Origin: Candidatus Moraniibacteriota bacterium
Lineage (GTDB): Bacteria > Patescibacteriota > Minisyncoccia > Moranbacterales > UBA1568
Length of the DNA stretch: 64,000 nt
Reading direction: 5' to 3'
Assembly (NCBI GenBank): GCA_016699385.1
Contig: CP064974.1
Coordinates: 339,042-403,041 of the forward strand
Part shown: piece after piece, positions 1 through 64,000 of the stretch
Layout of the letters: each line of letters starts with the position of its first letter
How positions within the stretch are numbered: the stretch's first letter is position 1
Program-made: the position numbers and the translations under genes
Notes under the pieces: generated by a model
What the model was told of the DNA's origin: nothing
Databases searched by the model: none
Seen by the model: only the letters and a program-made list of their open reading frames with translations

Positions 1-139
1 CTCTCGTCGCCAGTTTCCACGGATTATGAAAAAATTGGGCGTTTCAATGGTGATAACTGGGAGAAAAATTTCGCTCTTCCAAAGAAAATGAAGAAGACCG
101 GACTGAAAAAGAAGATTTCTAAAAAGTAACAGAAACACT

Positions 140-1153
140 ATGGCAATGCGGAAGAAGCATCCGGAATATCAGTATCTCGATTTATTGAAAGATATTTTGA
201 AGAACGGAACGGATAAAGAGGTCTTTTTTACCCCGGAAATTCTTGAACAATATAAGAAGAATGGACAAACTCCCCCGATTATTCGATCGATATTTGGATA
301 CTCGATGCGTTTCCATGTTGGAGAATACTTTCCTTTGCTAACGACAAAGAAGGTGTTCTTTCGAGGAATTCTGCATGAACTTCTTTGGTTCTTGCGTGGT
401 GATACAAATATTAAATATCTCGTTGATCGAGATGTCCATATTTGGGACGAATGGGCATGGAAGCGATATCATAAGCTATGTGGTGAACACAACTTGCCTG
501 ATATGGATCAGGATGAATTTGTCGAGAAAATAAAAGCTGAATCTGTAGAAAGTCCCTTTGTAAAGGAATGGGGGGATCTTATTATGGCGTATGGAAAAAT
601 GTGGCGTCGATGGCCTGCAAGTGATGGACGCAAGATTGATCAATTGGGATGGCTCATTGAAGGACTGAGGGAAAAACCGTTTCGAAAATCATATGTTGTG
701 TCAGCATGGAATCCGGATTTTATTTATGCAATGGCATCTCCTGGAAATGCTAATGAAGTACCTCCATTTTGTCACACGACGTTTCAATTTGCTGTTACTG
801 GTGATGGAGTTTTGAATCTAGGATTGTATCAGAGAAGTGCCGATACATTTCTCGGTCTCCCGTTTAATATTGCGAGTTATGCACTCTTGCTTCGGATGGT
901 GGCACAGGTGACGGGATTGAAAGCGGGTGATTTTGTGCACAATATCGGGGATGCACATATTTATAGCAACCACTTTAACCAAGTTCGTGAACAGCTTTCT
1001 CGAGATCCGCGATTATTCCCGACATTGAATCTAAATGGGGAAAGAGAAGAGATTGATGATTTCGTGTTTGAAGACTTTACGCTTGAAGGATATGACCCAT
1101 ATCCGGCTATTCGTGCTGAGATTGCTAATATAGGTGGATTTGAGAAAAAATAG
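140..1153 (+). CDS. thyA: Thymidylate synthase (ThyA)
   Basis: 337-aa ORF with the canonical ThyA pattern: conserved R(x)GDTNI and active-site 'PPCH'-like block (PPFCHTTFQF), with folA immediately downstream. Confidence 0.93.
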   Translation: MAMRKKHPEYQYLDLLKDILKNGTDKEVFFTPEILEQYKKNGQTPPIIRSIFGYSMRFHVGEYFPLLTTKKVFFRGILHELLWFLRGDTNIKYLVDRDVHIWDEWAWKRYHKLCGEHNLPDMDQDEFVEKIKAESVESPFVKEWGDLIMAYGKMWRRWPASDGRKIDQLGWLIEGLREKPFRKSYVVSAWNPDFIYAMASPGNANEVPPFCHTTFQFAVTGDGVLNLGLYQRSADTFLGLPFNIASYALLLRMVAQVTGLKAGDFVHNIGDAHIYSNHFNQVREQLSRDPRLFPTLNLNGEREEIDDFVFEDFTLEGYDPYPAIRAEIANIGGFEKK

Positions 1154-1177
1154 TCGACTTGCCTTATCTACCTGTCT

Positions 1178-1678
1178 ATGAATAAGGGAAAAATTAGCGT
1201 CATCGTTGCAATCGGTGAGGGGAATCGGGTGATTGGAGACAGAGGGAAATTGCCATGGAATATTCCGGAAGATTTGAAGCGATTCCGGGCGATTACAACA
1301 GGGCATCCGATTATCATGGGGAGGAATACCTTTCTCTCCATTGGTCGGGCTCTTCCTGGGCGGACGAATATTGTGCTTTCGGATACACCTTGGGAAGATG
1401 CGCCAGAAGATATTCTTCTTGTGTATTCACTAGAGGAGGCAATAGAAAAAGCGCGGAGTACTTCGGGGAGTGATGAGATATTTGTTATCGGTGGAGGCAT
1501 GGTATATAGGACAGCGCTTCCGTATGCAGATCGACTCTACCTCACACTTATTCGAGGAAGTTTTTCCGGCGATGCGTTTTTCCCGGAGTATGAGACGGCC
1601 TTTTCGGAAGTAGTGAGTCGAGAGGAGCGGGAATCAGAGGGATATCGGTATGAGTTTCTTGTTTTGGAGCGAAAATGA
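1178..1678 (+). CDS. folA: Dihydrofolate reductase
   Basis: 166 aa with DHFR N-terminal motif (ISVIVAI...N..IG..G.LPW..PEDL..F) and the GGG motif. Adjacent to thyA. Confidence 0.9.
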   Translation: MNKGKISVIVAIGEGNRVIGDRGKLPWNIPEDLKRFRAITTGHPIIMGRNTFLSIGRALPGRTNIVLSDTPWEDAPEDILLVYSLEEAIEKARSTSGSDEIFVIGGGMVYRTALPYADRLYLTLIRGSFSGDAFFPEYETAFSEVVSREERESEGYRYEFLVLERK

Positions 1679-1722
1679 CTTTCTGATTTCATGCTACAAT
1701 AGGGGCATCATAAAATATCTCT

Positions 1723-2880
1723 ATGCGTGTCGGTATCAATGCGTCATTTCTACGGAAACCTGATACGGGAATTGGGCAGGTGACGTTGAATTTTTTGCGG
1801 AAAGTCTCCGAGAGTTCTCATGTGGAATTTATTTTGTATCTCGAAGAGGATCTCCCAAATGGGCTGAATATCCCGAAGCATTTTCGCAAGCAAGTATTAC
1901 TGCCATTGTGGAAGCGCGATGATGTCGTGCGGAAATTGTGGTGGGAGCGGTGTCTTGTGCCGAAGCAGGCGAAGCGCGATGGCTGTGATGTTTTTATCAG
2001 TCTCTATCAGTCAGCGAGCGTGATGCCGAAGAGTATCCGGCACATAATGCTCGTACATGATATTATTCCAAAACTTTTTCCGAAGTATCTCAACAATTGG
2101 CGTAAGAAACTGCACTGGAAATCAGTTGAGCGCGGTATCTGCCATGCGGATAAGATTTATGCAGTGTCGTCGCGGACAGAGAAAGATTTGATACGACATC
2201 TGGGTATTTCGCCATCATCTATCTCGGTCAACCGCATCGATGTCGACCCGATCTTCAAGCGAGTGGTGACATCGGAGCGAAGTGCGGAAGTGATGCAGAA
2301 GTATCATCTTTCACCCGGCTATCTCTACAACGGAGGCGGACTCGAAGTGCGCAAGAATGCCGAAGGAGTCCTTCGCGCTTATCGCGCATTGCTTGATCGG
2401 GAGAAGTCTGATCATTTGGCACCGGCGACACCGCCGCTTGTTATTTCCGGAAAGCTCTTGCCTCAACTCGCGCCGCTTGTCACGGATATTGAGCAAATGG
2501 TAAAGGATTTTGATCTCACGCCGTATGTTCGCATTCTTGACGCGGTTCCGCAGAGGGATTTGCCGGCGCTCTATGCGGGGGCACGACTCTTTCTCTATCC
2601 ATCGCATTATGAGGGATTTGGACTCCCAGTGCTCGAGGCGATGAGTATTGGGACGCCGGTTGTGACGTCGAAAGTCTCTTCGCTTCCCGAGGTAGGGAAA
2701 GACGCTGTGCTCTACTGTCGACCGGACAGTGTAGATGATATTGCGGCGACCATTCGCAATGCGCTTGCTCGTCGAGATCTCCGCGATATGTTGTCCAGGC
2801 GTGGGAAGGAACGCTCGATGCTCTTCTCGTGGAATGAGTTTTCCAAGAAGCTTCTGCGTTCTGCTATCGGAGAAGTGTGA
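1723..2880 (+). CDS. Glycosyltransferase family 4 (GT-B fold)
   Basis: 385 aa with a GT4-like C-terminal E-x7-E region (YPSHYEGFGLPVLEAM). Confidence 0.75.
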   Translation: MRVGINASFLRKPDTGIGQVTLNFLRKVSESSHVEFILYLEEDLPNGLNIPKHFRKQVLLPLWKRDDVVRKLWWERCLVPKQAKRDGCDVFISLYQSASVMPKSIRHIMLVHDIIPKLFPKYLNNWRKKLHWKSVERGICHADKIYAVSSRTEKDLIRHLGISPSSISVNRIDVDPIFKRVVTSERSAEVMQKYHLSPGYLYNGGGLEVRKNAEGVLRAYRALLDREKSDHLAPATPPLVISGKLLPQLAPLVTDIEQMVKDFDLTPYVRILDAVPQRDLPALYAGARLFLYPSHYEGFGLPVLEAMSIGTPVVTSKVSSLPEVGKDAVLYCRPDSVDDIAATIRNALARRDLRDMLSRRGKERSMLFSWNEFSKKLLRSAIGEV

Positions 2881-2958
2881 TTTTTGAGATTGTTGATTTG
2901 ATTTCTACAAGAGGGATAGATTTCACTTCAAAAAAGAATTTTAGACAAAGAGACGCGT

Positions 2959-4602
2959 ATGATTCGCATTACCGAGGGAGCGCTTTTTCTTGGCGCGTTC
3001 TCGCTCTCACTATTTTTCCTCTTCTTGGGAAACTCCGCTATCTTTCCACTTGATATGGCAGATTTCACATTTTTTGTGATGATTGCTTTTTTCTTCGCGC
3101 TCTATCGACCAGGATGGGCGTTTTTGGTCTTTCTCTCGCTTCTCCCATTCGAGATGATTAACCTTTCACCGGAAGCGCTTGCATTTTCTCTTCGACCCTA
3201 CCAGCTTCTTGGTGGCGTTCTCCTTCTCTCGATGTTGGCGCGTTTTATTGTTCATCGTCTTCCGTTTCCCGTCATGCGATTTCGATGGTTCGATATTGTG
3301 CCGATCGTATTCGGATTGGGAGGATTCCTCGCGATAGGTTTTGCCTCTGATGCTCTGAGTACCACAAAGCAGGCAGTGATTGCTCTTTCCTTTGTTGCAC
3401 TCTATTTTTTATCGCGGCAATTTCTGGGAGAGGCGCGTGATGTGCGGCGCGTGATGCCGTTTCTCGTGCTCTCATCAGTGTGTACAATGCTCTTTGCACT
3501 CTGGCAGAGTGTTCAGTTTACTGCGGGACGGATTTCATTTGAGGTAATGTCGGGGCGTCCGAATGCGTTTTTTGCTGAACCGGATTGGCTTGGGATGTTT
3601 CTGGTGCTGTCGGGGAGTGTCGCGCTTGGTCTCCTCTTTTATTATCTTGACCAACATCACGCTAAAGAGCCTATAGAAAATACCCCGTTTGCGGAGTCGT
3701 CATTTCTCAATCGGTCTATTTATGCGCTGAGCCACTATTCACGAACGCTCTTTCTGCTTTTTGTATTTTGTTTTCTCACACTTTCTTGGCTCGGGATTCT
3801 CCTTACCGTAGCACGTAGCGCTTGGGTTGGCTTTGCCTTTTCGACACTTCTTTTCTTGAAGCTCCTCTTAGTCGGGGGGCATTCATGGTCTTTTCGTAAT
3901 TGGCGATGGAAGCTTTTTGCTCAGGGATGCGTTGTCGCTGCAGTATCTTTTGCTGGGGCACTTATCATGGTGTGGGGATTCCAATTGACGACGTTTGATT
4001 TGACCAATCGAGCAGGGAGTACCACATCGGGACAACAAGAAATCACCGTATCTTGCGAAGCTCCAGCAACACTGCCAGAGCGCATTGAAAATGTCTCGGA
4101 ATTATCTTCGTATGGATGCCGGTTTATTCGGTTGGAAGAAATTGATGCAGAACAATCGGCAGGAAGGTTTGTGTCGACTGTTTCTCGTCCTGATCCAAGT
4201 ATTGAAGCGCGTCGTGTCATTGGACAAAAAACATTCGAAACACTCAAGGCACACTGGTTCTTTGGTATCGGGTGGGGAAATATTGGGAGTATTCTCGGAA
4301 TGGATAATCGAGGTGCAACACTCAATGCAAGCAATGCCTTCCTTGAGTCATGGCTTGGCGGGGGAATATTGAGCGCATTTGCTTTTCTTGTACTGTGGAT
4401 GCTCGTTCCGATATTTGCACTCCGAACATTTTTTGGTTCTGGGAGTGAATCCAATCAGGGCGTGTATCGTGCTATTGCTGTGTTTTTTCTTGTCTCCTGG
4501 ATTGGCTTTACCGTATTCAATGTTTTTAATTCCGGCATATTGCTGGGTTTTGTGTGGATCTGGCTGGGGAGTATCGGGATAATAGCAGGGAAGGGAAAAT
4601 AG
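2959..4602 (+). CDS. O-antigen ligase/Wzy-like polytopic membrane protein
   Basis: 547 aa with more than 10 predicted TM helices and a large periplasmic loop. The architecture is typical of the Wzy_C/O-antigen ligase family. Confidence 0.55.
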   Translation: MIRITEGALFLGAFSLSLFFLFLGNSAIFPLDMADFTFFVMIAFFFALYRPGWAFLVFLSLLPFEMINLSPEALAFSLRPYQLLGGVLLLSMLARFIVHRLPFPVMRFRWFDIVPIVFGLGGFLAIGFASDALSTTKQAVIALSFVALYFLSRQFLGEARDVRRVMPFLVLSSVCTMLFALWQSVQFTAGRISFEVMSGRPNAFFAEPDWLGMFLVLSGSVALGLLFYYLDQHHAKEPIENTPFAESSFLNRSIYALSHYSRTLFLLFVFCFLTLSWLGILLTVARSAWVGFAFSTLLFLKLLLVGGHSWSFRNWRWKLFAQGCVVAAVSFAGALIMVWGFQLTTFDLTNRAGSTTSGQQEITVSCEAPATLPERIENVSELSSYGCRFIRLEEIDAEQSAGRFVSTVSRPDPSIEARRVIGQKTFETLKAHWFFGIGWGNIGSILGMDNRGATLNASNAFLESWLGGGILSAFAFLVLWMLVPIFALRTFFGSGSESNQGVYRAIAVFFLVSWIGFTVFNVFNSGILLGFVWIWLGSIGIIAGKGK

Positions 4603-4630
4603 GGTATAATAGAGTTCCCCGACATACCCT

Positions 4631-6532
4631 ATGAATATTTTTGGATCTTCTTCGCGATATCGCGGGATGGAAATCGATGACGCGGTACTCACGATAACAG
4701 AAAAAGATGCGGCGCGACTGGAAGCTCCTCTTCATCGCGGATTGGCACGGTGGTTTCGGATTTTTTTCGCTACTATCCTTGTTCTTCTTGGTGCGCGGGT
4801 TTTCTTTCTCAATGTCGTGAGAGGTGCCTACTATCAAGATGTTGCCGTGCGAAATAGTGTACGCAATGTGCTCCTCTCCGCACCGCGCGGACTCATCTTC
4901 GATCGGTATGGGAAGCAATTGGTGCGAAATGTGCCGAGTATGGAGCTTATTGCGACGCCGGCAGATCTCCCGAAGTCCGAAGAGGAGCGTCAGGCACTTA
5001 TCGAACATTTGCGGAGCTTTATTACATTTGATTCAGATGAATGGGCAGCATCTCTTCAATCTGCTGCTGGCGCATTCTCGTTGCCCGTAATCTTGAAGCT
5101 TGCACTGACACAAGATGAATCGCTTATTTTCTCGGCGCGTTCCGCGGAATTTCCCGGCGTGTCGCTTGAGCGCTCGGCTGTTCGCGAGTATCAGGATGGT
5201 TTGATTTTTTCGCATATCCTTGGATACGAAGGAAAGATTCGCAAAGAAGAGCTCGCTGAGCATTCAGACTATTTACCAATCGATTCTATCGGAAAGCAGG
5301 GTATTGAGAAAAGTTATGAGTTGGCACTTCGCGGGAAGCGCGGTGCCGATCGGGTGGAAGTGGATTCGCGAGGCGCTATCAAGAAAGAGCTTGGCGTTTT
5401 TGATCCCGAACCGGGGAATGATCTCATTCTCAATATTGATGCGGATTTGCAAAAGAGGCTCTTTGATAGCCTGAGTGCGACGCTCGAGAAGGCGGGACTT
5501 CGGAAGGGGGCGGCGGTTGCTCTTGATCCACGTGACGGAAGTGTCTTGGCACTCGTCAGTCTTCCATCTTTCGACAACAATCTTTTTGCAGGGGGCATCG
5601 ATTCTCCGAGCTACGCAGCGTTGATTGGCGATGATGCCCTCCCACTCTTTAATCGCACACTTGCAGGTGAATATCCGCCTGGGTCGACGATTAAGCCTTT
5701 CTTGGCAAGTGCTGCACTCGCTGAGGGAGTTGTCACACCGGATACGCAAATAGAGAGTCGAGGAGGAATCACGGTTGCGGGGTTTTCATTTGGCGATTGG
5801 AAGACACACGGGTTTACTGATATTCGTCATGCGATTGCAGTGTCGAGCGATGTGTATTTCTATAGTATTGGTGGCGGGTATGGGAATATTCGTGGACTTG
5901 GTATGGAGAAGATGGACGAATACGAACAATTGTTTGGATTTGGATCGGAGACAGGTATTGACATTCCTGGTGAAAAGCAGGGGTTTATTCCGACGCCTCA
6001 GTGGAAAGAAGAGAAAATTGGCGAGCGATGGTATATTGGTGATACGTATCACGCAGCAATTGGGCAGGGATTTGTTTTGGCAACGCCGATGCAATTGGTA
6101 AATGCAACGGCAGCTATTGCCAATGGTGGAACGATTTGGAAACCGAGAGTAGTGGGGCAAATTCGTTCTCGTGATGGAACCCTGCAGACAGTGGCACCAG
6201 AAGTGCTGCGTCGGAACGTCGTAGATTCATCGATTTTGAAGATTGTGAAAGAAGGTATGCGTATGACGGTGACGGAGAACGTTGGAACAGCGCAATCACT
6301 TGCGAGCCTCCCGGTTGCTGTTGCAGGGAAGACAGGGACGGCTCAGTTTGGCGCCGAAAAGAAGACTCATGGCTGGTTTGAATCATTCGCCCCCTATGAA
6401 CATCCGACCATTGCTCTTGTCGTGCTGGTTGAGGGGCAAGAGAATGAGGGGTACTTTGCTGTTCCTGTGACAAAGGACGTGCTCTCCTGGTATTTCACGG
6501 AAGGAAACGGGAAGGAAGAGGTGAAGAAGTGA
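4631..6532 (+). CDS. Penicillin-binding protein 2 / peptidoglycan D,D-transpeptidase (FtsI/MrdA family)
   Basis: N-terminal TM anchor and PBP dimerisation region, plus the three transpeptidase motifs: SxxK (STIKPF), SxD (SSDV) and KTG (KTGTA). Confidence 0.85.
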   Translation: MNIFGSSSRYRGMEIDDAVLTITEKDAARLEAPLHRGLARWFRIFFATILVLLGARVFFLNVVRGAYYQDVAVRNSVRNVLLSAPRGLIFDRYGKQLVRNVPSMELIATPADLPKSEEERQALIEHLRSFITFDSDEWAASLQSAAGAFSLPVILKLALTQDESLIFSARSAEFPGVSLERSAVREYQDGLIFSHILGYEGKIRKEELAEHSDYLPIDSIGKQGIEKSYELALRGKRGADRVEVDSRGAIKKELGVFDPEPGNDLILNIDADLQKRLFDSLSATLEKAGLRKGAAVALDPRDGSVLALVSLPSFDNNLFAGGIDSPSYAALIGDDALPLFNRTLAGEYPPGSTIKPFLASAALAEGVVTPDTQIESRGGITVAGFSFGDWKTHGFTDIRHAIAVSSDVYFYSIGGGYGNIRGLGMEKMDEYEQLFGFGSETGIDIPGEKQGFIPTPQWKEEKIGERWYIGDTYHAAIGQGFVLATPMQLVNATAAIANGGTIWKPRVVGQIRSRDGTLQTVAPEVLRRNVVDSSILKIVKEGMRMTVTENVGTAQSLASLPVAVAGKTGTAQFGAEKKTHGWFESFAPYEHPTIALVVLVEGQENEGYFAVPVTKDVLSWYFTEGNGKEEVKK

Positions 6533-6556
6533 CAATTCACCTCGACAATGCTGATA

Positions 6557-6584
6557 TTGACAATGGCAGGCGCTCTGCTATCAT
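6557..6584 (+). promoter_or_regulatory. Sigma-70-like promoter for greA (TTGACA-16 nt-TATCAT)
   Basis: Near-consensus -35 TTGACA and -10 TATCAT with a 16-nt spacer, about 65 nt upstream of the greA start. Confidence 0.4.
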
Positions 6585-6648
6585 GAGTGGCATTGCGCGT
6601 CTCCTTTGGCGCTCATAAAACAAAATTAAGCGAATAATTCCGTGGTTT

Positions 6649-7104
6649 ATGGCGAAAATATTGACGAAAGATGGACTGAAAAAGCTTCAGGAAGAATTGG
6701 AGGAACGCAAGGTGGCGATGCGCCAGCGAATTGCTGCTTCGATAAAAGAAGCGAAGGAGCAGGGCGATCTTTCTGAAAATGCGGAGTACAGCGAGGCGAA
6801 ACAGGAACAAGCTGAGAATGAGTCTCGTATAGCTGAACTCGAATCGTCTCTCAAAGATGCTGTTGTAGCGCGTCACAATAGTCAGACTTCTGGTGTGCAG
6901 ATTGGGTCTGTTGTGAAGACACTCTTGCGTGGCAAGGAAATGGCATTCACGATTGTGGGATCGAATGAAGTTGATCCATCTGCCGGGAAAATTTCACATG
7001 AATCTCCTCTCGGAAAAGCGTTCCTCAATAAGGAAAAAGGCGCTCGTATTTCTGTGGAAACCCCTGCCGGGAGTATGGACTACGAAATTCTTGATGTTGC
7101 TTAG
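6649..7104 (+). CDS. greA: Transcription elongation factor GreA
   Basis: 151 aa with an N-terminal coiled-coil carrying acidic tip residues (DLSENAEY) and a C-terminal FKBP-like domain. Confidence 0.9.
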   Translation: MAKILTKDGLKKLQEELEERKVAMRQRIAASIKEAKEQGDLSENAEYSEAKQEQAENESRIAELESSLKDAVVARHNSQTSGVQIGSVVKTLLRGKEMAFTIVGSNEVDPSAGKISHESPLGKAFLNKEKGARISVETPAGSMDYEILDVA

Positions 7105-7162
7105 GCATCGTATCACTGTAGTGGGTACTGCCAATAGCTCCTCAATTACGTACAACTTAATG

Positions 7163-7193
7163 AAACCGTCGGAGTATTCCGGCGGTTTTTTTG
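7163..7193 (+). terminator. Rho-independent terminator after greA
   Basis: GC-rich hairpin ccgtcgg-agtatt-ccggcgg (one G·U pair) followed by a T7 run. Confidence 0.6.
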
Positions 7194-7297
7194 CTCCAAT
7201 TTTTGTTTCTTGGTATACTCTCTTCGAGCAAAGCCTTTTCTGGAAGTTTCTCTCGATAGCTCAGTGATGTGCCTTTAATTTTGTAGGTTTATAGATT

Positions 7298-7852
7298 ATG
7301 GAACGAACATTTAAGATGTTGCTCGTGGATGATGATACAGATACGCGGAGCTTGTATGCTGAAGTGTTTCAGGCAGCTGGTTTCGAAGTCCGAGAGGCAA
7401 AGGATGGACTTGAAGGACTCGAGATGGCAACATCTGATCGTCCGGATGTGGTTTTCACGGGTATCATTATGCCACGAATGGATGGTTTTGCACTCACAGA
7501 GGCATTGCGAAGCAATGTGGTCACTTCGTCGATTCCCATTGCTTTCTCCTCACACTTAGGGCGACAAGAAGATCAGCAGCGAGCCAAGGAACTTGGTGTT
7601 GATGAGTTTATCGTCCGAGATGTTGTGACGCCGAATGAAGCTGTAGCACGTATTCAATCGCTCGTGTCTCATAGCGAGTATATGATTGCGTTTGATATCC
7701 GAGCACTTGATGCGCAGAAGCTGGCAGCTGATTTGCGTCTGAATCCAAATTTTCTTTGCTCAGAGAATGGCGGTCGACAATTTGCCCTGCGTCTCAAGGT
7801 GAAAAACACTTCGACGAGAACATTTGAGGCAGAGTTTGTTTGTATTCCATGA
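7298..7852 (+). CDS. Response regulator (REC domain) with an uncharacterised C-terminal domain
   Basis: N-terminal CheY-like receiver with the acidic pocket LLVDDD, phospho-acceptor Asp in MPRMDGF, and the conserved Ser/Lys region. The ~60-aa C-terminal extension has no recognisable output domain. No histidine kinase is nearby. Confidence 0.7.
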   Translation: MERTFKMLLVDDDTDTRSLYAEVFQAAGFEVREAKDGLEGLEMATSDRPDVVFTGIIMPRMDGFALTEALRSNVVTSSIPIAFSSHLGRQEDQQRAKELGVDEFIVRDVVTPNEAVARIQSLVSHSEYMIAFDIRALDAQKLAADLRLNPNFLCSENGGRQFALRLKVKNTSTRTFEAEFVCIP

Positions 7853-7881
7853 GCGGCAGTTGACTCTTTTCTTTTCTTCTT

Positions 7882-8676
7882 ATGGATACAAGTATCGCTC
7901 ATGCACTGCTTCTTGGAATCGTGCAGGGGCTTTCGGAATTTCTGCCCATATCGAGTTCGGGGCATCTGGTTATTCTCCCGTGGATTTTTGACTTCTCAGA
8001 TCCCGGGCTCTCTTTCGATGTGGCGCTTCATGCAGGGACGCTCATCGCGGTTCTCGGATACTTTTGGCGCGATTGGTGTAACATCTTTCATCTTCGAGAT
8101 GATATGCCGCAGTATCGCAGCGTGCCGAACTTATTACTCTTCTTGGTCGCAGCAACGGTTCCCGGAGCAATAGCGGGTGCACTTCTTGAAAAGCAAGCAG
8201 AGACTGTCTTTCGCGATCCACTTCTTATTGCGACGACGCTGTTCACCTTTGGTGCATTGCTTCTCTTGGCCGACAAACGGGGAAGCAAGGTGCGCTCTGT
8301 GGAGAAGATTACTTTGCGAGACGCGCTTGCTATCGGGTGTGCTCAGGCGCTCGCCATTGTGCCGGGTGTTTCGCGCTCGGGCATTACCATTACGGCGGCG
8401 CTTGCTCGTGGTATTGATCGCGCTTCGGCTGCTCGATTTTCCTTCCTACTCTCGACGCCGATTATTTGCGCAGCCCTCCTCGCAAATGCACGAGCGCTTT
8501 TTGCTGCCGGCATTACACTTCCATTTATTGTGGGCGTGCTGTCATCGGCAGTCTCCGGATATTTTGCCATAGCCTCTCTCATACGATTTGTTGAACGAGC
8601 AAGTTACCGCGTATTTTTCTGGTATCGTGCGGCGATTGCGCTCATTATTGTTTCTTTTATCTTTCTGCACGTATGA
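7882..8676 (+). CDS. uppP: Undecaprenyl-diphosphate phosphatase (UppP/BacA)
   Basis: 264 aa with 8 TM helices and BacA motifs (GISRSG, SSSGHL-like). Overlaps folD as ATGA. Confidence 0.88.
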   Translation: MDTSIAHALLLGIVQGLSEFLPISSSGHLVILPWIFDFSDPGLSFDVALHAGTLIAVLGYFWRDWCNIFHLRDDMPQYRSVPNLLLFLVAATVPGAIAGALLEKQAETVFRDPLLIATTLFTFGALLLLADKRGSKVRSVEKITLRDALAIGCAQALAIVPGVSRSGITITAALARGIDRASAARFSFLLSTPIICAALLANARALFAAGITLPFIVGVLSSAVSGYFAIASLIRFVERASYRVFFWYRAAIALIIVSFIFLHV

Positions 8677-9527
8677 AGCTTCTCGAAGGAAAGCCGATAG
8701 CAGACAACATCATGAAGCGCTTGGAGAGGGAAATTCAAGAGCACCATCTCCGACCGGGGCTTGGTGTCATATTGGTCGGCGACGATGCCGCATCGCATCT
8801 CTATGTGACGCTCAAGGAACGAGCAGCTGAACGTATCGGCATACGCGTTGAGAAAAAGCTTTTCCTTGAGAATGCTCCGCAAGCCGAGATCGAACAGGCT
8901 ATTGATACATTTAACGCTGATCAATTGCTTCATGGCATACTCGTACAGGTACCACTTCCGGCGCATCTCGATACGGACGCAATCATCAATAGAATGAATC
9001 TCGACAAGGATGTTGACGGATTCCACCCGGAGAATGAACAACGTTTTTTGGCAGGGAAACGGTCATCATTCCCGGTATTTCCCCATGCAATACTGGAGCT
9101 TATTTACGCATCCGGTGAGTCACTTGAGGGGAAGACAGCGGTCGTTATCGGAAATTCATGGCGATTTGGCGATATGATGTGTCAGGTGCTCTCGCGGGAG
9201 GGTGTACAGGCGAAACATATCCCTTGTGTTGAATGTACCTCCGAGCAGGGGCTCTTTGAACTGAAATCGGCAGATATTGTCATCTCTGCTTGTGGAAAGG
9301 AACGAACAATTACGAACACTATGCTGAAGCCGGGCGTGATTGTCATCGATGGAGGCATAGTCAAAGAGGGCGCGCGTGTTGTGGGCGATGTCGATCGCAA
9401 GAGCGTAGAAGAAGGAGAAGGCTTCCTTTCGCCAGTCCCGGGTGGTGTCGGTCCCGTGACAATCGCTTGCCTCCTTTCAAACGTCGTCGAAGCCGCACAA
9501 CGACAAAAACAAAAACAAGCGGCGTAA
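8673..9527 (+). CDS. folD: Bifunctional methylene-THF dehydrogenase/cyclohydrolase FolD
   Basis: 284 aa with the FolD signature (LVQVPLP...D.DGFHP, GGVGPVT). Confidence 0.9.
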   Translation: MKLLEGKPIADNIMKRLEREIQEHHLRPGLGVILVGDDAASHLYVTLKERAAERIGIRVEKKLFLENAPQAEIEQAIDTFNADQLLHGILVQVPLPAHLDTDAIINRMNLDKDVDGFHPENEQRFLAGKRSSFPVFPHAILELIYASGESLEGKTAVVIGNSWRFGDMMCQVLSREGVQAKHIPCVECTSEQGLFELKSADIVISACGKERTITNTMLKPGVIVIDGGIVKEGARVVGDVDRKSVEEGEGFLSPVPGGVGPVTIACLLSNVVEAAQRQKQKQAA

Positions 9528-9548
9528 ATACGCCTCTTGTTTTCTCTG

Positions 9549-9632
9549 TGCCGATGGCGGGAGTTGAACCCGCATGGGCTTGCGCCCACACGATTTTGAG
9601 TCGTGCGTGTCTGCCAGTTCCACCACATCGGC
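9549..9632 (-). tRNA. tRNA-Leu (anticodon CAA)
   Basis: Reverse complement folds as a cloverleaf with acceptor GCCGATG/CATCGGC, anticodon loop CUCAAAA, a long variable arm (class II), and T-loop GTTCAACTC. No CCA is encoded. Coordinates ±2 nt. Confidence 0.8.
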
Positions 9633-9736
9633 ATCTGGAAACGATTGAATCTCTAGCATTGAAGCTCGGTCTCGAATGGAGTATACTGAAAAAGTCAAAA
9701 TATTCCAAGTCCCCTTGAGGGGCATGCTCTTTTCTT

Positions 9737-10510
9737 ATGGCAAAAGTAGTCACACTGGTTAATCAAAAAGGTGGGGTAGGGAAGACAACCTCGACCATCA
9801 ATATCGCCCGCTACCTCGCGGATTCTGGGAAGCGCGTGCTTCTTATCGATCTCGACCCACAGGCAAATGCTTCATCTGGCATTGGTGTTGATTCGCGATC
9901 GCTTGAGAAAACGCTCTATCATGCACTTCTTCTCGGTGAGCGACTCGAAAATGTTGTCCTTGCGACGCCGACTCCCAATCAGCATCTTTTGCCGTCATCG
10001 CAGGATTTGGCAGGGGCGGAAGTTGAAATGATGAATATCGAGGGGCGTGAATATCTTCTCTCGAAACTGGTCGCGCGTCTGCGACCGTACTATGACTATA
10101 TATTGATAGACAGTCCGCCGTCTCTCGGGCTTCTTACTGTGAATGGTCTCACGGCGAGTGATGAGGTGATTGTTCCTGTGCAGACCGAGTACTATGCGCT
10201 TGAGGGATTGAGCCAGCTCCTGTCAACGATCGACCTTGTGCGCGAGCGACTTCGCCCCGAGCTCAAAATAATGGGCGCGCTCCTCACTCTCTATGATCGC
10301 CGGAATCGCCTCGCGCGTCAGGTGGTGCAGGAGGTGACTGATCATTTCCCCGGACCCGTTTTCAAGAGCGTTATCCCGCGCTCCATTCGCCTCGCTGAGG
10401 CGCCGTCCTACGGCAAATCCATCCTCGATTTCGATGCTTTTTCGAAAGGCGCTCGTTCCTACAAAGCCGTCGTTCGAGAAATCATTGACCGCGAACGAGA
10501 GGATAAATAG
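9737..10510 (+). CDS. parA: ParA/Soj-family partition ATPase
   Basis: 257 aa with the deviant Walker A KGGVGKTT and ParA family motifs. No parB lies adjacent in this window. Confidence 0.85.
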   Translation: MAKVVTLVNQKGGVGKTTSTINIARYLADSGKRVLLIDLDPQANASSGIGVDSRSLEKTLYHALLLGERLENVVLATPTPNQHLLPSSQDLAGAEVEMMNIEGREYLLSKLVARLRPYYDYILIDSPPSLGLLTVNGLTASDEVIVPVQTEYYALEGLSQLLSTIDLVRERLRPELKIMGALLTLYDRRNRLARQVVQEVTDHFPGPVFKSVIPRSIRLAEAPSYGKSILDFDAFSKGARSYKAVVREIIDREREDK

Positions 10511-10715
10511 TTGCTTTTTTTGAGACTTTTTTCTTTTCAAGAATATTGATTCTCAGTGTGGTTCGGGATGTGATAAGCTCTAAAGAAACCTTGGAGAATC
10601 TTTGGAATTATATGTAAAAGACATCTTCTGTGGTTCCATGAATGTTCATAGTGACTCAGAGAAATTACTGTGCCAAAAGTGAAAGCAGTATCGGTAAATA
10701 CTCTTGCATAAAGAC

Positions 10716-13022
10716 ATGTTTCTCAAGCGGATTGAAATTTCGGGGTTTAAGTCGTTTGCGCGGAAAACCGTGCTGGAGTTTTCCGGTGCAAGCGGAGGGT
10801 TTCCGCTCACGGCTATCGTGGGACCAAATGGGTCGGGCAAGTCGAATGTTGCCGATGCGATACGCTGGACAATTGGCGAGCAATCGGCGAAACATCTGCG
10901 TGGCAAGAAAAGCGAAGACGTTATCTTTGCAGGGACGGGAACCAAGGCGCGTCTTGGGAGCGCATCTGTTTCGCTCTTCTTTGACAATAGTGACAAAAAG
11001 ATTCCGGTTGAATATGCGGAAGTCGTCATCACGCGAAGGCTCTTCCGAAATGGAGAGAGCGAATACCTTATCAATGGCGCTCGTGTGCGACTTCTCGACG
11101 TGACGGATTTACTTGCTCAGGCATCGATTGGTAAGGATAGCTACTCGGTTATCACACAGGGTATGTCGGACGCTGTGTTGTCGGCGACACCTTTGGAACG
11201 GCGCATGATGCTGGAGGAAGCGGCTGGCGTGAAGCAGTATCGTCTTGAGAAAGAACGCTCGCTCCGGAAATTGGAATCGACGCGGGAGAATCTCGTGCGT
11301 GTGGATGCGCTCCTCGTCGAGATAGAGCCGCATCTCAAGAATCTGAAGCGACAAGCGGAGAAAGCGTCGCGCGGTGCGGAAGTGGCAGAGAATTTGCGAG
11401 CAAAACAAACACAACGATTTGCGTTTTTGTGGCACACATTTGAGAAAGAGCGAAAAGAATTTGAAGGAAAGTTTGAGATAGAGTCTGCGCGCCTCCATGA
11501 ATTGGAGCAGCAATCGGAACGCATCAATCACGACCTTGTCGAAGAATCAAAACGCATCGAAGCTCCAACAAAGGATGGTAGTGAACAGAAGGTGCGAGCA
11601 TTGCGGGAGTCGCTCTACACGGTAGAACGAGATCTCTCGGTACTTCTCGGGAAGAGGGAAGTGGAAGAAGAGCGTCGCAAACCTCGTGAAGTCGTGGAGA
11701 GTGTCGCGGTTGATCGGGAATTTGTACAGAAACATCTTGCCGAAATTCGATCGCATCAAGAGAAGCTTATCGATCGGCTCTCGCATGTCGAGTCGCTTGA
11801 TGAGCTTCAGGAACTTCGCGAGTTGGCGCGCGTTATTCAAACGCGTCTCTCCGAATTGCATGGGCATGCCGGTGCCGGGACAGTGGTGACCAAGCACATG
11901 GTCGAGATTCCTGAGGAAGAGCTCGCAAAAAGCGATGAACGGCTCGATGCGCTTCGTACAGAGGAAACACGTCTCTCTGAAAAAAAGCGGTCACTCCAAG
12001 AGAAAATCACGGAGGAAGAGCGAGTCGCCGAAGAAGAACGACGACGTCTTGAGGAAAGTCGGCGGAAGTTCTTTGAGCTCGAACGAAAAGCGCGAGATAT
12101 GCAGATGGAAATGAATCGCCTGAAAGATGCCGAGAATGAACGCAAAGTGCGACGCGCCCGTGTTGAGGTTCGCGAGGAAGACTTGACTAAGGAGATTCTT
12201 GAGGAGCTTCGAATGAAACCCGAGGAACTCACATGGAATGGAGAAATTCTCGATGCGGAGAAATTTGAGCGTGATATTATCCGGCTCAAAGTGGAGCTCG
12301 AACATATTGGCGGTATCGACCCGATGGTAATCGAAGAATGTACGGAAACCGAAAAGCGTTTTGCTTTCCTCTCAACAGAGTCGGGAGATCTCAAAAAGGC
12401 GATGCAGTCGCTTCGTCAGGTGGTTCGAGAAATGGATACCAAGATTCATACTGCGTTTGAGATAGCTTGGAAAGAAGTGCATCGCGAGTTTGATCGATAT
12501 TTCAAAATTATTTTTGGCGGAGGCGAAGCGAAACTCTTGAAAATTCCCGTAGAGCGGCGCGGGAGCGCAGGTATATTTGAAGATGCTTCAGAAGAAAAGA
12601 ATGCTGATTTGTCTGATGATGGAGAAGTATCATTGAATCTAGAAAAGAATGAAATTGATATTGGTATCGATATCGTCGCATCGCCACCCGGGAAGAAAAT
12701 CGGGAATCTCGCCATGCTCTCGGGCGGGGAGCGATCGCTCACGGCGCTCGCACTTCTCTTTGCTATTATTTCACACAATCCGCCACCATTTGCCGTACTC
12801 GACGAAGTAGAAGCAGCGCTCGATGAGGCAAACTCAAAACGCTTCAGCGATCTCTTGTCCGAGCTGTCGGAGAGGACGCAGTTTGTCGCTATCACGCACA
12901 ACCGCGAGACAATGCGCCGCGCTTCTATCCTCTACGGTGTCACTATGGGAGATGATGGTATATCCAAAATTCTCTCTGTCCGCCTCGACCAAATTGGCAC
13001 TGGCGGAAAGATACGAGCGTAA
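10716..13022 (+). CDS. smc: SMC-family chromosome segregation ATPase (short, hinge-less form)
   Basis: N-terminal head (FKSF...GPNGSGKSN..DAIRW..GEQSAKHLRG), long coiled-coil, and C-terminal signature LSGGERSLTALALLFAI with Walker B DEVEAALD. The ORF opens at 10704, but the SMC consensus start (MFLKRIEISGFKSF) maps to the ATG at 10716. At ~770 aa it is far shorter than the canonical ~1180 aa. Confidence 0.8.
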   Translation: MFLKRIEISGFKSFARKTVLEFSGASGGFPLTAIVGPNGSGKSNVADAIRWTIGEQSAKHLRGKKSEDVIFAGTGTKARLGSASVSLFFDNSDKKIPVEYAEVVITRRLFRNGESEYLINGARVRLLDVTDLLAQASIGKDSYSVITQGMSDAVLSATPLERRMMLEEAAGVKQYRLEKERSLRKLESTRENLVRVDALLVEIEPHLKNLKRQAEKASRGAEVAENLRAKQTQRFAFLWHTFEKERKEFEGKFEIESARLHELEQQSERINHDLVEESKRIEAPTKDGSEQKVRALRESLYTVERDLSVLLGKREVEEERRKPREVVESVAVDREFVQKHLAEIRSHQEKLIDRLSHVESLDELQELRELARVIQTRLSELHGHAGAGTVVTKHMVEIPEEELAKSDERLDALRTEETRLSEKKRSLQEKITEEERVAEEERRRLEESRRKFFELERKARDMQMEMNRLKDAENERKVRRARVEVREEDLTKEILEELRMKPEELTWNGEILDAEKFERDIIRLKVELEHIGGIDPMVIEECTETEKRFAFLSTESGDLKKAMQSLRQVVREMDTKIHTAFEIAWKEVHREFDRYFKIIFGGGEAKLLKIPVERRGSAGIFEDASEEKNADLSDDGEVSLNLEKNEIDIGIDIVASPPGKKIGNLAMLSGGERSLTALALLFAIISHNPPPFAVLDEVEAALDEANSKRFSDLLSELSERTQFVAITHNRETMRRASILYGVTMGDDGISKILSVRLDQIGTGGKIRA

Positions 13023-13095
13023 TGGCTTTTTCTTGCCAGGGGTTGTGAAATTCGGTAGAGTGGAAGCACTGTTTGAATGTGATCGTTTTGAAATT

Positions 13096-14550
13096 ATGCG
13101 TGAAGATATATTGTCGGCGCGAAAGGAAAAATTGGACAAGATGGTGGCAGAATTTGGCAGTGCGTATCCGGATGCGACACACCGGACGCATACGAATGCT
13201 GATGCTCTGGCTGATTTCGACTCGCTTACGGAGCAAAAGGTTCTTGTCTCGCTTGTCGGGCGAGTGCGGTCGTTTCGAAGTATGGGGAAGATTGCCTTTG
13301 CACATATCGAGGATGAGAGTGGGAAGATGCAAGTGTTCATTCGAAAGGGTGAGCTCTCAGATGAGTTGTTTGCTGCCTTCCTCGATGGTGTTGATGTGGG
13401 AGACTTTCTCGAGGTCTCTGGGACACTTTTTATTACGAAGCAAAATGAAAAGACGCTTGCGGTGTCAGCATGGCGAATGCTCTCAAAGTCTCTGCGACCG
13501 TTGCCATCGGAATTCTACGGACTCAAAGACGAAGAGGAGCTCTTGCGACGGCGCTATCTTGACCTCGCGATGAATCCGGAAACTCGCGAGCTTTTCCGGA
13601 AGAAGTCTCTTTTTTGGCAAACTATCCGCACGTTTCTTATTGAGGAAAAATTTCTCGAAGTGCAGACGCCGGTCTTGGAACACATCCCAGGCGGTGCCGA
13701 GGCGGAGCCGTTTGTGACACATCACAATGCGCTTGACCAAGATTTCTACCTTCGTATCTCGCTCGAACTTCCACTTAAGCGCCTTTTGGTTGGCGGGTAT
13801 GAACGCGTTTTCGAAATTGGGCGCGTGTTCCGGAATGAGGGTATCGACCGCGAGCACTTGCAGGAATTTGATCACATGGAGTTCTATGCCGCCTATGCTG
13901 ATATGAAAATGGGCATGGATATGGTGGAGAGGCTCTATCGAAATATTGTCGAGCGCGTGACGGAAGGTTTTGAAACGAAGTGGAACGAAGAAACAATCGA
14001 TTGGAAGAAGCCGTTTGCTATCGTCGATTATTTTGGTGCCTTCAAACAAGAAACCGGTATCGATCTTTCGGAAAATATTTCCGTCGAAACATTGAAGAAG
14101 AAGGCCGATGAGTTGGGTATCAAGTACGAAGCATCGTATGGCAAAGGGCGAATGATCGATACGATATACAAGAAAACCGTGCGCAAGAAACTCATTCAAC
14201 CGTGTTTCTTGGTCGGGCATCCGATTGATGTCTCACCCCTCGCAAAGCGCGATCCGAAATTCCCAAATAAGGTTCTTCGCTTCCAGCCAATCGCGGCAGC
14301 AAGTGAGCTTGGGAATGGTTTCGCCGAGCTCAATGATCCGATCGATCAACGAACCCGATTCGAGGAACAAATGAAACTGCGCGAATCTGGTGATGCAGAA
14401 GCTCAGCAACTCGACGAAGATTTCTTGGAAGCTTTGGAATACGGTATGCCTCCCGCCTGCGGCTTCGGCATGAGCGAACGCTTCTTCGCCATCCTCATGA
14501 ATCGCTCGGTGAGAGAGACGGTCATTTTCCCGCCGATGCGAGGGAAATAA
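13096..14550 (+). CDS. lysS: Lysyl-tRNA synthetase (class II)
   Basis: Class II aaRS motifs 1-3 with an N-terminal OB anticodon-binding domain. The ORF runs open from 12823 (overlapping the smc 3' end), but the homology-supported start is the ATG at 13096 (MREDILSARKEKL). Confidence 0.9.
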   Translation: MREDILSARKEKLDKMVAEFGSAYPDATHRTHTNADALADFDSLTEQKVLVSLVGRVRSFRSMGKIAFAHIEDESGKMQVFIRKGELSDELFAAFLDGVDVGDFLEVSGTLFITKQNEKTLAVSAWRMLSKSLRPLPSEFYGLKDEEELLRRRYLDLAMNPETRELFRKKSLFWQTIRTFLIEEKFLEVQTPVLEHIPGGAEAEPFVTHHNALDQDFYLRISLELPLKRLLVGGYERVFEIGRVFRNEGIDREHLQEFDHMEFYAAYADMKMGMDMVERLYRNIVERVTEGFETKWNEETIDWKKPFAIVDYFGAFKQETGIDLSENISVETLKKKADELGIKYEASYGKGRMIDTIYKKTVRKKLIQPCFLVGHPIDVSPLAKRDPKFPNKVLRFQPIAAASELGNGFAELNDPIDQRTRFEEQMKLRESGDAEAQQLDEDFLEALEYGMPPACGFGMSERFFAILMNRSVRETVIFPPMRGK

Positions 14551-14564
14551 ACATTTGAAATATT

Positions 14565-15893
14565 ATGCTCGATATACAATATATTCGTGATCACAAAGAT
14601 GAGGTAGCGAAAGCAGCAGAGGCGAAACATATCGCTCTTGATGTGAATGAGCTTCTTGTTGTCGACAAAGAACGCGTTCGGTTGCTCCAGGAACTAGAGG
14701 AATTGTATTCTCTCAAGAACGATATCAATGATTTGATTGCCAAAGCGACGCCAGAGGAGCGTGCGGAGATTCTCGCGAAGGGGAAAGAAATAAAACAAAA
14801 GATAGAAGTGTTGGAGCCGGAGTTTGGAAGAGTGAAGAAAGCTTTCGATGGGCTTATGGCACAGGTGCCGATGGTGCCGTCGCTGGATACGCCTCTTGGA
14901 TCGAGCGATTCGGACAACGTTGAAGTGCTCGTTCATGGCGAGAAACGTGTCTTTGCTTTTACTCCGAAGAATCATATCGAATTAGGGAAGTCGCTCGATA
15001 TTCTCGATTTCGAACGCGGTACCAAGGTAGGCGGGTATCGCGGATACTATCTCAAGAATGAAGGTGCGCTGCTTGTCATGGGACTCATGATGTACGCCGT
15101 GCAGAAGCTCGTCTCAAAAGGATATCAGCCGATGATTCCGCCGACACTAGTGAAGGGCTTTGCGCTTTTTGGGAGTGGGTATTTCAAGGGAGTGGAATAT
15201 GATGCAACGATAGACGAGGTGTATCAGGTGGCGACCGGCGACAAGGAAGCAAGTGGGGAACTTTCGCGGGACAAAAAATTTCTTGTAGGAACAGCCGAGC
15301 CGTCACTCTTGTCGTATTATTCCAACGAAACGCTTGATGGAGCAACGTTGCCGCTGAAGCTCGCCGGATTTAGCCCGTGCTATCGGAGTGAAATCGGAAG
15401 TTATGGCAAGGATACAAAGGGTCTCTATCGCGTGCACGAATTTTTCAAGGTGGAGCAGGTTGTGATTGCGCCGGCGGATATTGAAGAAGCGAACGTAATT
15501 CAAGATGAGATGATTGGTATCTCGCGAGAGATGCATGAGGAGCTTGGTCTCCCGTATCGATTGCTCAAAATTTGCACAGGCGATATGAGCGCGGGGAAAT
15601 ATCGTGCTTTCGACATCGAGGCATGGATGCCGGGACTTGAGCGCTTCGGTGAGACAGGATCTGCTTCCAACTTCCTCGATTGGCAGTCGAGACGATTGAA
15701 CGTGAAGTATACGGACGCGAAAACCAGCGAGAAAAAATTTGTCTATATGCTCAACAACACGGCACTCCCATCCCCGCGCATACTGATTGCTATTCTCGAG
15801 AACTTTCAGCAAGAGGACGGCAGTGTCATCGTGCCAGAGGTGCTCCGTCCATACGTCGGCAAGGAAGTGATGGTGCCGAGGCAGGAAAATTGA
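14565..15893 (+). CDS. serS: Seryl-tRNA synthetase
   Basis: 442 aa with an N-terminal coiled-coil tRNA-binding arm and a class II catalytic core (motif 2/3 region FRxE, GSA..). Confidence 0.9.
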   Translation: MLDIQYIRDHKDEVAKAAEAKHIALDVNELLVVDKERVRLLQELEELYSLKNDINDLIAKATPEERAEILAKGKEIKQKIEVLEPEFGRVKKAFDGLMAQVPMVPSLDTPLGSSDSDNVEVLVHGEKRVFAFTPKNHIELGKSLDILDFERGTKVGGYRGYYLKNEGALLVMGLMMYAVQKLVSKGYQPMIPPTLVKGFALFGSGYFKGVEYDATIDEVYQVATGDKEASGELSRDKKFLVGTAEPSLLSYYSNETLDGATLPLKLAGFSPCYRSEIGSYGKDTKGLYRVHEFFKVEQVVIAPADIEEANVIQDEMIGISREMHEELGLPYRLLKICTGDMSAGKYRAFDIEAWMPGLERFGETGSASNFLDWQSRRLNVKYTDAKTSEKKFVYMLNNTALPSPRILIAILENFQQEDGSVIVPEVLRPYVGKEVMVPRQEN

Positions 15894-15965
15894 CGCATTT
15901 CGGGGTGATTGCTACTATACGGAGTGAACTGGATTTGGGCATTTCTTGTCCTCTTCTTGTTGTTT

Positions 15966-16039
15966 GGGTCGGTAGCTCAGCCTGGTAGAGCAGCTCCCTT
16001 TTAAGGAGAATGTCGTGGGTTCGAATCCCACCCGACCCA
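15966..16039 (+). tRNA. tRNA-Lys (anticodon TTT)
   Basis: Cloverleaf with acceptor GGGTCGG/CCGACCC, anticodon loop CUUUUAA, and T-arm GTGGG-TTCGAAT-CCCAC. Coordinates ±2 nt. Confidence 0.85.
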
Positions 16040-16272
16040 CGTGAAATTGAGAATGTTGTGGATTTCCTTTGTTATCCTGACCGGAATAATGAAGGGGTGA
16101 AATGGAAGTCTGACTATTGGTAGACAGGAGTCTTAGATTTGTGGAGAGGCAGCACTTTCGGAAAGGTTGAGATTCCTCGATTTCGCTCGGAACGACAAGG
16201 CTTTTGTTTTGTAGTTTCAAACAGAGTATTTGTAGTATTTTTCGTAAGGTGAGTTATCAAAAATAAAAAGTT

Positions 16273-17328
16273 ATGAAGAAGATATCTTTTCTTGTAATGC
16301 CGATTGCGTTCGCGGTGCTTTCGCTCTCCGGATGTTCATTTCCCGGAGCATCCTCTTCTGGAAGTGGTTCGGCGATACTCAAATCGATGGATGGCGGGAA
16401 GACATATGTTCCAAAAGTGACGATTGATGCAAAGACAACGATAGCGCCAGCGGATATATTGTCAGTGGTGTTCGAAGCGAGCAATCCCAATCATATTACT
16501 GTCGGGACGCGAGAGAACGGGATATTTACGAGTGAGAATGGCGGTGATGTGTGGAAGAAGATGAATTTTCCGCCAACCAAAACCTATGGACTCGTTGCGG
16601 ACTGGAGTAATCCAGCACGACTTTATGCGACGGGCGATTGGCAGGGTCGTGGGAAGATGTATAAGAGTGAAGATCATGGCGTGAAGTGGGATGAGATCTA
16701 TACTGAGCCGAATACTGGCACCGTCATCACGATGCTTGCTCAGAATCCGAAGCATCCGGAGACGCTTTATGCCGGTACGAGTACGGGAGTTGTCTTTCGG
16801 ACGACAGACAGCGGGCAAACATGGGGGAGTCTCCAGAGCGTCGATACTCCAGCGCTCGCACTTACCTTTGATTCGGCTGGCGATACGTTCTACGTGCTCT
16901 CATCCAAGAAGGGGATATTTCGATCGCAGGATGGTGGCGTGACTCTTGAAGCTATTCCTTCAGGGAAATCGAAATCATCGGTGACGAAGACGCTTCCCGA
17001 AGTGACATCGTTTGCGTCAGACCCATCTCGATCGGGTACGCTCTATGCAGGGACGAAGAACGGACTTTTTCGAAGTCGGGATTTTGGCGATAGTTGGGAA
17101 GAAGTCTCGGTTATAGAAAGCTCAAAGAAATTTTCGGTTCGGTCGATAGCAATCAATCCGCACAATTCGAATGAGCTTCTCTATGGAGCAGCGCTTGCGG
17201 TGTATAAGTCGGTTGATGGCGGATTGACATGGTCGGTATATCAACTCGATGCCAATCGCGCTGTTGGTACGATTCGGTATAGTCCATCGGATTCGAATAC
17301 TCTCTATCTTGGACTTCGCACATTTTAG
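16273..17328 (+). CDS. Lipoprotein with BNR/Asp-box (sialidase/Ycf48-like) beta-propeller repeats
   Basis: Lipoprotein signal peptide with lipobox (LSLSGCS). At least 5 Asp-box repeats of the S-x-D-x-G-x-T-W type (SEDHGVKW, TDSGQTW, SQDGGVT, SRDFGDSW, SVDGGLTW). Confidence 0.6.
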   Translation: MKKISFLVMPIAFAVLSLSGCSFPGASSSGSGSAILKSMDGGKTYVPKVTIDAKTTIAPADILSVVFEASNPNHITVGTRENGIFTSENGGDVWKKMNFPPTKTYGLVADWSNPARLYATGDWQGRGKMYKSEDHGVKWDEIYTEPNTGTVITMLAQNPKHPETLYAGTSTGVVFRTTDSGQTWGSLQSVDTPALALTFDSAGDTFYVLSSKKGIFRSQDGGVTLEAIPSGKSKSSVTKTLPEVTSFASDPSRSGTLYAGTKNGLFRSRDFGDSWEEVSVIESSKKFSVRSIAINPHNSNELLYGAALAVYKSVDGGLTWSVYQLDANRAVGTIRYSPSDSNTLYLGLRTF

Positions 17329-17359
17329 CAACTCCCTTTTCCGTATTTTGAAACTTACT

Positions 17360-17917
17360 ATGTACCAATCGATTATTGATGAGCGAAAGGATTTGTTTGA
17401 AGATGCTATTGGTCATTTTTCTGAAGAAACAGCAAAAATCAGGACGGGTCGAGCAACTCCGGCTTTGGTTGAGCATGTACTTGTTGACTACTACGGCACT
17501 CGGTCTCCACTCAAGCAAATTGCGAGTGTATCGGCGCCAGAAGCGCGACTCCTCTTGGTTCAGCCGTGGGACAAGGGAGCGCTTGTCTCGATAGAATCGG
17601 CGATTCGTGACGCAGATTTGGGACTCAACCCATCAAATGATGGACAAATCATACGGCTTTCTGTCCCGGCACTGACCGAGGAGCGTCGGCGAGACCTCGT
17701 GAAATCGCTCAACCGGATTGCTGAGGAAGCGCGCATCGCTATTCGCACCATACGTGAAGACGCCTGGAAAGAAATCCAAGATGTCGAGAAGTCCGGCGGC
17801 ATGGGTGAGGATGACAAGTTCCATGGAAAAGATGCTCTGCAGGAATTGGTAGAGGCATACAACGCGCGTATAGAAGAATTGCGAAAGAAGAAAGAAGGAG
17901 AGATCATGACGGTATAA
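17360..17917 (+). CDS. frr: Ribosome recycling factor
   Basis: RRF family homology over ~185 aa. The true start is the internal ATG at 17360 (MYQSIIDERKD...). The ORF track's upstream extension overlaps the preceding gene. Confidence 0.9.
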   Translation: MYQSIIDERKDLFEDAIGHFSEETAKIRTGRATPALVEHVLVDYYGTRSPLKQIASVSAPEARLLLVQPWDKGALVSIESAIRDADLGLNPSNDGQIIRLSVPALTEERRRDLVKSLNRIAEEARIAIRTIREDAWKEIQDVEKSGGMGEDDKFHGKDALQELVEAYNARIEELRKKKEGEIMTV

Positions 17918-17992
17918 TTCGAATTTTTCTCAGAATCTCCTCACTCTTGGAAAGTACCAAGATTTCACAAAGAATTCTTTTCACTCCCTTTT

Positions 17993-19144
17993 ATGTCTAT
18001 CATACTGGTATTTATCATCGTTCTCGGAGCGCTTATCTTTGTTCATGAATTGGGGCATTTCCTCATGGCGCGCCGGAGCGGTATGAAGGTTGAGGAATTT
18101 GGCTTTGGCTTCCCGCCTCGCCTCGCCGGTTTTGTTTGGAATGAGGAGAAAAAGCGCCACACATTTGTTCCCGGCAATCGGGAAGTGACATCGCCGTATA
18201 CGGTGTACTCGATAAACTGGATTCCGTTTGGAGGATTTGTCCGTATCAAAGGGGAGAATGGCGAAGGCGCACAGGATGACGATAGCTTTGCTTCAAAGGG
18301 TGCAATCCCGCGAATCAAGACGCTCTCAGCAGGAGTCGTGATGAACTTTCTTTTTGCATGGTTTCTCATTTCTATCGTCCTCATGATTGGTTTCCCGCGA
18401 GCAATCGATCCGGATGAGAAAATAGATCCCTCAAAGATTGAGGTACAGATTGCACAGGTTGCCCCTGGGACGCCCGCTTCGGACATGGGTGCCAAAATGG
18501 GCGATACGATTATCTCTGTGAATGGAGAGAAGCTCCTCCGTGTCGAAGGAGTGCAAAAAATAATCCAAGAAAACAAAGGGAAAGAATTGACACTCGAAGT
18601 GCGTCGAGGGAAGGAAATGCTCGCGCTTCATGGAGTGCCACGCATTGACTATCCGGAAGACCAAGGTGCTCTCGGCATAGCGCTTGGAGAAATCACTCTT
18701 GCTCGCTACTCGTTCTTTGAGGCGATTGTGCAGGGCGCAGTCAGCACCTGGCAGAATACCGTGATGATGGTGTCGGGTATCGGGATGTTGCTCGGGAGCC
18801 TCTTTACGTGGAATAGTGCCGGACTCTCAGATGTCTCGGGACCAATTGGTATTGCCTATCTCACCAAAGAAGTGACAAGTCTTGGCTTTGTCTACCTTCT
18901 CTACTTCACGGCGATTTTGAGTATCAATCTTGGCGTATTGAATATCCTTCCATTTCCCGCGCTCGATGGCGGACGCGTGCTCTTTGTTATTATCGAAAAG
19001 ATAAAAGGTTCCCCGGTGAGTCAGCGGACGGAAGGACTGTTCCATCAATTTGGCTTCTTGCTTCTTATCGTGCTGATGATTGCTGTCACGGTGCATGATT
19101 TTGCCAAGTTCAATATCGTTGGGAAAATTTGGGGACTTTTCTAG
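17993..19144 (+). CDS. rseP: RseP-like site-2 protease (M50 zinc metalloprotease with PDZ domain)
   Basis: HExxH zinc motif in TM1 (HELGHF), a central PDZ domain, and the C-terminal LDGG motif (FPALDGGR). Confidence 0.85.
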   Translation: MSIILVFIIVLGALIFVHELGHFLMARRSGMKVEEFGFGFPPRLAGFVWNEEKKRHTFVPGNREVTSPYTVYSINWIPFGGFVRIKGENGEGAQDDDSFASKGAIPRIKTLSAGVVMNFLFAWFLISIVLMIGFPRAIDPDEKIDPSKIEVQIAQVAPGTPASDMGAKMGDTIISVNGEKLLRVEGVQKIIQENKGKELTLEVRRGKEMLALHGVPRIDYPEDQGALGIALGEITLARYSFFEAIVQGAVSTWQNTVMMVSGIGMLLGSLFTWNSAGLSDVSGPIGIAYLTKEVTSLGFVYLLYFTAILSINLGVLNILPFPALDGGRVLFVIIEKIKGSPVSQRTEGLFHQFGFLLLIVLMIAVTVHDFAKFNIVGKIWGLF

Positions 19145-19204
19145 GAATCACATCAGAGCAGGGTGGAGTCATTTCTGAGAGTGGGGAAATCGGGTGGTTT
19201 ACTC

Positions 19205-19233
19205 ATAAAAAAGGCTTTTTAAAGCCTTTTTTA
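19205..19233. terminator. Rho-independent, possibly bidirectional terminator after rseP
   Basis: Palindrome aaaaaaggcttttt/aaagcctttttt with flanking A and T runs. Confidence 0.5.
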
Positions 19234-19320
19234 TGTTTTCACTCTTGACAAGAGCATCATTATCCTGTACGGTGTTCTGTTAGCTTATTGAGTTGGTTTT
19301 TCCTTCTGTTTGCTTCTCAT

Positions 19321-20133
19321 ATGACCTACGAATCATTACTTTCGATTGTTCACAAAAAATGGGGGAGTATTCTCCTTTCAGGGCTTCTTGTGGGGTCGCT
19401 TGCATTTTTCTCACTTGTTTTTTTCTCGAAACACTTCAAAGTGACGACTGATTTCCTGGTCGTGCAAACTGGCACTGGGCAGTCGCAGGATTTTTATTCG
19501 ATGCTTAAGTCGTCCGAATATCTTGGAAAGGTCTTGTCCGAGTCAGTACAGAGTGAAAAGTTTATTGGTGCTGTCGTGGAGACAGGCGGTGTCGATGGAA
19601 ACTTCTTGCCGGGAAATCCCAAGGATCGGCTCGACACGTGGGAGAAAATGGTGAAGGTCACTAATAATCCCGATGTCGGCACACTTCACATAGAAGTGTA
19701 TGACAATAATGATCGTGACGCACTTCATATCGCGCAGGCAGTAGGACAAGTTTTGACCGAACGAAATGCGCTCTTCCGAAGTGGTGATGAAAAAAGTGTC
19801 GAAATCCGCACCCTCTCCGGTCCCATCGTCGAGAAGAATCCAGATATACAACGGATGTTTCTTTCGGCGGGCGCAGGATTTTTCTTCGGAATTTCTTTGT
19901 TTTTGCTTTTTTCGCTCATGAAGGCCGAACGAAAAATGCAAATGCTTTCTTTGTATCAAGGTACTCCTTCACGAGAGATACCGATTTCACCAATGGTCTC
20001 TCCACTGAATAGCATAGCCACCTTACAGCACGAAGAAAAGCAGGAGAAAAACGAAGACACGAATATTCAGACAAAACCGATTTCACAACGTATCTATTCA
20101 GACACTCGCTTGATATTCGATGAAAAGCAATAG
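19321..20133 (+). CDS. Wzz-like polysaccharide co-polymerase (PCP) family membrane protein
   Basis: TM helix, then a ~200-aa extracytoplasmic domain, then a C-terminal TM helix with a G-rich motif (AGAGFFFGISLFLLF). This is PCP/Wzz topology. Start taken at the internal ATG (MTYESLL...). Confidence 0.45.
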   Translation: MTYESLLSIVHKKWGSILLSGLLVGSLAFFSLVFFSKHFKVTTDFLVVQTGTGQSQDFYSMLKSSEYLGKVLSESVQSEKFIGAVVETGGVDGNFLPGNPKDRLDTWEKMVKVTNNPDVGTLHIEVYDNNDRDALHIAQAVGQVLTERNALFRSGDEKSVEIRTLSGPIVEKNPDIQRMFLSAGAGFFFGISLFLLFSLMKAERKMQMLSLYQGTPSREIPISPMVSPLNSIATLQHEEKQEKNEDTNIQTKPISQRIYSDTRLIFDEKQ

Positions 20134-20273
20134 TCTATAGATTGGTTTGCATATTTTTTCTTTGTCTCTCGTGCTAGAGAGGCTGGAAGTGAGAACTTCC
20201 AACCTCTCTGCGGGAGGGATAAAAGTTCCTTTACAACAAGGGTTTTTGAAAAACAAAATCACTACGCGAAAGC

Positions 20274-21068
20274 GTGAGGAGATTGAAAATGAAAATGGTA
20301 CTGATTATTCTATTGGTCTTGCTGGGCGGTTGCTCAGCGATACCAGCGAAAGACTTCCTTGGTATTACAGGAAAGGAAGATGTGCCGGAACGTCCCATAG
20401 AAGCGGTGTCCATGCAATTTCCAGGGCAGGTTTCTGATGTTGATGGGTATAAAATCCCTATTCCGCCCGAGTGGCAGGAACGGGATGTTGTCTGTCGGAC
20501 ATTCGAAAACTTTGAAGGGAAAGATGCTGAAGTATGTCGAAAGACATCGCGAGTCTTTGTGGATGGTGCCAAATGCTCTGCTTTTATAGCGGATGGATAT
20601 TGGTATGTGTTTCTTCCGAGAGGAAGGAATTTCAGCATACTTGTTTTCCCTGCAGCTAAAGGAGGGACGAGTGAGAATAATAAGCCGTTCATTGTGAGAA
20701 AAGAGGTTGTGCATAAACTCGACTCAAAGGAGATTCGAGAGGTGTATAATCATGTTGCAGACACGTTTCCGTACCAATCGAAACCGATAGAGGATTCGGG
20801 TGTTTCATTGCTCTTTGGGCAAGATGCCCTTGAAGTTCTATCGGTTCCTGCGCTCACTACAGCAAAGGAACGTATGGCTTATTGTGGGCTCGCTTCCGTA
20901 TCAAGCACCGAGATTATCGGTTTGATGCATGCTAATCCAATGGCGGCAATCCCAAAAGCATGGGCTGCCATTTGTTCCGTGTTGACGGAGCCAAACCTCC
21001 TCGTAAAAGAGGAGACATCTCGAAAAGTCCAAAGCGACGAAGGCATCGCCTTCACTGGAGACAGGTAA
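20274..21068 (+). CDS. Lipoprotein, function unknown
   Basis: Signal peptide with lipobox (LLGGCS). No recognisable domain. The stop overlaps the start of the next gene (TAATG). Confidence 0.5.
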   Translation: MRRLKMKMVLIILLVLLGGCSAIPAKDFLGITGKEDVPERPIEAVSMQFPGQVSDVDGYKIPIPPEWQERDVVCRTFENFEGKDAEVCRKTSRVFVDGAKCSAFIADGYWYVFLPRGRNFSILVFPAAKGGTSENNKPFIVRKEVVHKLDSKEIREVYNHVADTFPYQSKPIEDSGVSLLFGQDALEVLSVPALTTAKERMAYCGLASVSSTEIIGLMHANPMAAIPKAWAAICSVLTEPNLLVKEETSRKVQSDEGIAFTGDR

Positions 21069-22909
21069 TGAACGTGAAAAAGGTTATCGCAGTACTGTTT
21101 ATGGTACTTGCGTGGTGTTTATCGGACGTTGCGTATAGCGAGACGATTACCGTCAAGCAAGGCGACACGCCATCTGATCTTGCCGCGAAATATTGTGGTG
21201 GTGCGAAGAACTGGAAACAACTCTGGAGTGGTGATGCTCGGAAACTTCCAGTGGGAGAAGTCATCGCGCTTCCAAAGGAATGTGGAACGACGCGTCATGA
21301 AGAAGAACCTTCTTTGACGCCGACAGTTGAAGGGAAAAGTGGCGCTCGGGTATTTAAGCATCCGGGAGCAAAGCCGCTTTGCCCGACATTCAAGAAAGAT
21401 CCTGAGAGTTGTCGAGAAGTCTTTGATAAGGCTCTCGCGCAGAATGGATTTGAAGAGAAGGAGAGAGCTGCGATTGTTAAAAGAATCGTGACTGGCGATA
21501 CTACGGACGCTGCCCGTCCCAACGGATATATTTGGGACCGCTTTATAAGTGGCAAGGGCGATGTGTGGGGAACGACCGAAATTGGTGTTCCTGGTGGAAA
21601 TGTCGCTATCAAGGTATGTCCGCCGATTGGGAAGAAGCAGGTAGATGTCGTGGTTGCCTGTGGCAATCTTGGCATCAACACCGTGATTGTTCCGGAGCCA
21701 GTCGTTCCAAAGCAGTCGGAAGTTGTTCAGTCGCCACCGCAACGCGGATGCAAGTTGGACTGGCTCTTGATGGGTCAGTATGCTCGCGGCCGGGACATGC
21801 GAAATGTTTCCGGTAAAGGACAGGCAACTTGTCAGTTTCAAATCGACGAGCATTGGTCGGACGGACCGCTCGTGACGGGAGGTATCTCTCGCTATCATGG
21901 AGGATCATGGGCGGAACCATCGTGGTTTGTGGGGCTCGGCAATCGTGTGCAGGGCCGTGGAGTATGGGGTGTTGACCAAGTGGAATTGGACACTTCACTC
22001 GCATATGCGACGACGCGCGGTGGAGATGGCATGGATGTTCGGAAGCCACCCATTAGCGGGCTGGATTTCTTGCTCAACATTAATGTCAAGAAGTATTTCC
22101 CGCTTAGCGGCGAAAAGGATGATGATCGAAAGAAAGGCGCTGCTTCTGCGGATAATACGCCCGTTTCGGCGGAAGACATTTCGTTTTCGTTTATTAGCGG
22201 GGATCCGAAGGAGCAGGCAGTAATAAGTGATCGCGTGTTGGCGGAATTTTCTCTTTATGGGACATTCCCGCTTACGCATAAGTCCGGTCCGGTGTATTGG
22301 AGGGATAGGATTGTTGATTCCGACAGTCGCCACCGAGTTCTCGGGGCTTCTGCACGGCTCGGGTGGGAGCTTGAGGGCGTAAATTTCGTTCCCGAGGTAG
22401 AATTCGGGATATGGAACACTAGTGGCATTCAGCATCCCTGGGGCGTTGAAGGCACTGTCGGTGTAGCTACGAGGGATAGGTTTTTCCGAGTGCATGCCGG
22501 CATTGGTTCTGTCCTTGGCGCAACCGACGGAGTGTACGGGGTTGTAAAAGCTGAAATAAATGGAGGAGGCAAGTGGCTATTTGAGAGCTCCAAGAAATCT
22601 GTTAACGCTCTCACGGTAGGTGCAACGGATTCTCGCATCGCTCTTGGTTTGGATGCTCAGCCGAATCCTTCAATCACAACATCTCGGGAGATAAACCTCA
22701 AGAAGGCAGTAGAAGTGCCCAAGGGGGATGTCCCTCGGATGGCGGTATCAAATCCGATTCAGAAGGCGCAACAAGAAATTGCTCCGTCTTCCGGATTTAA
22801 CAATAAGTCTGGCGCAACAACGCGTGTTGCTACAAAGGGAAACGCTTCAGTTTCCACTGCGCCTATTTCTGCTCAAGCAACTCCTTGGGAGAATAGCTGG
22901 AACGGATAA
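21068..22909 (+). CDS. Secreted protein with an N-terminal LysM-like module and a large beta-rich C-terminal domain
   Basis: Signal peptide (MNVKKVIAVLFMVLAWCLSDVAYS), then a LysM-like stretch (TITVKQGDTPSDLAAKY...). The rest is Gly/Trp-rich and uncharacterised. The ORF track begins at 20960, but a signal-peptide-bearing ATG at 21068 is the likelier start. Confidence 0.5.
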   Translation: MNVKKVIAVLFMVLAWCLSDVAYSETITVKQGDTPSDLAAKYCGGAKNWKQLWSGDARKLPVGEVIALPKECGTTRHEEEPSLTPTVEGKSGARVFKHPGAKPLCPTFKKDPESCREVFDKALAQNGFEEKERAAIVKRIVTGDTTDAARPNGYIWDRFISGKGDVWGTTEIGVPGGNVAIKVCPPIGKKQVDVVVACGNLGINTVIVPEPVVPKQSEVVQSPPQRGCKLDWLLMGQYARGRDMRNVSGKGQATCQFQIDEHWSDGPLVTGGISRYHGGSWAEPSWFVGLGNRVQGRGVWGVDQVELDTSLAYATTRGGDGMDVRKPPISGLDFLLNINVKKYFPLSGEKDDDRKKGAASADNTPVSAEDISFSFISGDPKEQAVISDRVLAEFSLYGTFPLTHKSGPVYWRDRIVDSDSRHRVLGASARLGWELEGVNFVPEVEFGIWNTSGIQHPWGVEGTVGVATRDRFFRVHAGIGSVLGATDGVYGVVKAEINGGGKWLFESSKKSVNALTVGATDSRIALGLDAQPNPSITTSREINLKKAVEVPKGDVPRMAVSNPIQKAQQEIAPSSGFNNKSGATTRVATKGNASVSTAPISAQATPWENSWNG

Positions 22910-23149
22910 ATCACAGTAAAAAGAACGCCAGAATGGGAATCCATTCAAGGCAATTCAAAAATCCTTGTCTAAACTTGACAAAAAACTCGGGCTGTGCTAA
23001 CTATAACTAGTTAGAACTTCAGCCCCCTTAACAGAATTTTCAATCGTATCATCGATTGACGGTTCTGCAGAGGAATGATTGCAAAGGATTGTTGTTTAAA
23101 AATTATTTTCTTTTTTCTTTTTCCACGGCATTCCTAAAAGGAGGAAGCC

Positions 23150-23668
23150 ATGAAGAAAAATATGTTGGTAGTTGCCACCACCGCCACCTGTCTTTGTTTC
23201 GGTCTCGTCACATCCGTTTTTGCGGAGCCGAGCTGCAAGATTGTCACAAATGGCAGTCAGGTCACGGTAGCAATTTCGGATACAGGTGTCGTGTGGTCGG
23301 ATGGACAAAAGCCGCCCCAAGGGTGGGTTTCCTATCCAGGAACTGGTCGTGCGGGCGACATAGCCGCAAGCTGCTCCGACAACGGGGCGAAGTGCGCCGC
23401 TGCCAAATGGTATCTGCGTTTCGCTGATGCCAGTCAGGGCTGGCCGGTTCTCGATTCCGACTCTCGGGTAGTGAAATGCGTCTATAACAACGGCGCAATT
23501 AGCTGTCACTTCACCCTAACCAGTAACATGAAGACTTCGAATGGTCAGGGGCGTATGCACTATGCCGCCAAGATAGGTGACCAGGTGGTTGCGGGCTATC
23601 AGCCGCAGTCCGGATGCGCCGTCGACAAGGAAAGCATCGGCGGTCATCCTCACACCGTGATCAAGTAA
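23150..23668 (+). CDS. Small secreted cysteine-rich protein
   Basis: Strong Shine-Dalgarno (AAAGGAGGA) 7 nt upstream. Signal peptide, then a 10-Cys mature region with no known domain. Confidence 0.5.
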   Translation: MKKNMLVVATTATCLCFGLVTSVFAEPSCKIVTNGSQVTVAISDTGVVWSDGQKPPQGWVSYPGTGRAGDIAASCSDNGAKCAAAKWYLRFADASQGWPVLDSDSRVVKCVYNNGAISCHFTLTSNMKTSNGQGRMHYAAKIGDQVVAGYQPQSGCAVDKESIGGHPHTVIK

Positions 23669-23738
23669 CAACGTTTGGTCCTAAGCCTCGAAGAGAAAGT
23701 AAACGCAATGCGTTTATGAGTATCTTCGGGGCTGTTTT

Positions 23739-25124
23739 TTATGCGATCTTTGAAAGAGATTCTTTGTCCATGAGAATATTCTTGAGTCCCAAGAAAGTGC
23801 CAAATAGTATGAAAAATACCCATTGAATGGGAGTATTTTTGTATATATTGTCGGAAAGTGATGCTATCAATATTGTGCTAGCATAAAAAGAGAAAACGAT
23901 AGCGATATCTTTGTAGGGTTTTGGAAGTGTGAAAAGCTTGCGTATTTCTTGTGCAAGGAGAGTGAGGTACATGATAAATATGGAGAGTCCAAGCCATCCG
24001 TCTTCAACAAAGAATTTTACGAAGTCGTTGTGGGAATCGGTACTTCCGAATTGGATGCCTCGTATTTTTTCGGCATACATGCTGAATGTGTCCGGTCCAA
24101 CGCCGAAATACTGCTTGCCGTCCATGCGGAGTTTTGCGGTAACATCGCTCCATATGCCTTCTCGCCAGGAAACGGAGCTGTCGGCGCTTGTCTGGAAACT
24201 TTCGAGTACGCGATTCTGAACCGAGGGAAGCGCTACGAGAAGAATTATCGGTATGATGATAAGTGGAAGAATGAGCGCTCGATAGCGCCAGAGAGCGAGT
24301 GCGAGCAAGAAAAGAAACAACGCGATCCATGCGACTCGGGTGTATGTGAGGATGAGAAGTGCCATGGAGGAAAGTAGGATTACGGGGAGCCAGAAGATTT
24401 CGAGAGCGTCTATTGCACTGTTTTTCTGGGTTGTTAAGGAAAGATTTTCTTTGAGAAAGTATATAAGGACAACGATGACTGAGAGAGAGTAGAGAAAAAT
24501 AGCAAGAGCATTCGGATGAGCGAATGTCCCGTAAATTCTGGGAATGCCAACGACATTGTCTGAGAGTCCAATCCCAAAAAATGCCTGACGAGTTGCTTCA
24601 AGCATTGGAATGATGCCGGACAATAGGAGAAGATATAGAACTTTCTTCACGTCTTTTAGAGAAGTCACAGATATGAAAGCAAGGAAGCTTATGGAAAAAA
24701 TGGAAATCAATCTCGCGATTTCTTGGACACTCGTGAGGGGGCTCATGCTCCATGGCGTGAGAATAATGTTCATGCCGATAAGCAAAGAAAAAGGTTTCCA
24801 AAGTACAAAGCGCACGAGCTTTTTGTTGTGGAGAATAAAAATAGCGATGCTTGCGAGAAGGAGGAATACGCCAAGCATCTGCGAGAGACTGAGGGATATA
24901 TCCTTGCCAACTGTCAGGAAGGTGTTCTCAGAAAGGTGATCGAGAGACATGCGAGTGACAAGGAGTATCCCCAAGAGAGCGATTGGTTGCCGAAGCGCAG
25001 AAAACGAAATGCAAGCAAGTGTTAGTGCTATTGAAAAAATAGGACTCTGGTTGAGAAAAGCGGTTGCGAAAAGGGAAAAGAAGAATACACTGAAACAGAA
25101 GAGAATTTTCTTTAGGGAAATCAC
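23739..25124 (-). CDS. O-antigen polymerase (Wzy)-like polytopic membrane protein
   Basis: 461 aa with ~11 TM helices and a large extracytoplasmic loop, within a cluster of glycosyltransferases. Confidence 0.55.
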   Translation of the reverse strand: MISLKKILFCFSVFFFSLFATAFLNQSPIFSIALTLACISFSALRQPIALLGILLVTRMSLDHLSENTFLTVGKDISLSLSQMLGVFLLLASIAIFILHNKKLVRFVLWKPFSLLIGMNIILTPWSMSPLTSVQEIARLISIFSISFLAFISVTSLKDVKKVLYLLLLSGIIPMLEATRQAFFGIGLSDNVVGIPRIYGTFAHPNALAIFLYSLSVIVVLIYFLKENLSLTTQKNSAIDALEIFWLPVILLSSMALLILTYTRVAWIALFLFLLALALWRYRALILPLIIIPIILLVALPSVQNRVLESFQTSADSSVSWREGIWSDVTAKLRMDGKQYFGVGPDTFSMYAEKIRGIQFGSTDSHNDFVKFFVEDGWLGLSIFIMYLTLLAQEIRKLFTLPKPYKDIAIVFSFYASTILIASLSDNIYKNTPIQWVFFILFGTFLGLKNILMDKESLSKIA

Positions 25125-25235
25125 AGCAGAGTATAGAATTCAATTTATACAGAAAGGATATATCATTTTCCAGTTTATTGCTACAATACACAGCATCTCT
25201 TCTATTTGTATAGTTTTGTCCAAAATCGCGGAGCA

Positions 25236-26456
25236 ATGAGAATACTTTTGATTCATAAACGCCATTTTCTGGCGGGAGGAGCGGAAAGAGCCTATCTTGA
25301 GATGGCGGATGTTTTGATGCGCGCGGGGCATGAGGTTGCGTTCTTTTCCATGAAACACCCTAAGAATCATCCAACACCCTGGGAAAAATATTTCGTTGAC
25401 ACAGTAGATTATCAGGATTCGTCGATGAATTTTCTTGAAAAAATCAGGACGGTTGGAAAGATATTGTGGAATCGGCAGGCAGAAAAGAATATGGAACGGA
25501 TTATCCTTGATTTCAAGCCGGATATTGCACATGTTCATAACATTTTCCATCAAATATCTCCTTCTATATTCCGTCCACTCAAAAAGGCACATGTCCCCGT
25601 CGTGATGACATTACATGACTACAAACTGATCTCTCCGAATTACTATTTATTCGTTCGTGGGCGCATATGGGATCCGAAACGAGGTTCCTTATGGAAGTGT
25701 GTCAGAGACCGATGCGTTAAAGATAGTATTTGGAAGAGTTTGGTTTGTGCTATTGAGGGTTTGTTTCATCGAAGTATTCGTGCATATGATTCTATCCAGG
25801 CATTCTTTTCTCCTAGCCACTTCCTTGTAGAGAAATTCCGCGAATATCAATTTTCGAAAGAAGTGCAGTACCTGCCTAATCCTTTAGTTCCATTTCCTGA
25901 TGATCTCTCGTTCCTGCCCCTATCCGACGAGGCTCCATTTGTTTTTATTGGACGCCTTTCTCCGGAGAAAGGCGTTGATACGATTCTTCGCGCTGTTTCT
26001 CTATCAAGGGATATTGCAAAGGTTCGCATCGTTGGAGATGGTCCAGAAATGGAGTCTCTCCAAAGGCTTGCACGAGATCTTGGTGTGGAACCGCGCGTGG
26101 AGTTTTCCGGGTATCTTTCTGGAGAAGTGCTTGAAGAAGCAAGAAAGAATGCGCGAGCTATTATCATTACCTCTCTTTGGTATGAGAATATGCCATATGC
26201 GCTTACGGAGGCACTTGGCGCCGGTAAAGTTGTTATTGCTTCTCGTATCGGTGGAATTTCGGAACGAATCCAAGATAGTAAGAATGGATTTCTATTTCAT
26301 CCTGGCGACGAAAAAGAGCTTGCTGAAAAGATGCAATTAGCGAGCCGAGTCGATTCAGCTAAGATTGGTGGTCTTGCACGAGCATCTATTAGTGGTCTGC
26401 GCGAAGAAAAGTTTCTTGAAGAACTTCTCGCTGTGTACAGGCAGTTGGTTCCATAA
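25236..26456 (+). CDS. Glycosyltransferase family 4
   Basis: GT-B fold with the GT4 EX7E region (ITSLWYENMPYALTEALGAG). Start refined to the ATG at 25236 (MRILLIHK...). Confidence 0.8.
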   Translation: MRILLIHKRHFLAGGAERAYLEMADVLMRAGHEVAFFSMKHPKNHPTPWEKYFVDTVDYQDSSMNFLEKIRTVGKILWNRQAEKNMERIILDFKPDIAHVHNIFHQISPSIFRPLKKAHVPVVMTLHDYKLISPNYYLFVRGRIWDPKRGSLWKCVRDRCVKDSIWKSLVCAIEGLFHRSIRAYDSIQAFFSPSHFLVEKFREYQFSKEVQYLPNPLVPFPDDLSFLPLSDEAPFVFIGRLSPEKGVDTILRAVSLSRDIAKVRIVGDGPEMESLQRLARDLGVEPRVEFSGYLSGEVLEEARKNARAIIITSLWYENMPYALTEALGAGKVVIASRIGGISERIQDSKNGFLFHPGDEKELAEKMQLASRVDSAKIGGLARASISGLREEKFLEELLAVYRQLVP

Positions 26457-26501
26457 TGTTTTTGGGCTATCTTTTTAGAAAATCCATCGAAAGGAAAAAA
26501 T

Positions 26502-26527
26502 AAAACCGCCTGATGGCGGTTTTATTT
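26502..26527. terminator. Bidirectional rho-independent terminator between convergent genes
   Basis: Perfect hairpin aaaaccgcc-tgat-ggcggtttt with A and T runs on both sides. The minus-strand gene's stop codon lies within the stem. Confidence 0.75.
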
Positions 26528-27334
26528 GTGAATAGCTGTGTTTTGGATGGGGCTGTTTTTTCTATGGTAGACGTATGGATCTATTTGAAGTATGAGATGA
26601 ACCAGTGCTTCTTTTATGCAGAGGAGGGAATAGACGAAAACGTAGTTCCACGTTCGCCTCAATCTGCGTTGAGGTTGAAGCAAGAGTCGCCACAGCCATT
26701 CAAGACCGAACTTTCGGATGATGAATGGTGCTCGTTTCTGCTTGCCGGTAAGGAAGTCAAATGCCCCTCCTACTCCCATAGCAAGACAAACAGTGCTTCC
26801 GGGTATGCTTTGGAGTTGTGCCAGGGAAATTTCCTGAAGTCTTCCACCAAAATTGGAGAGAACGACGGAATGATTAGATGCCTTTCTCAACGATGTCTTT
26901 ATGGAAATCGGCGAATTTACTGAAACATCGGATCCGAACACTCGTAGTCTCGGAAATTTTTTCTTGATAGCAGACTTTGTTTCTTGAAAGGTGCTTAACC
27001 CACAACTATTGACCAAAAGAAAGACGGAAAGATTTGTATGCTCCGAGATTTCGAGTACGTACTCCATGAAGTCAGATCCGGGTACTCGTCCTTTGGGAAT
27101 TTTCCCTCTAAGAAGAAGAGGAATGTATATTCCAATCCCATCAATAGTCGAGAGGTCAGCATTATTAATGGCATCAAGGAATTCATTATCCCTCTGAGCC
27201 GTCATGATGAAATCGGGATTTATCGTGACAATCCGATGGAATTCCGTAGAACGCAAACTATTTTCTACGAAGCGCTTTGCTTCATCGATGGAGGTGTTCT
27301 GAATTGTGACGCCAAGGGCGCAAATACGGTCCAT
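26522..27334 (-). CDS. WecG/TagA/CpsF-family glycosyltransferase (GT26)
   Basis: 270 aa with family-typical blocks (TINPDF..., STIDGIGI, NFGGRLQE...). Consistent with UDP-ManNAc(A)/GlcNAc-type transferases acting on lipid-linked acceptors. Confidence 0.75.
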   Translation of the reverse strand: MDRICALGVTIQNTSIDEAKRFVENSLRSTEFHRIVTINPDFIMTAQRDNEFLDAINNADLSTIDGIGIYIPLLLRGKIPKGRVPGSDFMEYVLEISEHTNLSVFLLVNSCGLSTFQETKSAIKKKFPRLRVFGSDVSVNSPISIKTSLRKASNHSVVLSNFGGRLQEISLAQLQSIPGSTVCLAMGVGGAFDFLTGKQKRAPFIIRKFGLEWLWRLLLQPQRRLRRTWNYVFVYSLLCIKEALVHLILQIDPYVYHRKNSPIQNTAIHK

Positions 27335-27530
27335 ATGGTAACTTCAGTAAGTTCGAGAGCTGTATTGTTGCGAACGTATTAGTGTAGCAAAAATCAGGAT
27401 AATAGTCAAGTGGGCAGACGAGGTAAATAGTCGTGTTTTGTATGTATGCATTTTTTCATCCATTGACAAACCTGCTTTATTTTGCTATTGTTCACCGTTA
27501 ACTCTTTATGCCCTTCAGGGTCTGCGTTTT

Positions 27531-28481
27531 ATGAAGAATAATGTGAAATCATGGCTTATTGAAGCAGGAATATCGATTTTTATCGTAGGGACTATTGCGC
27601 TTCCGTTTTTTGGTTTTGCGCGAAGTGGTGACAAGATTTATGTAGACAAAGACGCTTCCGGTAGGGAAGATGGCTCGTCTTCGCATCCATACAAGACAAT
27701 TTCAAGCGGGCTTGATAAAGCAAGGGGTGGTGATGAGGTTATTGTGGCCTCCGGAACGTATAAGGAGCGAGTTACTATCCCGAGTGATGTGAAGCTCTCT
27801 GGCTCAGGACAGCAAAAAACTTTTATAAAATCCGATGACAAGGATGATGCTGTTGTGGAAATGAAAAGCGGATCAAAGCTATGGGGGTTTACTGTTGAAA
27901 ATGGGAGAATGGGGATTTATGTCAACAAAGATGCAAAGGTGGATATTGTAGGGTCTAGAATTCGTGACAATAGACATGAAGGTATCTTTGTGGAAAAAGG
28001 CGATCGAACCGATAGAAAGCTTGTGAGTATTTCAAAGGTTGAGATTATTGGTAACGGTTGGTCCGGAGTATATTCGAAGACGCGAAAAATTTCGATTACG
28101 GAATCCGACATAAAAGATAATGGTAAGAATGGCGTTGTATTCGAATCTGGTGTTCGTGCATGGATTGACAACAATTCAATTAGCGAGAATAAAGGATCTG
28201 GTCTTGTAATGAATCTTGATGGCGCCGATGTGACGGTTGCGAGCAAGAATACATTTCGCAAAAATGATCGTGAAGGAATCGAAGTGAGTTCGTATGGCAC
28301 AACGGGCACAATCGATATTAAGAAATCCCGTCTTTCAGAGAATGGGCACTATGGTGTCGCGAGAATTTCTCGGACGGCAAGTGCTTCCGTGTCGATATGG
28401 AACGGATTGGTGATTGAGGGAAATAATACTTTCTTCGGAAACGGTTTGGGGAATACGTCGCCAATTGTGAGAGGATTCTAA
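27531..28481 (+). CDS. Secreted right-handed parallel beta-helix repeat protein (NosD/pectate-lyase-like)
   Basis: N-terminal TM or signal anchor, followed by repeated ~22-aa beta-helix turns (I.DN...GI.V..., ENKGSGLVMN...). Start refined to 27531. Confidence 0.6.
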   Translation: MKNNVKSWLIEAGISIFIVGTIALPFFGFARSGDKIYVDKDASGREDGSSSHPYKTISSGLDKARGGDEVIVASGTYKERVTIPSDVKLSGSGQQKTFIKSDDKDDAVVEMKSGSKLWGFTVENGRMGIYVNKDAKVDIVGSRIRDNRHEGIFVEKGDRTDRKLVSISKVEIIGNGWSGVYSKTRKISITESDIKDNGKNGVVFESGVRAWIDNNSISENKGSGLVMNLDGADVTVASKNTFRKNDREGIEVSSYGTTGTIDIKKSRLSENGHYGVARISRTASASVSIWNGLVIEGNNTFFGNGLGNTSPIVRGF

Positions 28482-28564
28482 ATATCTGTCATCTGGTAAT
28501 TGCGTTCCTTACAAGACAAAAACAAAAACGAAAACGAAGGGGAAATTTCGTAACGACTTCTTGT

Positions 28565-29767
28565 ATGCGCATTGCGTTTATCGGGCAGAAAGGCATCCCA
28601 GCAAAATCCGGAAGTGTTGAGAAATATGTTGAGCGAATTTCGGTGCGCATGGCGGAGAAGGGTCATGATGTTTTTGTCTATGCGCGGGCGCACTATACCG
28701 ATCCGGAACTTCGTGCGTGGAAAGGGGTGCATATTATTCATGTACCGAGTATTCCAACGAAGCACTTGGATGCTATTTCGCATACCTTTTTTGCGACAGT
28801 GCACGCGCTTTTCCATCGTTACGATATCATTCATTATCAGGCGGTTGGACCGTCGATGCTCTCGTTTATTCCCGCAATGCTTTTGCGTCATGCGCAGGTA
28901 GTGTCTACCTTTCACTGTCGTGACTATTTTCATCAGAAGTGGGGGTGGATTTCACGGAGGGCACTTCGTTTTGGTGAGTGGGTTGCCTGTCGCGCTCCGA
29001 AGAAGACTATCGTTGTTTCGAAGGAGCTTCTCGAGTATACGAAGAAAAACTATGGCCGTCATGCGGAGTTTATTCCCAATGGGGCAAATATTTCCGAAAA
29101 GGCGATAGCGACAACACTTGGTGAATTTGGACTTCGTGAGGGTCGCTATGTGCTTTCGGTTGGGCGGCTCGTCGGACACAAAGGCGTGCACTATCTCATA
29201 AAGGCGTTTCTTGAGCTTGAGGATACGAACAAATTGCCGAATAATACGAAGCTTGTCATCGTCGGTTCGCATGCGAATACGAAGGACTACGAATCCTATC
29301 TCCATCTCATGGCGAAAGGACGAGAGAATGTTATCTTTCTCGGTGAACGCTTCGGACGAGAGCTCGAGGAATTGTTCTCGCATGCAGGACTCTTTGTGCA
29401 GCCGTCGGAATCCGAAGGCATGCCGATTGTTCTCCTCGAATCGATGGCACATGCCTTGCCGACACTGGCAAGTGATATCCGTGTGCATTGCGAAGTGCTC
29501 TCGGGTGTCGGGCTACTTTTTCAGAACAAGAACGTAGCAGACCTCCGTGACAAGATGGCCTTCCTCCTGAATGCGCCGGAAGAGGGGAGTCGACTTGGGG
29601 TTGCGGCGCAGAATCGTATTCGAAATGAATATTCTTGGGATGCTATTGCTGAGCGAACGTTATCTGTGTATGAGTCAATCCTGCCGCAGACGAAGAAGCT
29701 CAAGCGATTAAATTTCCGGAAGCGACTTCATGCTCAGCATATCCGTTCAATCGGAACCGAATTATGA
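28565..29767 (+). CDS. Glycosyltransferase family 4
   Basis: GT-B fold with the EX7E-like region (FVQPSESEGMPIVLLESMAHALP). Confidence 0.8.
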   Translation: MRIAFIGQKGIPAKSGSVEKYVERISVRMAEKGHDVFVYARAHYTDPELRAWKGVHIIHVPSIPTKHLDAISHTFFATVHALFHRYDIIHYQAVGPSMLSFIPAMLLRHAQVVSTFHCRDYFHQKWGWISRRALRFGEWVACRAPKKTIVVSKELLEYTKKNYGRHAEFIPNGANISEKAIATTLGEFGLREGRYVLSVGRLVGHKGVHYLIKAFLELEDTNKLPNNTKLVIVGSHANTKDYESYLHLMAKGRENVIFLGERFGRELEELFSHAGLFVQPSESEGMPIVLLESMAHALPTLASDIRVHCEVLSGVGLLFQNKNVADLRDKMAFLLNAPEEGSRLGVAAQNRIRNEYSWDAIAERTLSVYESILPQTKKLKRLNFRKRLHAQHIRSIGTEL

Positions 29768-31188
29768 TGAAATTCCTCGCCAATTTTTTTCAGGCATTCC
29801 CGCGGTATTTCTTTTTGCTCTTCGTGGTGTTTTTCGCAGTGGGATTTTTCGTTTTCTATGAATCATTCCGCATGTATCGTGCGGAATCGGAATTAATCGT
29901 GATTTCTCATGGACCTACGGTCTCTGCCGATGAGGTTGCTGTGACACTCTCGCACATTCCTTCGACGCTCTCTTTCTATGATCGACTCCGAGAGGATCAC
30001 AGCAATGTGAGTGATCCGTGGACAGGAGACTCTCCTGCTGATCGGAAGCTCGCGTGGAATCGTGTCATTGATGCGGCGTCAGTTTCTGGGAGCAGCGTGA
30101 TTCATCTGTCGGTTGTCGGCAGTGATCCATCACAGGCGAGTGCGTTGCTGAGCGCTTCTATCGAGACGCTCTATGGTTTCTCGGGGCGGTTGTATAATCG
30201 GAATACAGAGGCAGAGATGCGGCTTCTCGAAGACGTTATCGTTCGTTCGGTGGTGACAAATGCCTGGGCACTTTTCTTGCTTAGCGCTGTATGTTCGGCG
30301 CTTGCAGCGCTTCTCATTTCGTTGCTCTTGCAGAATTCGGAGAACTTTTTGAAACGAGCAACGCTTCCCGATATTTCTCTCTTTCGCGCAAAGTATCTTC
30401 CTGCACATTTGGGAGGGCAAGGGAAAGAGGGGATTCGTCCGGTAGGATCATTTCCGGATATTACGCAAGAAGAGAGTCATTTGCCATCTGAAGTGTCCAT
30501 AATTTCAGGCGAATCGGCATCTTCGACACTCTCGGCACCTCCAACTGAAGAAATATCTCCATCGCCTCATGTGAATGATATTGATGAGTTAGCATTATCG
30601 GTTGCAGAGCCTATAGAAAACAATGTAGACAAAGAATCTTCACCAAGTAGAGCCTCTTCAGAGTCTGTTTCAGGAGAAGAGAAAAGAGAAAGCTATGAGT
30701 CGAGAATGAGTGATGAACCGGAAGATATATGGGAGAAACCTCGTTTTGCTCCCGTAGGGAGAATGAGAATCGGCATGAAGCAGACAGGAGAGGGAGGTTT
30801 TTCTCAGAAGAATGCTTCCGAAGTTGCCCCTGCTGATGTTCGAAATGACACGGTGTCTGAAAAAATGCCGGAGAAGATTTCTGCAGAAGAGAAAAGGCAG
30901 GAAACAGTATCGGAGCAAGTCAGAACAACCTCTCATCGAAATGAAACGAGAGCGGGTGTTCCGGGGAATCTCACGACGGTTTCGGCACAGGATTTTACCT
31001 GGGATAAGTTTCTCTTTCAGGATGAGGAGAATAGTTCGAAAAAAGAGGAGAAGAAAGAAAGAGTGGATGAAGGAGAGTCAGAATCGAAGACAGAAGTTGT
31101 TTCAGCTTTGGAAAGCGCAGTGAAACACGAGCCGACGCCCGAAGAACTCAAGGCGCGACTCAATCAACTCTTACGAGGCGAGCTCTAA
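29764..31188 (+). CDS. Wzz-like PCP membrane protein fused to a ~290-aa Ser/Glu-rich disordered tail
   Basis: TM1, a ~150-aa extracytoplasmic domain, then TM2 (ALFLLSAVCSALAALLISLLL). After TM2 comes a long low-complexity acidic/Ser-rich tail ending in a short helix. Overlaps the upstream GT4 (ATGA). Confidence 0.5.
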   Translation: MMKFLANFFQAFPRYFFLLFVVFFAVGFFVFYESFRMYRAESELIVISHGPTVSADEVAVTLSHIPSTLSFYDRLREDHSNVSDPWTGDSPADRKLAWNRVIDAASVSGSSVIHLSVVGSDPSQASALLSASIETLYGFSGRLYNRNTEAEMRLLEDVIVRSVVTNAWALFLLSAVCSALAALLISLLLQNSENFLKRATLPDISLFRAKYLPAHLGGQGKEGIRPVGSFPDITQEESHLPSEVSIISGESASSTLSAPPTEEISPSPHVNDIDELALSVAEPIENNVDKESSPSRASSESVSGEEKRESYESRMSDEPEDIWEKPRFAPVGRMRIGMKQTGEGGFSQKNASEVAPADVRNDTVSEKMPEKISAEEKRQETVSEQVRTTSHRNETRAGVPGNLTTVSAQDFTWDKFLFQDEENSSKKEEKKERVDEGESESKTEVVSALESAVKHEPTPEELKARLNQLLRGEL

Positions 31189-31209
31189 GAATCTGTTTAT
31201 AATCGTCAT

Positions 31210-32595
31210 ATGAAACGCTACTCGTGGAAATTTTGGATACTGTTTTGGTCAATATCACTCCTCTTATTGTCGAGTTGGTTTTGTTTTCTCGAAATTCGAA
31301 ACGGTCACTGGAAACTTTTTGATGTACCGACGCGCATATTGCCCGTTTCAACAGAAACACGTAAGGATATGCGCGCGCTTTTGTCGATTGCCGACTTCGT
31401 ACTCAAGAAAGATGATGTGACGCGAACCTATCTCGTCCTCTTTCAAAACAATTATGAGCTTCGTCCGGGCGGGGGATTTATCGGATCATTTGGTATTGTA
31501 AAAATACGAAATGGCGAACTGCTCGATTTCGCCGTGCATGACACGGGGAACTTTGACGGGCGTATACCCTCGACGGTTTCGCCACCCTATCCGATGAAGG
31601 AATTGCTTCGTATCGATTCATGGAAACTGCGCGATTCGAATTATTCTCCGGACTTCCCGACCAATGCTCGGCAGGCGGAAACCTTTTACCAGATGGGCGA
31701 AGGCAGTGAATCATTCGACGGCATTGTCGGTATTACGACAGATGTCTTGGTGTCGTTTCTTGGTGTCACTGGTCCGGTCGAAGTACCGGGATATCCGGGC
31801 ACGTATGGTGGAGAGAGCGCCGTGTGGGATCTCGAATATCAGGTGGAGAAGGGCTTCATTGATCAGGGTATCGAGCGGGGGGATCGGAAGTCGATGATGA
31901 ATCTCTTGGGACTCCAGGTACTTGATCGTCTGAAATCTCTGAGCCTTACGGATCGGTACCGCTTGTTTGAGGTGGCACTTGCCGATCTTCATGCCAAGGA
32001 TATCCAGCTCTTCTTCGATGATGAGGGCGTGACGCAGAAAATTCAGGATGCCGGTTGGGACGGATCGATTAATCAGACATGGAAGAATGATTCTTTCCTT
32101 GCTGTCGATGCAAATTTGGGCGCGTGGAAGAGTGACTACTTCGTGAAACGTTCATACGAGTATACGGTAGATTTTTCTGGCGAAAAGCCTCAGGCGCGTT
32201 TTGCTCTTACTTATAATCATACGGCGACTGAGAAAGATTGGCGCGTCAACAATTACCAGTCATTCCTTCGTCTCTATGTGCCGAAGGGGAGCTGGCTTGT
32301 TTCGTCGGAGGGATTCTTGGGCGACACGACATTTGGTGATGAACTTGGCAGGAAAACTTTTGGCGGTATCGTACAAGTCCCCCTTGGAACAGAGAAAACA
32401 GTTGCGTTTACCTATACGCTTCCCGATACGGTATCGTCGGCGTTCTATGAACTTGATATTGAGAAGCAGCCGGGATTGCATCGCGTCCCTGTTTCAGTGA
32501 CGGTTATCAAGAAGGATGGATCGAAAATTCAGAAGCAATTTGTCTTGGATCGAAATGTACGGATACTTGCAACCGGCGAGCTGATTGAGCCATAG
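31210..32595 (+). CDS. DUF4012-like membrane-anchored protein
   Basis: N-terminal TM helix followed by the motif FQNNYELRPGGGFIGSFG, which I recognise as characteristic of DUF4012 proteins found in cell-wall glycopolymer loci. The family assignment is from memory and unverified. Confidence 0.45.
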   Translation: MKRYSWKFWILFWSISLLLLSSWFCFLEIRNGHWKLFDVPTRILPVSTETRKDMRALLSIADFVLKKDDVTRTYLVLFQNNYELRPGGGFIGSFGIVKIRNGELLDFAVHDTGNFDGRIPSTVSPPYPMKELLRIDSWKLRDSNYSPDFPTNARQAETFYQMGEGSESFDGIVGITTDVLVSFLGVTGPVEVPGYPGTYGGESAVWDLEYQVEKGFIDQGIERGDRKSMMNLLGLQVLDRLKSLSLTDRYRLFEVALADLHAKDIQLFFDDEGVTQKIQDAGWDGSINQTWKNDSFLAVDANLGAWKSDYFVKRSYEYTVDFSGEKPQARFALTYNHTATEKDWRVNNYQSFLRLYVPKGSWLVSSEGFLGDTTFGDELGRKTFGGIVQVPLGTEKTVAFTYTLPDTVSSAFYELDIEKQPGLHRVPVSVTVIKKDGSKIQKQFVLDRNVRILATGELIEP

Positions 32596-32717
32596 CGTGT
32601 TGGATTTGTGTGTGATTTGCTTTGACTTTGCCTCTGATTCGCCCTAGAATACAGGGGCTTTTCTTCTTTCAGGGATTGCCGTGTTCAGACTCGTAAACCG
32701 CGCTTTCAACAAATTCT

Positions 32718-35345
<2,628 letters not shown>

Positions 35346-35354
35346 TCGTAACGT

Positions 35355-35888
35355 ATGATCCACTTTATTACCGGGAACAAAAATAAGTTCGAAGAAGTGA
35401 AAATGATTTTTCCTGATGTGGAACAATTGGATATTGATCTTCCGGAAATTCAAGAAATTGATACGAGAGAAATAATACGGAATAAGCTATCGGAAGCGTT
35501 TCGCTATGCAACTGGAGAGTTCATTGTTGAGGATACCTCTCTTTCTCTCGAGTGCTTAGGCGGGCTGCCCGGACCTCTGATAAAGTGGTTTTCAAGGACT
35601 CTCGGAAATAATGGTTTGGCTGAAATTGTCGGAAAGTTGGGGAATGATAGGGCGGAAGCAAAGACGGTTATCGGATATGCGAGGAGTCGTGAGGAAATCT
35701 ATTTTTTTGAAGGAATACTACAGGGAAGAATAGTGAAACCGAGAGGAGAGACAGCTTTTGGCTGGGATTCGATATTTTTGGCAGATGGTCATAAGAAGAC
35801 TTTTGCAGAAATGAGTCGCGAAGAGAAAAATGCTATCAGCATGAGAAGAAAGACACTTGATAAATTGAGTGAGTTTTTGAGGACATAG
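35355..35888 (+). CDS. rdgB: Non-canonical purine NTP pyrophosphatase (Ham1/RdgB family)
   Basis: 177 aa with an N-terminal TGNKNKxxE motif and the Ham1-family fold signature. Confidence 0.8.
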   Translation: MIHFITGNKNKFEEVKMIFPDVEQLDIDLPEIQEIDTREIIRNKLSEAFRYATGEFIVEDTSLSLECLGGLPGPLIKWFSRTLGNNGLAEIVGKLGNDRAEAKTVIGYARSREEIYFFEGILQGRIVKPRGETAFGWDSIFLADGHKKTFAEMSREEKNAISMRRKTLDKLSEFLRT

Positions 35889-36079
35889 AACTTGTTGTAT
35901 GAGCAAATCCTTCAAGGTTGCGCAATTGGGAGGCAAGGTGATATGAGCAAAAGCCAAAAGAGTTGCTGACGTTCATGGTTTGGGAGTGACGTGGATTATT
36001 CGCGATGTTGTTCTTGGTAACTGAAGCGTCATGGGAGGGAGGTACAATAAGAGAAGGCAAGAGAAGCTGTGTTTTTTCT

Positions 36080-36625
36080 ATGAATTATCGCCGAAAACAA
36101 TTGAGTGCAGAGGATATTGAGCCAGTACTGCTTCGAATACAGCCGTCTCCGAAATACGGTGGCATTGGAGTTTTTGCTCTCCGCGATATTAAAGGGGGTA
36201 CGATATTATGTGATGTTGAGAAAATTAGCGAGGAAGTTTTCGTCCCCTGGGAAGAATTTGCAAAGATAGATGCGGCTACGCGATCGTTTATGATTGATTT
36301 TTGTGCCGAGGACAAGGATGGTTTCTATAGCCCGATTGATCTGAACTATCTCACCATTCCGGGACACATGAATCATCACTGTGAGGCGAATGTAGGATGT
36401 GATGCGGACGATAACTTCGTCGCAATACGAGATATCAAGAGGGGAGAAGAAGTGTGTCTTGATTACGCCTTCGTTATATCCAACCCTGCCTATACTATGA
36501 AATGCGCATGTGATTCCAAGAAATGTCGAGGGATAGTCACAGGAAATGACTGGAAAAACCCCGCCTTCCGGAAAAAGAATTCCAATTTTCTCTCATCAAA
36601 TGTGAGGAAATTTGCAAACAAATAA
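36080..36625 (+). CDS. SET-domain protein (putative protein-lysine methyltransferase) with post-SET Cys cluster
   Basis: Contains NHHCEAN (NHSCxPN-type), EEVCLDY (ELxxDY-type) and the post-SET cluster CACDSKKC. The ORF opens at 36005, but the likely start is the ATG at 36080. Confidence 0.7.
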   Translation: MNYRRKQLSAEDIEPVLLRIQPSPKYGGIGVFALRDIKGGTILCDVEKISEEVFVPWEEFAKIDAATRSFMIDFCAEDKDGFYSPIDLNYLTIPGHMNHHCEANVGCDADDNFVAIRDIKRGEEVCLDYAFVISNPAYTMKCACDSKKCRGIVTGNDWKNPAFRKKNSNFLSSNVRKFANK

Positions 36626-36667
36626 GAGAAAGTTTATTTTTTCCCCACCATTTTTCTTCAAGAGTCT

Positions 36668-36901
36668 ATGAATGATACATTGCTTAAACTTGGGAAATAT
36701 CGTCATTACAAAAACAACAAAGAGTATGAAGTGATTGGTGTAGCGAAACATAGTGAGACACTTGAGAATATGGTTGTATATCGGGCATTGTACGGAAGTG
36801 AGATTTCATCGCTCTGGGTGAGACCGCTCGCTATGTTTTTGGAAGAAGTGGAAGTGAATGGAAAAATGGTTCCAAGATTTGAGTTGTGTGAATTGGCATG
36901 A
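36668..36901 (+). CDS. Small conserved protein (DUF1653-like)
   Basis: 77 aa with the pattern GxYRHYKxxxYxVxGxAxH[TS]ET...VVYxxLYG...WVRP..MF, which I recall as the DUF1653 family. Confidence 0.45.
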   Translation: MNDTLLKLGKYRHYKNNKEYEVIGVAKHSETLENMVVYRALYGSEISSLWVRPLAMFLEEVEVNGKMVPRFELCELA

Positions 36902-37314
36902 CTATGAAGTGTAAAAAATTCTATGCTGGCGGATTTTTCTATAATCCAGTGACAAAAGAAGTATTACTCCACAAGAGAGATTCAAAAACATTGGTAAACC
37001 CGAATAAGTGGGCGTTCTTTGGCGGATTAAATGAAACTGGAGAAGCACCTTTGCAAACATTTTTGCGAGAGATAAAAGAAGAACTGGATGTGAATCTTTT
37101 TCAGGATGCCGTTAGCTGTCTCTGTGATTATTTCAATGAGGAATTACAAACTCATCGATACATATTTTTTGTAGAGAGCTCTTTGAAGAAATCAGCGATG
37201 AATCTTGGCGAAGGAGAAAGTTTCGATTGGATTTCGATTGAGAAAGTTTTTGAATATGACCTTACTAAGAAAACGAGAATGGACTTGAAATTATTTCTTG
37301 AAAAACTTGTTTGA
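36898..37314 (+). CDS. NUDIX hydrolase
   Basis: NUDIX box GGLNETGEAPLQTFLREIKEELDV (Gx5Ex7REUxEExGU). Confidence 0.7.
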   Translation: MTMKCKKFYAGGFFYNPVTKEVLLHKRDSKTLVNPNKWAFFGGLNETGEAPLQTFLREIKEELDVNLFQDAVSCLCDYFNEELQTHRYIFFVESSLKKSAMNLGEGESFDWISIEKVFEYDLTKKTRMDLKLFLEKLV

Positions 37315-37330
37315 AGAAGTAAGAAAATAT

Positions 37331-37642
37331 TATGAAAATCATTCATAAAAATCAGGTAAAGACTTTCAGAAATAATGAGAGCTGCACGGCAACTGAATAT
37401 CTGATGGGAGAGAGTGTGATATAAATAGCGCGTTCCTCGTACTGACGGGGAGATACCCGAGTGCGGGAAAGGTAGTGAACTCGAAATGTAAAGAGTTGGC
37501 GTATGTGATGAAGGGTTTCGGCAGGATTGCTGTTGAGGGAAGTGAAATCAATTGCGAAGAAGGCGGCATGATTTTTATTGAGCCTCATGAAAAATATTTT
37601 TGGGAGGGTACACTAACACTCCTTTTTTCTCATCAAATGTGA
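37331..37642 (+). pseudogene. Cupin-domain gene disrupted by a single-nucleotide frameshift
   Basis: Frame A encodes MKIIHKNQVKTFRNNESCTATEYLMGESVI*, a cupin N-terminus. The -1 frame continues with ...AFLVLTGRYPSAGKVVNSKCKELAYVMKGFGRIAVEGSEINCEEGGMIFIEPHEKYFWEG, the cupin_2 core. The junction is near 37415-37422. Confidence 0.45.
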
Positions 37643-37693
37643 GGAAATTTGCAAACAAAAAATAAGATGAGGCTAAGATGAGATTTGCACCAT

Positions 37694-38212
37694 ATGAGCT
37701 CTATTATCAACATCGAAATAAAAGCGAAGTGCGCGAACCAAGAAACAATTCGGAGAATTTTGAAAGACAGCGGCGCTGACTTTAAGGGAACTGATCATCA
37801 GATTGATACGTATTTCAAAGTGCCGAATGGGCGATTGAAGTTGCGTGAGGGGAATATAGAGAATCATCTCATTTTCTATAATCGCATAGAGACGAAAGGA
37901 CTCAAGGAATCATCGATACTGCTCTATGACTCAACGCCAGGGTCGACGTTGAAGGAAATCCTTTCGAAATCGCTCGGTATTCTTGCTGTCGTAGATAAGC
38001 GGCGGGAGATATACTTTATCGAGAATGTAAAGTTTCATCTCGACCGTGTAGAAGGACTGGGTACGTTTGCCGAGGTAGAAGCAATTGATATTGATGGATC
38101 AATCAGTAAGGAGCAACTTTCGGAACAATGCGATCGATACATGAAGCTCTTCGGTATACAAAAAGACGACCTTATTGCCGCATCGTATAGTGATTTAATT
38201 TTGCAGTCGTGA
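37694..38212 (+). CDS. CYTH-domain protein (class IV adenylate cyclase CyaB / triphosphate tunnel family)
   Basis: N-terminal EIKxK strand (INIEIKAKC), and a C-terminal ...REIYFIENVKFHLDRVEGLGTFAEVEAI... region matching the CyaB-like pattern. Confidence 0.65.
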   Translation: MSSIINIEIKAKCANQETIRRILKDSGADFKGTDHQIDTYFKVPNGRLKLREGNIENHLIFYNRIETKGLKESSILLYDSTPGSTLKEILSKSLGILAVVDKRREIYFIENVKFHLDRVEGLGTFAEVEAIDIDGSISKEQLSEQCDRYMKLFGIQKDDLIAASYSDLILQS

Positions 38213-38284
38213 GCCACCTTGCGGGATCGAACCGCAGACCTGCACGTTACGAGTGTGCCGCTCTACCAACTGAGCTAAGGTGGC
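38212..38284 (-). tRNA. tRNA-Thr (anticodon CGT)
   Basis: Reverse complement folds with acceptor GCCACCT/AGGTGGC, D-arm GCTC-AGTTGGTA-GAGC, anticodon loop CUCGUAA, and T-arm TGCGG-TTCGATC-CCGCA. Coordinates ±2 nt. Confidence 0.8.
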
Positions 38285-38386
38285 GCCTCCTTTTTTGATT
38301 ACAAGGCTCAGTGTAAGTGAAGCGTGGAGAAAAATCAAGGTTTAGGCGATATTTTCAGAAAAGAAGTTCTGTGGTATCTTAGTGGT

Positions 38387-39476
38387 ATGAATGATATTCG
38401 GAATGAGATGGAAACGATGACTCAGAAACTCCTGCATCTGCGGGACTCTCTTTGATGTGGCGGGGAAGTCACAAAGAATTGTTGAGCTGGAGAGAGTGTC
38501 GCAGGCGGAGAATTTCTGGGGGGATGCGCAGGAAGCGGGGCGCGTGATGAAAGAACTTGAGAGGCTTCGCGAGGAGCGCGCGCTTTTCGATCGACTCTCG
38601 AAAGAGCTCGACGATATCCGAGAGCTTTCTGCGATGGAACTCGAGGGGCAGGAAGCAGAGGATGTCGCGTCGCAGTATACGCGGGTTTCCGAGGAAATTG
38701 AGGCGCTCGAGTTCAAGACGCGTCTTGGTGGTCCATATGACAGTCACGATGCTATACTTGCTATCAAGAGTGGCGCGGGCGGTGTGGATGCACAAGACTG
38801 GGCGGAAATGCTCCTTCGCATGTATCTGCGATGGGCAGAACGTCGAGGATTTGTCGCGAGTGTTTTCGAAGAGTCGAGAGGAAACGAGGCGGGTATCAAG
38901 AGTGTGTCGGTCAAGATAGAAGGAGAATACGCATTTGGGTATCTTCGCAGTGAAATGGGTACCCATCGATTGGTCAGACTCTCTCCGTTTAATGCAGACA
39001 ATTTGCGGCAGACGTCGTTTGCCTCGGTGGAAGTTCTGCCGGTTCTCTCGGCGAAAGAGGGAACAGAGATAAAGCCGGAGGATCTCGAGGTGGATACCTA
39101 TCGATCGTCCGGTGCGGGCGGGCAAAATGTCAACAAGACCGAAACCGCTGTCCGTATCCGACATGTTCCGACGGGTATCGTGGTGTCGTGTCAGACCGAG
39201 CGTTCGCAATTGCAAAATCGTGAGAATGCTCTCACTATGCTTCGCGCCAAACTCGAACAGCTGAGACTCCAGGAGGAAGAAGATGAAAAACGCGCGCTTC
39301 GCGGTGAACAGAAAAGTGCCGACTTTGGAAGTCAGATTCGCTCTTATGTCTTGCATCCTTACACGTTGGTCAAGGATCACCGGACGAAATATGAAACACC
39401 GCAAGTGCACGAAGTTCTCGATGGCAAACTTGATGAATTTATGGAAGCCTTTCTTAAGACACAGAGTAGGGAATAA
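38387..39476 (+). CDS. prfB: Peptide chain release factor 2 with programmed +1 ribosomal frameshift
   Basis: ORF 1 (ATG 38387) encodes [22 protein letters not shown] and ends at the in-frame UGA in CTT TGA T (38450-38456). A +1 shift continues into the long RF2 ORF ([13 protein letters not shown]...), which carries the SPF tripeptide (RLSPFN) and GGQ (SGAGGQ). Confidence 0.85.
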
Positions 39477-39558
39477 GAAATGAAGAAGAAAGTAATGATC
39501 TACGATAAAGAAATCTGACTCCTTATTTGTTCTTCTTGATCCCTGATTTTTTCTCTTT

Positions 39559-40239
39559 ATGATTCGTTTTGAAAATGTTACGAAGATCTATCCCGGCGAT
39601 GTTTCTGTTTTGCAGGACATTAATTTGCTTATTGAGCCGGGGGAATTTGTGTCGTTTGTGGGCGCGAGCGGAGCAGGGAAGTCGACGCTCCTCAAGCTTA
39701 TCTATGCCGAGGAAGAGCCGACGGCGGGAGAGATATTCTTTGGCGAGCGCTCCATTGGCACCATCAAGCGGCGGCTCTTGCCGTACTACCGGCGCAATTT
39801 TGGCACGGTGTTTCAAGACTTCAAGCTTCTCTCTCAGCGCACTGTTTTCGAGAACATCGCCTATGCACTCGAGGTTGATGGGAAAAGTGCGGCGGAAATT
39901 GCCGAGGAGGTGCCACAGATACTCGATATCGTGCGTCTCACGCAGAAAGCGGACAAGTATCCCAAGCAACTCTCCGGCGGTGAGCAGCAGCGCGTTTCTT
40001 TGGCACGGGCGCTCGTGCATCGCCCGTCTGTCCTCATTGCCGATGAGCCGACGGGGAATCTCGATCCCGCTTCCGCCCAAGATATTATCCGGCTCTTGCT
40101 TGAAATAAATAACATGGGAACAATCGTGCTTCTCGCGACGCATAACAAGCCGATTGTCGATGGTCTCCAGAAACGTGTCGTGACACTCGCAAATGGTGCG
40201 GTTTTGCGTGATGAGAAGCAGGGGAAATATATTGTCTGA
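39559..40239 (+). CDS. ftsE: Cell-division ABC transporter ATP-binding protein FtsE
   Basis: Walker A GASGAGKST, ABC signature LSGGEQQR, Walker B LIADEPTGNLD. Confidence 0.88.
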   Translation: MIRFENVTKIYPGDVSVLQDINLLIEPGEFVSFVGASGAGKSTLLKLIYAEEEPTAGEIFFGERSIGTIKRRLLPYYRRNFGTVFQDFKLLSQRTVFENIAYALEVDGKSAAEIAEEVPQILDIVRLTQKADKYPKQLSGGEQQRVSLARALVHRPSVLIADEPTGNLDPASAQDIIRLLLEINNMGTIVLLATHNKPIVDGLQKRVVTLANGAVLRDEKQGKYIV

Positions 40240-40255
40240 CATTTTGCATGTGCCT

Positions 40256-41191
40256 ATGAGTATGCCAAAAGGAATCAAACTTGTTCGAGCGATTCGCGAG
40301 GGAGTACGGAGCTTTGTCCGTAGTGGCTGGCTGTCTGTCTCGGCGATTCTCACTATCGCTCTTGCACTCTTCATCATCGGACTTGCCGGTGTCGAGGCAC
40401 TCGCAACGCGCTCTATACTTCAGAATTTGGAAGCGAAGATGGACATTACCGTCTCATTCAATGCGGACGTGAGCGAAGATCGCATTCTCGCTATCAAGTC
40501 TGAGTTGGAGAAATATCGCGAGGTGCAGTCTGTCGCCTATACGTCGAGTGAAGAAGCATTGAAGAAGTTTCGTGCGCAGAGTGAGGCGTCCGGAAACAAG
40601 GACGTGATAGACCAAGCACTCCAAGAAATCGGCGAAAATCCGCTCTTTGCATCACTTTCAATTAAGGCGCAGTCGCCCGAACAATACAAAACGATTAATG
40701 ATGCTATCGAGTCTGCTTCATTTCAAGGAGATATTTTCCGTGTCAATTATCGCGAGAACGAATCTATCATCAATCAGCTCACCGCTATCAATCGCGAAGT
40801 CGTGCGGCAGGGGACGGTGCTCGGTGTTATTTTCCTCCTCATCGCCTTTTTGGTGACGTTTAATACTATCCGCCTTACCATGTATGCGCGCCGCGATGAT
40901 TTCGAAGTGATGCGACTTGTCGGCGCGTCAAACCTCTATGTCCGCACGCCATCCGTCGTTGAGGGCATTCTCTATGGGAGTATTGCTGCGATGGTCTCAA
41001 TGCTTTTCCTCTATCTCTATATCGGATTCCAACGAATAAACCCGTTCTCAAAAAGTCTCATCGAAGGCGCCGGCCTCATGGGTTCTTTCGTCCACAATAT
41101 CCTCTGGATATTCTCGGGACTCCTCGTGCTTGGCATCACTATTGGCCTCATGAGCGGTTTCCTCGCGGTGCGTCGCTATATGAAGATATAG
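40256..41191 (+). CDS. ftsX: Cell-division permease FtsX
   Basis: TM1, a large periplasmic loop, then a C-terminal 3-TM FtsX permease domain. Start refined to the ATG at 40256, just after the ftsE stop. Confidence 0.8.
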   Translation: MSMPKGIKLVRAIREGVRSFVRSGWLSVSAILTIALALFIIGLAGVEALATRSILQNLEAKMDITVSFNADVSEDRILAIKSELEKYREVQSVAYTSSEEALKKFRAQSEASGNKDVIDQALQEIGENPLFASLSIKAQSPEQYKTINDAIESASFQGDIFRVNYRENESIINQLTAINREVVRQGTVLGVIFLLIAFLVTFNTIRLTMYARRDDFEVMRLVGASNLYVRTPSVVEGILYGSIAAMVSMLFLYLYIGFQRINPFSKSLIEGAGLMGSFVHNILWIFSGLLVLGITIGLMSGFLAVRRYMKI

Positions 41192-51028: not shown

Positions 51029-51240
51029 AGTGAGAAGAAAAATGGGTAAGGGAGTCTGCGGGAGTATAGGTAAAGTATAACAGAAAAAGGGAAAAGAAAG
51101 CTATTTCTCCCTTGCGGGAATAGTTCCCGTCTTTTGAAGTATGCAGAATATTCCAAAAATCCAAAATATAGTGTAAGGTTTCAACAGGTTTGTGGCTTTG
51201 AACTCATGAAGAGGAAAAAGTTTTATTTTGTGTGATTTGT

Positions 51241-51567
51241 ATGGCATCCCAGATTTCTCCAAGAAAACCAGTGGTGAAAGTGTGTGTTCATCGCGATTGC
51301 TGTGAGGGAGGGTCGGAACGGATATACGCTCGACTTTCGAAAGAGGCTTCGTCTGATATGGACATCCGGAAGACCGAGGATTGTTTTCGGTTTTGTAAAA
51401 AAGGTCCCAATGTCGCGGTTGATGGCAATGTTCTCCATCACGTGAGTGAGGGAAATGCTCTCTCTCGCATTCGCTCCGAAATTCGTGCACCCTCTACAAA
51501 GAAGGATGGCATCGGTACGCGCACGATTGACGAACTCGATGACCTGCTCGATAACCTTTGCGCGTGA
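51241..51567 (+). CDS. Thioredoxin-like [2Fe-2S] ferredoxin domain protein
   Basis: Cys pattern CVHRDCC...CFRFC in a ~100-aa protein, fitting the Trx-like 2Fe-2S ferredoxin family (NuoE-like fold). Confidence 0.5.
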   Translation: MASQISPRKPVVKVCVHRDCCEGGSERIYARLSKEASSDMDIRKTEDCFRFCKKGPNVAVDGNVLHHVSEGNALSRIRSEIRAPSTKKDGIGTRTIDELDDLLDNLCA

Positions 51568-51662
51568 GACGAGGTGTTGCTTTCTTTTGGAACATGATAT
51601 ACTAAGCGAAAGAGTTTTTTTAATGATGGGTAACCGTACAAGGAGGGGTACACATCGCATGT

Positions 51663-52109
51663 ATGGCAGAAGAACCGATATTGAATGAAGAATGGTCTGA
51701 GGAGAATGACGTGCCGACAAAAAGTTTGATGGATCGGGTGCGAGAATTGCGGAGTAATTTCCAGAAGAGACTTGCCGAGGGGAGCGTCTTGACGTTCGTC
51801 CTGCTTTTTGTGTTTGGAATATTCTTTGGAATAGCAGCGAAAGCAGTTGCTTCGAGAAGTATTTTGATAGGGTATTGGGACTATACGATAACTCCCCAAG
51901 AAAAAGCCGCTGTGAATCTCAATGCGGTTCAACAGAGGCTCGCGACTCGTCAGGAAGAGGAGGCGAAGTCGCAAAAGGAAAGCGCCGCACCGGCGACAGA
52001 TGACGCTTCTGGTGCGGATGCCTCGAATGGTGATGCGCCAGAAGGGAAATTGCCGCCACTTCCGCCGACACCTGAGCCGCCAGCTTCTCCTGATACAGCG
52101 CAGGAATAG
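51663..52109 (+). CDS. Membrane-anchored protein with a Pro/Ala-rich tail
   Basis: 148 aa with a single TM helix (VLTFVLLFVFGIFFGIAA) and a C-terminal low-complexity P/E/A region. Confidence 0.4.
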   Translation: MAEEPILNEEWSEENDVPTKSLMDRVRELRSNFQKRLAEGSVLTFVLLFVFGIFFGIAAKAVASRSILIGYWDYTITPQEKAAVNLNAVQQRLATRQEEEAKSQKESAAPATDDASGADASNGDAPEGKLPPLPPTPEPPASPDTAQE

Positions 52110-52141
52110 GGAAACGATATATTTCCATTTATTTATGTTTA

Positions 52142-53320
52142 ATGTCGGATATTATGGATTTTCTGAATAAAAAAGATACGGATGAAAAGGATGATGATTT
52201 CGGGACATCGTTTCTCGGAGGGTCTTCTGAAAATGAGAACTTTGATGATGCTCCCGAAGAGGAACTCTTAAATGAATCGGACGAAAATCGCGAACTCACC
52301 AAGAAGGTGAAGAATCTCACTGCGCTCCTCCTCATCGTGTGCGGGCTCTTTGTAGGAAGTCTCTATGTTGATATCTCACAGCTTGTGACGAAATCGGGAT
52401 TTTCTTCGCGAGCGCTCAAGACGACGGATGTCGTCACAGCAGGAGGGAAGACCTGGGTTGCTTATGATCAGCCAGTCGTTCATGTGACCGTACTCTCTGA
52501 AGAGTCTTGCAAGGACTGTCAGACCGATGAAGCTCTCGTCTGGCTTCGTCGCATCCTGCCTACGGTGTCTGTCGAAGTACTCGATATTTCAAAAGATTCC
52601 CAGGCGAAAGATATTGCGAAATCTGCCAATGTTACGTCGATTCCCGCTTTCGTCTTCTCCAAGGAAGTGGCGAGTGTCCCGGTATATGAACAGGCACAGC
52701 AGCTTTTCACCCCGCTCAATGACAAAGAGGGTCGATATATGCTCGATACGGCGCAAGTCGGTATCCCTGTTGGGAAATATCTCGAATTACCCGAGGTGAA
52801 GGACACGGATATTCAATCGGGGTCAAAGGATGCTCCTATTCGCGTGGTGGAATTTACCGACTTCCAGTGCCCCTATTGCAAAGCCTTTCACCAGACGCTC
52901 CAAGAAACACTCAAAGAGTATGGTGACAAAGTGCTCTATGTCTACAAGAACTATCCGCTTCCGATTCACGCGCAGGCAGAAAATGCCGCTCTCGCCGGAG
53001 AATGCGCCAATGATCAAGGAAAATTTACAGATTATGCCGACAATTTGTTTGCCAAGCAAGACGAATGGGGGAAGACTACGGGTGTGCAGAAGTTCAAAGA
53101 CTATGCGCGTACACTGAAGCTTGATACCGCCCAGTTCAATACCTGTTTGGATGACAAGAAGCATCAAGATAGCGTGACAGCGAGCCTCGATGAGGGGAAG
53201 AAATTTGGTATTAGCGGTACACCGGGAACCTTTGTAAACGGCACATTCTTGAATGGCGCTGTCCCACAAAGCGACCTCAAAGCCGCTATCGACGCCGAGC
53301 TTGCGACGCTTTCGAAGTAA
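52142..53320 (+). CDS. Membrane-anchored DsbA-family thiol:disulfide oxidoreductase (tandem thioredoxin folds)
   Basis: Acidic N-terminal segment, a TM anchor, a degenerate first Trx-like domain (CKDC), and a second domain with the canonical CxxC (FQCPYCKAF) plus the DsbA helical insert. Confidence 0.75.
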   Translation: MSDIMDFLNKKDTDEKDDDFGTSFLGGSSENENFDDAPEEELLNESDENRELTKKVKNLTALLLIVCGLFVGSLYVDISQLVTKSGFSSRALKTTDVVTAGGKTWVAYDQPVVHVTVLSEESCKDCQTDEALVWLRRILPTVSVEVLDISKDSQAKDIAKSANVTSIPAFVFSKEVASVPVYEQAQQLFTPLNDKEGRYMLDTAQVGIPVGKYLELPEVKDTDIQSGSKDAPIRVVEFTDFQCPYCKAFHQTLQETLKEYGDKVLYVYKNYPLPIHAQAENAALAGECANDQGKFTDYADNLFAKQDEWGKTTGVQKFKDYARTLKLDTAQFNTCLDDKKHQDSVTASLDEGKKFGISGTPGTFVNGTFLNGAVPQSDLKAAIDAELATLSK

Positions 53321-53340
53321 TGTGATATTTGCCTGCCTTT

Positions 53341-53378
53341 GGGTCGTCGCTTGCGAGCGACGACCCTTGTCTTTTTCG
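53341..53378 (+). terminator. Rho-independent terminator after the DsbA-like gene
   Basis: 11-bp perfect stem gggtcgtcgct / agcgacgaccc with loop tgcg, followed by ttgtctttttc. Confidence 0.7.
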
Positions 53379-53430
53379 AGGTGACGCGATACACTGGAAT
53401 CCAGTTTCAGTGGCTTGTAACGGACATTTC

Positions 53431-53504
53431 GGGCCTGTAGTAAAGTGGTATTACGCAGCATTCGCATTGCTGAGTCGGGAGTTCGATTCTCCCCAGGTCC
53501 ACCA
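53431..53504 (+). tRNA. tRNA-Ala (anticodon CGC), with encoded CCA
   Basis: Acceptor GGGCCTG/CAGGTCC with the G3·U70 alanine identity pair. Anticodon arm CAGCA-TTCGCAT-TGCTG and T-arm GGGAG-TTCGATT-CTCCC. A 3' CCA is present. Coordinates ±2 nt. Confidence 0.8.
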
Positions 53505-53598
53505 AATCTTCTCTCTCGAATGTTTGAGGTGTATTTCTATGTATCGCGCCGACCATTCCTGAAGCTCTTGGAACAATACCAAGGCACAGCACCGTCGG

Positions 53599-54099
53599 AT
53601 GAATACGGAGTTTATCGAAGAACTGAAGGAATATGTGACCGAGCGCGAAGACTGCTTCGAAAGAAAACGCGAGGAAAGCACGAGGCATATTGTGGTGGCG
53701 GTTCTTCTTCTGGTGACGCTGGATTTCAAGATTTAGTGCTGGACGCAACCAGGAGGGCATGCCGACGGCAATCCGAATCTCCATACCGTCGCTCTGAAAG
53801 AACTCGAAGAGGAAACTGGAGTAACGGACGCGAAATTCGCCTCTCTTATTTCGATTGATATTCATCACTTCGATTATGCTCCCGAAGTGTTTGGGTACCG
53901 AAAGAATATCTACAACGTGTGCTTTATCGCGATTCTTCCGAAACATCAAGAGCCAAAGATTATGGAACCGAAGAAATGCGAAGCTATGCATTGGGCGACG
54001 TCGGAAAATGCCCTCGACATGATACGCTCAAAACTGCACGAAGGCGCGGAAAGGCTTATTCGAAAGTGGCAAAAATTTGGGGAAAAACGGGAAGTATAA
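53599..54099 (+). pseudogene. NUDIX hydrolase gene with an in-frame amber (TAG) codon
   Basis: A single reading frame gives MNTEFIEEL...VVAVLLLVTLDFKI-TAG-CWTQPGGHADGNPNLHTVALKELEEETGV... The stop at 53734-53736 sits 7 codons upstream of the NUDIX box. The homologous reading frame resumes downstream. Confidence 0.5.
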
Positions 54100-54149
54100 T
54101 GAAAAATGAAAAGGGGAGAATCGGGTGTTTTTCCGGTCTCCCCAATGGG

Positions 54150-54785
54150 TTAACGTATTCTTTTTTCCGCAAGGATCCAAACGTGTTTCTCATCACTCCC
54201 GTAGTCTTTTTCATTGAGAGCTTTGAGAATCGTGAGTCCACACTGTGATATGATGCCGAGATTTGTCTCCGTATCAAAATAGCTCCATGCCATTCTTGAT
54301 CCGCAGAACCCGTCTCTTTCTTTGTAGGCAACGTCTTCTGTGCCGACAGTAATGAGGAGTCGCCCGGTTGGTTTGAGCGTGCGCGCAATTTCGGCAATGA
54401 CTTGAGCATGCCGGTCTCGCGGAGTGTGGAAGAGTGCATAGAGAGAAATGACCGCGTCAAATTGTCCATTCGGAAAGCGATAATCCAGGAAATCTCCCAG
54501 GATATACTGTGCCGAGGGGACATTGTTGCGCGCCATTGCGACATGCTTTTCCGATAAGTCTATACCGGTAACTCTCAATCCTTGTTGCGTTAGGTAGAGA
54601 TCATAGGGAACTCCCGATCCCGATCCGAGATCCAACACTTTCGCCCCTTGCTCAAGTCCTTGAATGAGTTTCTTGAAAAAGAGGAGTTCAAACAGTGTGA
54701 GCGAAAATCTGTTTCGGTAAACGCTGGGATAATTCCCTTCGTTGTACCCGGTTCTTACCGTTTCCTGCATGGACCTTTCATTCAT
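54150..54785 (-). CDS. Class I SAM-dependent methyltransferase
   Basis: Motif I VLDLGSGSGV and the overall Rossmann-fold methyltransferase pattern. Confidence 0.7.
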   Translation of the reverse strand: MNERSMQETVRTGYNEGNYPSVYRNRFSLTLFELLFFKKLIQGLEQGAKVLDLGSGSGVPYDLYLTQQGLRVTGIDLSEKHVAMARNNVPSAQYILGDFLDYRFPNGQFDAVISLYALFHTPRDRHAQVIAEIARTLKPTGRLLITVGTEDVAYKERDGFCGSRMAWSYFDTETNLGIISQCGLTILKALNEKDYGSDEKHVWILAEKRIR

Positions 54786-55081
54786 GGGTCGATCCTTTTG
54801 AGGTAGGGGTGTGACAAATGAACACGAGACGTATATTGGGATGCTTCATGGCGATAATGATTGATATCGAAATATCTCCTCCTTGGAAACCATTGGTTTT
54901 GGCATAAAAACCTCGAAATCATTTGATTTCTTGGGATATTAAAGAACAATACCACACTGTATCAAGAAGTTCCCTTTTTGTAAAAGGAATTTCCCCTAAT
55001 CTTTATTACATACTTAATTGAAAATTGCACAGAGAATCATGTGCACATGATTCGAGCCCGCTCTATCGCTATCCCAAATTC

Positions 55082-55109
55082 TTGCCACCCGCGGATTTCT
55101 GCTATAATG
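55082..55109 (+). promoter_or_regulatory. Sigma-70-like promoter for ddl (TTGCCA-16 nt-TATAAT)
   Basis: Consensus -10 TATAAT about 30 nt upstream of the ddl start, with a 5/6 -35. Confidence 0.45.
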
Positions 55110-55139
55110 AGGTTCCAAATTCGTATTTGAAGTAGTTTT

Positions 55140-56240
55140 ATGAAAAAGAAGGTAAAGGTTGGGATTATTTTTGGGGGCAAGTCGGCAGAGCATGAGGTTT
55201 CTTTGCAATCAGCCAAGAATGTCATTGATGCAATTGATAAAGACAAATATGAACCTGTCCTTATTGGTGTAGACAAAAAGGGAAAATGGCCTTTGGTGGA
55301 AAGCTCAAAGTTTCTTTTAAGGAGTGGGAATCCAGAGTTAATTACACTCAACAACGAAACCGGTCAGAGCATCGCGCTCGTTCCACAAAGTGAAGGAAGA
55401 ATAGAAAACCTTGATACTCACGAATCGAATCAGTCTATCGATGTTGCATTTCCGATATTGCATGGCCCGTTTGGTGAGGATGGAACGGTGCAAGGCTTGC
55501 TGAAGCTTGCCAACATTCCTTTTGTGGGGGCAAGTGTTTTAGGTTCGGCAGTCGGAATGGACAAAGATATAATGAAGCGCTTGCTTCGAGACGCAGAAAT
55601 ACCAATAGGAAAGTTTTTGACGTTTACGGAAAGGGACATCCCGAGGTATGAAGAGGTTGTTAAAAATCTTGGGTTGCCGTTTTTTATAAAACCCGCAAAT
55701 ATGGGTTCATCGGTTGGAGTGAGTAAAGTTGTCGAGGAAAAAGACTTTGAAAAAGCAATCAAAGAAGCATTTAAATACGATAGGAAAATTCTTATTGAAG
55801 AGAATATCGAGGGACGAGAAATCGAATGTTCCATTCTCGGAAATGATGATCCGGTTGCTTCTGTTCCTGGGGAGGTTATCTCCAATCACGACTTTTATTC
55901 TTACGAAGCAAAGTATAGAGATGAACACGGTACAATACTTGAAATTCCAGCAAAGCTTCCGGAGGAGACTCGTAAAAGAGTTCAAATGCTCGCGGTAAAA
56001 ACTTTCAAAACCCTGTCTTGTGAGGGATTGGGGCGCATTGACTTCTTTCTCAAAAAGAATGGCGATATTTTGGTTAATGAAATCAACACCATGCCTGGAT
56101 TTACCTCGGCCAGCATGTACCCAAAATTATGGGAGGCAAGTGGAATTTCATATACCGAACTCATAGACCGCTTAATTCAGCTAGCGCAAGAAAGATTTAA
56201 CAAAGAACAAAAACTCAAAACATCCTATGATACGGAGTGA
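55140..56240 (+). CDS. ddl: D-alanine--D-alanine ligase
   Basis: ATP-grasp enzyme with a typical Ddl N-terminus (KVGIIFGGKSAEHEVSLQSA) and C-terminal motifs. Confidence 0.9.
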   Translation: MKKKVKVGIIFGGKSAEHEVSLQSAKNVIDAIDKDKYEPVLIGVDKKGKWPLVESSKFLLRSGNPELITLNNETGQSIALVPQSEGRIENLDTHESNQSIDVAFPILHGPFGEDGTVQGLLKLANIPFVGASVLGSAVGMDKDIMKRLLRDAEIPIGKFLTFTERDIPRYEEVVKNLGLPFFIKPANMGSSVGVSKVVEEKDFEKAIKEAFKYDRKILIEENIEGREIECSILGNDDPVASVPGEVISNHDFYSYEAKYRDEHGTILEIPAKLPEETRKRVQMLAVKTFKTLSCEGLGRIDFFLKKNGDILVNEINTMPGFTSASMYPKLWEASGISYTELIDRLIQLAQERFNKEQKLKTSYDTE

Positions 56241-56351
56241 CTTTCATGAGTTCACTAGGATAGAAAACAGTTAAACTCGATTATTGGGGAGTATTTGATG
56301 CTCACTGATAAGCCAAAAGTTTTTGGAGAATCTAATCTGTAAAAAGATGCG

Positions 56352-58046
56352 CTATTTCTCCGTGACAAGTGCGTCTGGGTTTGCGTCTTTGGAGAAGGTG
56401 ACGGAATCTTGGGTGAAGGTGCTTTCGTGAATGTCGATGTCTTTTGAAGAGGGGCCTGAAATGACGAGGCAATCTTTGCGGGCGAGGGGGCATCTCGTGT
56501 TCTTGAAGGTGATAGCTGAACTGTTGGCGATATCGAAGACAGAGCCTTTTGTCGGGACGGCGGAAATGGTATCAAATGTGAGAGAATTTGCCTCCTCTAT
56601 CTGGGAGCCCCATTTGGCGAATATTTTGATGTTTTTGAAAGTGATATCGGTAATTGGCTGTTCGATGAGTCCGCTGATTTCTATTGAGCGGTCGGTTTTC
56701 CCGACAGTCATGTTTTCTACATGGATATTGCGGAAAAGGGGGATGGCACCGACACCTTTGATGAAAGAGTTCTCATAGGAAGTAGTGAGCTGGATAGCAG
56801 CGATGGAGGCATAGTCTATCTTGATTCCATCTGCGTAAATGTTTTCAACGATACCACCACGACCTTTTGATGATTTGATGCGAAAGCCGTATTGTACCAT
56901 GTTTGCCGAGAGATTTTCGATGAAAACATTGCGTACATCGCCGGACATCTCACTGCCAATCGCGACGGCGGCATGTGCCTCGAGTATGGAATTATTGCGT
57001 ATGAGGACGTGCTCGGCGGGCATTCGGACACGGAGACCATCTCGGTTTCTGCCGGATTTGAGGACGATGGCATCGTCGCCCGTGCTAAAGACACTGTTTT
57101 CGATGAGGACGTTTTGGGAGGAGTCGAGGGCGACGCCGTCAGTGCTTTGTCCCTCGCTGGTTTCGATATGGACGCCGCGAACAATGATGTTTTTGCTATA
57201 GAGGGGATGAATCGTCCACATGGGACCGTTTTGTATGCTTACCCCTTCTACGAGCACGCGATCACAATTCATAAACTCTATGAATGCTGGGCGCAGAGAA
57301 TCCTTGACTGTTCCGAAGACGCGCTCGGATACGGGGGTGCCGTCATCTCCCATTTGGTAGAGTCTTTTGATGGGCTTGTCCCAGTTGCGCATCGCAGCCC
57401 ACCAGGCAGCTCCTTGACCATCAAGCGTGCCTTCGCCGGTGATAGCCACATTGAAGGCGTTTGCGGTGTAGATGGGCGCTGAGTAGTTGTAGTATTCGAT
57501 GCCTTCGAATCGGGAGAAGACTGCTGGCAAGTATTCTTCGAAGTTGGTGCTAAAGAGAATAGTCGAGCCTTTCTCGAGATGAAGATTGATATTGCTTGCG
57601 AGATGTATAGGACCGGTAAACCAGGTGCCGGGAGGCACGATCACAGTTCCACCGCCAGTACGGGCGCAATCGTCTATTGTTTTCCGAAAGGCTTCTGTAT
57701 TGGAAGTGACACCATCGCTTATGGCGCCATAGTCGACAATCGAGCAGGTATGCTCAGGAAAGCCAACTTCCTCAAGAGTAAATGATGCACCGGAGAGGGT
57801 TTTGAGCGTTGCGACAGATGTCGGGGGTGGGATGAGCTTGGATATATCTGGAAATTCACGAGGAATTTCGGGCGCTTCCACAGAATCAGTATTCTCTGGG
57901 GAAATTTTTTTGGTAAAGACTGTCGATGAGGAACTCAATTCGCGAAGCTGCTCTCCGTAAAGAGTCCATACTCCGAAGAGTACGCTGATAACAAGTCCCC
58001 CCAGAAGGATGAGTATCAATGGCATGCGAAAATTCCCTCGAGGCAT
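56352..58046 (-). CDS. Membrane-anchored glycoside hydrolase family 28-like (polygalacturonase-type) beta-helix protein
   Basis: N-terminal TM anchor. GH28 signature blocks STDG, GDDAIVLKSG (GDDCIAIKSG-type), AIGSEMSG (G.SIGSE-type) and FRIKSSKGRGG (RIK). Confidence 0.7.
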   Translation of the reverse strand: MPRGNFRMPLILILLGGLVISVLFGVWTLYGEQLRELSSSSTVFTKKISPENTDSVEAPEIPREFPDISKLIPPPTSVATLKTLSGASFTLEEVGFPEHTCSIVDYGAISDGVTSNTEAFRKTIDDCARTGGGTVIVPPGTWFTGPIHLASNINLHLEKGSTILFSTNFEEYLPAVFSRFEGIEYYNYSAPIYTANAFNVAITGEGTLDGQGAAWWAAMRNWDKPIKRLYQMGDDGTPVSERVFGTVKDSLRPAFIEFMNCDRVLVEGVSIQNGPMWTIHPLYSKNIIVRGVHIETSEGQSTDGVALDSSQNVLIENSVFSTGDDAIVLKSGRNRDGLRVRMPAEHVLIRNNSILEAHAAVAIGSEMSGDVRNVFIENLSANMVQYGFRIKSSKGRGGIVENIYADGIKIDYASIAAIQLTTSYENSFIKGVGAIPLFRNIHVENMTVGKTDRSIEISGLIEQPITDITFKNIKIFAKWGSQIEEANSLTFDTISAVPTKGSVFDIANSSAITFKNTRCPLARKDCLVISGPSSKDIDIHESTFTQDSVTFSKDANPDALVTEK

Positions 58047-58066
58047 AGCGGAGAGTGTTTCAAAAT

Positions 58067-59923
58067 TTATTCTGATGAAGTTTCTCGGAGAAAGAGTTGT
58101 TCGCTAGGGATGACTTTGACAAAGTTGTCCAATCGATTTCCAATTGTGAATGTATTCGCGGTTTCGTCTGTTTCGTAGGCTTTCTTGAAATCGAGCGGGT
58201 CGCTTCCGGGATGAGAGAGCTTGAGTGTTCTTGATCGACGCCCCGAGGAAACGACGACATAGTCGACGTGAAGATTGCGCAAATCTTTCTGACTGAGACC
58301 CGTGCGACATTCTCCGATAAAGGCAGCGCAGACCGCTCCCTTGTCCGACCAGATGCTGATATCGCGTGGATTGGGAAGATGATTGAGGAAGTCAGCTGCT
58401 TCCCAGCTTCCATCGCCCATGTCCTTGAGATTGACGAAATAGGGTTTTGGGAGAAGTGATGAGGTGTAAGCGAAATAGAATGGTTTGACAGAAAGAAGGC
58501 TGATGTAGGATATGGCAAGAATGATAAGGATAGCTACGAGGGGGGAGAGATATTTTCGGAGTCGCTCTGAAGAGAGGAGGAAGGAAATGCCGATTGCCGA
58601 AAGAATAAACGCGAAAGGGAAAAGAGTTATCTGATATCTGACGGTGGCAATAACATGATTGACGGTTGAGGCGGTGTAGTAGAGGAGTATGAAGATTACG
58701 AGAAAGAAGGCGATTTTGGTTTCTCTTGAATCGATATGTTTTTTCATCATACCCATGACGAGTGTCGCCATGAGCGCCACAAGTGCAAGTGGCGAGATGC
58801 CAAACATAAGGCTGTAGAGATCGGCAACAATATTGTCAGCAAAGATAAAAAGTCGGGAATCATCTCCTCCGGAGCCTTTCGGAGAGGCAAGAGAAGCATC
58901 GGTGCTAAAGATGCTCATGCCACTCAGAGTGTTGAATGCCACAAAAAGAAGGGCGATGATGAGTATGCCGAATGCAACGCGAATAAATAGTATGCGATAT
59001 TTCGAGAGCGTATTGAGGATGAATGATGTTACGGTGTTCTTGAAGAGAAGAGCATCAGCGACGATGAGGGTGATGAGTCCGGCAAAGAGCGGCCACGTAC
59101 TTGCGAAAGCCTTACTGAGAAATGTCCCTTCGAGAATCATTTCGGGGTGCTTCCATGTTGCTGGAAAGAGGGCGAAAAATGTTGCCAAGGAGATAGCGAC
59201 GAGTAAAAAGTAGTGTATTGCGGAGCGCTTCAAATAGGCTCGCATGTCTGGCTTGTCCTTGGAGAGAATGTATTCTAGGAAAGGGAGGACAAAGAAAAAT
59301 ATATAGAGAATATTGGCGACGTATTTGGTGAGGAGTGAAAGCCCGAGGAAGATACCGCTTGTGTAGAGGTACTTTTTCTCAGCATTCTTCTGAAAGACGA
59401 AATAGCTCAACACGGACAGCGGGAGAAATATCCAAAGGAGTGAGTCGGGATTGATGATGAGGGAGATGCCGAGGAGTATCGGAGAGAGTCCGATGAAGAC
59501 GAAGGCAACAAGGGCGGTTGTTTCATCGAATAATTTTTTGAGAAAAATATAGAAAAGTGGAAGAGAGATGAGGCAAAATAGGAAAATCGGAAGACGAAAG
59601 AAAAAGTTGATGTCATTGATGGCGCGAAGCTCTTCATCTGTCTTCACATCATCGCGGAGACTTTTGTAAGGAAGTGGGTCGATCTTCAGGAGTCCGGCGC
59701 CGGAGAGAATAGCGGTAGTGATGCCAGGCTTGTCATTGATATTGGTCGAACGCCATTTTCCCTCAGCGATAGCCTTCCAGAATTTTGGCGTTCGCCCGTA
59801 TGTCCAGTAAGGTTCATCGACGGCAGAGTAGGATTCGAGACGCAGGAGCCCGAGCGAGAGATTGATGGCAAGTACTGCGGTGATAATAAATGGTGCAATG
59901 TATCTTTTGTAGGATATTTTCAT
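58067..59923 (-). CDS. PMT/ArnT-family (GT39/GT83-like) lipid-carrier-dependent glycosyltransferase
   Basis: 618 aa with ~12 TM helices. The N-terminal DE-containing first-loop region and overall topology match GT-C mannosyl/arabinosyl transferases. Confidence 0.6.
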   Translation of the reverse strand: MKISYKRYIAPFIITAVLAINLSLGLLRLESYSAVDEPYWTYGRTPKFWKAIAEGKWRSTNINDKPGITTAILSGAGLLKIDPLPYKSLRDDVKTDEELRAINDINFFFRLPIFLFCLISLPLFYIFLKKLFDETTALVAFVFIGLSPILLGISLIINPDSLLWIFLPLSVLSYFVFQKNAEKKYLYTSGIFLGLSLLTKYVANILYIFFFVLPFLEYILSKDKPDMRAYLKRSAIHYFLLVAISLATFFALFPATWKHPEMILEGTFLSKAFASTWPLFAGLITLIVADALLFKNTVTSFILNTLSKYRILFIRVAFGILIIALLFVAFNTLSGMSIFSTDASLASPKGSGGDDSRLFIFADNIVADLYSLMFGISPLALVALMATLVMGMMKKHIDSRETKIAFFLVIFILLYYTASTVNHVIATVRYQITLFPFAFILSAIGISFLLSSERLRKYLSPLVAILIILAISYISLLSVKPFYFAYTSSLLPKPYFVNLKDMGDGSWEAADFLNHLPNPRDISIWSDKGAVCAAFIGECRTGLSQKDLRNLHVDYVVVSSGRRSRTLKLSHPGSDPLDFKKAYETDETANTFTIGNRLDNFVKVIPSEQLFLRETSSE

Positions 59924-60123
59924 GGGAATAATACAAAAAATGTATCTTTCAACAGCGATTTTATGATACAGGAAATGAAGAGGTTTGCAAAGAAGACATG
60001 GCTTGTAGAGAGCATTATCGCTTTACGAAGAGCGCTTGGAGGTGATAGAATACCCCATGGTATTATAGTATTGAATCGAGTACTCTCTGTCCAAAAGAGC
60101 ATGAGCTTATACGCAAAGCCTTT

Positions 60124-61887
60124 ATGAATATTCTAACGAAACATTGGGGAATTTTTGCTTTGCTTACTATTCTGGCTGGAGCGATTTTTGTGCGGACGTA
60201 TTCCTTGGATACCTGGCTCTACTTCAAGATGGATCAATCGAGAGATGCGCTCCTTATGACGGAAGTACTCGAAAATGGACCGAGCGCTTTGCCGCTTCTT
60301 GGTCCCCGAGTTGGCGCGGTGGCACTCCAGCACGGATTTCTGCGGCTTGGTCCGATTTACTACTATTTCCAATATCTATCGGGCATTCTCTTTCATTCAT
60401 CGGAACCAGTAGTCTTCGCCTACCCGGATGTATTTTTCTCGATTGCCGCCATTCCACTGCTCTATCTCTTTGCTCGGCTCTATTTCGAAAAGCGTCTCGC
60501 TTTGATGATTACCGCGATGTATGCGTTTTCATTTCTTATCATTCAGTACTCCCGATTTGCTTGGAATCCAAATTCACTGCAATTTTTTATTCTTCTGAGT
60601 TTCTACGGACTTTTGCGATTTTTGAATGAGAGTCGCCCCGCGCCGAAACGCTGGTGGCTCGCGCTCTGGGCAGTGGGGAGTGCTATCGGTTCACAACTGC
60701 ACTTCTTCGGTTTCTTCAGTTTGCTCGGCATTTCTGGACTTCTGATACTTTTCCATTTGCGCATTTGGGAGAAAGCCTCATGGAGGACGTTTGTTCAGAA
60801 AGAATCTCTTCGGCAGTTCGCGGTGTTTTCCGTTATTGTCCTCGGAGTATTCGCTGTGTTTTATACGCCGGTTATCATCAGCGATAGTCTTCGTGGCGGT
60901 GAAAACACGAGGAATTTCTTCGAAGCGCTTGGCTCAAAGGCGGAGAAAAAACCGTTTATCGAAAAACTACAGAAAACTGTGACGGAGAATCTGAAGTATT
61001 CCTGTCTTCTCATGACATCGGAATGTTATTCTGGTGACGTAGGGGATAATATTCCGATGGTGAGTTTGACGGGCATTCTTCTTTTTATGGGTGTGATGCT
61101 CGCGATTCGCGGCGTGCGAAATGAAAAGAACACTCTTCGTCGAGATTTCCTCGTGCTCATTCTCTTGTGGCTTGGTGTTTTCATTGTTCTCACAGAGCCG
61201 GTTTCTTTTCAGCTTCGCCCGCGCTTTTATATCGTCATCTTTGCTGTGCCATTTCTGCTTCTGGGCGTTCTTTTCACCTTCATCGAGGAGCGTTTCGGAA
61301 AGCGAGCGATTCTCGTGTCATCATTCATGACGCTTGGCATTGTCGCGCTCAATGCGCATGGAACATGGCTCTGGTTTGCAGAGCAAGCAAAAGCGCAAAC
61401 AAAAGCCGTCGCCGTGAAACGAACACTCATCTTGAAAACCAAAGACGGCGTGACGCTCGGGCAATTGCGTGGAGTAGCTGAATGGATATACGTGCGGATG
61501 AAGCCGGAGAATACCCTCTATTACTATGTCAAACCAGAACATCAACGCCCGATAAAATTTCTTTTGCTCTCGCAGCGGGACGCATCGCTTCGCATTGAAT
61601 TACTCAAAATGAATGGCGATCCGCACGCGCAGTTTTTTGCTATCACGCCTGCGAAGAATGGGAAAAAAGGCATTGCCAATAAATTGAAGCGTCCGGAGAC
61701 GGAATTCACGGTTCTTGAATCGAAGCAATTTGGCGAGCTTTTGGTCTCGGAAGTTGAATTTCCTTCTCGGAGTATTTCTGAGAGTTTCAAATACAAAGGA
61801 GGAAGTGGTGATAAAGCGGATCGGGAAGGAGAGAGTGACCGCAGTTATTGGAAGGATGTTTTTCCAACGACTTCTTCTAAGAAATAA
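60124..61887 (+). CDS. PMT/ArnT-family GT-C glycosyltransferase, tandem paralog 1
   Basis: 587 aa. Shares the N-terminal pattern FVRTY..D.WL.F..DQSRDA...LPLLGP..G with the two downstream ORFs. Confidence 0.6.
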   Translation: MNILTKHWGIFALLTILAGAIFVRTYSLDTWLYFKMDQSRDALLMTEVLENGPSALPLLGPRVGAVALQHGFLRLGPIYYYFQYLSGILFHSSEPVVFAYPDVFFSIAAIPLLYLFARLYFEKRLALMITAMYAFSFLIIQYSRFAWNPNSLQFFILLSFYGLLRFLNESRPAPKRWWLALWAVGSAIGSQLHFFGFFSLLGISGLLILFHLRIWEKASWRTFVQKESLRQFAVFSVIVLGVFAVFYTPVIISDSLRGGENTRNFFEALGSKAEKKPFIEKLQKTVTENLKYSCLLMTSECYSGDVGDNIPMVSLTGILLFMGVMLAIRGVRNEKNTLRRDFLVLILLWLGVFIVLTEPVSFQLRPRFYIVIFAVPFLLLGVLFTFIEERFGKRAILVSSFMTLGIVALNAHGTWLWFAEQAKAQTKAVAVKRTLILKTKDGVTLGQLRGVAEWIYVRMKPENTLYYYVKPEHQRPIKFLLLSQRDASLRIELLKMNGDPHAQFFAITPAKNGKKGIANKLKRPETEFTVLESKQFGELLVSEVEFPSRSISESFKYKGGSGDKADREGESDRSYWKDVFPTTSSKK

Positions 61888-61896
61888 AGAAAGTGC

Positions 61897-63552
61897 ATGA
61901 AACAGTGGATAGACTTCAGACTGAATCATCCCTCTTCTTGGTGGAGAAGTCCTCTTTTTCGGATTTCTTTGTCGCTCTTTGTGATTCTCGCAGTTGGGAT
62001 ATTCGTCCGTACGTACCATTTTCACGAATGGCTTCACTTCGGGTCGGATCAAGCAAGAGATGTGATGCTGGTGGGGGATGTGATAGAGGGGAAAGAACCT
62101 TTGCCACTCCTTGGCATGGAGGCGGGGAATACCCGATTCGACCTCGGTCCGGCGTACTACTATTTCCAGATATCATCCGCAAAACTCTTTGGTGTTCGTC
62201 CTGAAACCATGGCGTATCCAGATGTCCTGCTTTCGATACTGGCAATTCCACTCGCCTTCTTTCTTTTTCGCAAGCTCTTTGATATACGTCTCTCCCTTGC
62301 ACTTACAGGGCTCTATGCGATTTCCTTTTACGTTGTCGAATACTCTCGATTTGCATGGAATCCCAATGCAATTCCGTTTTTTGTGGGGCTTTTTTTGTTG
62401 TCCCTGACTGAATTCATGGAAGCGGAGGAAATGACTAGGTGGCAGTGGATATTGGCGCTCGGCATCGCTATCGGCATCGGGATACAATTGCATACTATTC
62501 TTTTGTTTCTATTTCCTGCGATACTCGTAGGCATCTTCCTTCTCTTCTTGAAGAAAAATTCCGGCGTGGTGTTGCGTCTTTTGAGTATCATTGTCATTGT
62601 GCTGACACTCAATATTCCGCAGATACTGAGTGAGGTGCACACTCATGGGAAAAATACGAAGCTTTTTTTGAAAGCATTCACTGATCGATCGGAAAGTAGT
62701 AGCGCGCAATTTACAGAAAGTCTTGAAACAGATATTCTCTGTCATGCGCAGGCAAATTCGCATATACTTTCGGCATTGGGACATCATGGAAATTGCAATT
62801 TTCTCTTGCTTCTCGAACATCCTGAGAGGTTTCTCGATATTTCTTCGCTGATTCTCTCGTATGGCGGGATTGTACTCAGTGTTTTATTTTCTCTCATTGG
62901 CTATTCATTGCTGGCATATCTCGCATTCAAAGAATCCGATCCAAGACGGAAAAAATTTTTGATTGTTGTGCTGATATATGTGGGACTATCATTTGCCATT
63001 CTTTTTTCCGTCATTCGTGGAGCGCCACTTCGCTACTTCATTTACGCAACCTATATCCCATTCATACTCTTTGGATTAATCCTTGTTCAAATCCGGAAGT
63101 ATCTTCCGAATTGTTCTCGCGGTATTATTGTGGGCGCGCTCGTTGTATCTGCGCTCTTGAATATACGAGCGATAGGGAGGGAAGCATTGCAGCTTGCAAC
63201 GGGAACGCGTGGAGACTCTGGGTTTGTTGTGCTGGGCGAGGCAGAGCGAATGGTTGCGTATATGAAGGAACGATCCGAACCATGGACGGAGGCAAATCTC
63301 GCAGGCGGGACAGCGTATTTCTCAACCTATTACAAGTCGCTCAAGTATGTCGCGGCGCAAGAGGGTCTCGATATCCACCTTGCCAAGCGGAAACGCCCTC
63401 CAGTATCCGAACTCCCGTATTTCCTCATCTACAAACCATTTGACCAAAGAGAGCCTTCCTTTGCAAAAGGATACGATGTGCTCGATCATCGTGACTTCGG
63501 ACAGATAGGCATCTATCAGTTGCGCAGTGTACAATATCGGACTTCAGAATAA
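61897..63552 (+). CDS. PMT/ArnT-family GT-C glycosyltransferase, tandem paralog 2
   Basis: 551 aa, clearly paralogous to 60124..61887 (FVRTYHFHEWLHFGSDQARDV...AYPDVLLSILAIPL). Confidence 0.6.
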   Translation: MKQWIDFRLNHPSSWWRSPLFRISLSLFVILAVGIFVRTYHFHEWLHFGSDQARDVMLVGDVIEGKEPLPLLGMEAGNTRFDLGPAYYYFQISSAKLFGVRPETMAYPDVLLSILAIPLAFFLFRKLFDIRLSLALTGLYAISFYVVEYSRFAWNPNAIPFFVGLFLLSLTEFMEAEEMTRWQWILALGIAIGIGIQLHTILLFLFPAILVGIFLLFLKKNSGVVLRLLSIIVIVLTLNIPQILSEVHTHGKNTKLFLKAFTDRSESSSAQFTESLETDILCHAQANSHILSALGHHGNCNFLLLLEHPERFLDISSLILSYGGIVLSVLFSLIGYSLLAYLAFKESDPRRKKFLIVVLIYVGLSFAILFSVIRGAPLRYFIYATYIPFILFGLILVQIRKYLPNCSRGIIVGALVVSALLNIRAIGREALQLATGTRGDSGFVVLGEAERMVAYMKERSEPWTEANLAGGTAYFSTYYKSLKYVAAQEGLDIHLAKRKRPPVSELPYFLIYKPFDQREPSFAKGYDVLDHRDFGQIGIYQLRSVQYRTSE

Positions 63553-63590
63553 TATTCGCGGAAATCTTTTCGAACAATGACGAAAATACC

Positions 63591-64000
63591 TATGAGCCAT
63601 CTTGCTCTCACATTTCGGAAAGTACCATGGACGATCTGGGTGCTTGCAGGAATTCTCGTTATTGGAATTTTTGTTCGGACCTATCATTTTCATGACTGGC
63701 TTCGTTTCAATGCTGATCAGTCACGAGATGCTGGAATCGTGAGCAGTGTTATTGAAGGAGAAACATCGCTTCCGCTTCTTGGACCGAAGGCTGGTGGAAC
63801 GGACTTTCGGCTTGGTTCGGCTTTTTACATGTTTCAGATTGTTTCCGCTAAGATATTTGGGGATCGTCCGGATGTGATGGCGTATCCAGATCTTCTGAGT
63901 TCTATCCTCTCTATTCCACTTCTCTATTGTTTTCTTCGGCTCTACTTCGAGAGAAAGACATCGCTCCTTCTCACGACCGTTTTTGCAGTTTCTTTCTACG
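63591..64000 (+). CDS. PMT/ArnT-family GT-C glycosyltransferase, tandem paralog 3 (5' fragment; runs off the window)
   Basis: Begins MTKIPMSHLALTFRKVPW...FVRTYHFHDWLRFNADQSRDAGIV...AYPDLLSSILSIPL. Same family as the two preceding ORFs. Confidence 0.55.

Follow-up and report, generated by a model that had tools for sequence, protein, structure and literature searches.

The DNA analysed here (the window, a stretch of 64 kb from a Candidatus Moraniibacteriota bacterium) contains the gene order parA-smc-lysS-serS. The smc open reading frame, found at 10716..13022 on the forward (+) strand in the ORF list, encodes 768 aa plus a stop codon when counted from its ATG, and its product is in all likelihood a hinge-less miniature Smc. 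An alternative in-frame TTG start at 10704 would give a 772-aa protein; position 10716 is the likely start, because in the alignment the N-terminus MFLKRIEISGFKSF matches that of B. subtilis Smc MFLKRLDVIGFKSF residue for residue. The Pfam SMC_N model matches the product at 7.5e-69 over aa 2-750, and the whole-protein score against TIGR02168 (SMC_prok_B, NCBIfam) is 645.7 bits, above the trusted equivalog cutoff of 567.35. The best sequence matches in the PDB are the Smc heads of B. subtilis and Geobacillus (5e-109), with 48% identity to B. subtilis Smc over head aa 1-204. Directly upstream of smc lies a parA/soj-like ATPase gene (9737..10510, +; AAA_31 5e-64, CbiA 6.7e-29), considered here as context only; the parA-smc order recurs in another fetched locus, L083. 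The earlier note had remarked that this parA has no parB beside it, and indeed neither a ParB box motif (regular-expression scan) nor a parS site with up to three mismatches was found in the 64-kb window. A Pfam scan of 30 ORFs in the window showed no ScpA, ScpB or ParB, and ScpB and ParB were also unseen in regular-expression scans of the window and all fetched loci. An ScpA pattern gave zero matches in ~2.35 Mb of fetched loci, a result that, obtained without a positive control, means only that ScpA is not encoded adjacent to smc. Elsewhere in the window, the classical prfB frameshift motif CTTTGAC is absent near 38457.

The canonical SMC head motifs that the earlier note had read at both termini could all be located. 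The N-terminal half of the ATPase head (aa 1-172, 10716..11231, +), delimited by motifs, by alignment to 5xg3/3zgx and by 84-98% column identity in the family, carries the Walker A motif GPNGSGKS (aa 36-43, 10821-10844) and the Q-loop (aa 145-150, 11148-11165). The C-terminal half (aa 601-768, 12516..13019, +), assigned by motifs, alignment to Smc heads and family conservation, carries the signature LSGGERSL (aa 668-675, 12717-12740), the Walker B/D-loop PFAVLDEVEAALD (aa 691-703, 12786-12824), the H-loop ITHNR (aa 726-730, 12891-12905) and the C-terminal cap strands of the head (12930-12986), all on the + strand. Throughout the 88 family sequences the catalytic motifs of the head are invariant. 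The C-terminal lobe also contains an acidic insertion of ~35 residues (aa 612-646, 12549..12653, +; 11 D/E against 4 K/R), recognised from pLDDT, composition and the family alignment, where B. subtilis Smc has merely a short loop; it is gappy and variable across the family and probably disordered, as its predicted pLDDT falls below 50 at aa 616-645.

The coiled coil, likewise noticed earlier, is borne out by the AF2 model. The N-terminal arm helix (aa 173-323, 11232..11684, +) comprises predicted helices at 173-218, 220-282 and 288-319, is colinear with canonical Smc residues 1-320, begins with a strongly conserved neck (aa 173-220) and carries an invariant G312-K-x-E-x-E-x-E motif (11649-11672, +). 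The C-terminal arm helix (aa 400-600, 11913..12515, +) comprises predicted helices at 400-498, 514-532 and 538-600, aligns to residues 686-910 of the canonical homologue L038, and is interrupted by a joint discontinuity between helices at aa 499-537 (12210-12326, +). The top Foldseek match is 5xei (5e-32), described as 'Smc head with coiled coil and joint'. A long intramolecular coiled coil, antiparallel and with its joint close to the head, is a trait of bacterial Smc and is present in the model (173-319 and 400-600). Colinearity with canonical Smc extends over the head, the neck and cap regions that bind kleisin, the joint and the ~150 residues of antiparallel coiled coil nearest the head. 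Family identity reaches 79-91% in the neck (aa 171-220) and 82-89% in the C-terminal cap strands, as would be expected if a kleisin partner has been retained.

The hinge is regarded as a defining and essential part of Smc, cohesin and condensin, where it supplies the stable interface of the dimer, and roles as a DNA-binding site and as a DNA entry gate have been proposed for it. A recent paper proposes it in addition as a selective gate for obstacle bypass (PMC12647877). The earlier note had found no recognisable hinge in this protein and had pointed to PF06470 as the model to search with. In a Pfam scan PF06470 gave zero matches in the 768-aa Smc even at E<=1, while the same scan detected the hinge in the positive controls L038 (1.1e-24) and L056 (1.8e-19). 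A local hinge HMM built on 53 canonical SMCs, which matches every SMC of at least 1100 aa, returned nothing for it even with filters switched off and a limit of E<=10. When the centre (aa 310-410) was compared with the hinge profile by hhalign, the probability was 0.1%, and the fold search with Foldseek did not reveal a hinge either. Sequence, profile and fold searches agree, and not even a degenerate hinge was detected. The shortfall of ~400 aa that had been noticed is accurate (768 aa against 1180-1200 aa in canonical proteins), and it can be mapped: residues 1-329 correspond to 1-320 of L038 and residues 401-615 to its 686-910, so that what is missing is the distal arm and hinge, which amount to 365-515 residues in canonical relatives.

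The centre of the protein is not featureless but holds a conserved module of ~75 aa that is better conserved than the arms. This apex cap (aa 324-399, 11685..11912, +), delimited by AF2 models and column conservation, is predicted to be a strand (324-331, 11685-11708), two helices (334-356, 11715-11783; 361-387, 11796-11876), an AGxG turn (aa 385-388) and a second strand (389-396, 11880-11903), i.e. two extended segments flanking a 50-residue helical hairpin, bracketed by conserved Pro/Gly (prolines P331 and P399). Column conservation is 0.6-0.76 in the cap and 0.41-0.57 in the arms. The earlier statement that the centre shows no glycine motifs of a hinge is not quite accurate, since the AGxG motif is conserved, with A385, G386 and G388 retained in 91-95% of the family. 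Q348, R354, E359, Q365 and E369 are among the invariant or near-invariant polar residues, and each cap helix has nine hydrophobic positions, more than a two-helix hairpin needs. An apex-only AF2 model has a pLDDT of 86.7, its strands reaching only 71-77 (moderate). The cap is a real, selected element, given its conservation above the arms, its invariant polar residues, this pLDDT and its recurrence on longer arms, where it is recognisable in a class of ~880 aa. It is mildly acidic (mean net charge -1.8) and probably does not take over the DNA-binding role ascribed to the hinge. By Foldseek the cap had no significant match in the PDB; its likeness to the prefoldin beta subunit (1fxk_A, 11% identity) is a structural analogy only, prefoldin having neither a helical hairpin between the strands nor an ATPase. 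The central sequence quoted in the earlier note corresponds to aa 379-401, and its His residues are not conserved; a metal-binding H-G-H at this place was rejected, the positions being D, E or K in most relatives. No Cys/His metal site was found in the cap, the apex of this protein being without Cys.

Hinge-less Smc is by no means confined to this genome. It occurs across a large part of Patescibacteria and falls into discrete length classes, the taxonomic spread being that of a sample among the matches listed and not a census. The same architecture is seen in at least 120 Candidatus Moranbacteria homologues with lengths of 745-794 aa, and none has a hinge; the named source of the closest homologues listed is Candidatus Moranbacteria/Moraniibacteriota. 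The hinge is also missing from at least about 150 other clusters (50% identity; 715-1088 aa), Saccharibacteria and Uhrbacteria included, the length groups listed being 700-800, 800-950 and, with four members, 950-1100 aa. An HMM of the apex matches 31 of 152 other hinge-less SMCs (E<1e-3) and 0 of 66 hinge-bearing ones, the 152 being proteins of 700-1100 aa that gave no hinge match and do not belong to the close family; most of them represent 50%-identity clusters, and the others are SMCs from fetched loci. Because this narrow HMM recognises only ~20% of the other hinge-less SMCs, a single origin of the cap throughout Patescibacteria is at most tentative.

Hinge-less SMCs as such are already known, and the Patescibacteria version appears to be new: full-text searches of the literature turned up no account of hinge-less SMC in Patescibacteria, the sole related report being that of Sussfeld et al. 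(2025, Environ Microbiome, PMC12153180). The hinge-less SMCs described there belong to an oceanic clade assigned to Actinomycetes, are monophyletic and abundant, and are apparently the sole SMC of their genomes. [quoted passage not shown] An apex module is not described in that report, nor are CPR SMCs mentioned, even though its data set included CPR seeds (PMC12153180). Compared with bacterial Smc (TIGR02168; B. subtilis Smc, PDB 5xg3/3zgx/5h68), the Moranbacteria protein has in common the head motifs, neck, joint, antiparallel arm and rnc-smc-rpsP neighbourhood; it differs in having the 75-residue strand-helix-helix-strand cap where bacterial Smc has the PF06470 hinge, and in an arm of ~150 residues, less than half of the ~340 in bacterial Smc. 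Natural Smc arm lengths have modes at 238, 341 and 515 aa and minor modes at 163 and 423, and in engineered Mini-Smc proteins with shortened arms only certain arm lengths were functional (Burmann et al., 2017, Mol Cell, PMC5344682). The natural hinge-less proteins are like Mini-Smc in their discrete arm lengths, but Mini-Smc retains the hinge.

The gene neighbourhood bears on which SMC this is. The gene rnc lies immediately upstream of smc in 19 of 34 hinge-less loci (median -375 nt), nusB, rpmF, rnhB and dnaE are likewise conserved near hinge-less smc, and rpsP is found downstream in L081, L083 and L084; rnc-smc ... rpsP is also what we take to be the gene order of B. subtilis. Judged from sequence and gene order, the 768-aa protein is the syntenic orthologue of chromosomal bacterial smc and, because of this ancestral rnc-smc-rpsP neighbourhood, not a paralogue of the Sph, ASRP, Rad50 or RecN-like kind. 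As regards identity and architecture alone, we are highly confident that a Candidatus Moranbacteria (Patescibacteria/CPR) bacterium here has its chromosomal Smc in a naturally miniaturised form without a hinge. The earlier comparison with Sph-like proteins fails as a matter of membership: ASRP (NF045487) and haloarchaeal Sph1/2 are also short, hinge-less and SMC-like, but the score against NF045487 is 46.9 bits (cutoff 300), and ASRP/Sph are paralogues that coexist with a canonical SMC, whereas the gene described here is the syntenic smc orthologue.

The other identities that could be given to this gene are much less probable, to differing degrees. Arms joined by something far smaller than an Smc hinge are also found in Rad50/SbcC, with its zinc hook, in RecN and in MukB, with its small hinge. 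That the protein has changed its job, from organising the chromosome to Rad50/SbcC- or RecN-like tethering or repair of DNA ends, we regard as improbable: the scores do not place the head with Rad50 or RecN (TIGR00634, RecN, 36.4 bits against a cutoff of 407.85; Rad50 models 21-28 bits against cutoffs of 700-1000), CXXC is absent and any apex Cys occurs in only 1 of 88 sequences, no Mre11/SbcD-type gene adjoins smc in the loci inspected, and the housekeeping rnc-smc-rpsP position is kept. No MukB/MksB matches were obtained for the protein. An SMC-like ATPase of a defence system, namely Lamassu LmuB or MADS mad3, is more improbable still; mad3 does score 200.8 bits, but over the head only (aa 419-757, with a profile of 374 positions) and compared with 645.7 bits for Smc, LmuB scores 41.9 bits, and the neighbours of smc are housekeeping genes (ribosomal and tRNA-synthetase) whose conservation extends across a phylum, with defence partners absent next to it. 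Membership in Sph/ASRP, RecN, Rad50 or defence families was thus rejected by scores and context. Least probable, and practically negligible, is that the hinge-less gene is an artefact of assembly or gene calling (through loss of an internal piece or the joining of two fragments), a caveat raised in the earlier note: the reading frame is continuous, the length and architecture recur in over 250 sequences obtained independently (NCBI, ENA, JGI and Logan assemblies), some of them on contigs as long as 767 kb, the hundreds of assemblies that reproduce the architecture contain no N runs or gaps, and the junction region is the best conserved part of the protein's middle. This possibility was rejected on the homologue counts and long contigs.

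How the apex works divides the remaining readings. Taking the statement whole, with the mechanism included, we lean moderately towards a chromosomal Smc homodimer that is closed at the cap, forms a ring or rod with a kleisin and organises the chromosome. The hinge would have been lost or replaced early in Patescibacteria, arm length settling afterwards into discrete classes. By analogy with every other SMC-like protein, two protomers would be held together at the apex cap, the likely cap-cap contacts being a pairing between extended segments, a four-helix bundle packed from the hairpins, or both; the heads would engage on ATP, and a kleisin would bridge neck and cap, with ScpA/ScpB as presumed partners, to give a closed ring or rod. 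The predicted dimensions are ~22 nm for the arms and ~6 nm for the cap, compared with ~50 nm in B. subtilis, and the complex would organise and segregate a chromosome of roughly 1 Mb in the manner of Smc-ScpAB. The rival reading, in which the apex does not join the protomers and dimers form only via ATP-engaged heads, the kleisin or both, the short arms serving as levers or as a closed rod and DNA being clamped on the heads and not entrapped in a ring, seems to us unlikely, if less so than a changed job. It agrees with the finding that the protein has neither a hinge nor a zinc hook nor any further known device for dimerisation, and with the self-contained, confidently predicted fold of the cap in the monomer model, and the extra hydrophobic positions could pack in cis against the two strands. 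Against it, to our knowledge, all SMC-like proteins characterised so far (Smc, MukB, Rad50, RecN) have their arms joined at the apex; the cap exceeds the arms in conservation and has many invariant exposed polar residues, as is typical of an interface. The discrete arm-length classes moreover suggest a geometric constraint between two ends, an argument made by Burmann et al. (2017; PMC5344682).

We consider it an evenly balanced proposition that much of Patescibacteria/CPR organises its chromosome with a hinge-less Smc whose arms, of two or three discrete lengths, are closed by an undescribed strand-helix-helix-strand cap. If that is the case, the hinge is no universal requirement for SMC function, and stable dimerisation, DNA binding and the entry or bypass gate either can be dispensed with or are taken over by a module of 75 residues. 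A conserved, syntenic Smc orthologue without a hinge, found in hundreds of sequence clusters and in several lineages of Patescibacteria, amounts to a natural experiment on which roles of the hinge are indispensable. With it, the quantised arm lengths of SMC proteins (PMC5344682) extend to proteins without a hinge. Such proteins would represent naturally minimal SMCs, of a size that permits structural work at full length, and an SMC of 768 residues with predicted arms of ~22 nm should be far easier to study as a whole protein than one of 1200 residues. NCBI pipelines name the hinge-less Smc homologues 'AAA family ATPase', and for this reason the chromosome-segregation gene content of CPR genomes is probably under-annotated.

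The smc ORF (10716-13022, plus strand) encodes a protein of 768 aa counted from its ATG, hereafter the query. An in-frame TTG four codons 5' of this ATG (10716) is unlikely to be the start, since the ATG product, which begins MFLKRIEISGFKSF, lines up with B. subtilis Smc (MFLKRLDVIGFKSF) from its first residue on. The only Pfam matches of the query are SMC_N (7.5e-69, aa 2-750) and generic P-loop families, and it scores 645.7 bits against the bacterial Smc equivalog TIGR02168 (NCBIfam; trusted cutoff 567.35). NCBI labels its homologues 'AAA family ATPase'. The query has the Walker A, Q-loop, signature, Walker B/D-loop and H-loop motifs, each of them invariant in a family alignment of 88 sequences, in agreement with the canonical SMC heads described in an earlier note on this DNA, and column identity reaches 79-91% in the neck and 82-89% in the C-terminal cap strands of the head. 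In the full-length AlphaFold2 model (pLDDT 76), N-arm helices (aa 173-319) and a C-arm helix (aa 400-498) stand on either side of the centre, so that the coiled coil is also present as had been noted; a joint (aa 499-537), a further helix (aa 538-600) and, after aa 600, the C-terminal head lobe follow. These data show an intact Smc ATPase head with conserved neck and C-terminal cap strands, a joint and a short antiparallel arm. The head lobe contains an acidic insertion (window 12549-12653, aa 612-646; 11 D/E vs 4 K/R) that is disordered in the model (pLDDT <50 at aa 616-645) and lies between the GGG and PPGKK strands; its length varies across the family, whereas B. subtilis Smc has merely a short loop at this site. 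Similar acidic stretches occur in other short Patescibacteria SMCs (loci L003, L007 and L009).

The absence of the hinge from the query is real. The Pfam search for SMC_hinge (PF06470) suggested in the earlier note gave no match in the query even at E<=1, nor in eight other short or medium Patescibacteria SMCs, and the same scan found the hinge in two positive controls, a 1035-aa Anaerolineae SMC (1e-24) and a 1182-aa SMC (2e-19). A local hinge HMM, made from 53 canonical SMCs out of the fetched loci, matches every SMC of at least 1100 aa and, among database proteins of 700-950 aa, none of ~270; for the query it gave no match at E<=10 with filters off. When the family centre (aa 310-410) was compared with the hinge as profile against profile, the probability was 0.1%, and a fold search likewise detected no hinge. 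With all four approaches negative, the description of an SMC lacking a recognisable hinge was essentially right.

An assembly artefact or a one-genome oddity is ruled out, as homologues from four assembly sources (NCBI, ENA, JGI and Logan; contigs up to 767 kb) have the same architecture. The 120 best homologues (54-99% identity to the query) measure 745-794 aa, except for one 423-aa fragment; none carries a precomputed hinge domain, and the named sources among them are Candidatus Moranbacteria/Moraniibacteriota. The 150 top-ranking representatives of 50%-identity clusters (P0121-P0270) fall into groups of 715-790, 843-915 and ~1000-1090 aa. By the local hinge HMM the hinge is missing from all members of the first two groups and from four proteins of the third (1039-1088 aa), and the lengths of hinge-less SMCs peak at 740-770 and 870-900 aa. 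Among the matches listed, species-representative genomes with a short hinge-less SMC include several Saccharibacteria, 'Patescibacteria group' and Uhrbacteria, and the closest hinge-bearing relatives are ~1000-1060 aa long (37-46% identity; one from Anaerolineae). Judged from these matches, which are a sample and not a census, the trait appears to be phylum-wide and to come in quantised arm lengths.

The earlier note had likened the protein to archaeal Sph-like proteins. This kinship is contradicted both by the NCBIfam models, among which ASRP, like archaeal-type SMC_prok_A, RecN and Rad50, is far under cutoff, and by the gene order of the relatives, rpmF-nusB-rnc-smc-...-rpsP, which is the context of an smc orthologue; the query is the orthologous Smc and not a Sph-like paralogue. 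In B. subtilis the order is rnc-smc-ftsY ... ffh-rpsP. In 19 of 34 hinge-less loci the gene next upstream encodes RNase III (median distance 375 nt), and nusB (19/34), rnhB (12/34) and dnaE (9/34) also occur nearby. In one Moranbacteria lineage a small ORF without Pfam match, absent from the window, lies between rnc and smc (L081:9564-9809, 81 aa; L082:1343-1636, 97 aa). In the window and in L083, a 73%-identical relative, the rnc set is replaced by response regulator-uppP-folD-(tRNA-Leu)-parA, with the parA/soj-like gene next to smc (9737-10510 in the window, 205 nt short of the smc start); in more distant relatives rnc takes this place. That parA lacks an adjacent parB was confirmed, with neither a ParB box motif nor a parS-like site (3 mismatches at most) anywhere in the 64-kb window. 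ScpA, ScpB and ParB were not found in the window, and a motif scan of the fetched loci, run without positive control, saw none of the three.

Although a hinge is indeed undetectable in the centre of the query, this region is not empty, and conservation and models both identify it as a conserved cap, which has no significant Foldseek match in the PDB. Aligned through the family HMM, query 1-329 corresponds to residues 1-320 of L038, a short-armed hinge-bearing relative, and query 401-615 to its residues 686-910; by these alignment limits 365 residues of L038 are represented by ~75 in the query. For the 1182-aa L056, whose C-terminal match starts at residue 847 (query 412), an estimated ~515 residues are replaced. 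AlphaFold2 predicts a strand (aa 324-331), two helices (aa 334-356 and 361-387) and a second strand (aa 389-396), and a separate model of aa 285-435 gives the same order (pLDDT 86.7). The interruptions are supported by the sequence, since conserved P331 (84%), P399 (89%), G386 (91%) and G388 (93%) flank the non-helical segments. Mean column identity is 0.6-0.76 in the cap vs 0.41-0.57 in the arms, with V332, V337, Q348, L351 and A371 invariant and the polar residues R354, E359, Q365 and E369 nearly so. A zinc hook, like any other metal site, is excluded because the cap is essentially free of Cys and the His residues quoted in the earlier note are not conserved. At E<1e-3, a cap-only HMM recognises 14 of 78 other short SMCs without a hinge, 17 of the 70 members of the ~880-aa class and none of 66 hinge-bearing SMCs. 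In the ~880-aa class (L025, P0141, P0207) an extra 85-110 residues in all are divided between the two sides of the conserved helical hairpin; these proteins therefore have the same tip on longer arms, and SMCs lacking a hinge, too, seem to have quantised arm lengths.

We infer that the cap may be the dimerisation device of this Smc, because to our knowledge every characterised SMC-like protein has its arms joined at the apex, because the cap is more strongly constrained than the arms, and because ~nine conserved hydrophobic positions per cap helix exceed the need of a two-helix hairpin. The nearest coil-strand geometry is that of prefoldin, whose oligomer is built from such strands, and this also argues for the role. 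Two Smc protomers would then be joined through the apical cap, with a kleisin closing the ring as a possible further element. Since the cap is slightly acidic, the DNA binding attributed to the hinge is improbable for it. The ~147 helical residues of the query arm correspond to a calculated ~22 nm, plus ~6 nm for the cap; for B. subtilis Smc, PMC5344682 and PMC5526789 give 47-49 nm.

The arms of natural SMCs have several preferred lengths, mainly 238, 341 and 515 aa and less often 163 and 423, and engineered Mini-Smc works only at certain lengths (Burmann et al., 2017, PMC5344682). The ~750, ~880 and ~1045-aa classes fit this idea, with steps of ~60-80 residues per arm; since arms were delimited in that survey by the head and the hinge, hinge-less proteins were unmeasurable in it. 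The hinge-less concept has one recent precedent in a different lineage: an abundant oceanic clade assigned to Actinomycetes, without CXXC and without co-occurring canonical SMC, presented as new biology (Sussfeld et al., 2025, PMC12153180), in which neither CPR proteins nor an apical module are mentioned. Our full-text literature search found no description of hinge-less SMC in Patescibacteria, whose Smc offers a natural test of hinge function. An 810-aa SMC of 'bacterium isolate SIF170217_bin_338' (L012:10001-12433; 50% identity to the query head, arm rich in lysine/glutamate), also negative with the hinge HMM, could be related to the oceanic clade or be a further independent case.

Elsewhere in the window, a 1521-aa ORF (46463-51028, minus strand) matches Pfam at its C-terminal end alone, with the 'putative glucoamylase' domain (PF10091, 1.5e-16), its first ~1270 residues having no match at E<=1e-5. 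A cluster at 56352-63552, with a GH28/beta-helix protein, two PMT-family (dolichyl-phosphate-mannose type) membrane glycosyltransferases and one ORF of similar size, fits the cell-surface glycosylation typical of small-genome bacteria. The start of a release factor gene (38457-39476, plus strand; PCRF and RF-1 domains, GTG start, PCRF domain from residue 5) is uncertain because no classical CTTTGAC frameshift site lies nearby. A bacterial SET-domain protein (36005-36625, plus strand; PF00856, 2e-11) is encoded among small NUDIX, CYTH and Ham1 nucleotide-housekeeping genes.

Follow-up and report, generated by a model that had tools for sequence, protein, structure and literature searches.

Whether the neighboring genes for glycan-handling proteins described here form one pathway, and what that pathway would make, is the question raised by this locus. 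It lies in a 64,000-nt stretch of DNA (hereafter, the window) of contig CP064974.1 from a Candidatus Moraniibacteriota bacterium, a tiny, uncultured member of the CPR. A first-pass annotation had assigned seven open reading frames (ORFs) between 23739 and 32595 to one surface-glycan pathway, and all seven were present at these coordinates. ORF families were assigned using profile HMMs from Pfam and NCBIfam, and synteny was analyzed in ~80 related Moraniibacteriota-type genomes at species level, with a flank scan within 10 kb of DUF4012 at 84 loci. A relative of the source organism, CP064989.1, is 88% identical. Machinery for surface sugar polymers is an ordinary kind of system; here, its core is shared by ~80 related species and includes two proteins about which little is understood: a putative chain-length regulator with a long disordered tail (PCP1) and a DUF4012-family protein. 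We consider it fairly probable that the locus encodes membrane-associated Wzy/PCP-type machinery by which a monoderm-like CPR cell assembles a surface polysaccharide linked to a lipid (undecaprenyl-diphosphate).

Synteny and mosaic structure of the locus

The same gene order was observed in ~80 relatives. Counts were made with denominators that differ by gene set (76, 74, 67, and 55), the last being the loci with enough flank for Wzy_C. In 72/76 loci, a PCP gene immediately preceded DUF4012; the order GT4-PCP-DUF4012 was found in 70/74 and beta-helix-GT4-PCP-DUF4012 in 52/67. A Wzy_C gene was located no more than 10 kb upstream of DUF4012 in 47/55 (85%). The clustering is thus not due to chance, and this synteny across the whole lineage argues that the genes belong to one pathway, thereby supporting the single surface-glycan pathway originally suggested. 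The Wzy- and Wzz-like proteins could have failed to match their families and the glycosyltransferases could have belonged to unrelated pathways; what we found was a Wzy_C HMM match, a PCP fold, and lineage-wide synteny.

Between genomes, DUF4012 and GT4b were 53–88% identical. In contrast, Wzy_C showed 54% identity to its counterpart in the relative L003 by BLASTP and was unmatched at E ≤ 1e-5 in the other two of three compared relatives, L002 and L004. The GC content was 0.43 over 24–28 kb compared to 0.47–0.49 around it. The locus is a mosaic, in which beta-helix-GT4b-PCP-DUF4012 forms a lineage-wide core and the Wzy_C-GT4a(-WecG) half is strain-variable and low in GC. The earlier description of a compact locus holds in that the cluster is real and recurrent, but a conserved core joined to a variable half is not a self-contained island. 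The locus probably extends left to 19321. On the other side, FtsW-MurG-MurC-MurB follows DUF4012 in many relatives (TrmD-FtsW-MurG-MurC-MurB), and the dTDP-rhamnose genes RmlB/D/A are directly downstream of DUF4012 in ~15 related loci; no rml genes were found in the source window.

The variable half and its polymerase candidate

Family-level HMM annotation agreed with the initial calls for Wzy_C, both GT4 enzymes, the WecG/TagA-type GT26, the beta-helix protein, and DUF4012. The Wzy_C-family protein (23739–25124, minus strand) is a polytopic membrane protein matching PF04932 with 54 bits against a gathering score of 31.7, and it has at least 10 hydrophobic segments and a ~100-aa loop at aa 306–406. 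We predict that it is the repeat-unit polymerase. GT4a follows on the plus strand at 25236–26456 (ORF 25206–26456), its true start likely being 25236, where MRILLIH begins at codon 11. It matched Glycos_transf_1 (108 bits) and Glyco_transf_4, and was 27% identical to its positional counterparts in L002 and L004 and 44% to that in L003. The GT26 enzyme of the WecG/TagA/CpsF family (26522–27334, minus strand) matched PF03808 with 103.6 bits and TIGR00696 with 92.5 against a cut-off of 69, while the TarA and WecG equivalog models scored far under their cut-offs. WecG was present in only 3/55 related loci, its slot in relatives usually being filled by an ADP-forming acyl-CoA synthetase-like gene; it is an accessory gene of the source genome in a variable slot, outside the core. 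Between the convergent GT4a and WecG genes, a terminator-like hairpin (26498–26527; 13 bp plus T-runs) was seen in a consensus scan, in which the hairpin count over the region was no higher than that for shuffled sequence.

Three secreted or lipoprotein ORFs without a family (20274–21068, ~21068–22909, and 23150–23668, spanning 20274–23668, plus strand) are located between Wzy_C and the PCP-like gene PCP2. Each has one N-terminal hydrophobic segment, and a Pfam scan gave no match except a faint LysM (E 0.041) in the ORF at ~21068–22909. Their homologs were limited to L003, L008, and L038, and other Moranbacteria carry different secreted proteins in this slot. Their membership in the pathway is uncertain.

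The Pfam Wzy_C family comprises polymerases, ligases, and O-oligosaccharyltransferases. The protein at 23739–25124 might thus be a ligase or O-oligosaccharyltransferase (PglL/WsaB/WaaL-like) that transfers the glycan assembled on the lipid by the GT4 and GT26 enzymes to secreted proteins instead of to further repeat units; the acceptors would be pilins, S-layer-like proteins, or the secreted proteins whose genes lie just upstream. This reading is suited by the secreted ORFs directly adjoining it here and by the different secreted proteins in this place in other Moranbacteria. The ORF at 2959–4602, previously called a second Wzy/ligase-like protein, matched Wzy_C more weakly (26.7 bits, under the gathering score) and would permit one polymerase and one ligase. 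However, a PCP co-polymerase is tightly linked here, and such proteins classically pair with polymerases; no sequence match was found between the protein at 23739–25124 and solved ligases or oligosaccharyltransferases. Moreover, a hypervariable Wzy_C beside a conserved core is typical of repeat-unit-specific Wzy polymerases. Protein O-glycosylation therefore seems to us unlikely, and polymerization is the preferred reading.

The conserved core

The core begins with a membrane-anchored, extracytoplasmic right-handed beta-helix protein at 27531–28481 (ORF 27438–28481, plus strand), which matched Beta_helix (62.5 bits), NosD, and DUF1565. Its true start is likely 27531, and a single N-terminal hydrophobic anchor follows M32. 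An identical gene in L001 is annotated as a Pel9A-like beta-helix, and orthologs were 40–60% identical; the protein's predicted role is glycan binding or modification. A sigma-70-like promoter match (10/12; 27463–27491, plus strand) shortly before the ATG at 27531, being a consensus match and not evidence of function, possibly marks the start of a beta-helix-GT4b-PCP-DUF4012 operon. GT4b (28565–29767, plus strand) matched Glycos_transf_1 (107 bits) and Glyco_transf_4 (78), was 53–85% identical to its orthologs, and has a stop that overlaps the PCP1 start by 4 nt. Its match to the Cps2T rhamnosyltransferase model was full-length but weak (66 bits against a cut-off of 500).

PCP1 (29764–31188, plus strand) consists of TM1 (aa 16–34), a ~130-aa alpha/beta ectodomain, TM2 (aa 167–185), and a Glu/Pro/Ser-rich tail of about 270–280 aa with short conserved motifs, ending in a conserved C-terminal helix (aa 456–471; nt 31129–31176). 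In the AF2 model, pLDDT was >90 for aa 1–200 and ~92 for the C-terminal helix, and a ~280-aa low-confidence region corresponds to the disordered tail proposed earlier. The family comprises 1051 clusters (50% identity) at E ≤ 1e-3. The disordered tail of the PCP is 116–277 aa long, with the conserved helix at its end. The PCP/Wzz-like assignment did not stand at the HMM level, where no Pfam or NCBIfam model, including curated PCP models, matched PCP1 and Wzz was sub-threshold in 5/45 family members. It did stand by fold, as Foldseek related the AlphaFold model to KpsE (E 1.5e-6) and Wzc (5e-5), and by hhalign to PCP2, which is weakly CpsC-like.

PCP2 (19321–20133, plus strand; TTG-start ORF) has TM segments at aa 28–46 and 190–208; its ectodomain and tail are both short. 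As a second Wzz-like protein it was upheld by hhalign against the PCP1 family profile (probability 95.5%, E 1.4e-8), but its match to TIGR01006 (CpsC/MPA1; E 1e-9, 38 bits) lies far under the cut-off of 296. Judged by this profile alignment, PCP2 is a distant paralog of PCP1; its homolog was found upstream of Wzy_C in 8/55 related loci. A BY-kinase partner was absent, the window's sole P-loop ATPase from that superfamily being a canonical ParA/Soj.

The DUF4012 protein (31210–32595, plus strand; 88.5 bits) has an N-terminal TM anchor, an alpha/beta domain of LCP-like fold (aa ~70–290), and a C-terminal beta-sandwich (aa ~294–452) with conserved N302/K307/D309. Two methods recovered the LCP-like fold, so that the predicted structure resembles enzymes attaching surface polymers to the cell wall. 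At the sequence level, hhalign between DUF4012 and LCP gave a probability of <1%, even with 100 diverse sequences, and hmmsearch against the PDB found nothing. LCP enzymes use an Arg triad (PMC7831098); R85 is the only Arg conserved across the DUF4012 family. Among 80 metagenomic loci, true LCP genes stood alongside DUF4012 in two distinct loci, indicating that DUF4012 need not replace LCP. Outside this lineage, too, DUF4012 occurs in polysaccharide loci: on a Rhodococcus plasmid, it adjoins rml genes together with genes for an ABC transporter and a sugar transferase, and in metagenomic loci its neighbors included Wzz/AAA_31, Bac_transf, LMW-PTP, and MurJ.

Proposed pathway and alternatives

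As previously noted for the window, neither a flippase nor an initiating phosphoglycosyltransferase was found among its main ORFs of at least 150 aa. Furthermore, no Wzx/MOP flippase or WbaP-type initiating transferase was found within 10 kb of DUF4012 at the 84 loci, no WecA/MraY-type initiator by Pfam scans of the window ORFs, and no LCP gene in the window or any related locus. What is visible of the pathway is therefore incomplete, and its dependence on Wzx is an assumption. UppP/BacA in the window indicates that the source genome encodes undecaprenyl-phosphate recycling.

The assignment of families and folds is directly supported, as are the membrane topology, the synteny, and the mosaic structure; from established family functions, we infer the following steps. 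A transferase encoded elsewhere would prime the repeat unit, the WecG/TagA-like GT26 suggesting that a WecA/TagO-type enzyme makes a GlcNAc-PP-undecaprenol primer. Cytoplasmic GT4b, GT4a, and, in the source genome, GT26 would extend the lipid-linked unit. Once a transporter encoded elsewhere had flipped the units, Wzy_C would polymerize them at the outer face of the membrane, with the two-TM PCP-fold protein as co-polymerase and scaffold, and the anchored beta-helix protein may trim or modify the polymer. The polymer may, as suggested earlier, be a wall teichoic-acid-like or S-layer glycan. The Wzy_C-GT4a(-WecG) half would set the repeat-unit structure. From its fold and gene linkage, we tentatively suggest, as a minority possibility, an LCP-like role for DUF4012, always adjacent to PCP: it would act on the completed lipid-linked polymer and might, for instance, transfer it to peptidoglycan.

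The spread of GT4-PCP-DUF4012 exceeds the Wzy_C linkage, and the core might instead act independently of Wzy_C, making or organizing a polymer that is anchored by a glycolipid or associated with peptidoglycan and is linked to cell division, such as a lipoglycan with a GT4b-made anchor, with Wzy_C and GT4a as mere neighbors. The adjacent TrmD-FtsW-MurG-MurC-MurB genes and the lack of a flippase and priming transferase nearby are consistent with this, and the motifs and C-terminal helix of the PCP tail suit recruitment of cytoplasmic partners. GT4b weakly matched glycolipid-anchor GT4s (IagA/BgsA and Dgs) and PimB-type enzymes, but its scores to all named equivalogs were far under the cut-offs. 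Against this reading, most loci whose flanks are long enough do have Wzy_C upstream, and the known role of PCP proteins is that of partners in pathways of the Wzy or ABC-transporter type; we hold it to be improbable. That the genes are unrelated glycosylation genes brought together fortuitously, as their placement on both strands in at least three transcription units and the unrelated genes filling the middle slot in different genomes might suggest, is highly improbable, as the order conserved over ~80 species-level genomes already contradicts it and GT4b and PCP1 overlap.

Comparison with known systems

The proposed Wzy/PCP-type machinery is comparable to Wzy-dependent capsule loci of Gram-positive bacteria, such as that of Streptococcus pneumoniae (cpsA-D plus wzy/wzx, with LCP ligase CpsA, PCP-2b CpsC, and BY-kinase CpsD). 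In both, a conserved regulatory/attachment block stands beside a block of GTs and Wzy that varies (by serotype in the capsule loci), the ectodomain of the PCP is short and lacks a long helical hairpin, and an extracytoplasmic, membrane-anchored protein of LCP-type fold is encoded beside the PCP. However, the Moranbacteria locus lacks a BY-kinase, phosphatase, and Wzx, a short kinase-activating tail is replaced in its PCP by the long disordered tail and helix, and the beta-helix protein belongs to its core. Its LCP-like protein is a DUF4012 with no detectable LCP sequence similarity; compared to LytR-CpsA-Psr transferases, HMM/HH similarity is absent, the Arg triad is not evident, and the beta-sandwich is added.

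In the Bifidobacterium longum 105-A EPS/CPS cluster (priming GT-DUF4012-wzz), DUF4012 likewise adjoins a chain-length-determinant gene (PMC5412050), the roles are putative in both systems, and a Gram-positive type envelope lineage is shared. The B. longum DUF4012 is longer (~575 aa) and adjoins the priming transferase, and its Wzz is a recognizable Pfam Wzz in a kinase-type partner context, unlike in Moranbacteria. GT26, polymerase, and PCP also occur together in the enterobacterial common antigen and wall-teichoic-acid linkage-unit systems (WecA/TagO then WecG/TagA; WzyE-WzzE), whereas in Moranbacteria GT26 is accessory, WecA/TagO and the flippase are outside the window, the polymerase is of the Wzy_C family and not WzyE, and no TagB/F or TarIJL (teichoic-acid polyol-phosphate enzymes) were seen. 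Lastly, the weakly Cps2T-like GT4b and the rml genes downstream in some relatives recall the streptococcal/lactococcal rhamnose polysaccharide loci (GacB/Cps2T-type GT4 plus rmlABCD), although the GT4b score is far from the Cps2T cut-off, the window is without rml, and the rhamnose pathways are ABC-transporter dependent.

Gene content of the locus

The first-pass annotation had read 23739–32595 as a surface-glycan assembly locus of seven ORFs, all of which were present at their coordinates, and family-level HMM annotation confirmed six of them. The Wzy_C (PF04932) protein at 23739–25124(−) scored 54 bits against a gathering score of 31.7. It is polytopic, with at least 10 hydrophobic segments and a large loop at aa 306–406; the Pfam match covers aa 250–384, and a PDB sequence search gave no match. 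Two GT4 proteins, GT4a (25206–26456(+), likely true start 25236) and GT4b (28565–29767(+)), each showed a Glyco_transf_4 N-domain and a Glycos_transf_1 C-domain above gathering scores. Neither had an equivalog-level NCBIfam match, and the PDB sequence search with GT4b returned generic GT4 matches only. The WecG/TagA/CpsF-type GT26 protein at 26522–27334(−) matched PF03808 (103.6 bits against 27.4) and TIGR00696 (92.5 against 69), and remained below the equivalog cut-offs for TarA (91.5 against 350) and WecG (86.4 against 323). The right-handed beta-helix protein at 27438–28481(+) was recognized with Pfam/NCBIfam; its likely true start is 27531, as called on an identical Logan contig, which keeps the N-terminal membrane anchor. 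The DUF4012 (PF13196) protein at 31210–32595(+) scored 88.5 bits against a gathering score of 28. The seventh ORF, at 29764–31188(+) and hereafter PCP1, had no curated family match; its AlphaFold model showed a polysaccharide co-polymerase (PCP) fold. As indicated by Pfam, Foldseek, and synteny, a Wzy_C-family gene and a PCP-fold gene are thus encoded together.

A Pfam search that covered the main ORFs from 150 aa upward revealed neither a Wzx/MOP flippase nor an initiating phosphoglycosyltransferase in the window, in agreement with the first-pass annotation, and no WbaP-type homolog was found in the window or in 84 related loci. Unassigned 12–14-TM ORFs of ~420–480 aa were absent from all related loci, where multi-TM neighbors were FtsW-sized or GT-C-sized. 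The window contains no sugar-nucleotide genes. The same Pfam search identified housekeeping genes elsewhere in the window, namely ThyA, DHFR, PBP2, GreA, UppP, FolD, ParA, SMC, LysRS, SerRS, RRF, RseP, SecA, RF, FtsX, and Ddl, with SecA directly downstream of DUF4012. A SET-domain protein (36005–36625, 44.7 bits) is encoded downstream of SecA and Ham1, and is also found in the close relative L002. Promoter and terminator scans gave counts no higher than those of shuffled sequence, and neither Rfam nor tRNA scanning gave a hit within the locus.

Other glycan-related genes were observed in the window. The ORF at 2959–4602, previously called a second Wzy-like protein, fell short of that family, since its Wzy_C score of 26.7 bits was below the gathering score of 31.7. 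This 13-TM ORF follows a GT4 gene (1723–2880) and directly precedes PBP2 (4631–6532), and UppP/BacA is located at 7882–8676; the 1723–8676 region may encode another, distinct lipid-linked glycan step that is connected with wall synthesis. Another glycan-related neighborhood (46463–63552) contains a protein of 1521 aa whose C-terminal part is a Glycoamylase domain (46463–51028(−)) and a GH28 beta-helix hydrolase (56352–58046(−)). It also has PMT_2/GT-C (ArnT/PMT-like) genes for membrane glycosyltransferases, three in a row, at 58067–59923(−), 60124–61887(+), and 61897–63552(+).

Synteny and mosaic structure in Moranbacteria

Homologs of the DUF4012 and PCP-like proteins come from Candidatus Moraniibacteriota (Moranbacteria, CPR/Patescibacteria). 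On three long Moranbacteria contigs, the order was Wzy_C, GT4, a variable opposite-strand gene, beta-helix, GT4, an unannotated 362–474-aa protein, and DUF4012. A genome-collection scan then yielded 80 loci, all of Moranbacteria/Parcubacteria type, with a DUF4012 identity of 47–89%. Their ORFs were classified by jackhmmer profiles seeded with the window proteins, and the denominators below are loci with enough flank. The gene order recurred across these genomes: a PCP-like gene lay directly 5′ of DUF4012 in 72/76 loci, GT4-PCP-DUF4012 was found in 70/74, and beta-helix-GT4-PCP-DUF4012 in 52/67. A Wzy_C gene was present within 10 kb upstream of DUF4012 in 47/55 loci, WecG in 3/55, and a second PCP paralog in 8/55. 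The general reading of the first-pass annotation stands.

Conservation was uneven along the locus. Identities to the orthologs in the related loci L002, L003, and L004 were 88%, 73%, and 56% for DUF4012, 85%, 73%, and 53% for GT4b, 44%, 60%, and 40% for the beta-helix protein, and 46%, 28%, and 29% for the PCP. GT4a showed 27% identity to its counterparts in L002 and L004, and Wzy_C had no BLASTP match in either. GC content was 0.43 over 24–28 kb (24001–28000), the Wzy_C/GT4a/WecG half, compared to 0.47–0.49 in the flanks, which fits horizontal exchange of this half. From the uneven conservation and the GC dip, we therefore conclude that the locus combines a conserved core with a variable, probably exchangeable repeat-unit half, the layout of serotype loci. 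The slot between the halves is usually occupied by an ADP-forming acyl-CoA-synthetase-like gene (43 loci) and holds WecG in the window.

The beta-helix-GT4-PCP-DUF4012 module is often adjacent to FtsW-MurG-MurC-MurB. TrmD-FtsW-MurG-MurC-MurB lies downstream of DUF4012 in many genomes, with FtsW within 3.5 kb in 29/61 loci. RmlD/RmlA-type dTDP-rhamnose genes were detected in ~15 related loci, and because of these genes, rhamnose-containing wall polysaccharides are suggested for part of the lineage.

Several irregular loci were also observed. In locus L003/L008 (1472–3970), from the complete Moranbacteria genome CP064994.1, the Wzy_C and GT4a orthologs were each split into two ORFs, reflecting either pseudogenization or assembly frameshifts. 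One locus (L041) carries two DUF4012 genes ~8 kb apart, and another (L061) has a rearranged module of PCP1, beta-helix, GT4a, Wzy_C, and PCP2, followed by DUF4012. Furthermore, TPA MAGs labeled "uncultured Bdellovibrionales" (L005, L007, L013, L015, and ~30 other loci) carry the Moranbacteria-type locus with a DUF4012 identity of 50–89%; this label is probably wrong.

A kinase-less protein of co-polymerase fold

The earlier PCP call for 29764–31188 was not borne out by Pfam, NCBIfam, or PDB profiles, and was supported at the level of fold and by a paralog. PCP1 did not match Wzz PF02706 or TIGR01006 with Pfam and NCBIfam, and an HMM search with its profile did not hit the PCP sequences in the PDB. 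Of the 48 homologs that a profile search recovered, none had a Pfam domain. Pfam Wzz was the commonest sub-threshold match in the family (5/45 members, best E 0.012), which fits a PCP but is not significant. Exhaustive HMMER searching of 1.84 billion cluster representatives yielded 1051 clusters at E ≤ 1e-3, and the best 150 of these all had E < 1e-48, most being aligned with the profile from end to end.

The AlphaFold model of PCP1 showed pLDDT >90 over aa 1–200, which comprise a TM helix, an alpha/beta domain, and a second TM helix (TM segments 14–35 and 167–198), followed by a low-confidence region at aa 215–450 and a confident C-terminal helix at aa 459–471. The top Foldseek matches in the PDB were KpsE (E 1.5e-6, TM-score 0.55 on target) and Wzc (E 5e-5). 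Moreover, hhalign linked the PCP1 family at 95.5% probability to the ORF at 19321–20133(+) (PCP2), which had been called a second Wzz-like protein and by itself matched CpsC/MPA1 only weakly (38 bits against a cut-off of 296). It is the fold and this paralog link that support PCP1 as a putative PCP. Its ectodomain of ~130 aa, with the longest helix at 122–143, has no long periplasmic helical hairpin as in PCP-1/2a/3, and is short as in the Gram-positive PCP-2b proteins.

Pfam and the AlphaFold model indicated no kinase domain in PCP1, the tail being disordered and domain-free. No BY-kinase partner was found in the window, and none of the 84 loci showed a conserved ~230-aa gene adjoining the PCP. 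The sole AAA_31 protein of the window (9737–10510) was rejected as such a partner, being a canonical ParA/Soj. Tails in the PCP1 family are 116–277 aa long (73 aa in one truncated sequence) and Glu/Pro/Ser-rich, with the conserved motifs PEDIWEKP, PGNL, DFTW.KFLF, and a terminal EPT.EE(Y/L)K.RLN.LL.G. We infer a flexible tether, whose terminal helix would dock onto a putative cytoplasmic partner. Current profile libraries miss this group of PCP-fold proteins, roughly a thousand clusters of sequences whose long disordered tail carries a conserved helix at its C-terminus.

Three family-less secreted or lipoprotein ORFs lie between PCP2 and Wzy_C (20274–23668), encoding one protein with the lipobox LLGGC, one of 614 aa that matches LysM faintly and is Gly/Trp-rich in its C-terminal region, and one of 172 aa that is rich in Cys. 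Their homologs were found only in L003, L008, and L038, and another Moranbacteria subclade has different conserved secreted proteins at this position (L048, 535–3769).

Fold and conserved residues of DUF4012

An earlier study described DUF4012 as a family of unknown function that is enriched in CPR and Gram-positives (PMC6744442). We found 1606 homologs at E ≤ 1e-5, and the Moranbacteria orthologs aligned with strong conservation (mean column identity 69%). The AlphaFold model (pLDDT 85, pTM 0.84) placed a TM helix at the N-terminus, followed by an alpha/beta domain (~70–290) and a beta-sandwich (~294–452). Foldseek matched it to Cps2A, a LytR-CpsA-Psr (LCP) protein whose structure contains octaprenyl-PP (246 columns, E 1.9e-3, probability 1.0), and also to Lin1025 and TagV. 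The predicted structure thus shows the alpha-beta-alpha LCP fold. In LCP enzymes, which hand Und-PP-linked glycopolymers over to peptidoglycan, an Arg triad and Asp residues, both conserved, bind pyrophosphate and Mg2+, and the polyprenyl tunnel is hydrophobic (PMC7831098).

DUF4012 did not match Pfam PF03816, and hmmsearch of its profile against the PDB found nothing. With hhalign, neither the Moranbacteria alignment nor its N-domain alone aligned significantly with four LCP sequences that had been read off PDB alignments. A 100-sequence alignment including metagenomic, Rhodococcus, and Eubacterium homologs was likewise non-significant against six LCPs, the probability being 0.1–0.5% for thin and diverse profiles alike. 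The motif pairings GGF.G/GR.D and DGV...TGPV/D.YV...GGV were collinear with the local hhalign alignment, but a probability of ~0.1% makes them no evidence. We also abandoned a pairing of the Moranbacteria "HDT" with "PRD" of the LCPs, as other lineages do not conserve H110-D111. Across the 100 diverse sequences, the conserved residues were Q79, N80, E83, R85, G88, G89, N144, P147, F149, D170, G171, N302, K307, and D309. Only one Arg was hence universal, in contrast to the LCP triad; R118, R141, and R226 were invariant only within Moranbacteria. No LCP gene was found in the window or in 84 Moranbacteria-type loci, and true LCP genes occurred together with DUF4012 in two distinct loci among 80 metagenomic ones.

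Outside Moranbacteria, DUF4012 adjoins wzz in a polysaccharide locus of B. longum (PMC5412050). On the Rhodococcus qingshengii plasmid NZ_CP054209.1 (7543–13128), a 612-aa DUF4012 gene comes directly after a sugar transferase plus ABC-transporter pair, with rfbA/rfbB and a dTDP-4-dehydrorhamnose 3,5-epimerase-family gene close by; therefore, DUF4012 is not limited to Wzy-type loci. Metagenomic neighbors included Wzz/AAA_31, MurJ, Bac_transf, and LMW-PTP genes, although crude ORF calling on high-GC contigs keeps these counts low and the census qualitative.

We conclude that DUF4012 is an extracytoplasmic, probably enzymatic partner in the assembly of polysaccharides, and that its modeled fold is LCP-like. 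That it is an LCP-like transferase would be a reasonable reading, though one less likely than not.

Proposed pathway and alternatives

Family and fold identities, topology, synteny, and the conserved-versus-variable split are directly established, and family functions suggest the following pathway around them. GT4b, GT4a, and, in this genome, GT26 would assemble the repeat unit on an undecaprenyl-diphosphate carrier. The presence of GT26 implies a GlcNAc-PP-Und primer, presumably made by a WecA/TagO-type enzyme encoded elsewhere. The unit would be exported by an unlinked flippase and polymerized by Wzy_C under control of the PCP, and the anchored beta-helix protein may trim or modify the polymer. 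Once the lipid-linked polymer is complete, DUF4012 would act on it and might attach it to peptidoglycan. Because UppP is present in the window, the carrier-lipid cycle is encoded.

Wzy_C could instead glycosylate secreted proteins as an O-oligosaccharyltransferase or ligase, an idea made conceivable by the three adjoining secreted ORFs; the linkage to a PCP and the hypervariability of Wzy_C between relatives favor a polymerase, and we consider this alternative improbable. The conserved core could also work independently of Wzy_C, on a polymer that is anchored by a glycolipid or associated with division, but we give this a similarly small chance. The core is indeed commoner than the Wzy_C linkage (70/74 against 47/55) and often abuts FtsW-MurG, but the GT4b matches lend this little support. 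A chance cluster of unrelated genes is excluded by the synteny.

A wider proposal can be put forward, although we regard it as rather unlikely in full. DUF4012 might be an unrecognized, highly diverged LCP-fold enzyme that, with the kinase-less PCP and its disordered tail and docking helix, performs the terminal handling of a cell-wall glycopolymer (peptidoglycan attachment or lipid-carrier release) in CPR and other monoderms. The beta-helix-GT4-PCP-DUF4012 module might then be wall-growth-coupled core envelope machinery of Moranbacteria, and no optional capsule.

Comparison with known systems

CPR/Patescibacteria are mostly epibionts whose contact with the host is mediated by the cell surface, and to our knowledge their envelopes are almost unstudied. 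The present analysis defines a lineage-wide glycan-assembly core, as against a strain-specific capsule island, and gives DUF4012 a testable structural hypothesis in the LCP-like fold. If DUF4012 is a glycopolymer transferase, polysaccharide-locus annotation would improve in Actinomycetota, Bacillota, and CPR. The locus type itself is common; the DUF4012-LCP fold link and the unrecognized PCP family are concrete and testable leads for CPR envelope biology.

The closest systems are the Gram-positive Wzy-dependent capsule loci, in which a variable region accompanies CpsA-LCP, CpsC-PCP2b, and CpsD, and the EPS cluster of B. longum, which carries DUF4012-wzz. Unlike these, the locus described here has no kinase, phosphatase, flippase, or initiator, and its PCP bears a long disordered tail with a conserved terminal helix. 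In streptococci, an LCP sits where this locus has DUF4012. In further contrast, the beta-helix protein belongs to the core here, and the locus is kept across a whole CPR lineage, often beside peptidoglycan-synthesis genes.

What the first reader, a model, noticed from the sequence alone, without database searches (positions are those of the whole stretch)
35889..38284. Low-GC accessory islet abutting the 3' end of tRNA-Thr
The ~2.3 kb between rdgB and the minus-strand tRNA-Thr is visibly more AT-rich than the flanking housekeeping genes. Its cargo is not core: a SET-domain methyltransferase, a DUF1653-like ORF, a NUDIX hydrolase, a frameshifted cupin and a CYTH (CyaB-like) protein. The block ends exactly at the tRNA 3' end (the CYTH stop is 0-1 nt from the tRNA), which is the classic geometry of tRNA-targeted integration. 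No integrase remains, so this would be a decayed island.
Basis: partly seen in the sequence, partly recalled or inferred. Interest (0 to 1): 0.7.

Follow-up and report, generated by a model that had tools for sequence, protein, structure and literature searches.

The report
Shuffled small-gene interval, not a tRNA island
The AT-rich stretch between secA and prfB in this Moranbacteria (candidate phyla radiation, CPR) genome is an ordinary recombination hot spot where small lineage-typical enzyme genes are swapped between relatives; it is not the remnant of an element that integrated into tRNA-Thr.

Summary
The sequence-level observation holds. The block is AT-rich (GC 0.41, lowest 2.6% of same-size windows). 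Pfam confirms the SET, DUF1653, NUDIX and CYTH genes. The cupin is broken, and the CYTH stop overlaps the 3' end of tRNA-Thr by 1 nt.

The tRNA-island interpretation does not hold:
- No integrase gene and no partial tRNA repeat are present.
- In relatives (SecA 86-91% identical) CYTH-tRNA-Thr-prfB-ftsE-ftsX is conserved, with the identical tRNA on the other strand. The abutment therefore comes from a ~133-bp inversion of tRNA plus promoter.
- SET directly follows secA in relatives down to 60% SET identity.
- rdgB, taken as a housekeeping flank, is itself part of the variable, low-GC block. A peptide deformylase (def) gene remnant follows it.

Only a 1.04-kb piece (DUF1653, NUDIX, truncated cupin) is strain-specific. 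It is bracketed by a 45-nt direct duplication of the SET 3' end. A contig ~95% identical to the window has SET-CYTH with one repeat copy, an exact empty site. The best mechanism is homology-anchored illegitimate recombination.

The GC dip affects this gene class in all four relatives measured. The region is ordinary, but a good micro-evolutionary record.

The parts
32718..35345 (+). secA, the conserved left anchor of the variable interval
   Evidence: The 875-aa ORF is 91%, 88%, 86% and 71% identical to SecA in L085, L182, L166 and L169. GC is 0.501.
35355..35888 (+). rdgB (ITPase/Ham1), part of the variable low-GC block rather than a stable flank
   Evidence: Pfam Ham1p_like, E 2.5e-45. It passes the TIGR00042 cut-off. 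GC is 0.410 and codon-usage z is -3.0. It is absent after secA in L085, L166, L169 and L183. It occupies other positions in the same interval in L179 and L182.
35899..36042 (+). Peptide deformylase (def) pseudogene remnant: the first ~42 codons, with an in-frame TGA
   Evidence: tblastn with L085 Def residues 1-44 gives 46% identity, E 7e-5. The translation is MSKSFKVAQLGGKVI*AKAKRV.... L085 has an intact def (Pfam E 1e-43) directly upstream of CYTH.
36080..36625 (+). SET-domain protein gene, a framework gene of the clade
   Evidence: Pfam SET, E 2e-11. Homologues at 93%, 81%, 76% and 60% identity sit in the same interval; those in L183, L166 and L169 directly follow secA. GC3 is 0.425, within 1 sd of the mean.
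36586..36630 (+). Repeat copy R1: the last ~12 codons of SET, its stop codon and a few more bases
   Evidence: 38/40 identity over 40 nt, with a 32-nt exact core that occurs only twice in the window (0 expected). The three-way alignment with L165 extends the repeat to about 45 nt. The encoded tail aligns with the C-terminal tails of other family members, so R is native SET sequence.
36631..37622 (+). Strain-specific cassette: DUF1653 (36668-36901), NUDIX (36898-37314) and a cupin pseudogene (37333 to about 37630)
   Evidence: Pfam matches. GC is 0.378, the lowest part of the block. The cassette is absent from L165, which is ~95% identical on both sides. The cupin is frameshifted and stops at residue 103 of 116 of the L085 cupin, at 46% identity. 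NUDIX has no relative above 71% identity apart from the source genome.
37623..37670 (+). Repeat copy R2: a displaced, non-coding copy of the SET 3' end, fused to the truncated cupin and followed by the native SET-CYTH spacer
   Evidence: From R2 rightwards the window is collinear with L165 708-1321 at 95.9% identity. Position 5 of R2 is T, as in the single L165 copy; R1 has C there. R2 also carries an extra AAA.
37694..38212 (+). CYTH (CyaB-like) gene, a framework gene next to tRNA-Thr/prfB in relatives; its last codons and stop were remodelled by the inversion
   Evidence: Pfam CYTH, E 3.7e-15. It scores 52.5 bits for TIGR00318 cyaB, just under the 57.95-bit cut-off. It is 95% identical to the L165 copy and 76% identical to the L085 and L166 copies, all at the same position. 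GC3 is 0.477, equal to the window mean. Its C-terminus reads LILQS*, against LILGKSED* in L085.
38212..38284 (-). tRNA-Thr(CGT)
   Evidence: ARAGORN and Rfam tRNA, 61.2 bits. It is 100% identical to the tRNA in L085, L166 and L179, where it lies on the plus strand.
38210..38342 (-). Inverted segment of about 133 bp: tRNA-Thr plus its upstream promoter-like region (-35 TTGATT, 17-nt spacer, -10 TACACT on the minus strand)
   Evidence: The reverse complement of the window aligns with L085 and L166 from the CTTGATT box through the tRNA and 2 nt of 3' trailer. L165 shows the same CYTH/tRNA junction. No inverted repeats lie at the breakpoints. The promoter is inferred from sequence only and falls below the scanner's threshold.
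38389..39476 (+). prfB, the conserved right anchor, with a programmed +1 frameshift at CTT TGA (38450-38455)
   Evidence: Pfam PCRF plus RF-1. The two ORFs are 38324-38455 and 38457-39476. It is 88% and 83% identical to PrfB in L085 and L166. The frameshift site is conserved in L085 and L166.

Best explanation
The secA-to-prfB interval of this Candidatus Moraniibacteriota genome is a flexible gene neighbourhood. In its clade a limited repertoire of small enzyme genes is gained, lost and reshuffled here by general and illegitimate recombination. The repertoire seen in this interval or just downstream of secA comprises SET, RdgB, NUDIX, HD/YfbR-like, ASCH, cupin, DUF1653, DUF5674, Def, HAD, Fic and CYTH.

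SET (next to secA) and CYTH (next to tRNA-Thr/prfB) are recurrent, positionally conserved framework genes. The window records four separate local events:
1. rdgB plus a def 5' fragment now lie between secA and SET.
2. A 1.04-kb DNA piece (DUF1653-NUDIX-cupin, cut inside the cupin) was inserted between SET and CYTH. The most likely route was homology-facilitated illegitimate recombination. The SET gene would have acted as the homologous anchor, and the other end would have joined at a T-run 45 nt before the end of the resident SET. That pushed the resident SET tail downstream as the non-coding copy R2.
3. The cupin then decayed further by a frameshift.
4. A segment of about 133 bp holding tRNA-Thr(CGT) and its promoter was inverted. 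The CYTH reading frame now terminates on the complement of the tRNA's discriminator base plus two trailer bases.

The low GC reflects the composition of this class of short, weakly constrained genes throughout the clade. Only the cassette and rdgB are mildly atypical.

Shown: the gene order in relatives, the empty site, the repeat, the pseudogene remnants, the inversion, and the absence of att sites and integrase. Inferred: the direction of each event and the recombination mechanism.
For: Source and relatives:
- NUDIX and RdgB match NCBI proteins of a Candidatus Moraniibacteriota MAG with a 1.11-Mb contig.

Backbone and variable content:
- L085: secA | HD, cupin, DUF5674, unknown, def | CYTH, tRNA-Thr(+), prfB, ftsE, ftsX, tRNA-Gln.
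- L166: secA, SET | DUF5674, unknown | CYTH, tRNA-Thr(+), prfB, and onward.
- L183: secA, SET with an altered tail | weak NUDIX-like remnant | CYTH.
- L179: DUF1653, DUF5674, unknown, rdgB, HAD | tRNA-Thr(+), prfB, and onward.
- L182: secA, Fic, rdgB.
- L169: secA, SET, ASCH, NUDIX.

Empty site:
- L165 matches window 36076-36627 at 94.9% and 37623-38239 at 95.9%, through a single repeat copy.

Repeat:
- The 32-nt exact core occurs twice in the window, with 0 expected by chance.
- It encodes the native SET tail.
- R2 shares its position-5 base with the L165 copy, as expected if R2 is the resident copy.
- The junction lies in a T-run present on both the cupin side and the SET side.

tRNA:
- The sequence is identical in four genomes. 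It is on the plus strand in three and inverted together with its promoter in the window and L165.

Island hallmarks absent:
- No att-like tRNA repeat and no recombinase domain.

Composition:
- The small genes of the interval are 0.40-0.50 GC, against 0.50-0.56 for secA, prfB and ftsE, in L085, L166, L169 and L179. One small unnamed ORF is the exception, at 0.53-0.56 in L085, L166 and L179.
- In the window, CYTH GC3 equals the mean and SET is within 1 sd. Codon-usage z is -1.25 for CYTH, -1.66 for SET, -2.55 for NUDIX and -3.0 for rdgB, and six genes elsewhere in the window are more deviant.

Precedent for the mechanism:
- PMC3240628 describes homology-facilitated illegitimate recombination and, as an alternative, circularisation followed by a single crossover.
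- PMC5361080 proposes displacement of a resident 3' end by an incoming module.
Against: - No genome with a contiguous SET-DUF1653-NUDIX-intact cupin (the postulated donor arrangement) was found. The nearest NUDIX contexts are DUF1653-ASCH-NUDIX and NUDIX-NUDIX.
- Mismatches between the window and L165 are evenly spread along SET, so no mosaic boundary marks a crossover.
- The polarity of the SET-CYTH polymorphism is unresolved. L165 could have lost the cassette by recombination between R1 and R2.
- L165 is a 1.3-kb Logan contig. A path across a 32-nt repeat could in principle be an assembly shortcut, although its different upstream gene (a DUF1653 only 58% identical) argues that it is a genuinely different haplotype.
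- Relatives are metagenomic contigs without a phylogeny, so calling a state ancestral rests on outgroup counting (3 of 3 for tRNA orientation).
- The inversion has no repeats at its ends, so its mechanism is unknown.
Confidence: 0.72

Rival explanations
1. One reading: the whole 35.9-38.2 kb block is the decayed cargo of an integrase-mediated island that inserted at the 3' end of tRNA-Thr(CGT).
For: The tRNA 3' end faces and touches the block. The block has low GC. In relative L085 this same tRNA carries a 79-nt insertion bounded by a perfect 19-nt duplication of its 3' end, so the tRNA has probably been an integration target somewhere in the clade.
Against: No tRNA-derived repeat and no integrase are present in the window. 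CYTH is syntenic with tRNA-Thr/prfB in L085 and L166, on the tRNA's 5' side. SET is syntenic with secA. The abutment is explained by a 133-bp inversion. The L085 scar lies on the prfB side of the tRNA, not the CYTH side.
Confidence: 0.04
2. The 1.04-kb cassette is the remnant of a site-specific integrative element whose attachment site is the 3' end of the SET gene. The 45-nt repeat would be attL/attR, and the element would carry a replacement gene tail, as many prophages do. The integrase would since have been deleted.
For: The direct repeats consist exactly of a gene's 3' end plus its stop codon, so the target gene stays intact. A clean empty site exists. L183 has a different rearrangement starting at nearly the same point of SET.
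Against: No recombinase or fragment of one lies in the cassette. A truncated cupin is fused directly to R2 in a T-run, which looks like an illegitimate junction rather than an element end. The repeat was not found in any other fetched locus apart from the same-strain contigs. The SET tail is poorly conserved, so the similar breakpoint in L183 may only reflect loss of alignable sequence.
Confidence: 0.1
3. Same outcome by a different route: a linear fragment from a sister strain, running from 45 nt before the SET stop to mid-cupin, circularised and then integrated by a single RecA-dependent crossover within the 45-nt homology.
For: This gives exactly R-cassette-R with the cupin end joined to the start of R. 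Circularisation followed by a single crossover is a documented fate of incoming linear DNA (PMC3240628).
Against: 45 nt is close to the minimum for efficient RecA-dependent recombination (general knowledge). It needs the same unseen donor arrangement. Present data cannot separate it from the anchor-plus-illegitimate-join route.
Confidence: 0.12

Closest known systems
Flexible (replacement/additive) genomic islands at fixed positions between conserved core genes in prokaryotic pangenomes
   Same: The flanks are conserved (secA on one side; tRNA-Thr-prfB-ftsE-ftsX-tRNA-Gln on the other). Gene content between them differs among relatives. There is a strain-level presence/absence difference. GC is lower than in the core genes.
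   Different: It is very small (2-3 kb). It carries no mobility genes. It is filled with lineage-typical small enzyme genes, several of them nucleotide-hydrolysing (RdgB, NUDIX, HD), rather than surface, defence or niche-specific genes. Two of its genes (SET, CYTH) are themselves positionally conserved.
Homology-facilitated illegitimate recombination and the displacement model for effector-immunity and Rhs loci (PMC3240628; PMC5361080)
   Same: A conserved upstream gene could serve as the anchor. The incoming module sits directly after it. The resident 3' end is shifted downstream and kept as an orphan fragment (R2). The far junction lies at a short microhomology.
   Different: Only one displacement is visible, not an array. 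The cargo is not a toxin-immunity pair. The donor arrangement has not been observed, and competence of this organism is unknown.
tRNA-targeted genomic islands and prophages (tyrosine-integrase att sites in tRNA 3' ends)
   Same: A variable AT-rich block touches a tRNA 3' end. A 19-nt duplication of that tRNA end exists in relative L085.
   Different: The window has no integrase and no att duplication. The gene touching the tRNA is syntenic in relatives. The contact was created by inversion of the tRNA.

Membership tests
tRNA-targeted integrative island | Integrase/recombinase gene, or a remnant of one, inside the block, usually next to the tRNA | tested here: not met
   All ORFs were assigned to Ham1, SET, DUF1653, NUDIX, cupin or CYTH. 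The three-frame translation of the only unassigned stretch shows cupin fragments only. The 35889-36079 spacer is a def remnant.
tRNA-targeted integrative island | Direct repeat of the tRNA 3' end at the distal boundary (attR) | tested here: not met
   There is no match to 23 nt of the tRNA 3' end at up to 3 mismatches anywhere in the window. The longest shared word in 35.3-38.2 kb is 9 nt, and it lies on the opposite strand.
tRNA-targeted integrative island | Relatives show an empty site in which the tRNA 3' end is followed by the core gene beyond the island | tested here: not met
   L085 and L166 have CYTH next to the tRNA, and L085, L166 and L179 all carry the tRNA in the opposite orientation. 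The only empty site found is SET-CYTH.
tRNA-targeted integrative island | Composition foreign to the host genome | tested here: inconclusive
   The block is in the lowest 2.6% for GC. However, the same gene class is low-GC in all four relatives measured. Codon-usage deviation is moderate (z -0.1 to -3.0) and is exceeded by six other genes in the window.
Flexible genomic island / recombination hot spot | Conserved flanking genes in related genomes | tested here: met
   secA is 86-91% identical. prfB, ftsE and ftsX are 77-94% identical. tRNA-Thr is 100% identical, and tRNA-Gln(CTG) is present in L085, L166 and L179.
Flexible genomic island / recombination hot spot | Different gene content between the same flanks in different lineages, including close strains | tested here: met
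   Six different arrangements were seen (window, L165, L183, L166, L085, L179).
Insertion by homology-facilitated illegitimate recombination | Homologous anchor on one side and an illegitimate junction at a microhomology on the other, with resident sequence beyond the junction retained | tested here: inconclusive
   The retained resident tail (R2) and the T-run at the junction fit this route. No crossover point is detectable in SET and no donor arrangement was found.
Insertion by homology-facilitated illegitimate recombination | Natural transformation or another route that delivers linear DNA into this organism | not testable with these tools
   Only a 64-kb window of an uncultured organism is available.
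Anti-phage defence island | Genes matching known defence-system models | tested here: not met
   PADLOC gave only a generic NUDIX hit to the candidate model PDC-S07 (E 6e-12). There were no hits for RdgB, SET, DUF1653 or CYTH.

The most novel reading that the evidence does not exclude
The tRNA-Thr(CGT) 3' end may be an active recombinase target in this clade. The perfect 19-nt duplication in L085 is a footprint of such an event. The 133-bp flip of tRNA plus promoter in the window lineage could be a recombinase-catalysed inversion that left no element behind. That would be a site-specific 'tRNA flip' that rewires the end of a neighbouring gene and sets up convergent transcription. Alternatively, the 45-nt SET tail could be the attachment site of a minimal, integrase-less cassette that is mobilised in trans.
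Probability: 0.06. Interest if true: 0.5.

Novelty: new member of a known kind. Interest (0 to 1): 0.27.

Why it matters
The result corrects a plausible but wrong annotation: touching a tRNA does not make a block a tRNA island. It also gives a compact, well-resolved example of how very small CPR genomes (about 1.1 Mb here) turn over accessory genes without recognisable mobile-element machinery. The traces left are short homology anchors, illegitimate joins, gene-tail duplications, pseudogene stubs and a tRNA inversion. It shows that a GC dip can mark a gene class across a whole clade rather than recent foreign DNA. Nothing here changes current understanding, so its value is as a curated case and as a caution for automated island callers.

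Tried and rejected
- Exact-protein look-ups with the longest-ORF starts of SET and CYTH, and with the shorter SET start, found nothing. The shorter CYTH start worked, but returned only same-strain contigs.
- A SecA-anchored scan of GTDB representative genomes gave nearest relatives at only 65-67% identity, with no shared gene order downstream and no tRNA there. It was uninformative for synteny.
- A search for a tRNA-Thr attR found none.
- A search for the 45-nt repeat elsewhere in the window and in 164 fetched loci found it only in same-strain contigs.
- Rfam found nothing except the tRNA.
- The promoter/terminator scan gave nothing significant in the block; the inverted tRNA promoter is below its threshold.
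- The defence-island reading was rejected.
- An integron-cassette reading was considered and dropped without a dedicated fold. The repeat is coding sequence of SET, the repeat search listed no inverted repeat within it, and no intI-like gene is present.
- A test for a mosaic (crossover) signature in SET against L165 showed evenly spread mismatches.
- A search for the donor arrangement through NUDIX homologue contexts found only loosely similar neighbourhoods.
- A check for a tRNA-Gln att repeat, for the neighbouring low-GC block, found none.
Full report
**What is in the window.** All genes from secA to ftsX are on the plus strand. The order is as follows.
- secA, 32718-35345.
- rdgB, 35355-35888.
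- A 190-nt spacer.
- SET, 36080-36625.
- DUF1653, 36668-36901.
- NUDIX, 36898-37314.
- Cupin fragments, 37333 to about 37642.
- CYTH, 37694-38212.
- tRNA-Thr(CGT) on the minus strand, 38212-38284.
- prfB with its programmed +1 frameshift, 38389-39476.
- ftsE and ftsX (FtsE/FtsX homologues; family names from the identical contig L001).
- tRNA-Gln(CTG), 41298-41370.

The gene families were confirmed with Pfam and the tRNA with Rfam. NUDIX and RdgB match NCBI proteins from a Candidatus Moraniibacteriota MAG with a 1,111,322-nt contig, which identifies the source organism.

**Checking the observation.**
- The claimed interval has GC 0.411. Same-size windows average 0.473 (sd 0.026), and only 2.6% are as low.
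- Per-gene GC is rdgB 0.410, SET 0.432, DUF1653 0.389, NUDIX 0.350 and CYTH 0.424. The gene mean is 0.467 (sd 0.045).
- At the third codon position CYTH (0.477) equals the window mean and SET (0.425) is within one sd. Only NUDIX, DUF1653 and rdgB are low.
- A length-corrected codon-usage test gave z = -3.0 (rdgB), -2.55 (NUDIX), -1.66 (SET), -1.25 (CYTH) and -0.09 (DUF1653). Six genes elsewhere in the window are more deviant.
- The cupin is frameshifted near 37420. It also ends at residue 103 of 116 of an intact homologue.
- Independent assemblies from other samples (L001, L003) are 99.94% identical across the block. The arrangement and the frameshift are therefore real.
- The CYTH stop codon (38210-38212) overlaps the tRNA discriminator base by one nucleotide.

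**Tests of tRNA-targeted integration.**
- No copy of the tRNA 3' end exists in the window apart from the tRNA itself. The longest shared word in 35.3-38.2 kb is 9 nt.
- No recombinase domain is present.

**Related genomes.**
- GTDB representative genomes were too distant to help. Their SecA is at most 67% identical and gene order is not shared.
- Metagenome contigs supplied the informative relatives.
- L085 (SecA 91%, PrfB 88%, FtsE 94%): secA, HD hydrolase, intact cupin, DUF5674, unknown gene, def, CYTH (76%), tRNA-Thr(CGT) on the plus strand, prfB, ftsE, ftsX, tRNA-Gln.
- L166 (SecA 86%): secA, SET (76%), DUF5674, unknown gene, CYTH (76%), tRNA-Thr on the plus strand, prfB, ftsE, ftsX, tRNA-Gln.
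- L183 (SET 81%, CYTH 80%): secA, SET with a replaced tail, a weak NUDIX-like remnant, CYTH.
- L169 (SecA 71%, SET 60%): secA, SET, ASCH, NUDIX, and further genes.
- L179 (RdgB 82%): DUF1653, DUF5674, unknown gene, rdgB, HAD, tRNA-Thr on the plus strand, prfB, and onward.
- L182 (SecA 88%, RdgB 80%): secA, Fic, rdgB.
- More distant NUDIX homologues also lie downstream of secA (L175, L176).

These arrangements lead to four conclusions.
1. SET next to secA, and CYTH next to tRNA-Thr/prfB, are recurrent framework positions.
2. The content between them, and the presence of rdgB, varies from lineage to lineage.
3. The varying genes come from a limited repertoire of small enzyme genes that recurs across these relatives.
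4. In L085, L166, L169 and L179 these small genes are 0.40-0.50 GC, with one exception. Their secA, prfB and ftsE are 0.50-0.56.

The exception is a small unnamed ORF at 0.53-0.56 in L085, L166 and L179. The GC dip is therefore largely a property of the gene class across the clade.

**The tRNA junction.**
- The tRNA sequence is 100% identical in the window, L085, L166 and L179. It is on the plus strand in all three relatives.
- The reverse complement of window 38210 to about 38342 aligns with the relatives from a CTTGATT box through the tRNA plus two trailer bases. The box is a -35-like hexamer, followed 17 nt later by TACACT or TATAAT.
- L165, which is ~95% identical to the window, has the same inverted junction. 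The inversion is therefore fixed in this sub-lineage and is not an assembly error.
- CYTH ends LILQS* in the window and LILGKSED* in L085. Its TGA is the complement of the tRNA discriminator base plus two trailer bases.
- The terminator hairpin that follows the tRNA in L166 and L085 is missing in the window.
- No inverted repeats flank the segment, so the mechanism of the flip is unknown.
- The '0-1 nt abutment' that motivated the finding is a by-product of this inversion.

**The strain-specific cassette.**
- A repeat search found a 40-nt direct repeat (38/40) at 36586-36625 and 37623-37662.
- Its 32-nt exact core occurs exactly twice in the window, with none expected by chance.
- L165 matches window 36076-36627 at 94.9% and 37623-38239 at 95.9%, through a single copy of the repeat. 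In that strain SET is followed directly by CYTH.
- The three-way alignment sets the duplicated unit at about 45 nt. It comprises the last ~12 codons of SET, its stop codon, and a few more bases.
- The encoded tail aligns with the tails of other SET homologues, so the repeat is native SET sequence.
- The right-hand copy (R2) is fused to a cupin gene that lacks its last ~13 codons. The join lies in a run of T present on both sides.
- R2 shares its position-5 base with the L165 copy, whereas R1 differs there. R2 also has an extra AAA.
- The cassette has the lowest GC of the block (0.378). Its NUDIX has no relative above 71% identity other than the source genome.

**Most likely mechanism.** A linear fragment from a related genome carried the end of SET, DUF1653, NUDIX and part of a cupin. 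It recombined homologously within SET and joined illegitimately at the T-run 45 nt before the resident SET stop. That shifted the resident tail downstream as R2. This route, and the alternative of circularisation followed by a single crossover, are documented (PMC3240628). The same logic has been proposed for orphaned 3' ends at toxin loci (PMC5361080).

There are weaknesses:
- No donor arrangement was found.
- No crossover signature is visible in SET.
- L165 might instead have lost the cassette through R1/R2 recombination.
- L165 is a short de Bruijn graph contig. Its different upstream gene (a DUF1653 only 58% identical) argues that it is a genuine separate haplotype.

**Other scars.** The spacer between rdgB and SET holds the first ~42 codons of a peptide deformylase gene with an in-frame stop. 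L085 has an intact def immediately upstream of CYTH. Counting the broken cupin, the orphan SET tail and the flipped tRNA as well, four independent rearrangement scars lie within 2.4 kb.

**Verdict.** The sequence-level observation is largely right. It is a small flexible interval between conserved genes, filled with small enzyme genes that recur across its relatives. The homologue hits that carry an organism name are from Patescibacteria/CPR lineages. One 1-kb piece is clearly strain-specific. tRNA-Thr was not the insertion target. This is a new instance of a known kind of genome plasticity and is of modest interest.

Noticed in passing
window 41371-43900 (just 3' of tRNA-Gln(CTG), 41298-41370): This is the better candidate for a tRNA-adjacent islet. 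It contains the lowest-GC gene of the window (41399-42067, GC 0.32, no Pfam family), and three consecutive genes have strongly deviant codon usage (z -4.1, -3.7, -4.4). Nucleotide homology to L166 stops exactly at the tRNA-Gln 3' end, and the window's downstream genes have no homologues in L166, L179 or L085. In L179 that position holds a large serine recombinase and a REP_ORF2-G2P protein. No tRNA-Gln partial repeat was found in the window.
   Followed up: partly
L085 10631-10728: A 79-nt insertion lies directly after tRNA-Thr(CGT), bounded by a perfect 19-nt direct repeat of the tRNA 3' end (GATCCCGCAAGGTGGCTCA). It is absent from L166. It looks like an att-type footprint of an integration at this tRNA in a sister lineage.
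   Followed up: partly
window 38389-39476: prfB carries the classical programmed +1 frameshift site CTT TGA at 38450-38455. The site is conserved in L085 and L166.
   Followed up: partly
L183 857-1110: In this relative (SET 81% identical) the SET tail diverges from about residue 166 onward. The SET-CYTH spacer encodes, in another reading frame, a C-terminal NUDIX-like remnant (Pfam E 0.003, below the cut-off). This is an independent rearrangement at the same end of SET.
   Followed up: partly
window 56352-58046 (minus strand): This ORF has the most deviant codon usage in the window (z -6.3), although its GC (0.50) is ordinary. It was not examined further.
   Followed up: no
window 41399-42067: There is a weak PADLOC hit to a Cas12c model (E 3.6e-4, 60 residues of a 1035-position profile). 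It is most likely spurious.
   Followed up: no
metagenome loci L086-L164: CYTH proteins 58-71% identical to the window's are very common in metagenome contigs and sit in many unrelated contexts, often near tRNA genes. Only L085 shares the prfB context.
   Followed up: partly

What the first reader, a model, noticed from the sequence alone, without database searches (positions are those of the whole stretch)
38387..38460. prfB carries the canonical programmed +1 frameshift site (CTT TGA T)
A 22-codon ORF starting at ATG 38387 ends at the in-frame UGA in the heptamer CTT TGA T. Shifting +1 at CTT continues straight into the conserved RF2 body. This is the textbook autoregulatory RF2 recoding site (E. 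coli: CUU UGA C), here with U after the stop and a weaker upstream SD-like element (CGGGAC). It matters for annotation, because the gene would otherwise be called N-terminally truncated. It also shows that UGA is read as a stop in this genome, i.e. not a UGA-recoding CPR lineage.
Basis: partly seen in the sequence, partly recalled or inferred. Interest (0 to 1): 0.55.

Follow-up and report, generated by a model that had tools for sequence, protein, structure and literature searches.

The report
RF2 frameshift site with upstream hairpin
This is the well-known self-regulating +1 frameshift in the release factor 2 gene, here in a candidate-phyla-radiation bacterium, but the usual ribosome-binding-like booster is replaced by a small conserved RNA hairpin and the base after the stop codon is U instead of C.

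Summary
ATG 38387 opens a 22-codon ORF that ends in CTT TGA T (38450-38456). Shifting +1 at CTT gives a 362-aa protein that is a full-length RF2 (TIGR00020 468.6 bits, cutoff 370). Its first 22 residues align with the N-termini of solved RF2 structures. The genome is a Candidatus Moraniibacteriota (CPR) MAG, and its public annotation of this gene is N-terminally wrong. 130 of about 160 relatives carry CTT TGA at the same junction.

Two details depart from the textbook site. First, the base after the stop is U. It is C in about 92% of relatives, and U occurs only in a shallow subclade at 88% identity or more.

The hairpin covaries across CPR relatives (0/500 shuffles reach the observed score). 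It also beats a synonymous-codon null (0/2000), is absent from relatives without the frameshift, and appeared in 10/10 homologues fetched afterwards.

The window shows no SD usage at start codons. The most likely reading is ordinary RF2 autoregulation with a hairpin acting in place of the SD:anti-SD duplex. This is a new variant of a known kind. The frameshift and the hairpin's effect are inferred, not measured.

The parts
38372..38380 (+). Extended -10-like motif TGgTATCTT, ending 6 nt before the ORF0 ATG. Inferred promoter of a leaderless or near-leaderless prfB mRNA.
   Evidence: TGnTAnnnT ends exactly 6 nt before the ATG in 10 of 15 relatives at 62-90% identity, and 7-10 nt before it in 3 more, while flanking sequence varies. 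There is no SD upstream of the ATG. This is inference only; the consensus promoter scan did not report it.
38387..38455 (+). ORF0 of prfB: 22 sense codons ([22 protein letters not shown]) plus the in-frame UGA.
   Evidence: The peptide aligns with residues 4-25 of B. subtilis RF2 and with E. coli RF2. It is conserved in relatives.
38430..38445 (+). Hairpin UCCUGC-AUCU-GCGGGA: 6 bp including one U.G pair, with a tetraloop. Its 3' end lies 1 nt before the E-site codon. Proposed 5' stimulator of the +1 shift.
   Evidence: -8.0 kcal/mol; present in both the MFE and centroid folds. Covariation: 86.8% of cells paired against 69.8 in shuffles, 24 double-sided changes against 7.5, both 0/500. RNAalifold finds the same helix. 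Synonymous-codon null 0/2000. Absent from most non-frameshifted relatives. 10/10 in out-of-sample homologues.
38447..38449 (+). Spacer (E-site) codon UCU.
   Evidence: UAU or UCU is the typical spacer codon at prfB sites according to PMC13245932.
38450..38456 (+). Shifty stop CUU UGA plus the +4 base U. The ribosome with peptidyl-tRNA-Leu on CUU re-pairs on UUU and then reads GAU.
   Evidence: CTT TGA is found at the homologous junction in 130 relatives. The +4 base is C in about 92%, T in about 6% and G in 2. +4 T occurs only in the window, L172 (90%) and L081 (88%) within the near clade.
38454..39476 (+). +1-frame body of prfB (residues 23-362) with stop TAA at 39474-39476.
   Evidence: The PCRF domain covers residues 28-214 and the RF-1 domain residues 226-332.
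38982..38990 (+). SPF tripeptide (residues 199-201), the RF2 stop-codon recognition motif for UGA/UAA.
   Evidence: aligned with SPF of solved RF2.
39117..39125 (+). GGQ motif (residues 244-246), the peptidyl-tRNA hydrolysis motif.
   Evidence: aligned with GGQ of solved RF2.

Best explanation
This is the prfB gene of a Candidatus Moraniibacteriota (CPR) bacterium, expressed through the classical RF2 autoregulatory +1 programmed frameshift.

Proposed mechanism:
1. Ribosomes start at AUG 38387, probably on a leaderless mRNA, and translate 22 codons.
2. They pause with CUU (38450-38452) in the P site and UGA in the A site.
3. If RF2 is plentiful, it terminates there and releases a 22-residue peptide.
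4. If RF2 is scarce, peptidyl-tRNA-Leu slips onto UUU and translation continues in the +1 frame (GAU GUG ...), giving the 362-aa RF2.

The difference from E. coli is the 5' stimulator. Instead of an SD-like sequence pairing with 16S rRNA, there is a 6-bp hairpin (38430-38445) ending one nucleotide before the E-site codon. It occupies the position of the E. coli SD:anti-SD helix. Its refolding behind the ribosome is proposed to favour the forward slip. The base after the stop is U, a stronger termination context than C, and a recent synonymous change in this sublineage.

Shown: the two-frame gene structure, RF2 identity, conservation of the site, and covariation of the hairpin and its link to the site.
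Inferred: that frameshifting occurs, that it is autoregulatory, and that the hairpin stimulates it.

My confidence by layer is about 0.95 for the frameshift site, 0.85 for the hairpin being a selected RNA element tied to it, and 0.55 for the hairpin being a stimulator.
For: Gene and site:
- Sequence and frames.
- RF2 identity: TIGR00020 468.6 bits (cutoff 370), PCRF and RF-1 domains, alignment to solved RF2 from residue 2.
- CTT TGA at the same junction in 130 relatives.
- Identical site in five independent assemblies.

Hairpin:
- In the MFE and centroid folds, -8.0 kcal/mol.
- Fixed-register pairing of the inner four pairs: 3.21 of 4, against 2.20 +/- 0.13 in column shuffles and 1.3-1.9 in slid registers.
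- Tool count: 86.8% paired against 69.8; 24 double-sided changes against 7.5; covariation 0.393 against 0.107; all 0/500. Slid registers give 0.07-0.13.
- RNAalifold predicts the same helix.
- With peptides fixed, synonymous resampling gives 1.96 +/- 0.14 pairs; 0/2000 reach the observed value. All Pro at stem codon 1 are CCG and all Arg at stem codon 4 are CGG.
- Hairpin pairing rises as anti-SD pairing weakens (rho 0.47, p 2.5e-7).
- Non-frameshifted relatives lack the hairpin, except apparent recent losses such as L003.
- 10/10 homologues fetched afterwards have 6/6 pairs.

SD independence:
- No SD signal at start codons in the window.
- The anti-SD motif is missing in about half of Parcubacteria (PMC9297842).

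Mechanistic precedent:
- Engineered E-site-adjacent hairpins stimulate +1 frameshifting at CUUUGA in a reconstituted 70S system (PMC6321510).
- A C-to-U change at the fourth position gave no detectable growth defect in P. fluorescens (PMC13245932).
Against: - There is no expression data, so frameshifting and its efficiency are not measured.
- The natural stem is only 6 bp. In the 70S experiments a 12-bp GC-rich hairpin reached about 60% of the SD effect, and a destabilised one did much less.
- With CUU in the P site, the 3' arm (-10 to -5) should lie inside or at the edge of the mRNA exit channel. Whether such a helix can form there is unproven.
- In most CPR sequences the 3' arm still contains GGGA or AGGA, so a residual SD function is not excluded.
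- The 16S 3' end of this genome is not in the window, so loss of the anti-SD is not shown for this organism.
- The correlation between hairpin and weak SD, and the enrichment of non-C +4 bases, are not corrected for phylogeny.
- +4 U should favour termination, which works against efficient frameshifting.
Confidence: 0.62

Rival explanations
1. Canonical SD-driven site. The G-rich 3' arm (GCGGGA) pairs weakly with the anti-SD and is the real stimulator. The hairpin is incidental, or only tunes access to that SD-like element.
For: GGGA or AGGA lies at about the position of the E. coli AGGGGG. Most CPR-type 3' arms are G-rich. A Thermomicrobiales-like group has both a hairpin and a strong GGGGUG.
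Against: Predicted anti-SD pairing is only -4.0 kcal/mol, which is the 'degenerate' boundary used by Naeem et al.. Stems whose 3' arms are not SD-like (GAGCGA, GAACGA, GGCGGA, GAAGGA) keep the pairing through compensatory changes in the 5' arm. Selection on the 5' arm codons (CCG, CTG, GCT, GTT) has no explanation under an SD-only model. There is no SD usage at starts in the window.
Confidence: 0.15
2. The hairpin is real but serves something other than frameshifting. Options are a transcription pause or terminator formed with the T-rich shift site, an mRNA stability element, or an element that slows ribosomes early in the ORF.
For: The terminator-pattern scan reports exactly this stem followed by CTCTCTTTGA. 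The cyanobacterial counterpart was called a 'pausing structure' (PMC12873609).
Against: The scan's two hits do not exceed the shuffle expectation of 1.4 +/- 1.5. The stem is short and the U-tract is interrupted. The hairpin keeps a fixed distance to CUU across lineages. It is missing from relatives that lack the frameshift, apart from apparent recent losses. That pattern ties it to recoding rather than to general mRNA features.
Confidence: 0.12
3. There is no frameshift. ORF0 is a separate small ORF and RF2 is made as an N-terminally shorter protein, either by termination-reinitiation at GUG 38457 (UGA U GUG) or from the start used in public annotation (339 or 346 aa).
For: GTG 38457 lies 1 nt after the stop and is what gene callers chose. 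The closest relatives L081 and L172 also have TGA T GTG.
Against: ORF0 is homologous to RF2 helix 1 and joins the body at exactly the conserved L-D junction. Relatives with the same site have no start codon there (GTT, TTA, CTT and others). The 346-aa annotation needs a non-canonical ATC start and reads seven residues (MCGTLFD) with no RF2 homology.
Confidence: 0.03
4. Assembly or sequencing error, or a pseudogene, produced an apparent frameshift.
For: Metagenome assemblies do contain indel errors.
Against: The sequence is identical in five independent assemblies. The site is conserved in 130 relatives. The interruption has the exact CTT TGA signature.
Confidence: 0.01

Closest known systems
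E. coli prfB autoregulatory +1 programmed frameshift (AGGGGG UAU CUU UGA C)
   Same: A short ORF0 (22 codons here against 25) homologous to the RF2 N-terminus. CUU UGA shifty stop. Junction Leu-Asp. UAU/UCU-type spacer codon. RF2-specific stop as sensor.
   Different: The +4 base is U, not C. There is no strong SD-like element (-4.0 kcal/mol). A covarying hairpin occupies that position. ORF0 appears to lack an SD and may be leaderless.
SD-less prfB frameshift sites (Winogradskyella and other Flavobacteriales; Planctomycetota, Firmicutes_A/B, Cyanobacteria), Naeem et al. 2024, PMC10798248
   Same: The frameshift site is retained while the SD element is degenerate. This shows that the mechanism can run without SD:anti-SD pairing.
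   Different: That study proposes no replacement stimulator and calls the loss puzzling. Patescibacteria are not discussed. Here a replacement candidate, the hairpin, is supported by covariation.
Cyanobacterial prfB 'pausing structure' K02836_upstream.h1_1, NAR 2026, PMC12873609
   Same: A conserved hairpin immediately 5' of CUU UGA in prfB. My cyanobacterial loci show it as CCUGGG-N3-5-CYCAGG ending at -6.
   Different: It has a different sequence, stem and loop length and lineage. Only one covarying pair was reported there. The CPR hairpin shows four varying pairs, each with changes on both sides. It sits in a lineage that appears not to use SD at all.
Engineered upstream refolding hairpins as mimics of the internal SD duplex, Huang, Cho and Chang 2018, PMC6321510
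   Same: A hairpin juxtaposed to the E site, upstream of CUUUGA. It stimulates +1 frameshifting on 70S ribosomes when RF2 is limiting.
   Different: Those were artificial 12-bp GC-rich stems in E. coli components. This one is a natural 6-bp stem of -8 kcal/mol, and its effect is untested.

Membership tests
Bacterial class I release factor RF2 (prfB, TIGR00020) | Whole-protein match above the curated cutoff, scoring better than RF1 | tested here: met
   TIGR00020 468.6 bits (cutoff 370). prfA models score 243 and 240 bits, below their cutoffs.
Bacterial class I release factor RF2 (prfB, TIGR00020) | SPF stop-codon recognition tripeptide and GGQ hydrolysis motif | tested here: met
   SPF at residues 199-201 (38982-38990). 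GGQ at residues 244-246 (39117-39125). Both aligned to solved RF2.
prfB programmed +1 frameshift site | RF2 coding sequence split over two frames, with a short ORF0 homologous to the RF2 N-terminus | tested here: met
   ORF0 residues 2-22 align to the N-termini of B. subtilis and E. coli RF2. No in-frame start can supply them.
prfB programmed +1 frameshift site | Shifty stop CUU UGA (or UAA) at the junction | tested here: met
   CTT TGA at 38450-38455, and the same in 130 relatives.
prfB programmed +1 frameshift site | C immediately after the stop (weak UGA-C context) | tested here: not met
   U at 38456. The base is C in about 92% of relatives. U is shared only with L172 and L081 in the near clade. 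This feature is conserved but not essential: a 4th-position U mutant grows normally in P. fluorescens.
prfB programmed +1 frameshift site | SD-like purine-rich element 3 nt upstream of CUU | tested here: inconclusive
   Only GGGA is present, with -4.0 kcal/mol against an assumed canonical anti-SD. The 16S 3' end of this genome is not available. SD loss is known in other clades.
prfB programmed +1 frameshift site | Spacer (E-site) codon of the UAU/UCU type | tested here: met
   UCU at 38447-38449 (criterion from PMC13245932).
prfB programmed +1 frameshift site | Frameshifting actually occurs and responds to RF2 level | not testable with these tools
   Needs a reporter assay, ribosome profiling or proteomics.
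E-site-adjacent upstream hairpin as +1 frameshift stimulator (as in PMC6321510) | Stable hairpin whose 3' end abuts the E-site codon of a CUUUGA site | tested here: met
   Stem at 38430-38445 ends 1 nt before UCU; -8.0 kcal/mol; in the MFE and centroid folds.
E-site-adjacent upstream hairpin as +1 frameshift stimulator (as in PMC6321510) | Evolutionary support for the helix (compensatory changes beyond protein constraint) | tested here: met
   Out-of-sample 10/10.
E-site-adjacent upstream hairpin as +1 frameshift stimulator (as in PMC6321510) | Disrupting the stem lowers +1 frameshifting and restoring it rescues | not testable with these tools
   Requires mutagenesis in a reporter or a cell-free system.
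Rfam RNA families | Match to any curated covariance model at the site | tested here: not met
   No family matches at 38280-38600 even at E <= 10, apart from a chance SCARNA2 hit with E = 2.1.

The most novel reading that the evidence does not exclude
In Parcubacteria-type CPR bacteria that have given up SD:anti-SD pairing, the prfB recoding signal has swapped its trans-acting stimulator (mRNA:16S duplex) for a cis hairpin lodged in the same place next to the E site. This would be a natural counterpart of the engineered 'SD mimic'. The same solution would have arisen in cyanobacteria and some Chloroflexota. It would explain the 'puzzling' retention of prfB frameshifting after SD loss, and perhaps why the +4 C constraint is relaxed in these lineages (8 of 9 non-C sites are hairpin-type).
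Probability: 0.45. Interest if true: 0.6.

Novelty: new variant of a known kind. Interest (0 to 1): 0.42.

Why it matters
There are three reasons.

**Annotation.** The public record of this genome gives a 346-aa RF2 with a false N-terminus. CPR MAG pipelines routinely truncate this gene.

**Mechanism.** prfB is the textbook +1 frameshift, and its SD-like stimulator is described as hyper-conserved. Recent work found that many clades have lost the SD and called this a paradox. A covarying hairpin at exactly that position is a concrete, testable answer, because:
- the lineage shows no SD usage;
- part of its wider group lacks the anti-SD;
- engineered hairpins in this position already work in vitro.

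**Genetic code.** The site confirms that this CPR lineage reads UGA as stop.

Tried and rejected
- **Rfam.** At gathering and at permissive thresholds it gave only tRNAs and one chance hit, so there is no known family for the hairpin.
- **Promoter scan.** The consensus scan found nothing upstream of ORF0. The extended -10 was seen only by comparing relatives.
- **Whole-segment fold.** The fold of 38387-38480 is not more stable than shuffles (z = -0.08). Thermodynamics alone would not have flagged the hairpin; covariation did.
- **Reinitiation at GUG 38457.** Considered and rejected, because the start codon is not conserved.
- **Downstream hairpin 38456-38473.** It is fully paired only in the three +4 U sequences and is not conserved beyond them. 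I do not count it as part of the element.
- **Genome-wide leaderless signal.** It is weak: TANNNT 5-9 nt upstream in 15% of starts against 5% of internal controls, n = 54, with crude start calls. I make no claim beyond prfB.
- **Baranov et al. 2002 (PMC1084053).** The paper is not held in the library. Its content is cited only through later papers.
- **16S 3' end.** It could not be checked, because there is no rRNA in the window.
- **Spurious sites.** Two apparent +4 T sites (L040, L134) had short, non-homologous ORF0s and were excluded. L088 was a tandem CTTTGACTTTGAT, and its first site has +4 C.

Full report
**1. Observation**

The sequence is as described. ATG 38387 opens ORF0, [22 protein letters not shown], which stops at TGA 38453-38455 within CTTTGAT (38450-38456). 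Skipping T38453 gives GAT GTG GCG..., which stays open to TAA 39474-39476.

In the body frame the nearest upstream stop is TGA 38418, and the first ATG/GTG/TTG is GTG 38457. No in-frame start can therefore provide the N-terminal helix.

CTTTGA as a hexamer is common: 57 copies in the window against 55 +/- 8 expected. What matters is its position.

**2. Identity**

The conceptual +1 product (362 aa) scores 468.6 bits on TIGR00020 prfB (cutoff 370). It falls below the cutoffs of the RF1 models and has PCRF and RF-1 domains.

It aligns to solved RF2 chains from query residue 2. For example, B. subtilis [33 protein letters not shown] aligns with [33 protein letters not shown]. The SPF motif (residues 199-201) and GGQ motif (residues 244-246) are present.

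**3. Organism, context and annotation**

The exact body protein is on record in a cluster named 'MAG: peptide chain release factor 2 [Candidatus Moraniibacteriota bacterium]', on a 1.11-Mb contig.

That cluster's 346-aa sequence starts MCGTLFD. This is the +1 frame read from ATC 38436. Other gene calls are 339 aa from GTG 38457. The public annotation therefore misses the real N-terminus.

The locus order is Ham1, SET-domain, NUDIX, CYTH, tRNA-Thr(-), prfB, ftsE, ftsX, tRNA-Gln.

UGA is a stop here. 15 of 54 long ORFs end in TGA, including a normal 226-aa ftsE.

**4. Conservation of the site**

I examined 160 related loci, 80 from genomes and 80 from metagenomes. Of these, 130 have CTT TGA at the homologous junction with an open ORF0 of at least 15 codons. 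The rest encode RF2 in one frame.

The base after the stop is C in about 92% of unique sites, T in 7 and G in 2.

Within the window's near clade, T is found only in the window itself, L172 (90% identity) and L081 (88%). Relatives at 87%, 83%, 82%, 79% and 74% have C.

The window's own site is identical in five independent assemblies. The +4 U is therefore real, recent and inherited. It is synonymous in the RF2 frame (GAC to GAU, Asp).

The literature treats +4 C as a conserved element that weakens termination. However, a C-to-U change gave no detectable growth defect in P. fluorescens.

**5. The upstream element is a hairpin**

I noticed that in CPR-type sites, the four codons before GAC NNN CTT TGA are self-complementary. 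I tested a fixed register with pairs -20/-5 to -15/-10 relative to CUU. In the window this is UCCUGC-AUCU-GCGGGA at 38430-38445.

The tests were as follows.

- **Fixed register.** I selected sites only by the invariant outer bases (TC...GA), which gave 29 unique sequences. The four inner pairs are formed 3.21 of 4 times on average. Column shuffles give 2.20 +/- 0.13 (maximum 2.72 in 5000). Slid registers give 1.3-1.9.
- **Tool count on the ungapped alignment A1.** 86.8% of cells are paired against 69.8 +/- 2.1. There are 24 double-sided changes against 7.5. The covariation score is 0.393 against 0.107. All are 0/500. Slid registers score 0.07-0.13.
- **Stem codon pairs.** They include CCG/CGG, CTG/CAG, CTG/CGG, GCT/AGC, GTT/AAC, CAG/CTG, ATC/GGT, CTT/AAG and CGC/GCG.
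- **Independent prediction.** RNAalifold predicts the same helix. It is in the window's MFE and centroid folds, at -8.0 kcal/mol.
- **Protein constraint.** It does not explain the pairing. With peptides fixed and synonymous codons resampled from each gene's own usage, the expectation is 1.96 +/- 0.14 pairs, and 0/2000 reach the observed value.
- **Link to recoding.** Relatives without the frameshift average 2.8 of 6 pairs. The exceptions look like recent losses. L003 reads CGT TTT GAT where others read CGT CTT TGA T, and it keeps a 6-bp stem.
- **Out of sample.** Ten homologues fetched after the hypothesis was formed (62-90% identity) all have 6/6 pairs. They are close to the window's clade, so they add little independent covariation.

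**6. Wider picture**

A flexible search finds a hairpin of -6 kcal/mol or stronger, ending 4-7 nt before CUU, at 27% of 121 unique sites. After shuffling the figure is 2.5%. These sites cluster in CPR, cyanobacteria and a Thermomicrobiales-like group.

Hairpin pairing increases as anti-SD pairing weakens (rho 0.47, p 2.5e-7). Eight of nine non-C +4 sites are hairpin-type (Fisher p = 1.7e-4). Neither statistic is corrected for phylogeny.

In the window there is no SD signal at starts. Mean predicted anti-SD pairing is -2.9 kcal/mol at starts against -4.2 at internal controls, and G is depleted at -13 to -6. Start calls were crude.

Tsurumaki et al. report that the anti-SD motif is detected in only 48% of Parcubacteria. 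I could not check this genome's 16S rRNA.

**7. Mechanism**

The best-supported reading is standard RF2 autoregulation: termination at CUU UGA competes with a +1 slip. A cis hairpin stands in for the SD:anti-SD helix next to the E site.

The precedent is experimental. E-site-adjacent hairpins stimulated +1 frameshifting at CUUUGA on 70S ribosomes when RF2 was absent. They were less effective than an SD, and the effect depended on stem stability.

The natural stem is much shorter than the engineered one, so the size of any effect is uncertain. The +4 U and the GAU codon in the new A site should, if anything, lower frameshifting and make the switch more sensitive to RF2. This last point is inference from E. 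coli data quoted.

**8. What is known**

The frameshift itself is textbook, and it is found in 64% of 12,753 genomes. SD loss at prfB sites is known and has been called puzzling. A hairpin 5' of CUU UGA was reported computationally for cyanobacteria in 2026, with one covarying pair.

I found no report for Patescibacteria. I also found no link drawn between such hairpins and SD or anti-SD loss. No Rfam family covers the element.

**9. Verdict**

The gene is an ordinary member of the prfB frameshift class. Its site architecture is a variant: a hairpin instead of an SD, U at +4, and probably a leaderless ORF0. That variant is worth a bench test.

Noticed in passing
window 38372-38389; L172, L081, L173, L174, L001, L175, L167, L168, L166 upstream of their ORF0: An extended -10-like TGnTAnnnT ends exactly 6 nt before the prfB ORF0 ATG in the window and in 9 further relatives (62-90% identity), and 7-10 nt before it in 3 more. 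Surrounding sequence varies. This suggests a leaderless or near-leaderless prfB mRNA.
   Followed up: partly
window, 25 nt upstream of 54 long ORFs (whole window): There is no Shine-Dalgarno signal at start codons. G is depleted at -13 to -6, and predicted anti-SD pairing is weaker than at internal control codons. Many starts are preceded by pyrimidine-rich tracts (for example cttttcttttcttctt ATG at 7882), with T at -1 in 63%. Start calls were crude (longest ORF).
   Followed up: partly
window 38456-38473: A second small hairpin, UGUGGC-GGGGAA-GUCACA, starts at the +4 U immediately after the stop. It is fully paired only in the three +4 U sequences (window, L172, L081) and not in relatives with +4 C. 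The +4 U is its first paired base, so the C-to-U change and this stem may be connected. Downstream structures attenuated +1 frameshifting in vitro.
   Followed up: partly
window 38436-39476; public protein P0001: The NCBI protein for this gene is 346 aa and starts MCGTLFD. This is the +1 frame read from a non-canonical ATC start. Other pipelines aa from GTG 38457. PGAP-style frameshift-corrected 361-362-aa products exist for some other Moranbacteria.
   Followed up: yes
L003 (Moraniibacteriota MAG JAOUHN010000024.1) around locus position 3040-3065; also L084: These are apparent recent losses of the frameshift. They read CGT TTT GAT T and CGT TTT AAT G where relatives read CGT CTT TGA T. The upstream hairpin is still intact (6 and 5 of 6 pairs). 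They are snapshots of how autoregulation is lost by a one-base deletion in the slippery run.
   Followed up: partly
L001 (CAZJZN010000007.1): One of the closer genome-collection relatives (82% RF2 identity, same hairpin and gene order) is labelled 'uncultured Bdellovibrionales'. Given the Moraniibacteriota affiliation of the window and of other relatives, this label looks like a misclassification.
   Followed up: no
L019, L048, L149, L016, L044 (Nitrolancea / Sphaerobacter / Thermomicrobiales-like), -24 to -4 before CUU: An 8-bp hairpin, CGCCUCGA-N5-UCGGGGUG (about -10 kcal/mol), overlaps a strong SD-like GGGGUG at the prfB site. Hairpin and SD therefore coexist in some Chloroflexota.
   Followed up: no
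window 36005-36625 (+): A 206-aa protein with a SET (lysine methyltransferase) domain lies in this CPR genome (Pfam E = 2e-11). This domain is uncommon in bacteria.
   Followed up: no

Follow-up and report, generated by a model that had tools for sequence, protein, structure and literature searches.

The question raised by this locus is whether an in-frame amber codon in a gene of the NUDIX family marks a recent mutation in a working gene, a stop codon that is read through, or a gene that has already decayed. The locus lies in a 64,000-nt stretch of DNA (hereafter the window) of CP064974, the circular metagenome-assembled genome (MAG) EsbW_18-Q3-R4-48_MAXAC.267 (Patescibacteria; Paceibacteria_A; Moranbacterales; UBA1568), which was assembled with CANU from Nanopore reads and polished with Racon, medaka and Illumina reads (Singleton et al. 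2021, PMC8012365). This Candidatus Moraniibacteriota genome consists of a single contig of 1,111,322 bp. In the original prediction, positions 53599-54099 were described as one continuous frame encoding a NUDIX protein except for the amber codon. The TAG is indeed present at 53734-53736, in the frame of the ORF with its start at 53599; the seventh codon after the TAG encodes the glycine of the Nudix box, as had been predicted, and the sequence following the stop (CWTQPGGHADGNPNLHTVALKELEEETGV...) is homologous to NUDIX proteins (Pfam NUDIX E 6.6e-7, 29.8 bits, cut-off 21.1). It is also correct that the gene lies next to a tRNA-Ala gene (anticodon CGC; 53431-53504, plus strand), which was found by ARAGORN, by Rfam (tRNA, 65.8 bits) and in the alignments, and which stands 34 nt upstream of the ancestral start. 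The idea of a continuous frame, however, did not survive, as insertions of 2 nt and 1 nt, a 27-nt deletion and a 3-nt insertion are present in addition to the amber codon. We conclude that the region 53539-54099 is, very probably, a non-functional relic (pseudogene) of an accessory NUDIX hydrolase of about 195 aa, which has been drifting without selection since its inactivation.

The ancestral NUDIX gene and its five lesions

A search of a collection of 5.8 billion protein clusters gave 60 close relatives (P0001-P0060; E 1e-32 to 3e-80), almost all of 193-202 aa (orthologues about 193-196 aa), and those bearing an organism name come from Candidatus Moraniibacteriota or other Patescibacteria. 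The NUDIX family of the relic is common in Moranbacterales (Patescibacteria/CPR). All complete orthologous loci that were recovered have an uninterrupted ORF, among them 16 of 17 loci whose DNA was examined through the gene. The C-terminal two-thirds of the relic is 75-79% identical to intact proteins, and no intact allele more than 79% identical to the relic was present among the 5.8 billion clusters. The relic allele itself was not found in metagenomes by scans for its deletion-junction/TAG pattern and its spacer/start pattern; when all plausible ORF fragments of the relic were looked up exactly, the NCBI record was the sole match, and the first look-ups gave no contigs encoding the DsbA neighbour or the 206-aa methyltransferase described below.

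The titles of some of the records call for comment. The loci L006, L008, L009, L014, L015 and L018 are clearly Moranbacteria-like, and their records are titled 'uncultured Bdellovibrionales bacterium'. As L006, L008 and L009 are 77-84% identical to the window at the DNA level and have the same synteny, the Bdellovibrionales titles look wrong. Another Moraniibacteriota MAG (L020, positions 308-619; JAYTWI010000021.1) encodes only the C-terminal 103 codons of the family; N-terminal NUDIX homology is absent upstream in every frame, and this locus is a second, independent relic of the family.

The relic scores about 30 bits against the PF00293 profile (29.8-30.7; cut-off 21.1), at profile positions 26-125 only, compared with 43.1 bits (E 5e-11, profile positions 2-124) for the intact protein P0002. 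Against the Nudix-box consensus GX5EX7REUXEEXGU the relic (GHADGN-P-NLHTVAL-KELEEETGV) keeps E-U-x-E-E-x-G-U, and it has Pro at the position of the GX5E glutamate and Lys for the Arg of REUXEE. Since the same variant occurs in all orthologues in the alignment, this deviation is a trait of the subfamily and not a lesion. 3FCM, an uncharacterised protein of Clostridium perfringens, is the closest solved structure in the NUDIX superfamily. Its sequence matches that of P0002 (E 2e-6), the folds agree along the whole length of P0002, its pair of N-terminal helices included (Foldseek E 3e-10, TM 0.74-0.79), and the motif W-x-x-GGH-x-D is common to both. Compared with the superfamily, the window copy is without one beta-strand and without an uninterrupted frame, and it is not a working member.

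Aligning the DNA with the intact orthologous loci L003, L004, L005 and L001 showed that the true gene occupies 53539-54099 on the plus strand, from the ancestral ATG at 53539 to the ancestral stop codon TAA at 54097-54099. The first 24 ancestral codons (MYRRPFLKLLEQYQGTAPSDEYGV) thus lie upstream of the 53599 start, with codons 4-24 thrown out of frame by the 2-nt and 1-nt insertions. In the orthologues the sequence ..tcG ATG AAT ac.. codes for S-D-E-Y, and the ATG at 53599 arises from reading it out of frame. In-silico removal of the two insertions gives MYRRPFLKLLEQYQGTAPSDEYGVIEELKEYVTEREDCFERKREE, in which the 45 N-terminal residues are identical to those of P0002; since a native N-terminus is thereby restored upstream, the 53599 ATG is fortuitous, a product of the frameshift. 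The ORF that begins with it (53599-53736, plus strand) encodes 45 aa and is a fragment of the pseudogene; in the public record it is annotated as a hypothetical protein (QQR77869.1, IPJ67_01865), without a NUDIX pseudogene flag.

The lesions were mapped against the DNA of these four loci and about 20 intact Moraniibacteriota proteins of about 195 aa, the main DNA reference being the intact orthologue L003 (GCA_049289275.1), which has the tRNA-Ala, the spacer and the gene in common with the window. All five are given on the plus strand. The first, seen in the DNA alignment, is an insertion of 2 nt (CG) in codon 3 (53545-53548; CGCG here, CG in the orthologue), which puts a TGA (53560-53562) into the frame of the ancestral ATG, so that this frame ends as MYRADHS-stop. 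The second, also from the DNA alignment, is an insertion of a single T (53611-53613; TTT here, TT in the orthologue), which brings the homologous sequence back into frame and creates the fortuitous ORF. Two further lesions emerge from both protein and DNA alignments: a 3-nt insertion in a CTT/TTC repeat (53702-53711), which adds a Leu codon in the first beta-strand, and a 27-nt deletion (junction 53727/53728), through which nine codons (xxALFLWHA) were lost. The nine missing residues, H/R-K/R-A-L-F-L-W-H-A, belong immediately before K-I-TAG and include three that are nearly invariant (A, F and W). The fifth lesion is the TAG itself (53734-53736), which orthologue alignments trace to a Gln codon, CAG, by a C-to-T transition at 53734. 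Compared with several intact orthologues, the gene thus carries five disabling lesions. Homology does extend to either side of the TAG (E 2.8e-80 and 79% identity for the best match), but it cannot be called unbroken, with nine codons missing and a Leu codon inserted.

With two in-frame stops (TGA at 53560 and TAG at 53734), the relic offers no uninterrupted frame for a complete alpha/beta/alpha Nudix fold. Even the product joined through the TAG would have only 166 aa, compared with about 193-202 aa in the relatives. The remnant of the Nudix box (GHADGNPNLHTVALKELEEETGV; 53755-53823, plus strand) is untranslatable without read-through; there is no in-frame start codon between the TAG and a GTG at 53887, so the box cannot be translated separately either. 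A product containing the Nudix box is therefore impossible, and at most peptides of 7 aa and 45 aa are translatable.

The structural consequences were assessed on an AlphaFold2 model of the intact P0002, built from a 36-sequence alignment (mean pLDDT 95.3). In this model, the nine deleted residues make up the whole of strand E64-69 in the Nudix sheet; the W-T-Q-P-G-G-H turn and the Nudix helix come after this strand. The frameshifted segment corresponds to the N-terminal helices H4-16 and H19-34. Even if the TAG were read through perfectly, the sheet of the resulting protein would be broken and the native N-terminus missing.

Substitution pattern and reliability of the lesions

Private changes were defined as changes at sites where the other close orthologues (L003, L001, L006, L007 and L008) agree. 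We used only this close-clade form of the test, since the version with all 15 sequences was uninformative, its synonymous sites being saturated. The window copy carries 23 private substitutions in about 370 nt (about 6%), 17 of them non-synonymous and 6 synonymous, compared with 21 and 46, respectively, in the five intact orthologues (Fisher p = 5e-4). With L009 as a sixth orthologue the numbers become 15:4 and 21:42 (p = 6e-4). The ratio of non-synonymous to synonymous changes in the window copy is 2.8, and the ratio of the corresponding sites, expected without selection, is about 3.6. The direction of change differs as well: 19 of the 23 private substitutions go from GC to AT and 3 from AT to GC, compared with 33 and 29 in the intact orthologues. 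A GC-to-AT mutational bias is established as universal in bacteria, and its excess here is a signature of neutral decay, with the spectrum expected from unselected mutation. Moreover, four private replacements (A to T, P to S, R to H and S to N) fall at columns that are invariant in 18 homologues, and the same measure gives 0-1 in the ten closest relatives. Selection has thus been relaxed on this lineage, and since the pattern of substitutions and of invariant-column changes goes beyond what one recent mutation would leave, the gene must have been without selection for some time.

Could the gene be intact in the organism, and the lesions be assembly or consensus errors of a long-read MAG? Such errors could arise from a local failure of polishing where co-existing strains differ. 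The genome is Nanopore-based, and in the window another gene, the ASCH relic discussed below, is broken by a homopolymer indel. Independent short-read contigs from run SRR11674038, which appears to belong to the sample EsbW_18-Q3-R4-48 (BioProject PRJNA629478), are 100.000% identical to the window, free of mismatches and gaps, over 12,435 nt in total (6,798 nt at 46663-53460 and 5,637 nt at 54604-60240), and the consensus around the locus is accurate. The contigs are broken at the two edges of the locus, a hint of strain heterogeneity there; since they leave 53461-54603 uncovered, a second assembly confirms none of the five lesions. The two small frame-shifting insertions are the most exposed to doubt. 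The window differs from L003 by one substitution in the 320 nt of 53357-53676 and at 68 positions (15%) in 53677-54127, and both the 2-nt (CG to CGCG) and the 1-nt (TT to TTT) insertion fall within the first, near-identical stretch; in a Nanopore-based assembly they are possibly artefactual. The remaining evidence for a pseudogene is, however, independent of these indels. A clean, codon-aligned 27-nt deletion, a 3-nt insertion and a C-to-T change are atypical consensus errors, and together with the substitution pattern they are unlike polishing noise. The 23 private substitutions, with their neutral ratio and their GC-to-AT bias, stand against zero differences in the 12,435 flanking nucleotides, and the protein collection holds no intact allele above the 79% identity given earlier. 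We consider it very unlikely that the gene is intact and the lesions are errors of the assembly.

We consider it equally improbable that an otherwise functional gene has suffered one recent nonsense mutation or carries a segregating TAG/CAG polymorphism. The TAG is only one transition away from the orthologous CAG, and the C-terminal two-thirds of the relic has retained the high identity to intact proteins described above, both of which would fit such an event. The original prediction, in offering a very recent nonsense mutation as one of three options, was right about the kind of change (CAG to TAG), but not about its being alone or very recent: four further lesions are present, one of which removed a core beta-strand with nearly invariant residues, and the neutral, mutation-biased substitutions on the window branch need time without selection to accumulate. 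A decayed gene that carries the TAG as one of its lesions remains the reading that we prefer.

The proposed stop-codon read-through and the other disrupted genes

Decoding of the TAG by programmed read-through, by an amber suppressor tRNA or as pyrrolysine, to give a full-length NUDIX protein, was another proposal for this locus. The codon is in frame, and whichever residue were inserted would be tolerated, as the aligned position varies. Every orthologue covering the position, however, has a sense codon there, Gln in the closest ones and otherwise K, H, G or E; a stop is found in none of them. Nor is TAG rare or avoided as a terminator: the 49 long ORFs of the window end in TAG (17), TAA (19) or TGA (13), which indicates the standard code. 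Global reassignment of TAG is ruled out by the same count. ARAGORN and Rfam found no tRNA with a CUA anticodon among the five tRNAs of the 64-kb window, a search that covered 64 kb of the 1.11-Mb genome. The product of read-through would moreover be without strand E64-69 and, starting from the fortuitous ATG, without the 24 N-terminal residues, and hence without the N-terminal helices. Read-through is effectively refuted by the additional lesions, and we regard it as hardly credible. The locus should be struck off as a candidate site of recoding or read-through, and no unusual genetic code is indicated for this CPR bacterium.

The relic had also been counted as the third disrupted small accessory gene of the window, together with a cupin and an ASCH gene, all three supposedly in tRNA-adjacent regions. 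The disruptions are real in the sequence, but only the NUDIX relic is really adjacent to a tRNA. The ASCH relic (43566-43897) lies about 2.2 kb from tRNA-Gln. It has a 1-nt deletion in the A-run at 43597-43601 (A5, where A6 restores the frame), and the repaired product gives a full-length Pfam ASCH match (E 7e-9); as a homopolymer indel in a Nanopore-based assembly, this could be a consensus error rather than a real pseudogene. The cupin-like relic (37333-37642) and tRNA-Thr are separated by about 570 nt, in which there is an intact CYTH gene. The relic has a frameshift near 37410-37425, and its repaired product gives a sub-threshold Cupin_3 match (19.6 bits, cut-off 23.5). As both of these genes are broken by frameshifts and not by TAG codons, a TAG mechanism shared by the three is ruled out, which also counts against read-through in the NUDIX gene.

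The window also encodes two NUDIX paralogues that are intact (36898-37314 and 42961-43518). The latter has the same architecture of N-terminal helices and GGH motif, at 21% identity to P0002. Small accessory genes form clusters at 36005-38212 and 41399-44432, near tRNA-Thr and tRNA-Gln, encoding SET-domain, DUF1653, NUDIX, CYTH and nucleotidyltransferase proteins and a second NUDIX protein; the cupin and ASCH relics are found there too.

Gene turnover between tRNA-Ala and ddl

The relic occupies a variable slot that is bordered on the left by the tRNA-Ala gene and on the right by a promoter-like element (TTGCCA ... TGCTATAAT; 55054-55125, plus strand), which is conserved among loci and stands upstream of ddl, whose start is at 55140. 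The second gene of the slot, convergent with the relic, encodes an intact class I SAM-dependent methyltransferase of 206 aa (QQR77870.1; 54150-54770, minus strand), and its synteny is shared with L007, L009 and L030. In the public record the neighbours of the relic are QQR77868 (DsbA), QQR77870 (methyltransferase) and QQR77871 (Ddl).

In near-identical strains the slot between tRNA-Ala and ddl contains an intact NUDIX gene, a relic of it, no NUDIX gene, or an MFS gene instead. The loci L021 and L022 are 99.6% and 99.1% identical, respectively, to the window up to 53514, i.e., the end of the tRNA, the identity breaking within a few bases of the tRNA-Ala 3' end (about 53503-53514). Both have a gene for an MFS transporter in place of the NUDIX and methyltransferase genes, and L021 rejoins the window at 55054. 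L030 is 95% identical to the window over 54103-55268 and lacks the NUDIX gene completely, the tRNA-Ala 3' end lying about 50 nt beyond the methyltransferase terminator. In L003, the intact NUDIX gene is followed by a different methyltransferase gene, a UCP032817-like gene and a nucleotidyltransferase gene before ddl, and in L007 and L009 an intact NUDIX gene is accompanied by the same convergent methyltransferase gene as in the window. The deletion in L030, the MFS replacement in L021 and L022 and the truncated relic in L020 thus lead to the conclusion that the NUDIX gene is dispensable and has been lost repeatedly, and that the window copy is an intermediate stage.

When L021/L022, L030 and L003 are set beside the window, close strains are seen to differ in the content of the slot, and the tRNA forms a border of the variation. 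In this the slot is similar to tRNA-linked islets, as gene content changes exactly at the tRNA-Ala 3' end between flanks that are 99-100% identical; unlike them, it is only about 1.5 kb long and holds two small genes, with no integrase and no repeat. A classic tRNA-integrated island with an integrase and an att repeat is not supported, since there is no integrase ORF between 53505 and 55140 and the window nowhere repeats the tRNA 3' end in direct orientation. The tRNA-Ala gene is also found upstream of the NUDIX gene in the more distant L006, L008 and L001 (anticodon TGC in L001), which argues that the linkage to the tRNA is largely or partly inherited synteny and not the mark of an integrated element.

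We tentatively propose, as a possibility that we hold to be rather doubtful at present, that the slot may be a hot-spot of cassette exchange in Moranbacterales that operates without an integrase, where small accessory genes are swapped by homologous recombination among co-existing strains; the genes involved may be those for the NUDIX protein, the methyltransferases, the MFS transporter and the nucleotidyltransferase. Two features would fit this proposal: the mosaic nature of the relic, in which the 5' 320 nt is about 99.7% identical to one lineage and the 3' part is 15% diverged, and, in L004, a remnant of the tRNA 3' end fused to the promoter-like element.

Several further observations were made in the slot and its vicinity. 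The drop in identity to L003 at 53676/53677 indicates a recombination breakpoint inside the relic; given how sharp the change is, the 5' end appears to have been exchanged recently with an L003-like lineage. The promoter-like element is part of a sequence of about 75 nt (GAGCCYGCTCWATMGC.AYCCC ... TTGCCA ... TGCTATAAT) that resembles an extended -10 promoter and is single-copy in the window. It is also found at L021 7659-, L007 4008-, L029 451- and L004 730-; what follows it is a different sequence in L007 and L009, and the NUDIX gene in L004. Upstream of the intact NUDIX gene of L004 (730-850) there is, instead of a whole tRNA-Ala, only a short piece of its 3' end (..AGTCCACCAAATC..), joined to the element; ARAGORN detects no tRNA there, which points to a rearrangement at the tRNA end.

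Another such observation is a 16-nt inverted repeat (94% complementary), which connects the 3' end of the relic (54066-54081; GTGGCAAAAATTTGGG) with the element upstream of ddl (55073-55088). Its chance expectation for the region is, by a rough estimate, about 0.02, and the repeat could be due to chance or be a relic of an inverted NUDIX 3' end. Between the methyltransferase gene and the element upstream of ddl there are 268 nt (54786-55053) without a credible ORF. Part of this segment (54861-54994) is matched by L009 at 78%; in L009 the matching pieces are separated by an additional stretch of about 1.6 kb, a hint that the window lineage has undergone another deletion.

Behind the directly observed lesions, substitution pattern and variability among strains would lie a simple course of events. 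The NUDIX gene would have been inactivated and would then have drifted without selection, accumulating the five lesions and the GC-to-AT-biased excess of non-synonymous changes, an order of decay that we infer; the relic would represent an intermediate stage in the loss of a dispensable gene from the tRNA-Ala/ddl slot. Possibly, the loss is tolerated through the two NUDIX paralogues at 36898-37314 and 42961-43518. This is an ordinary multi-hit pseudogene, of a kind already known, and requires no new mechanism. Multi-hit pseudogenes of dispensable accessory genes in bacteria pass through nonsense mutations, small indels and internal deletion to deletional loss, and the present case resembles them in its disabling lesions, near-neutral ratio of substitutions, GC-to-AT bias and sister strains with the gene deleted. 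Nothing essential is different, the host here being a CPR bacterium with a reduced genome (1.11 Mb).

The annotation of QQR77869.1 should be changed to a pseudogene feature at 53539-54099. Recognisable pseudogenes are generally thought to be few in CPR bacteria. The locus is a tidy case of the turnover of an accessory gene in near-identical Moranbacteria, in which it is intact, a relic or absent, and as such it has a modest value for the population genomics of CPR bacteria; turnover without an integrase at the tRNA-Ala/ddl slot is the only mildly novel angle. If the slot were indeed a site of cassette exchange, the relic would be a by-product of gene flux, and pseudogene formation and turnover would be active in a reduced CPR genome.
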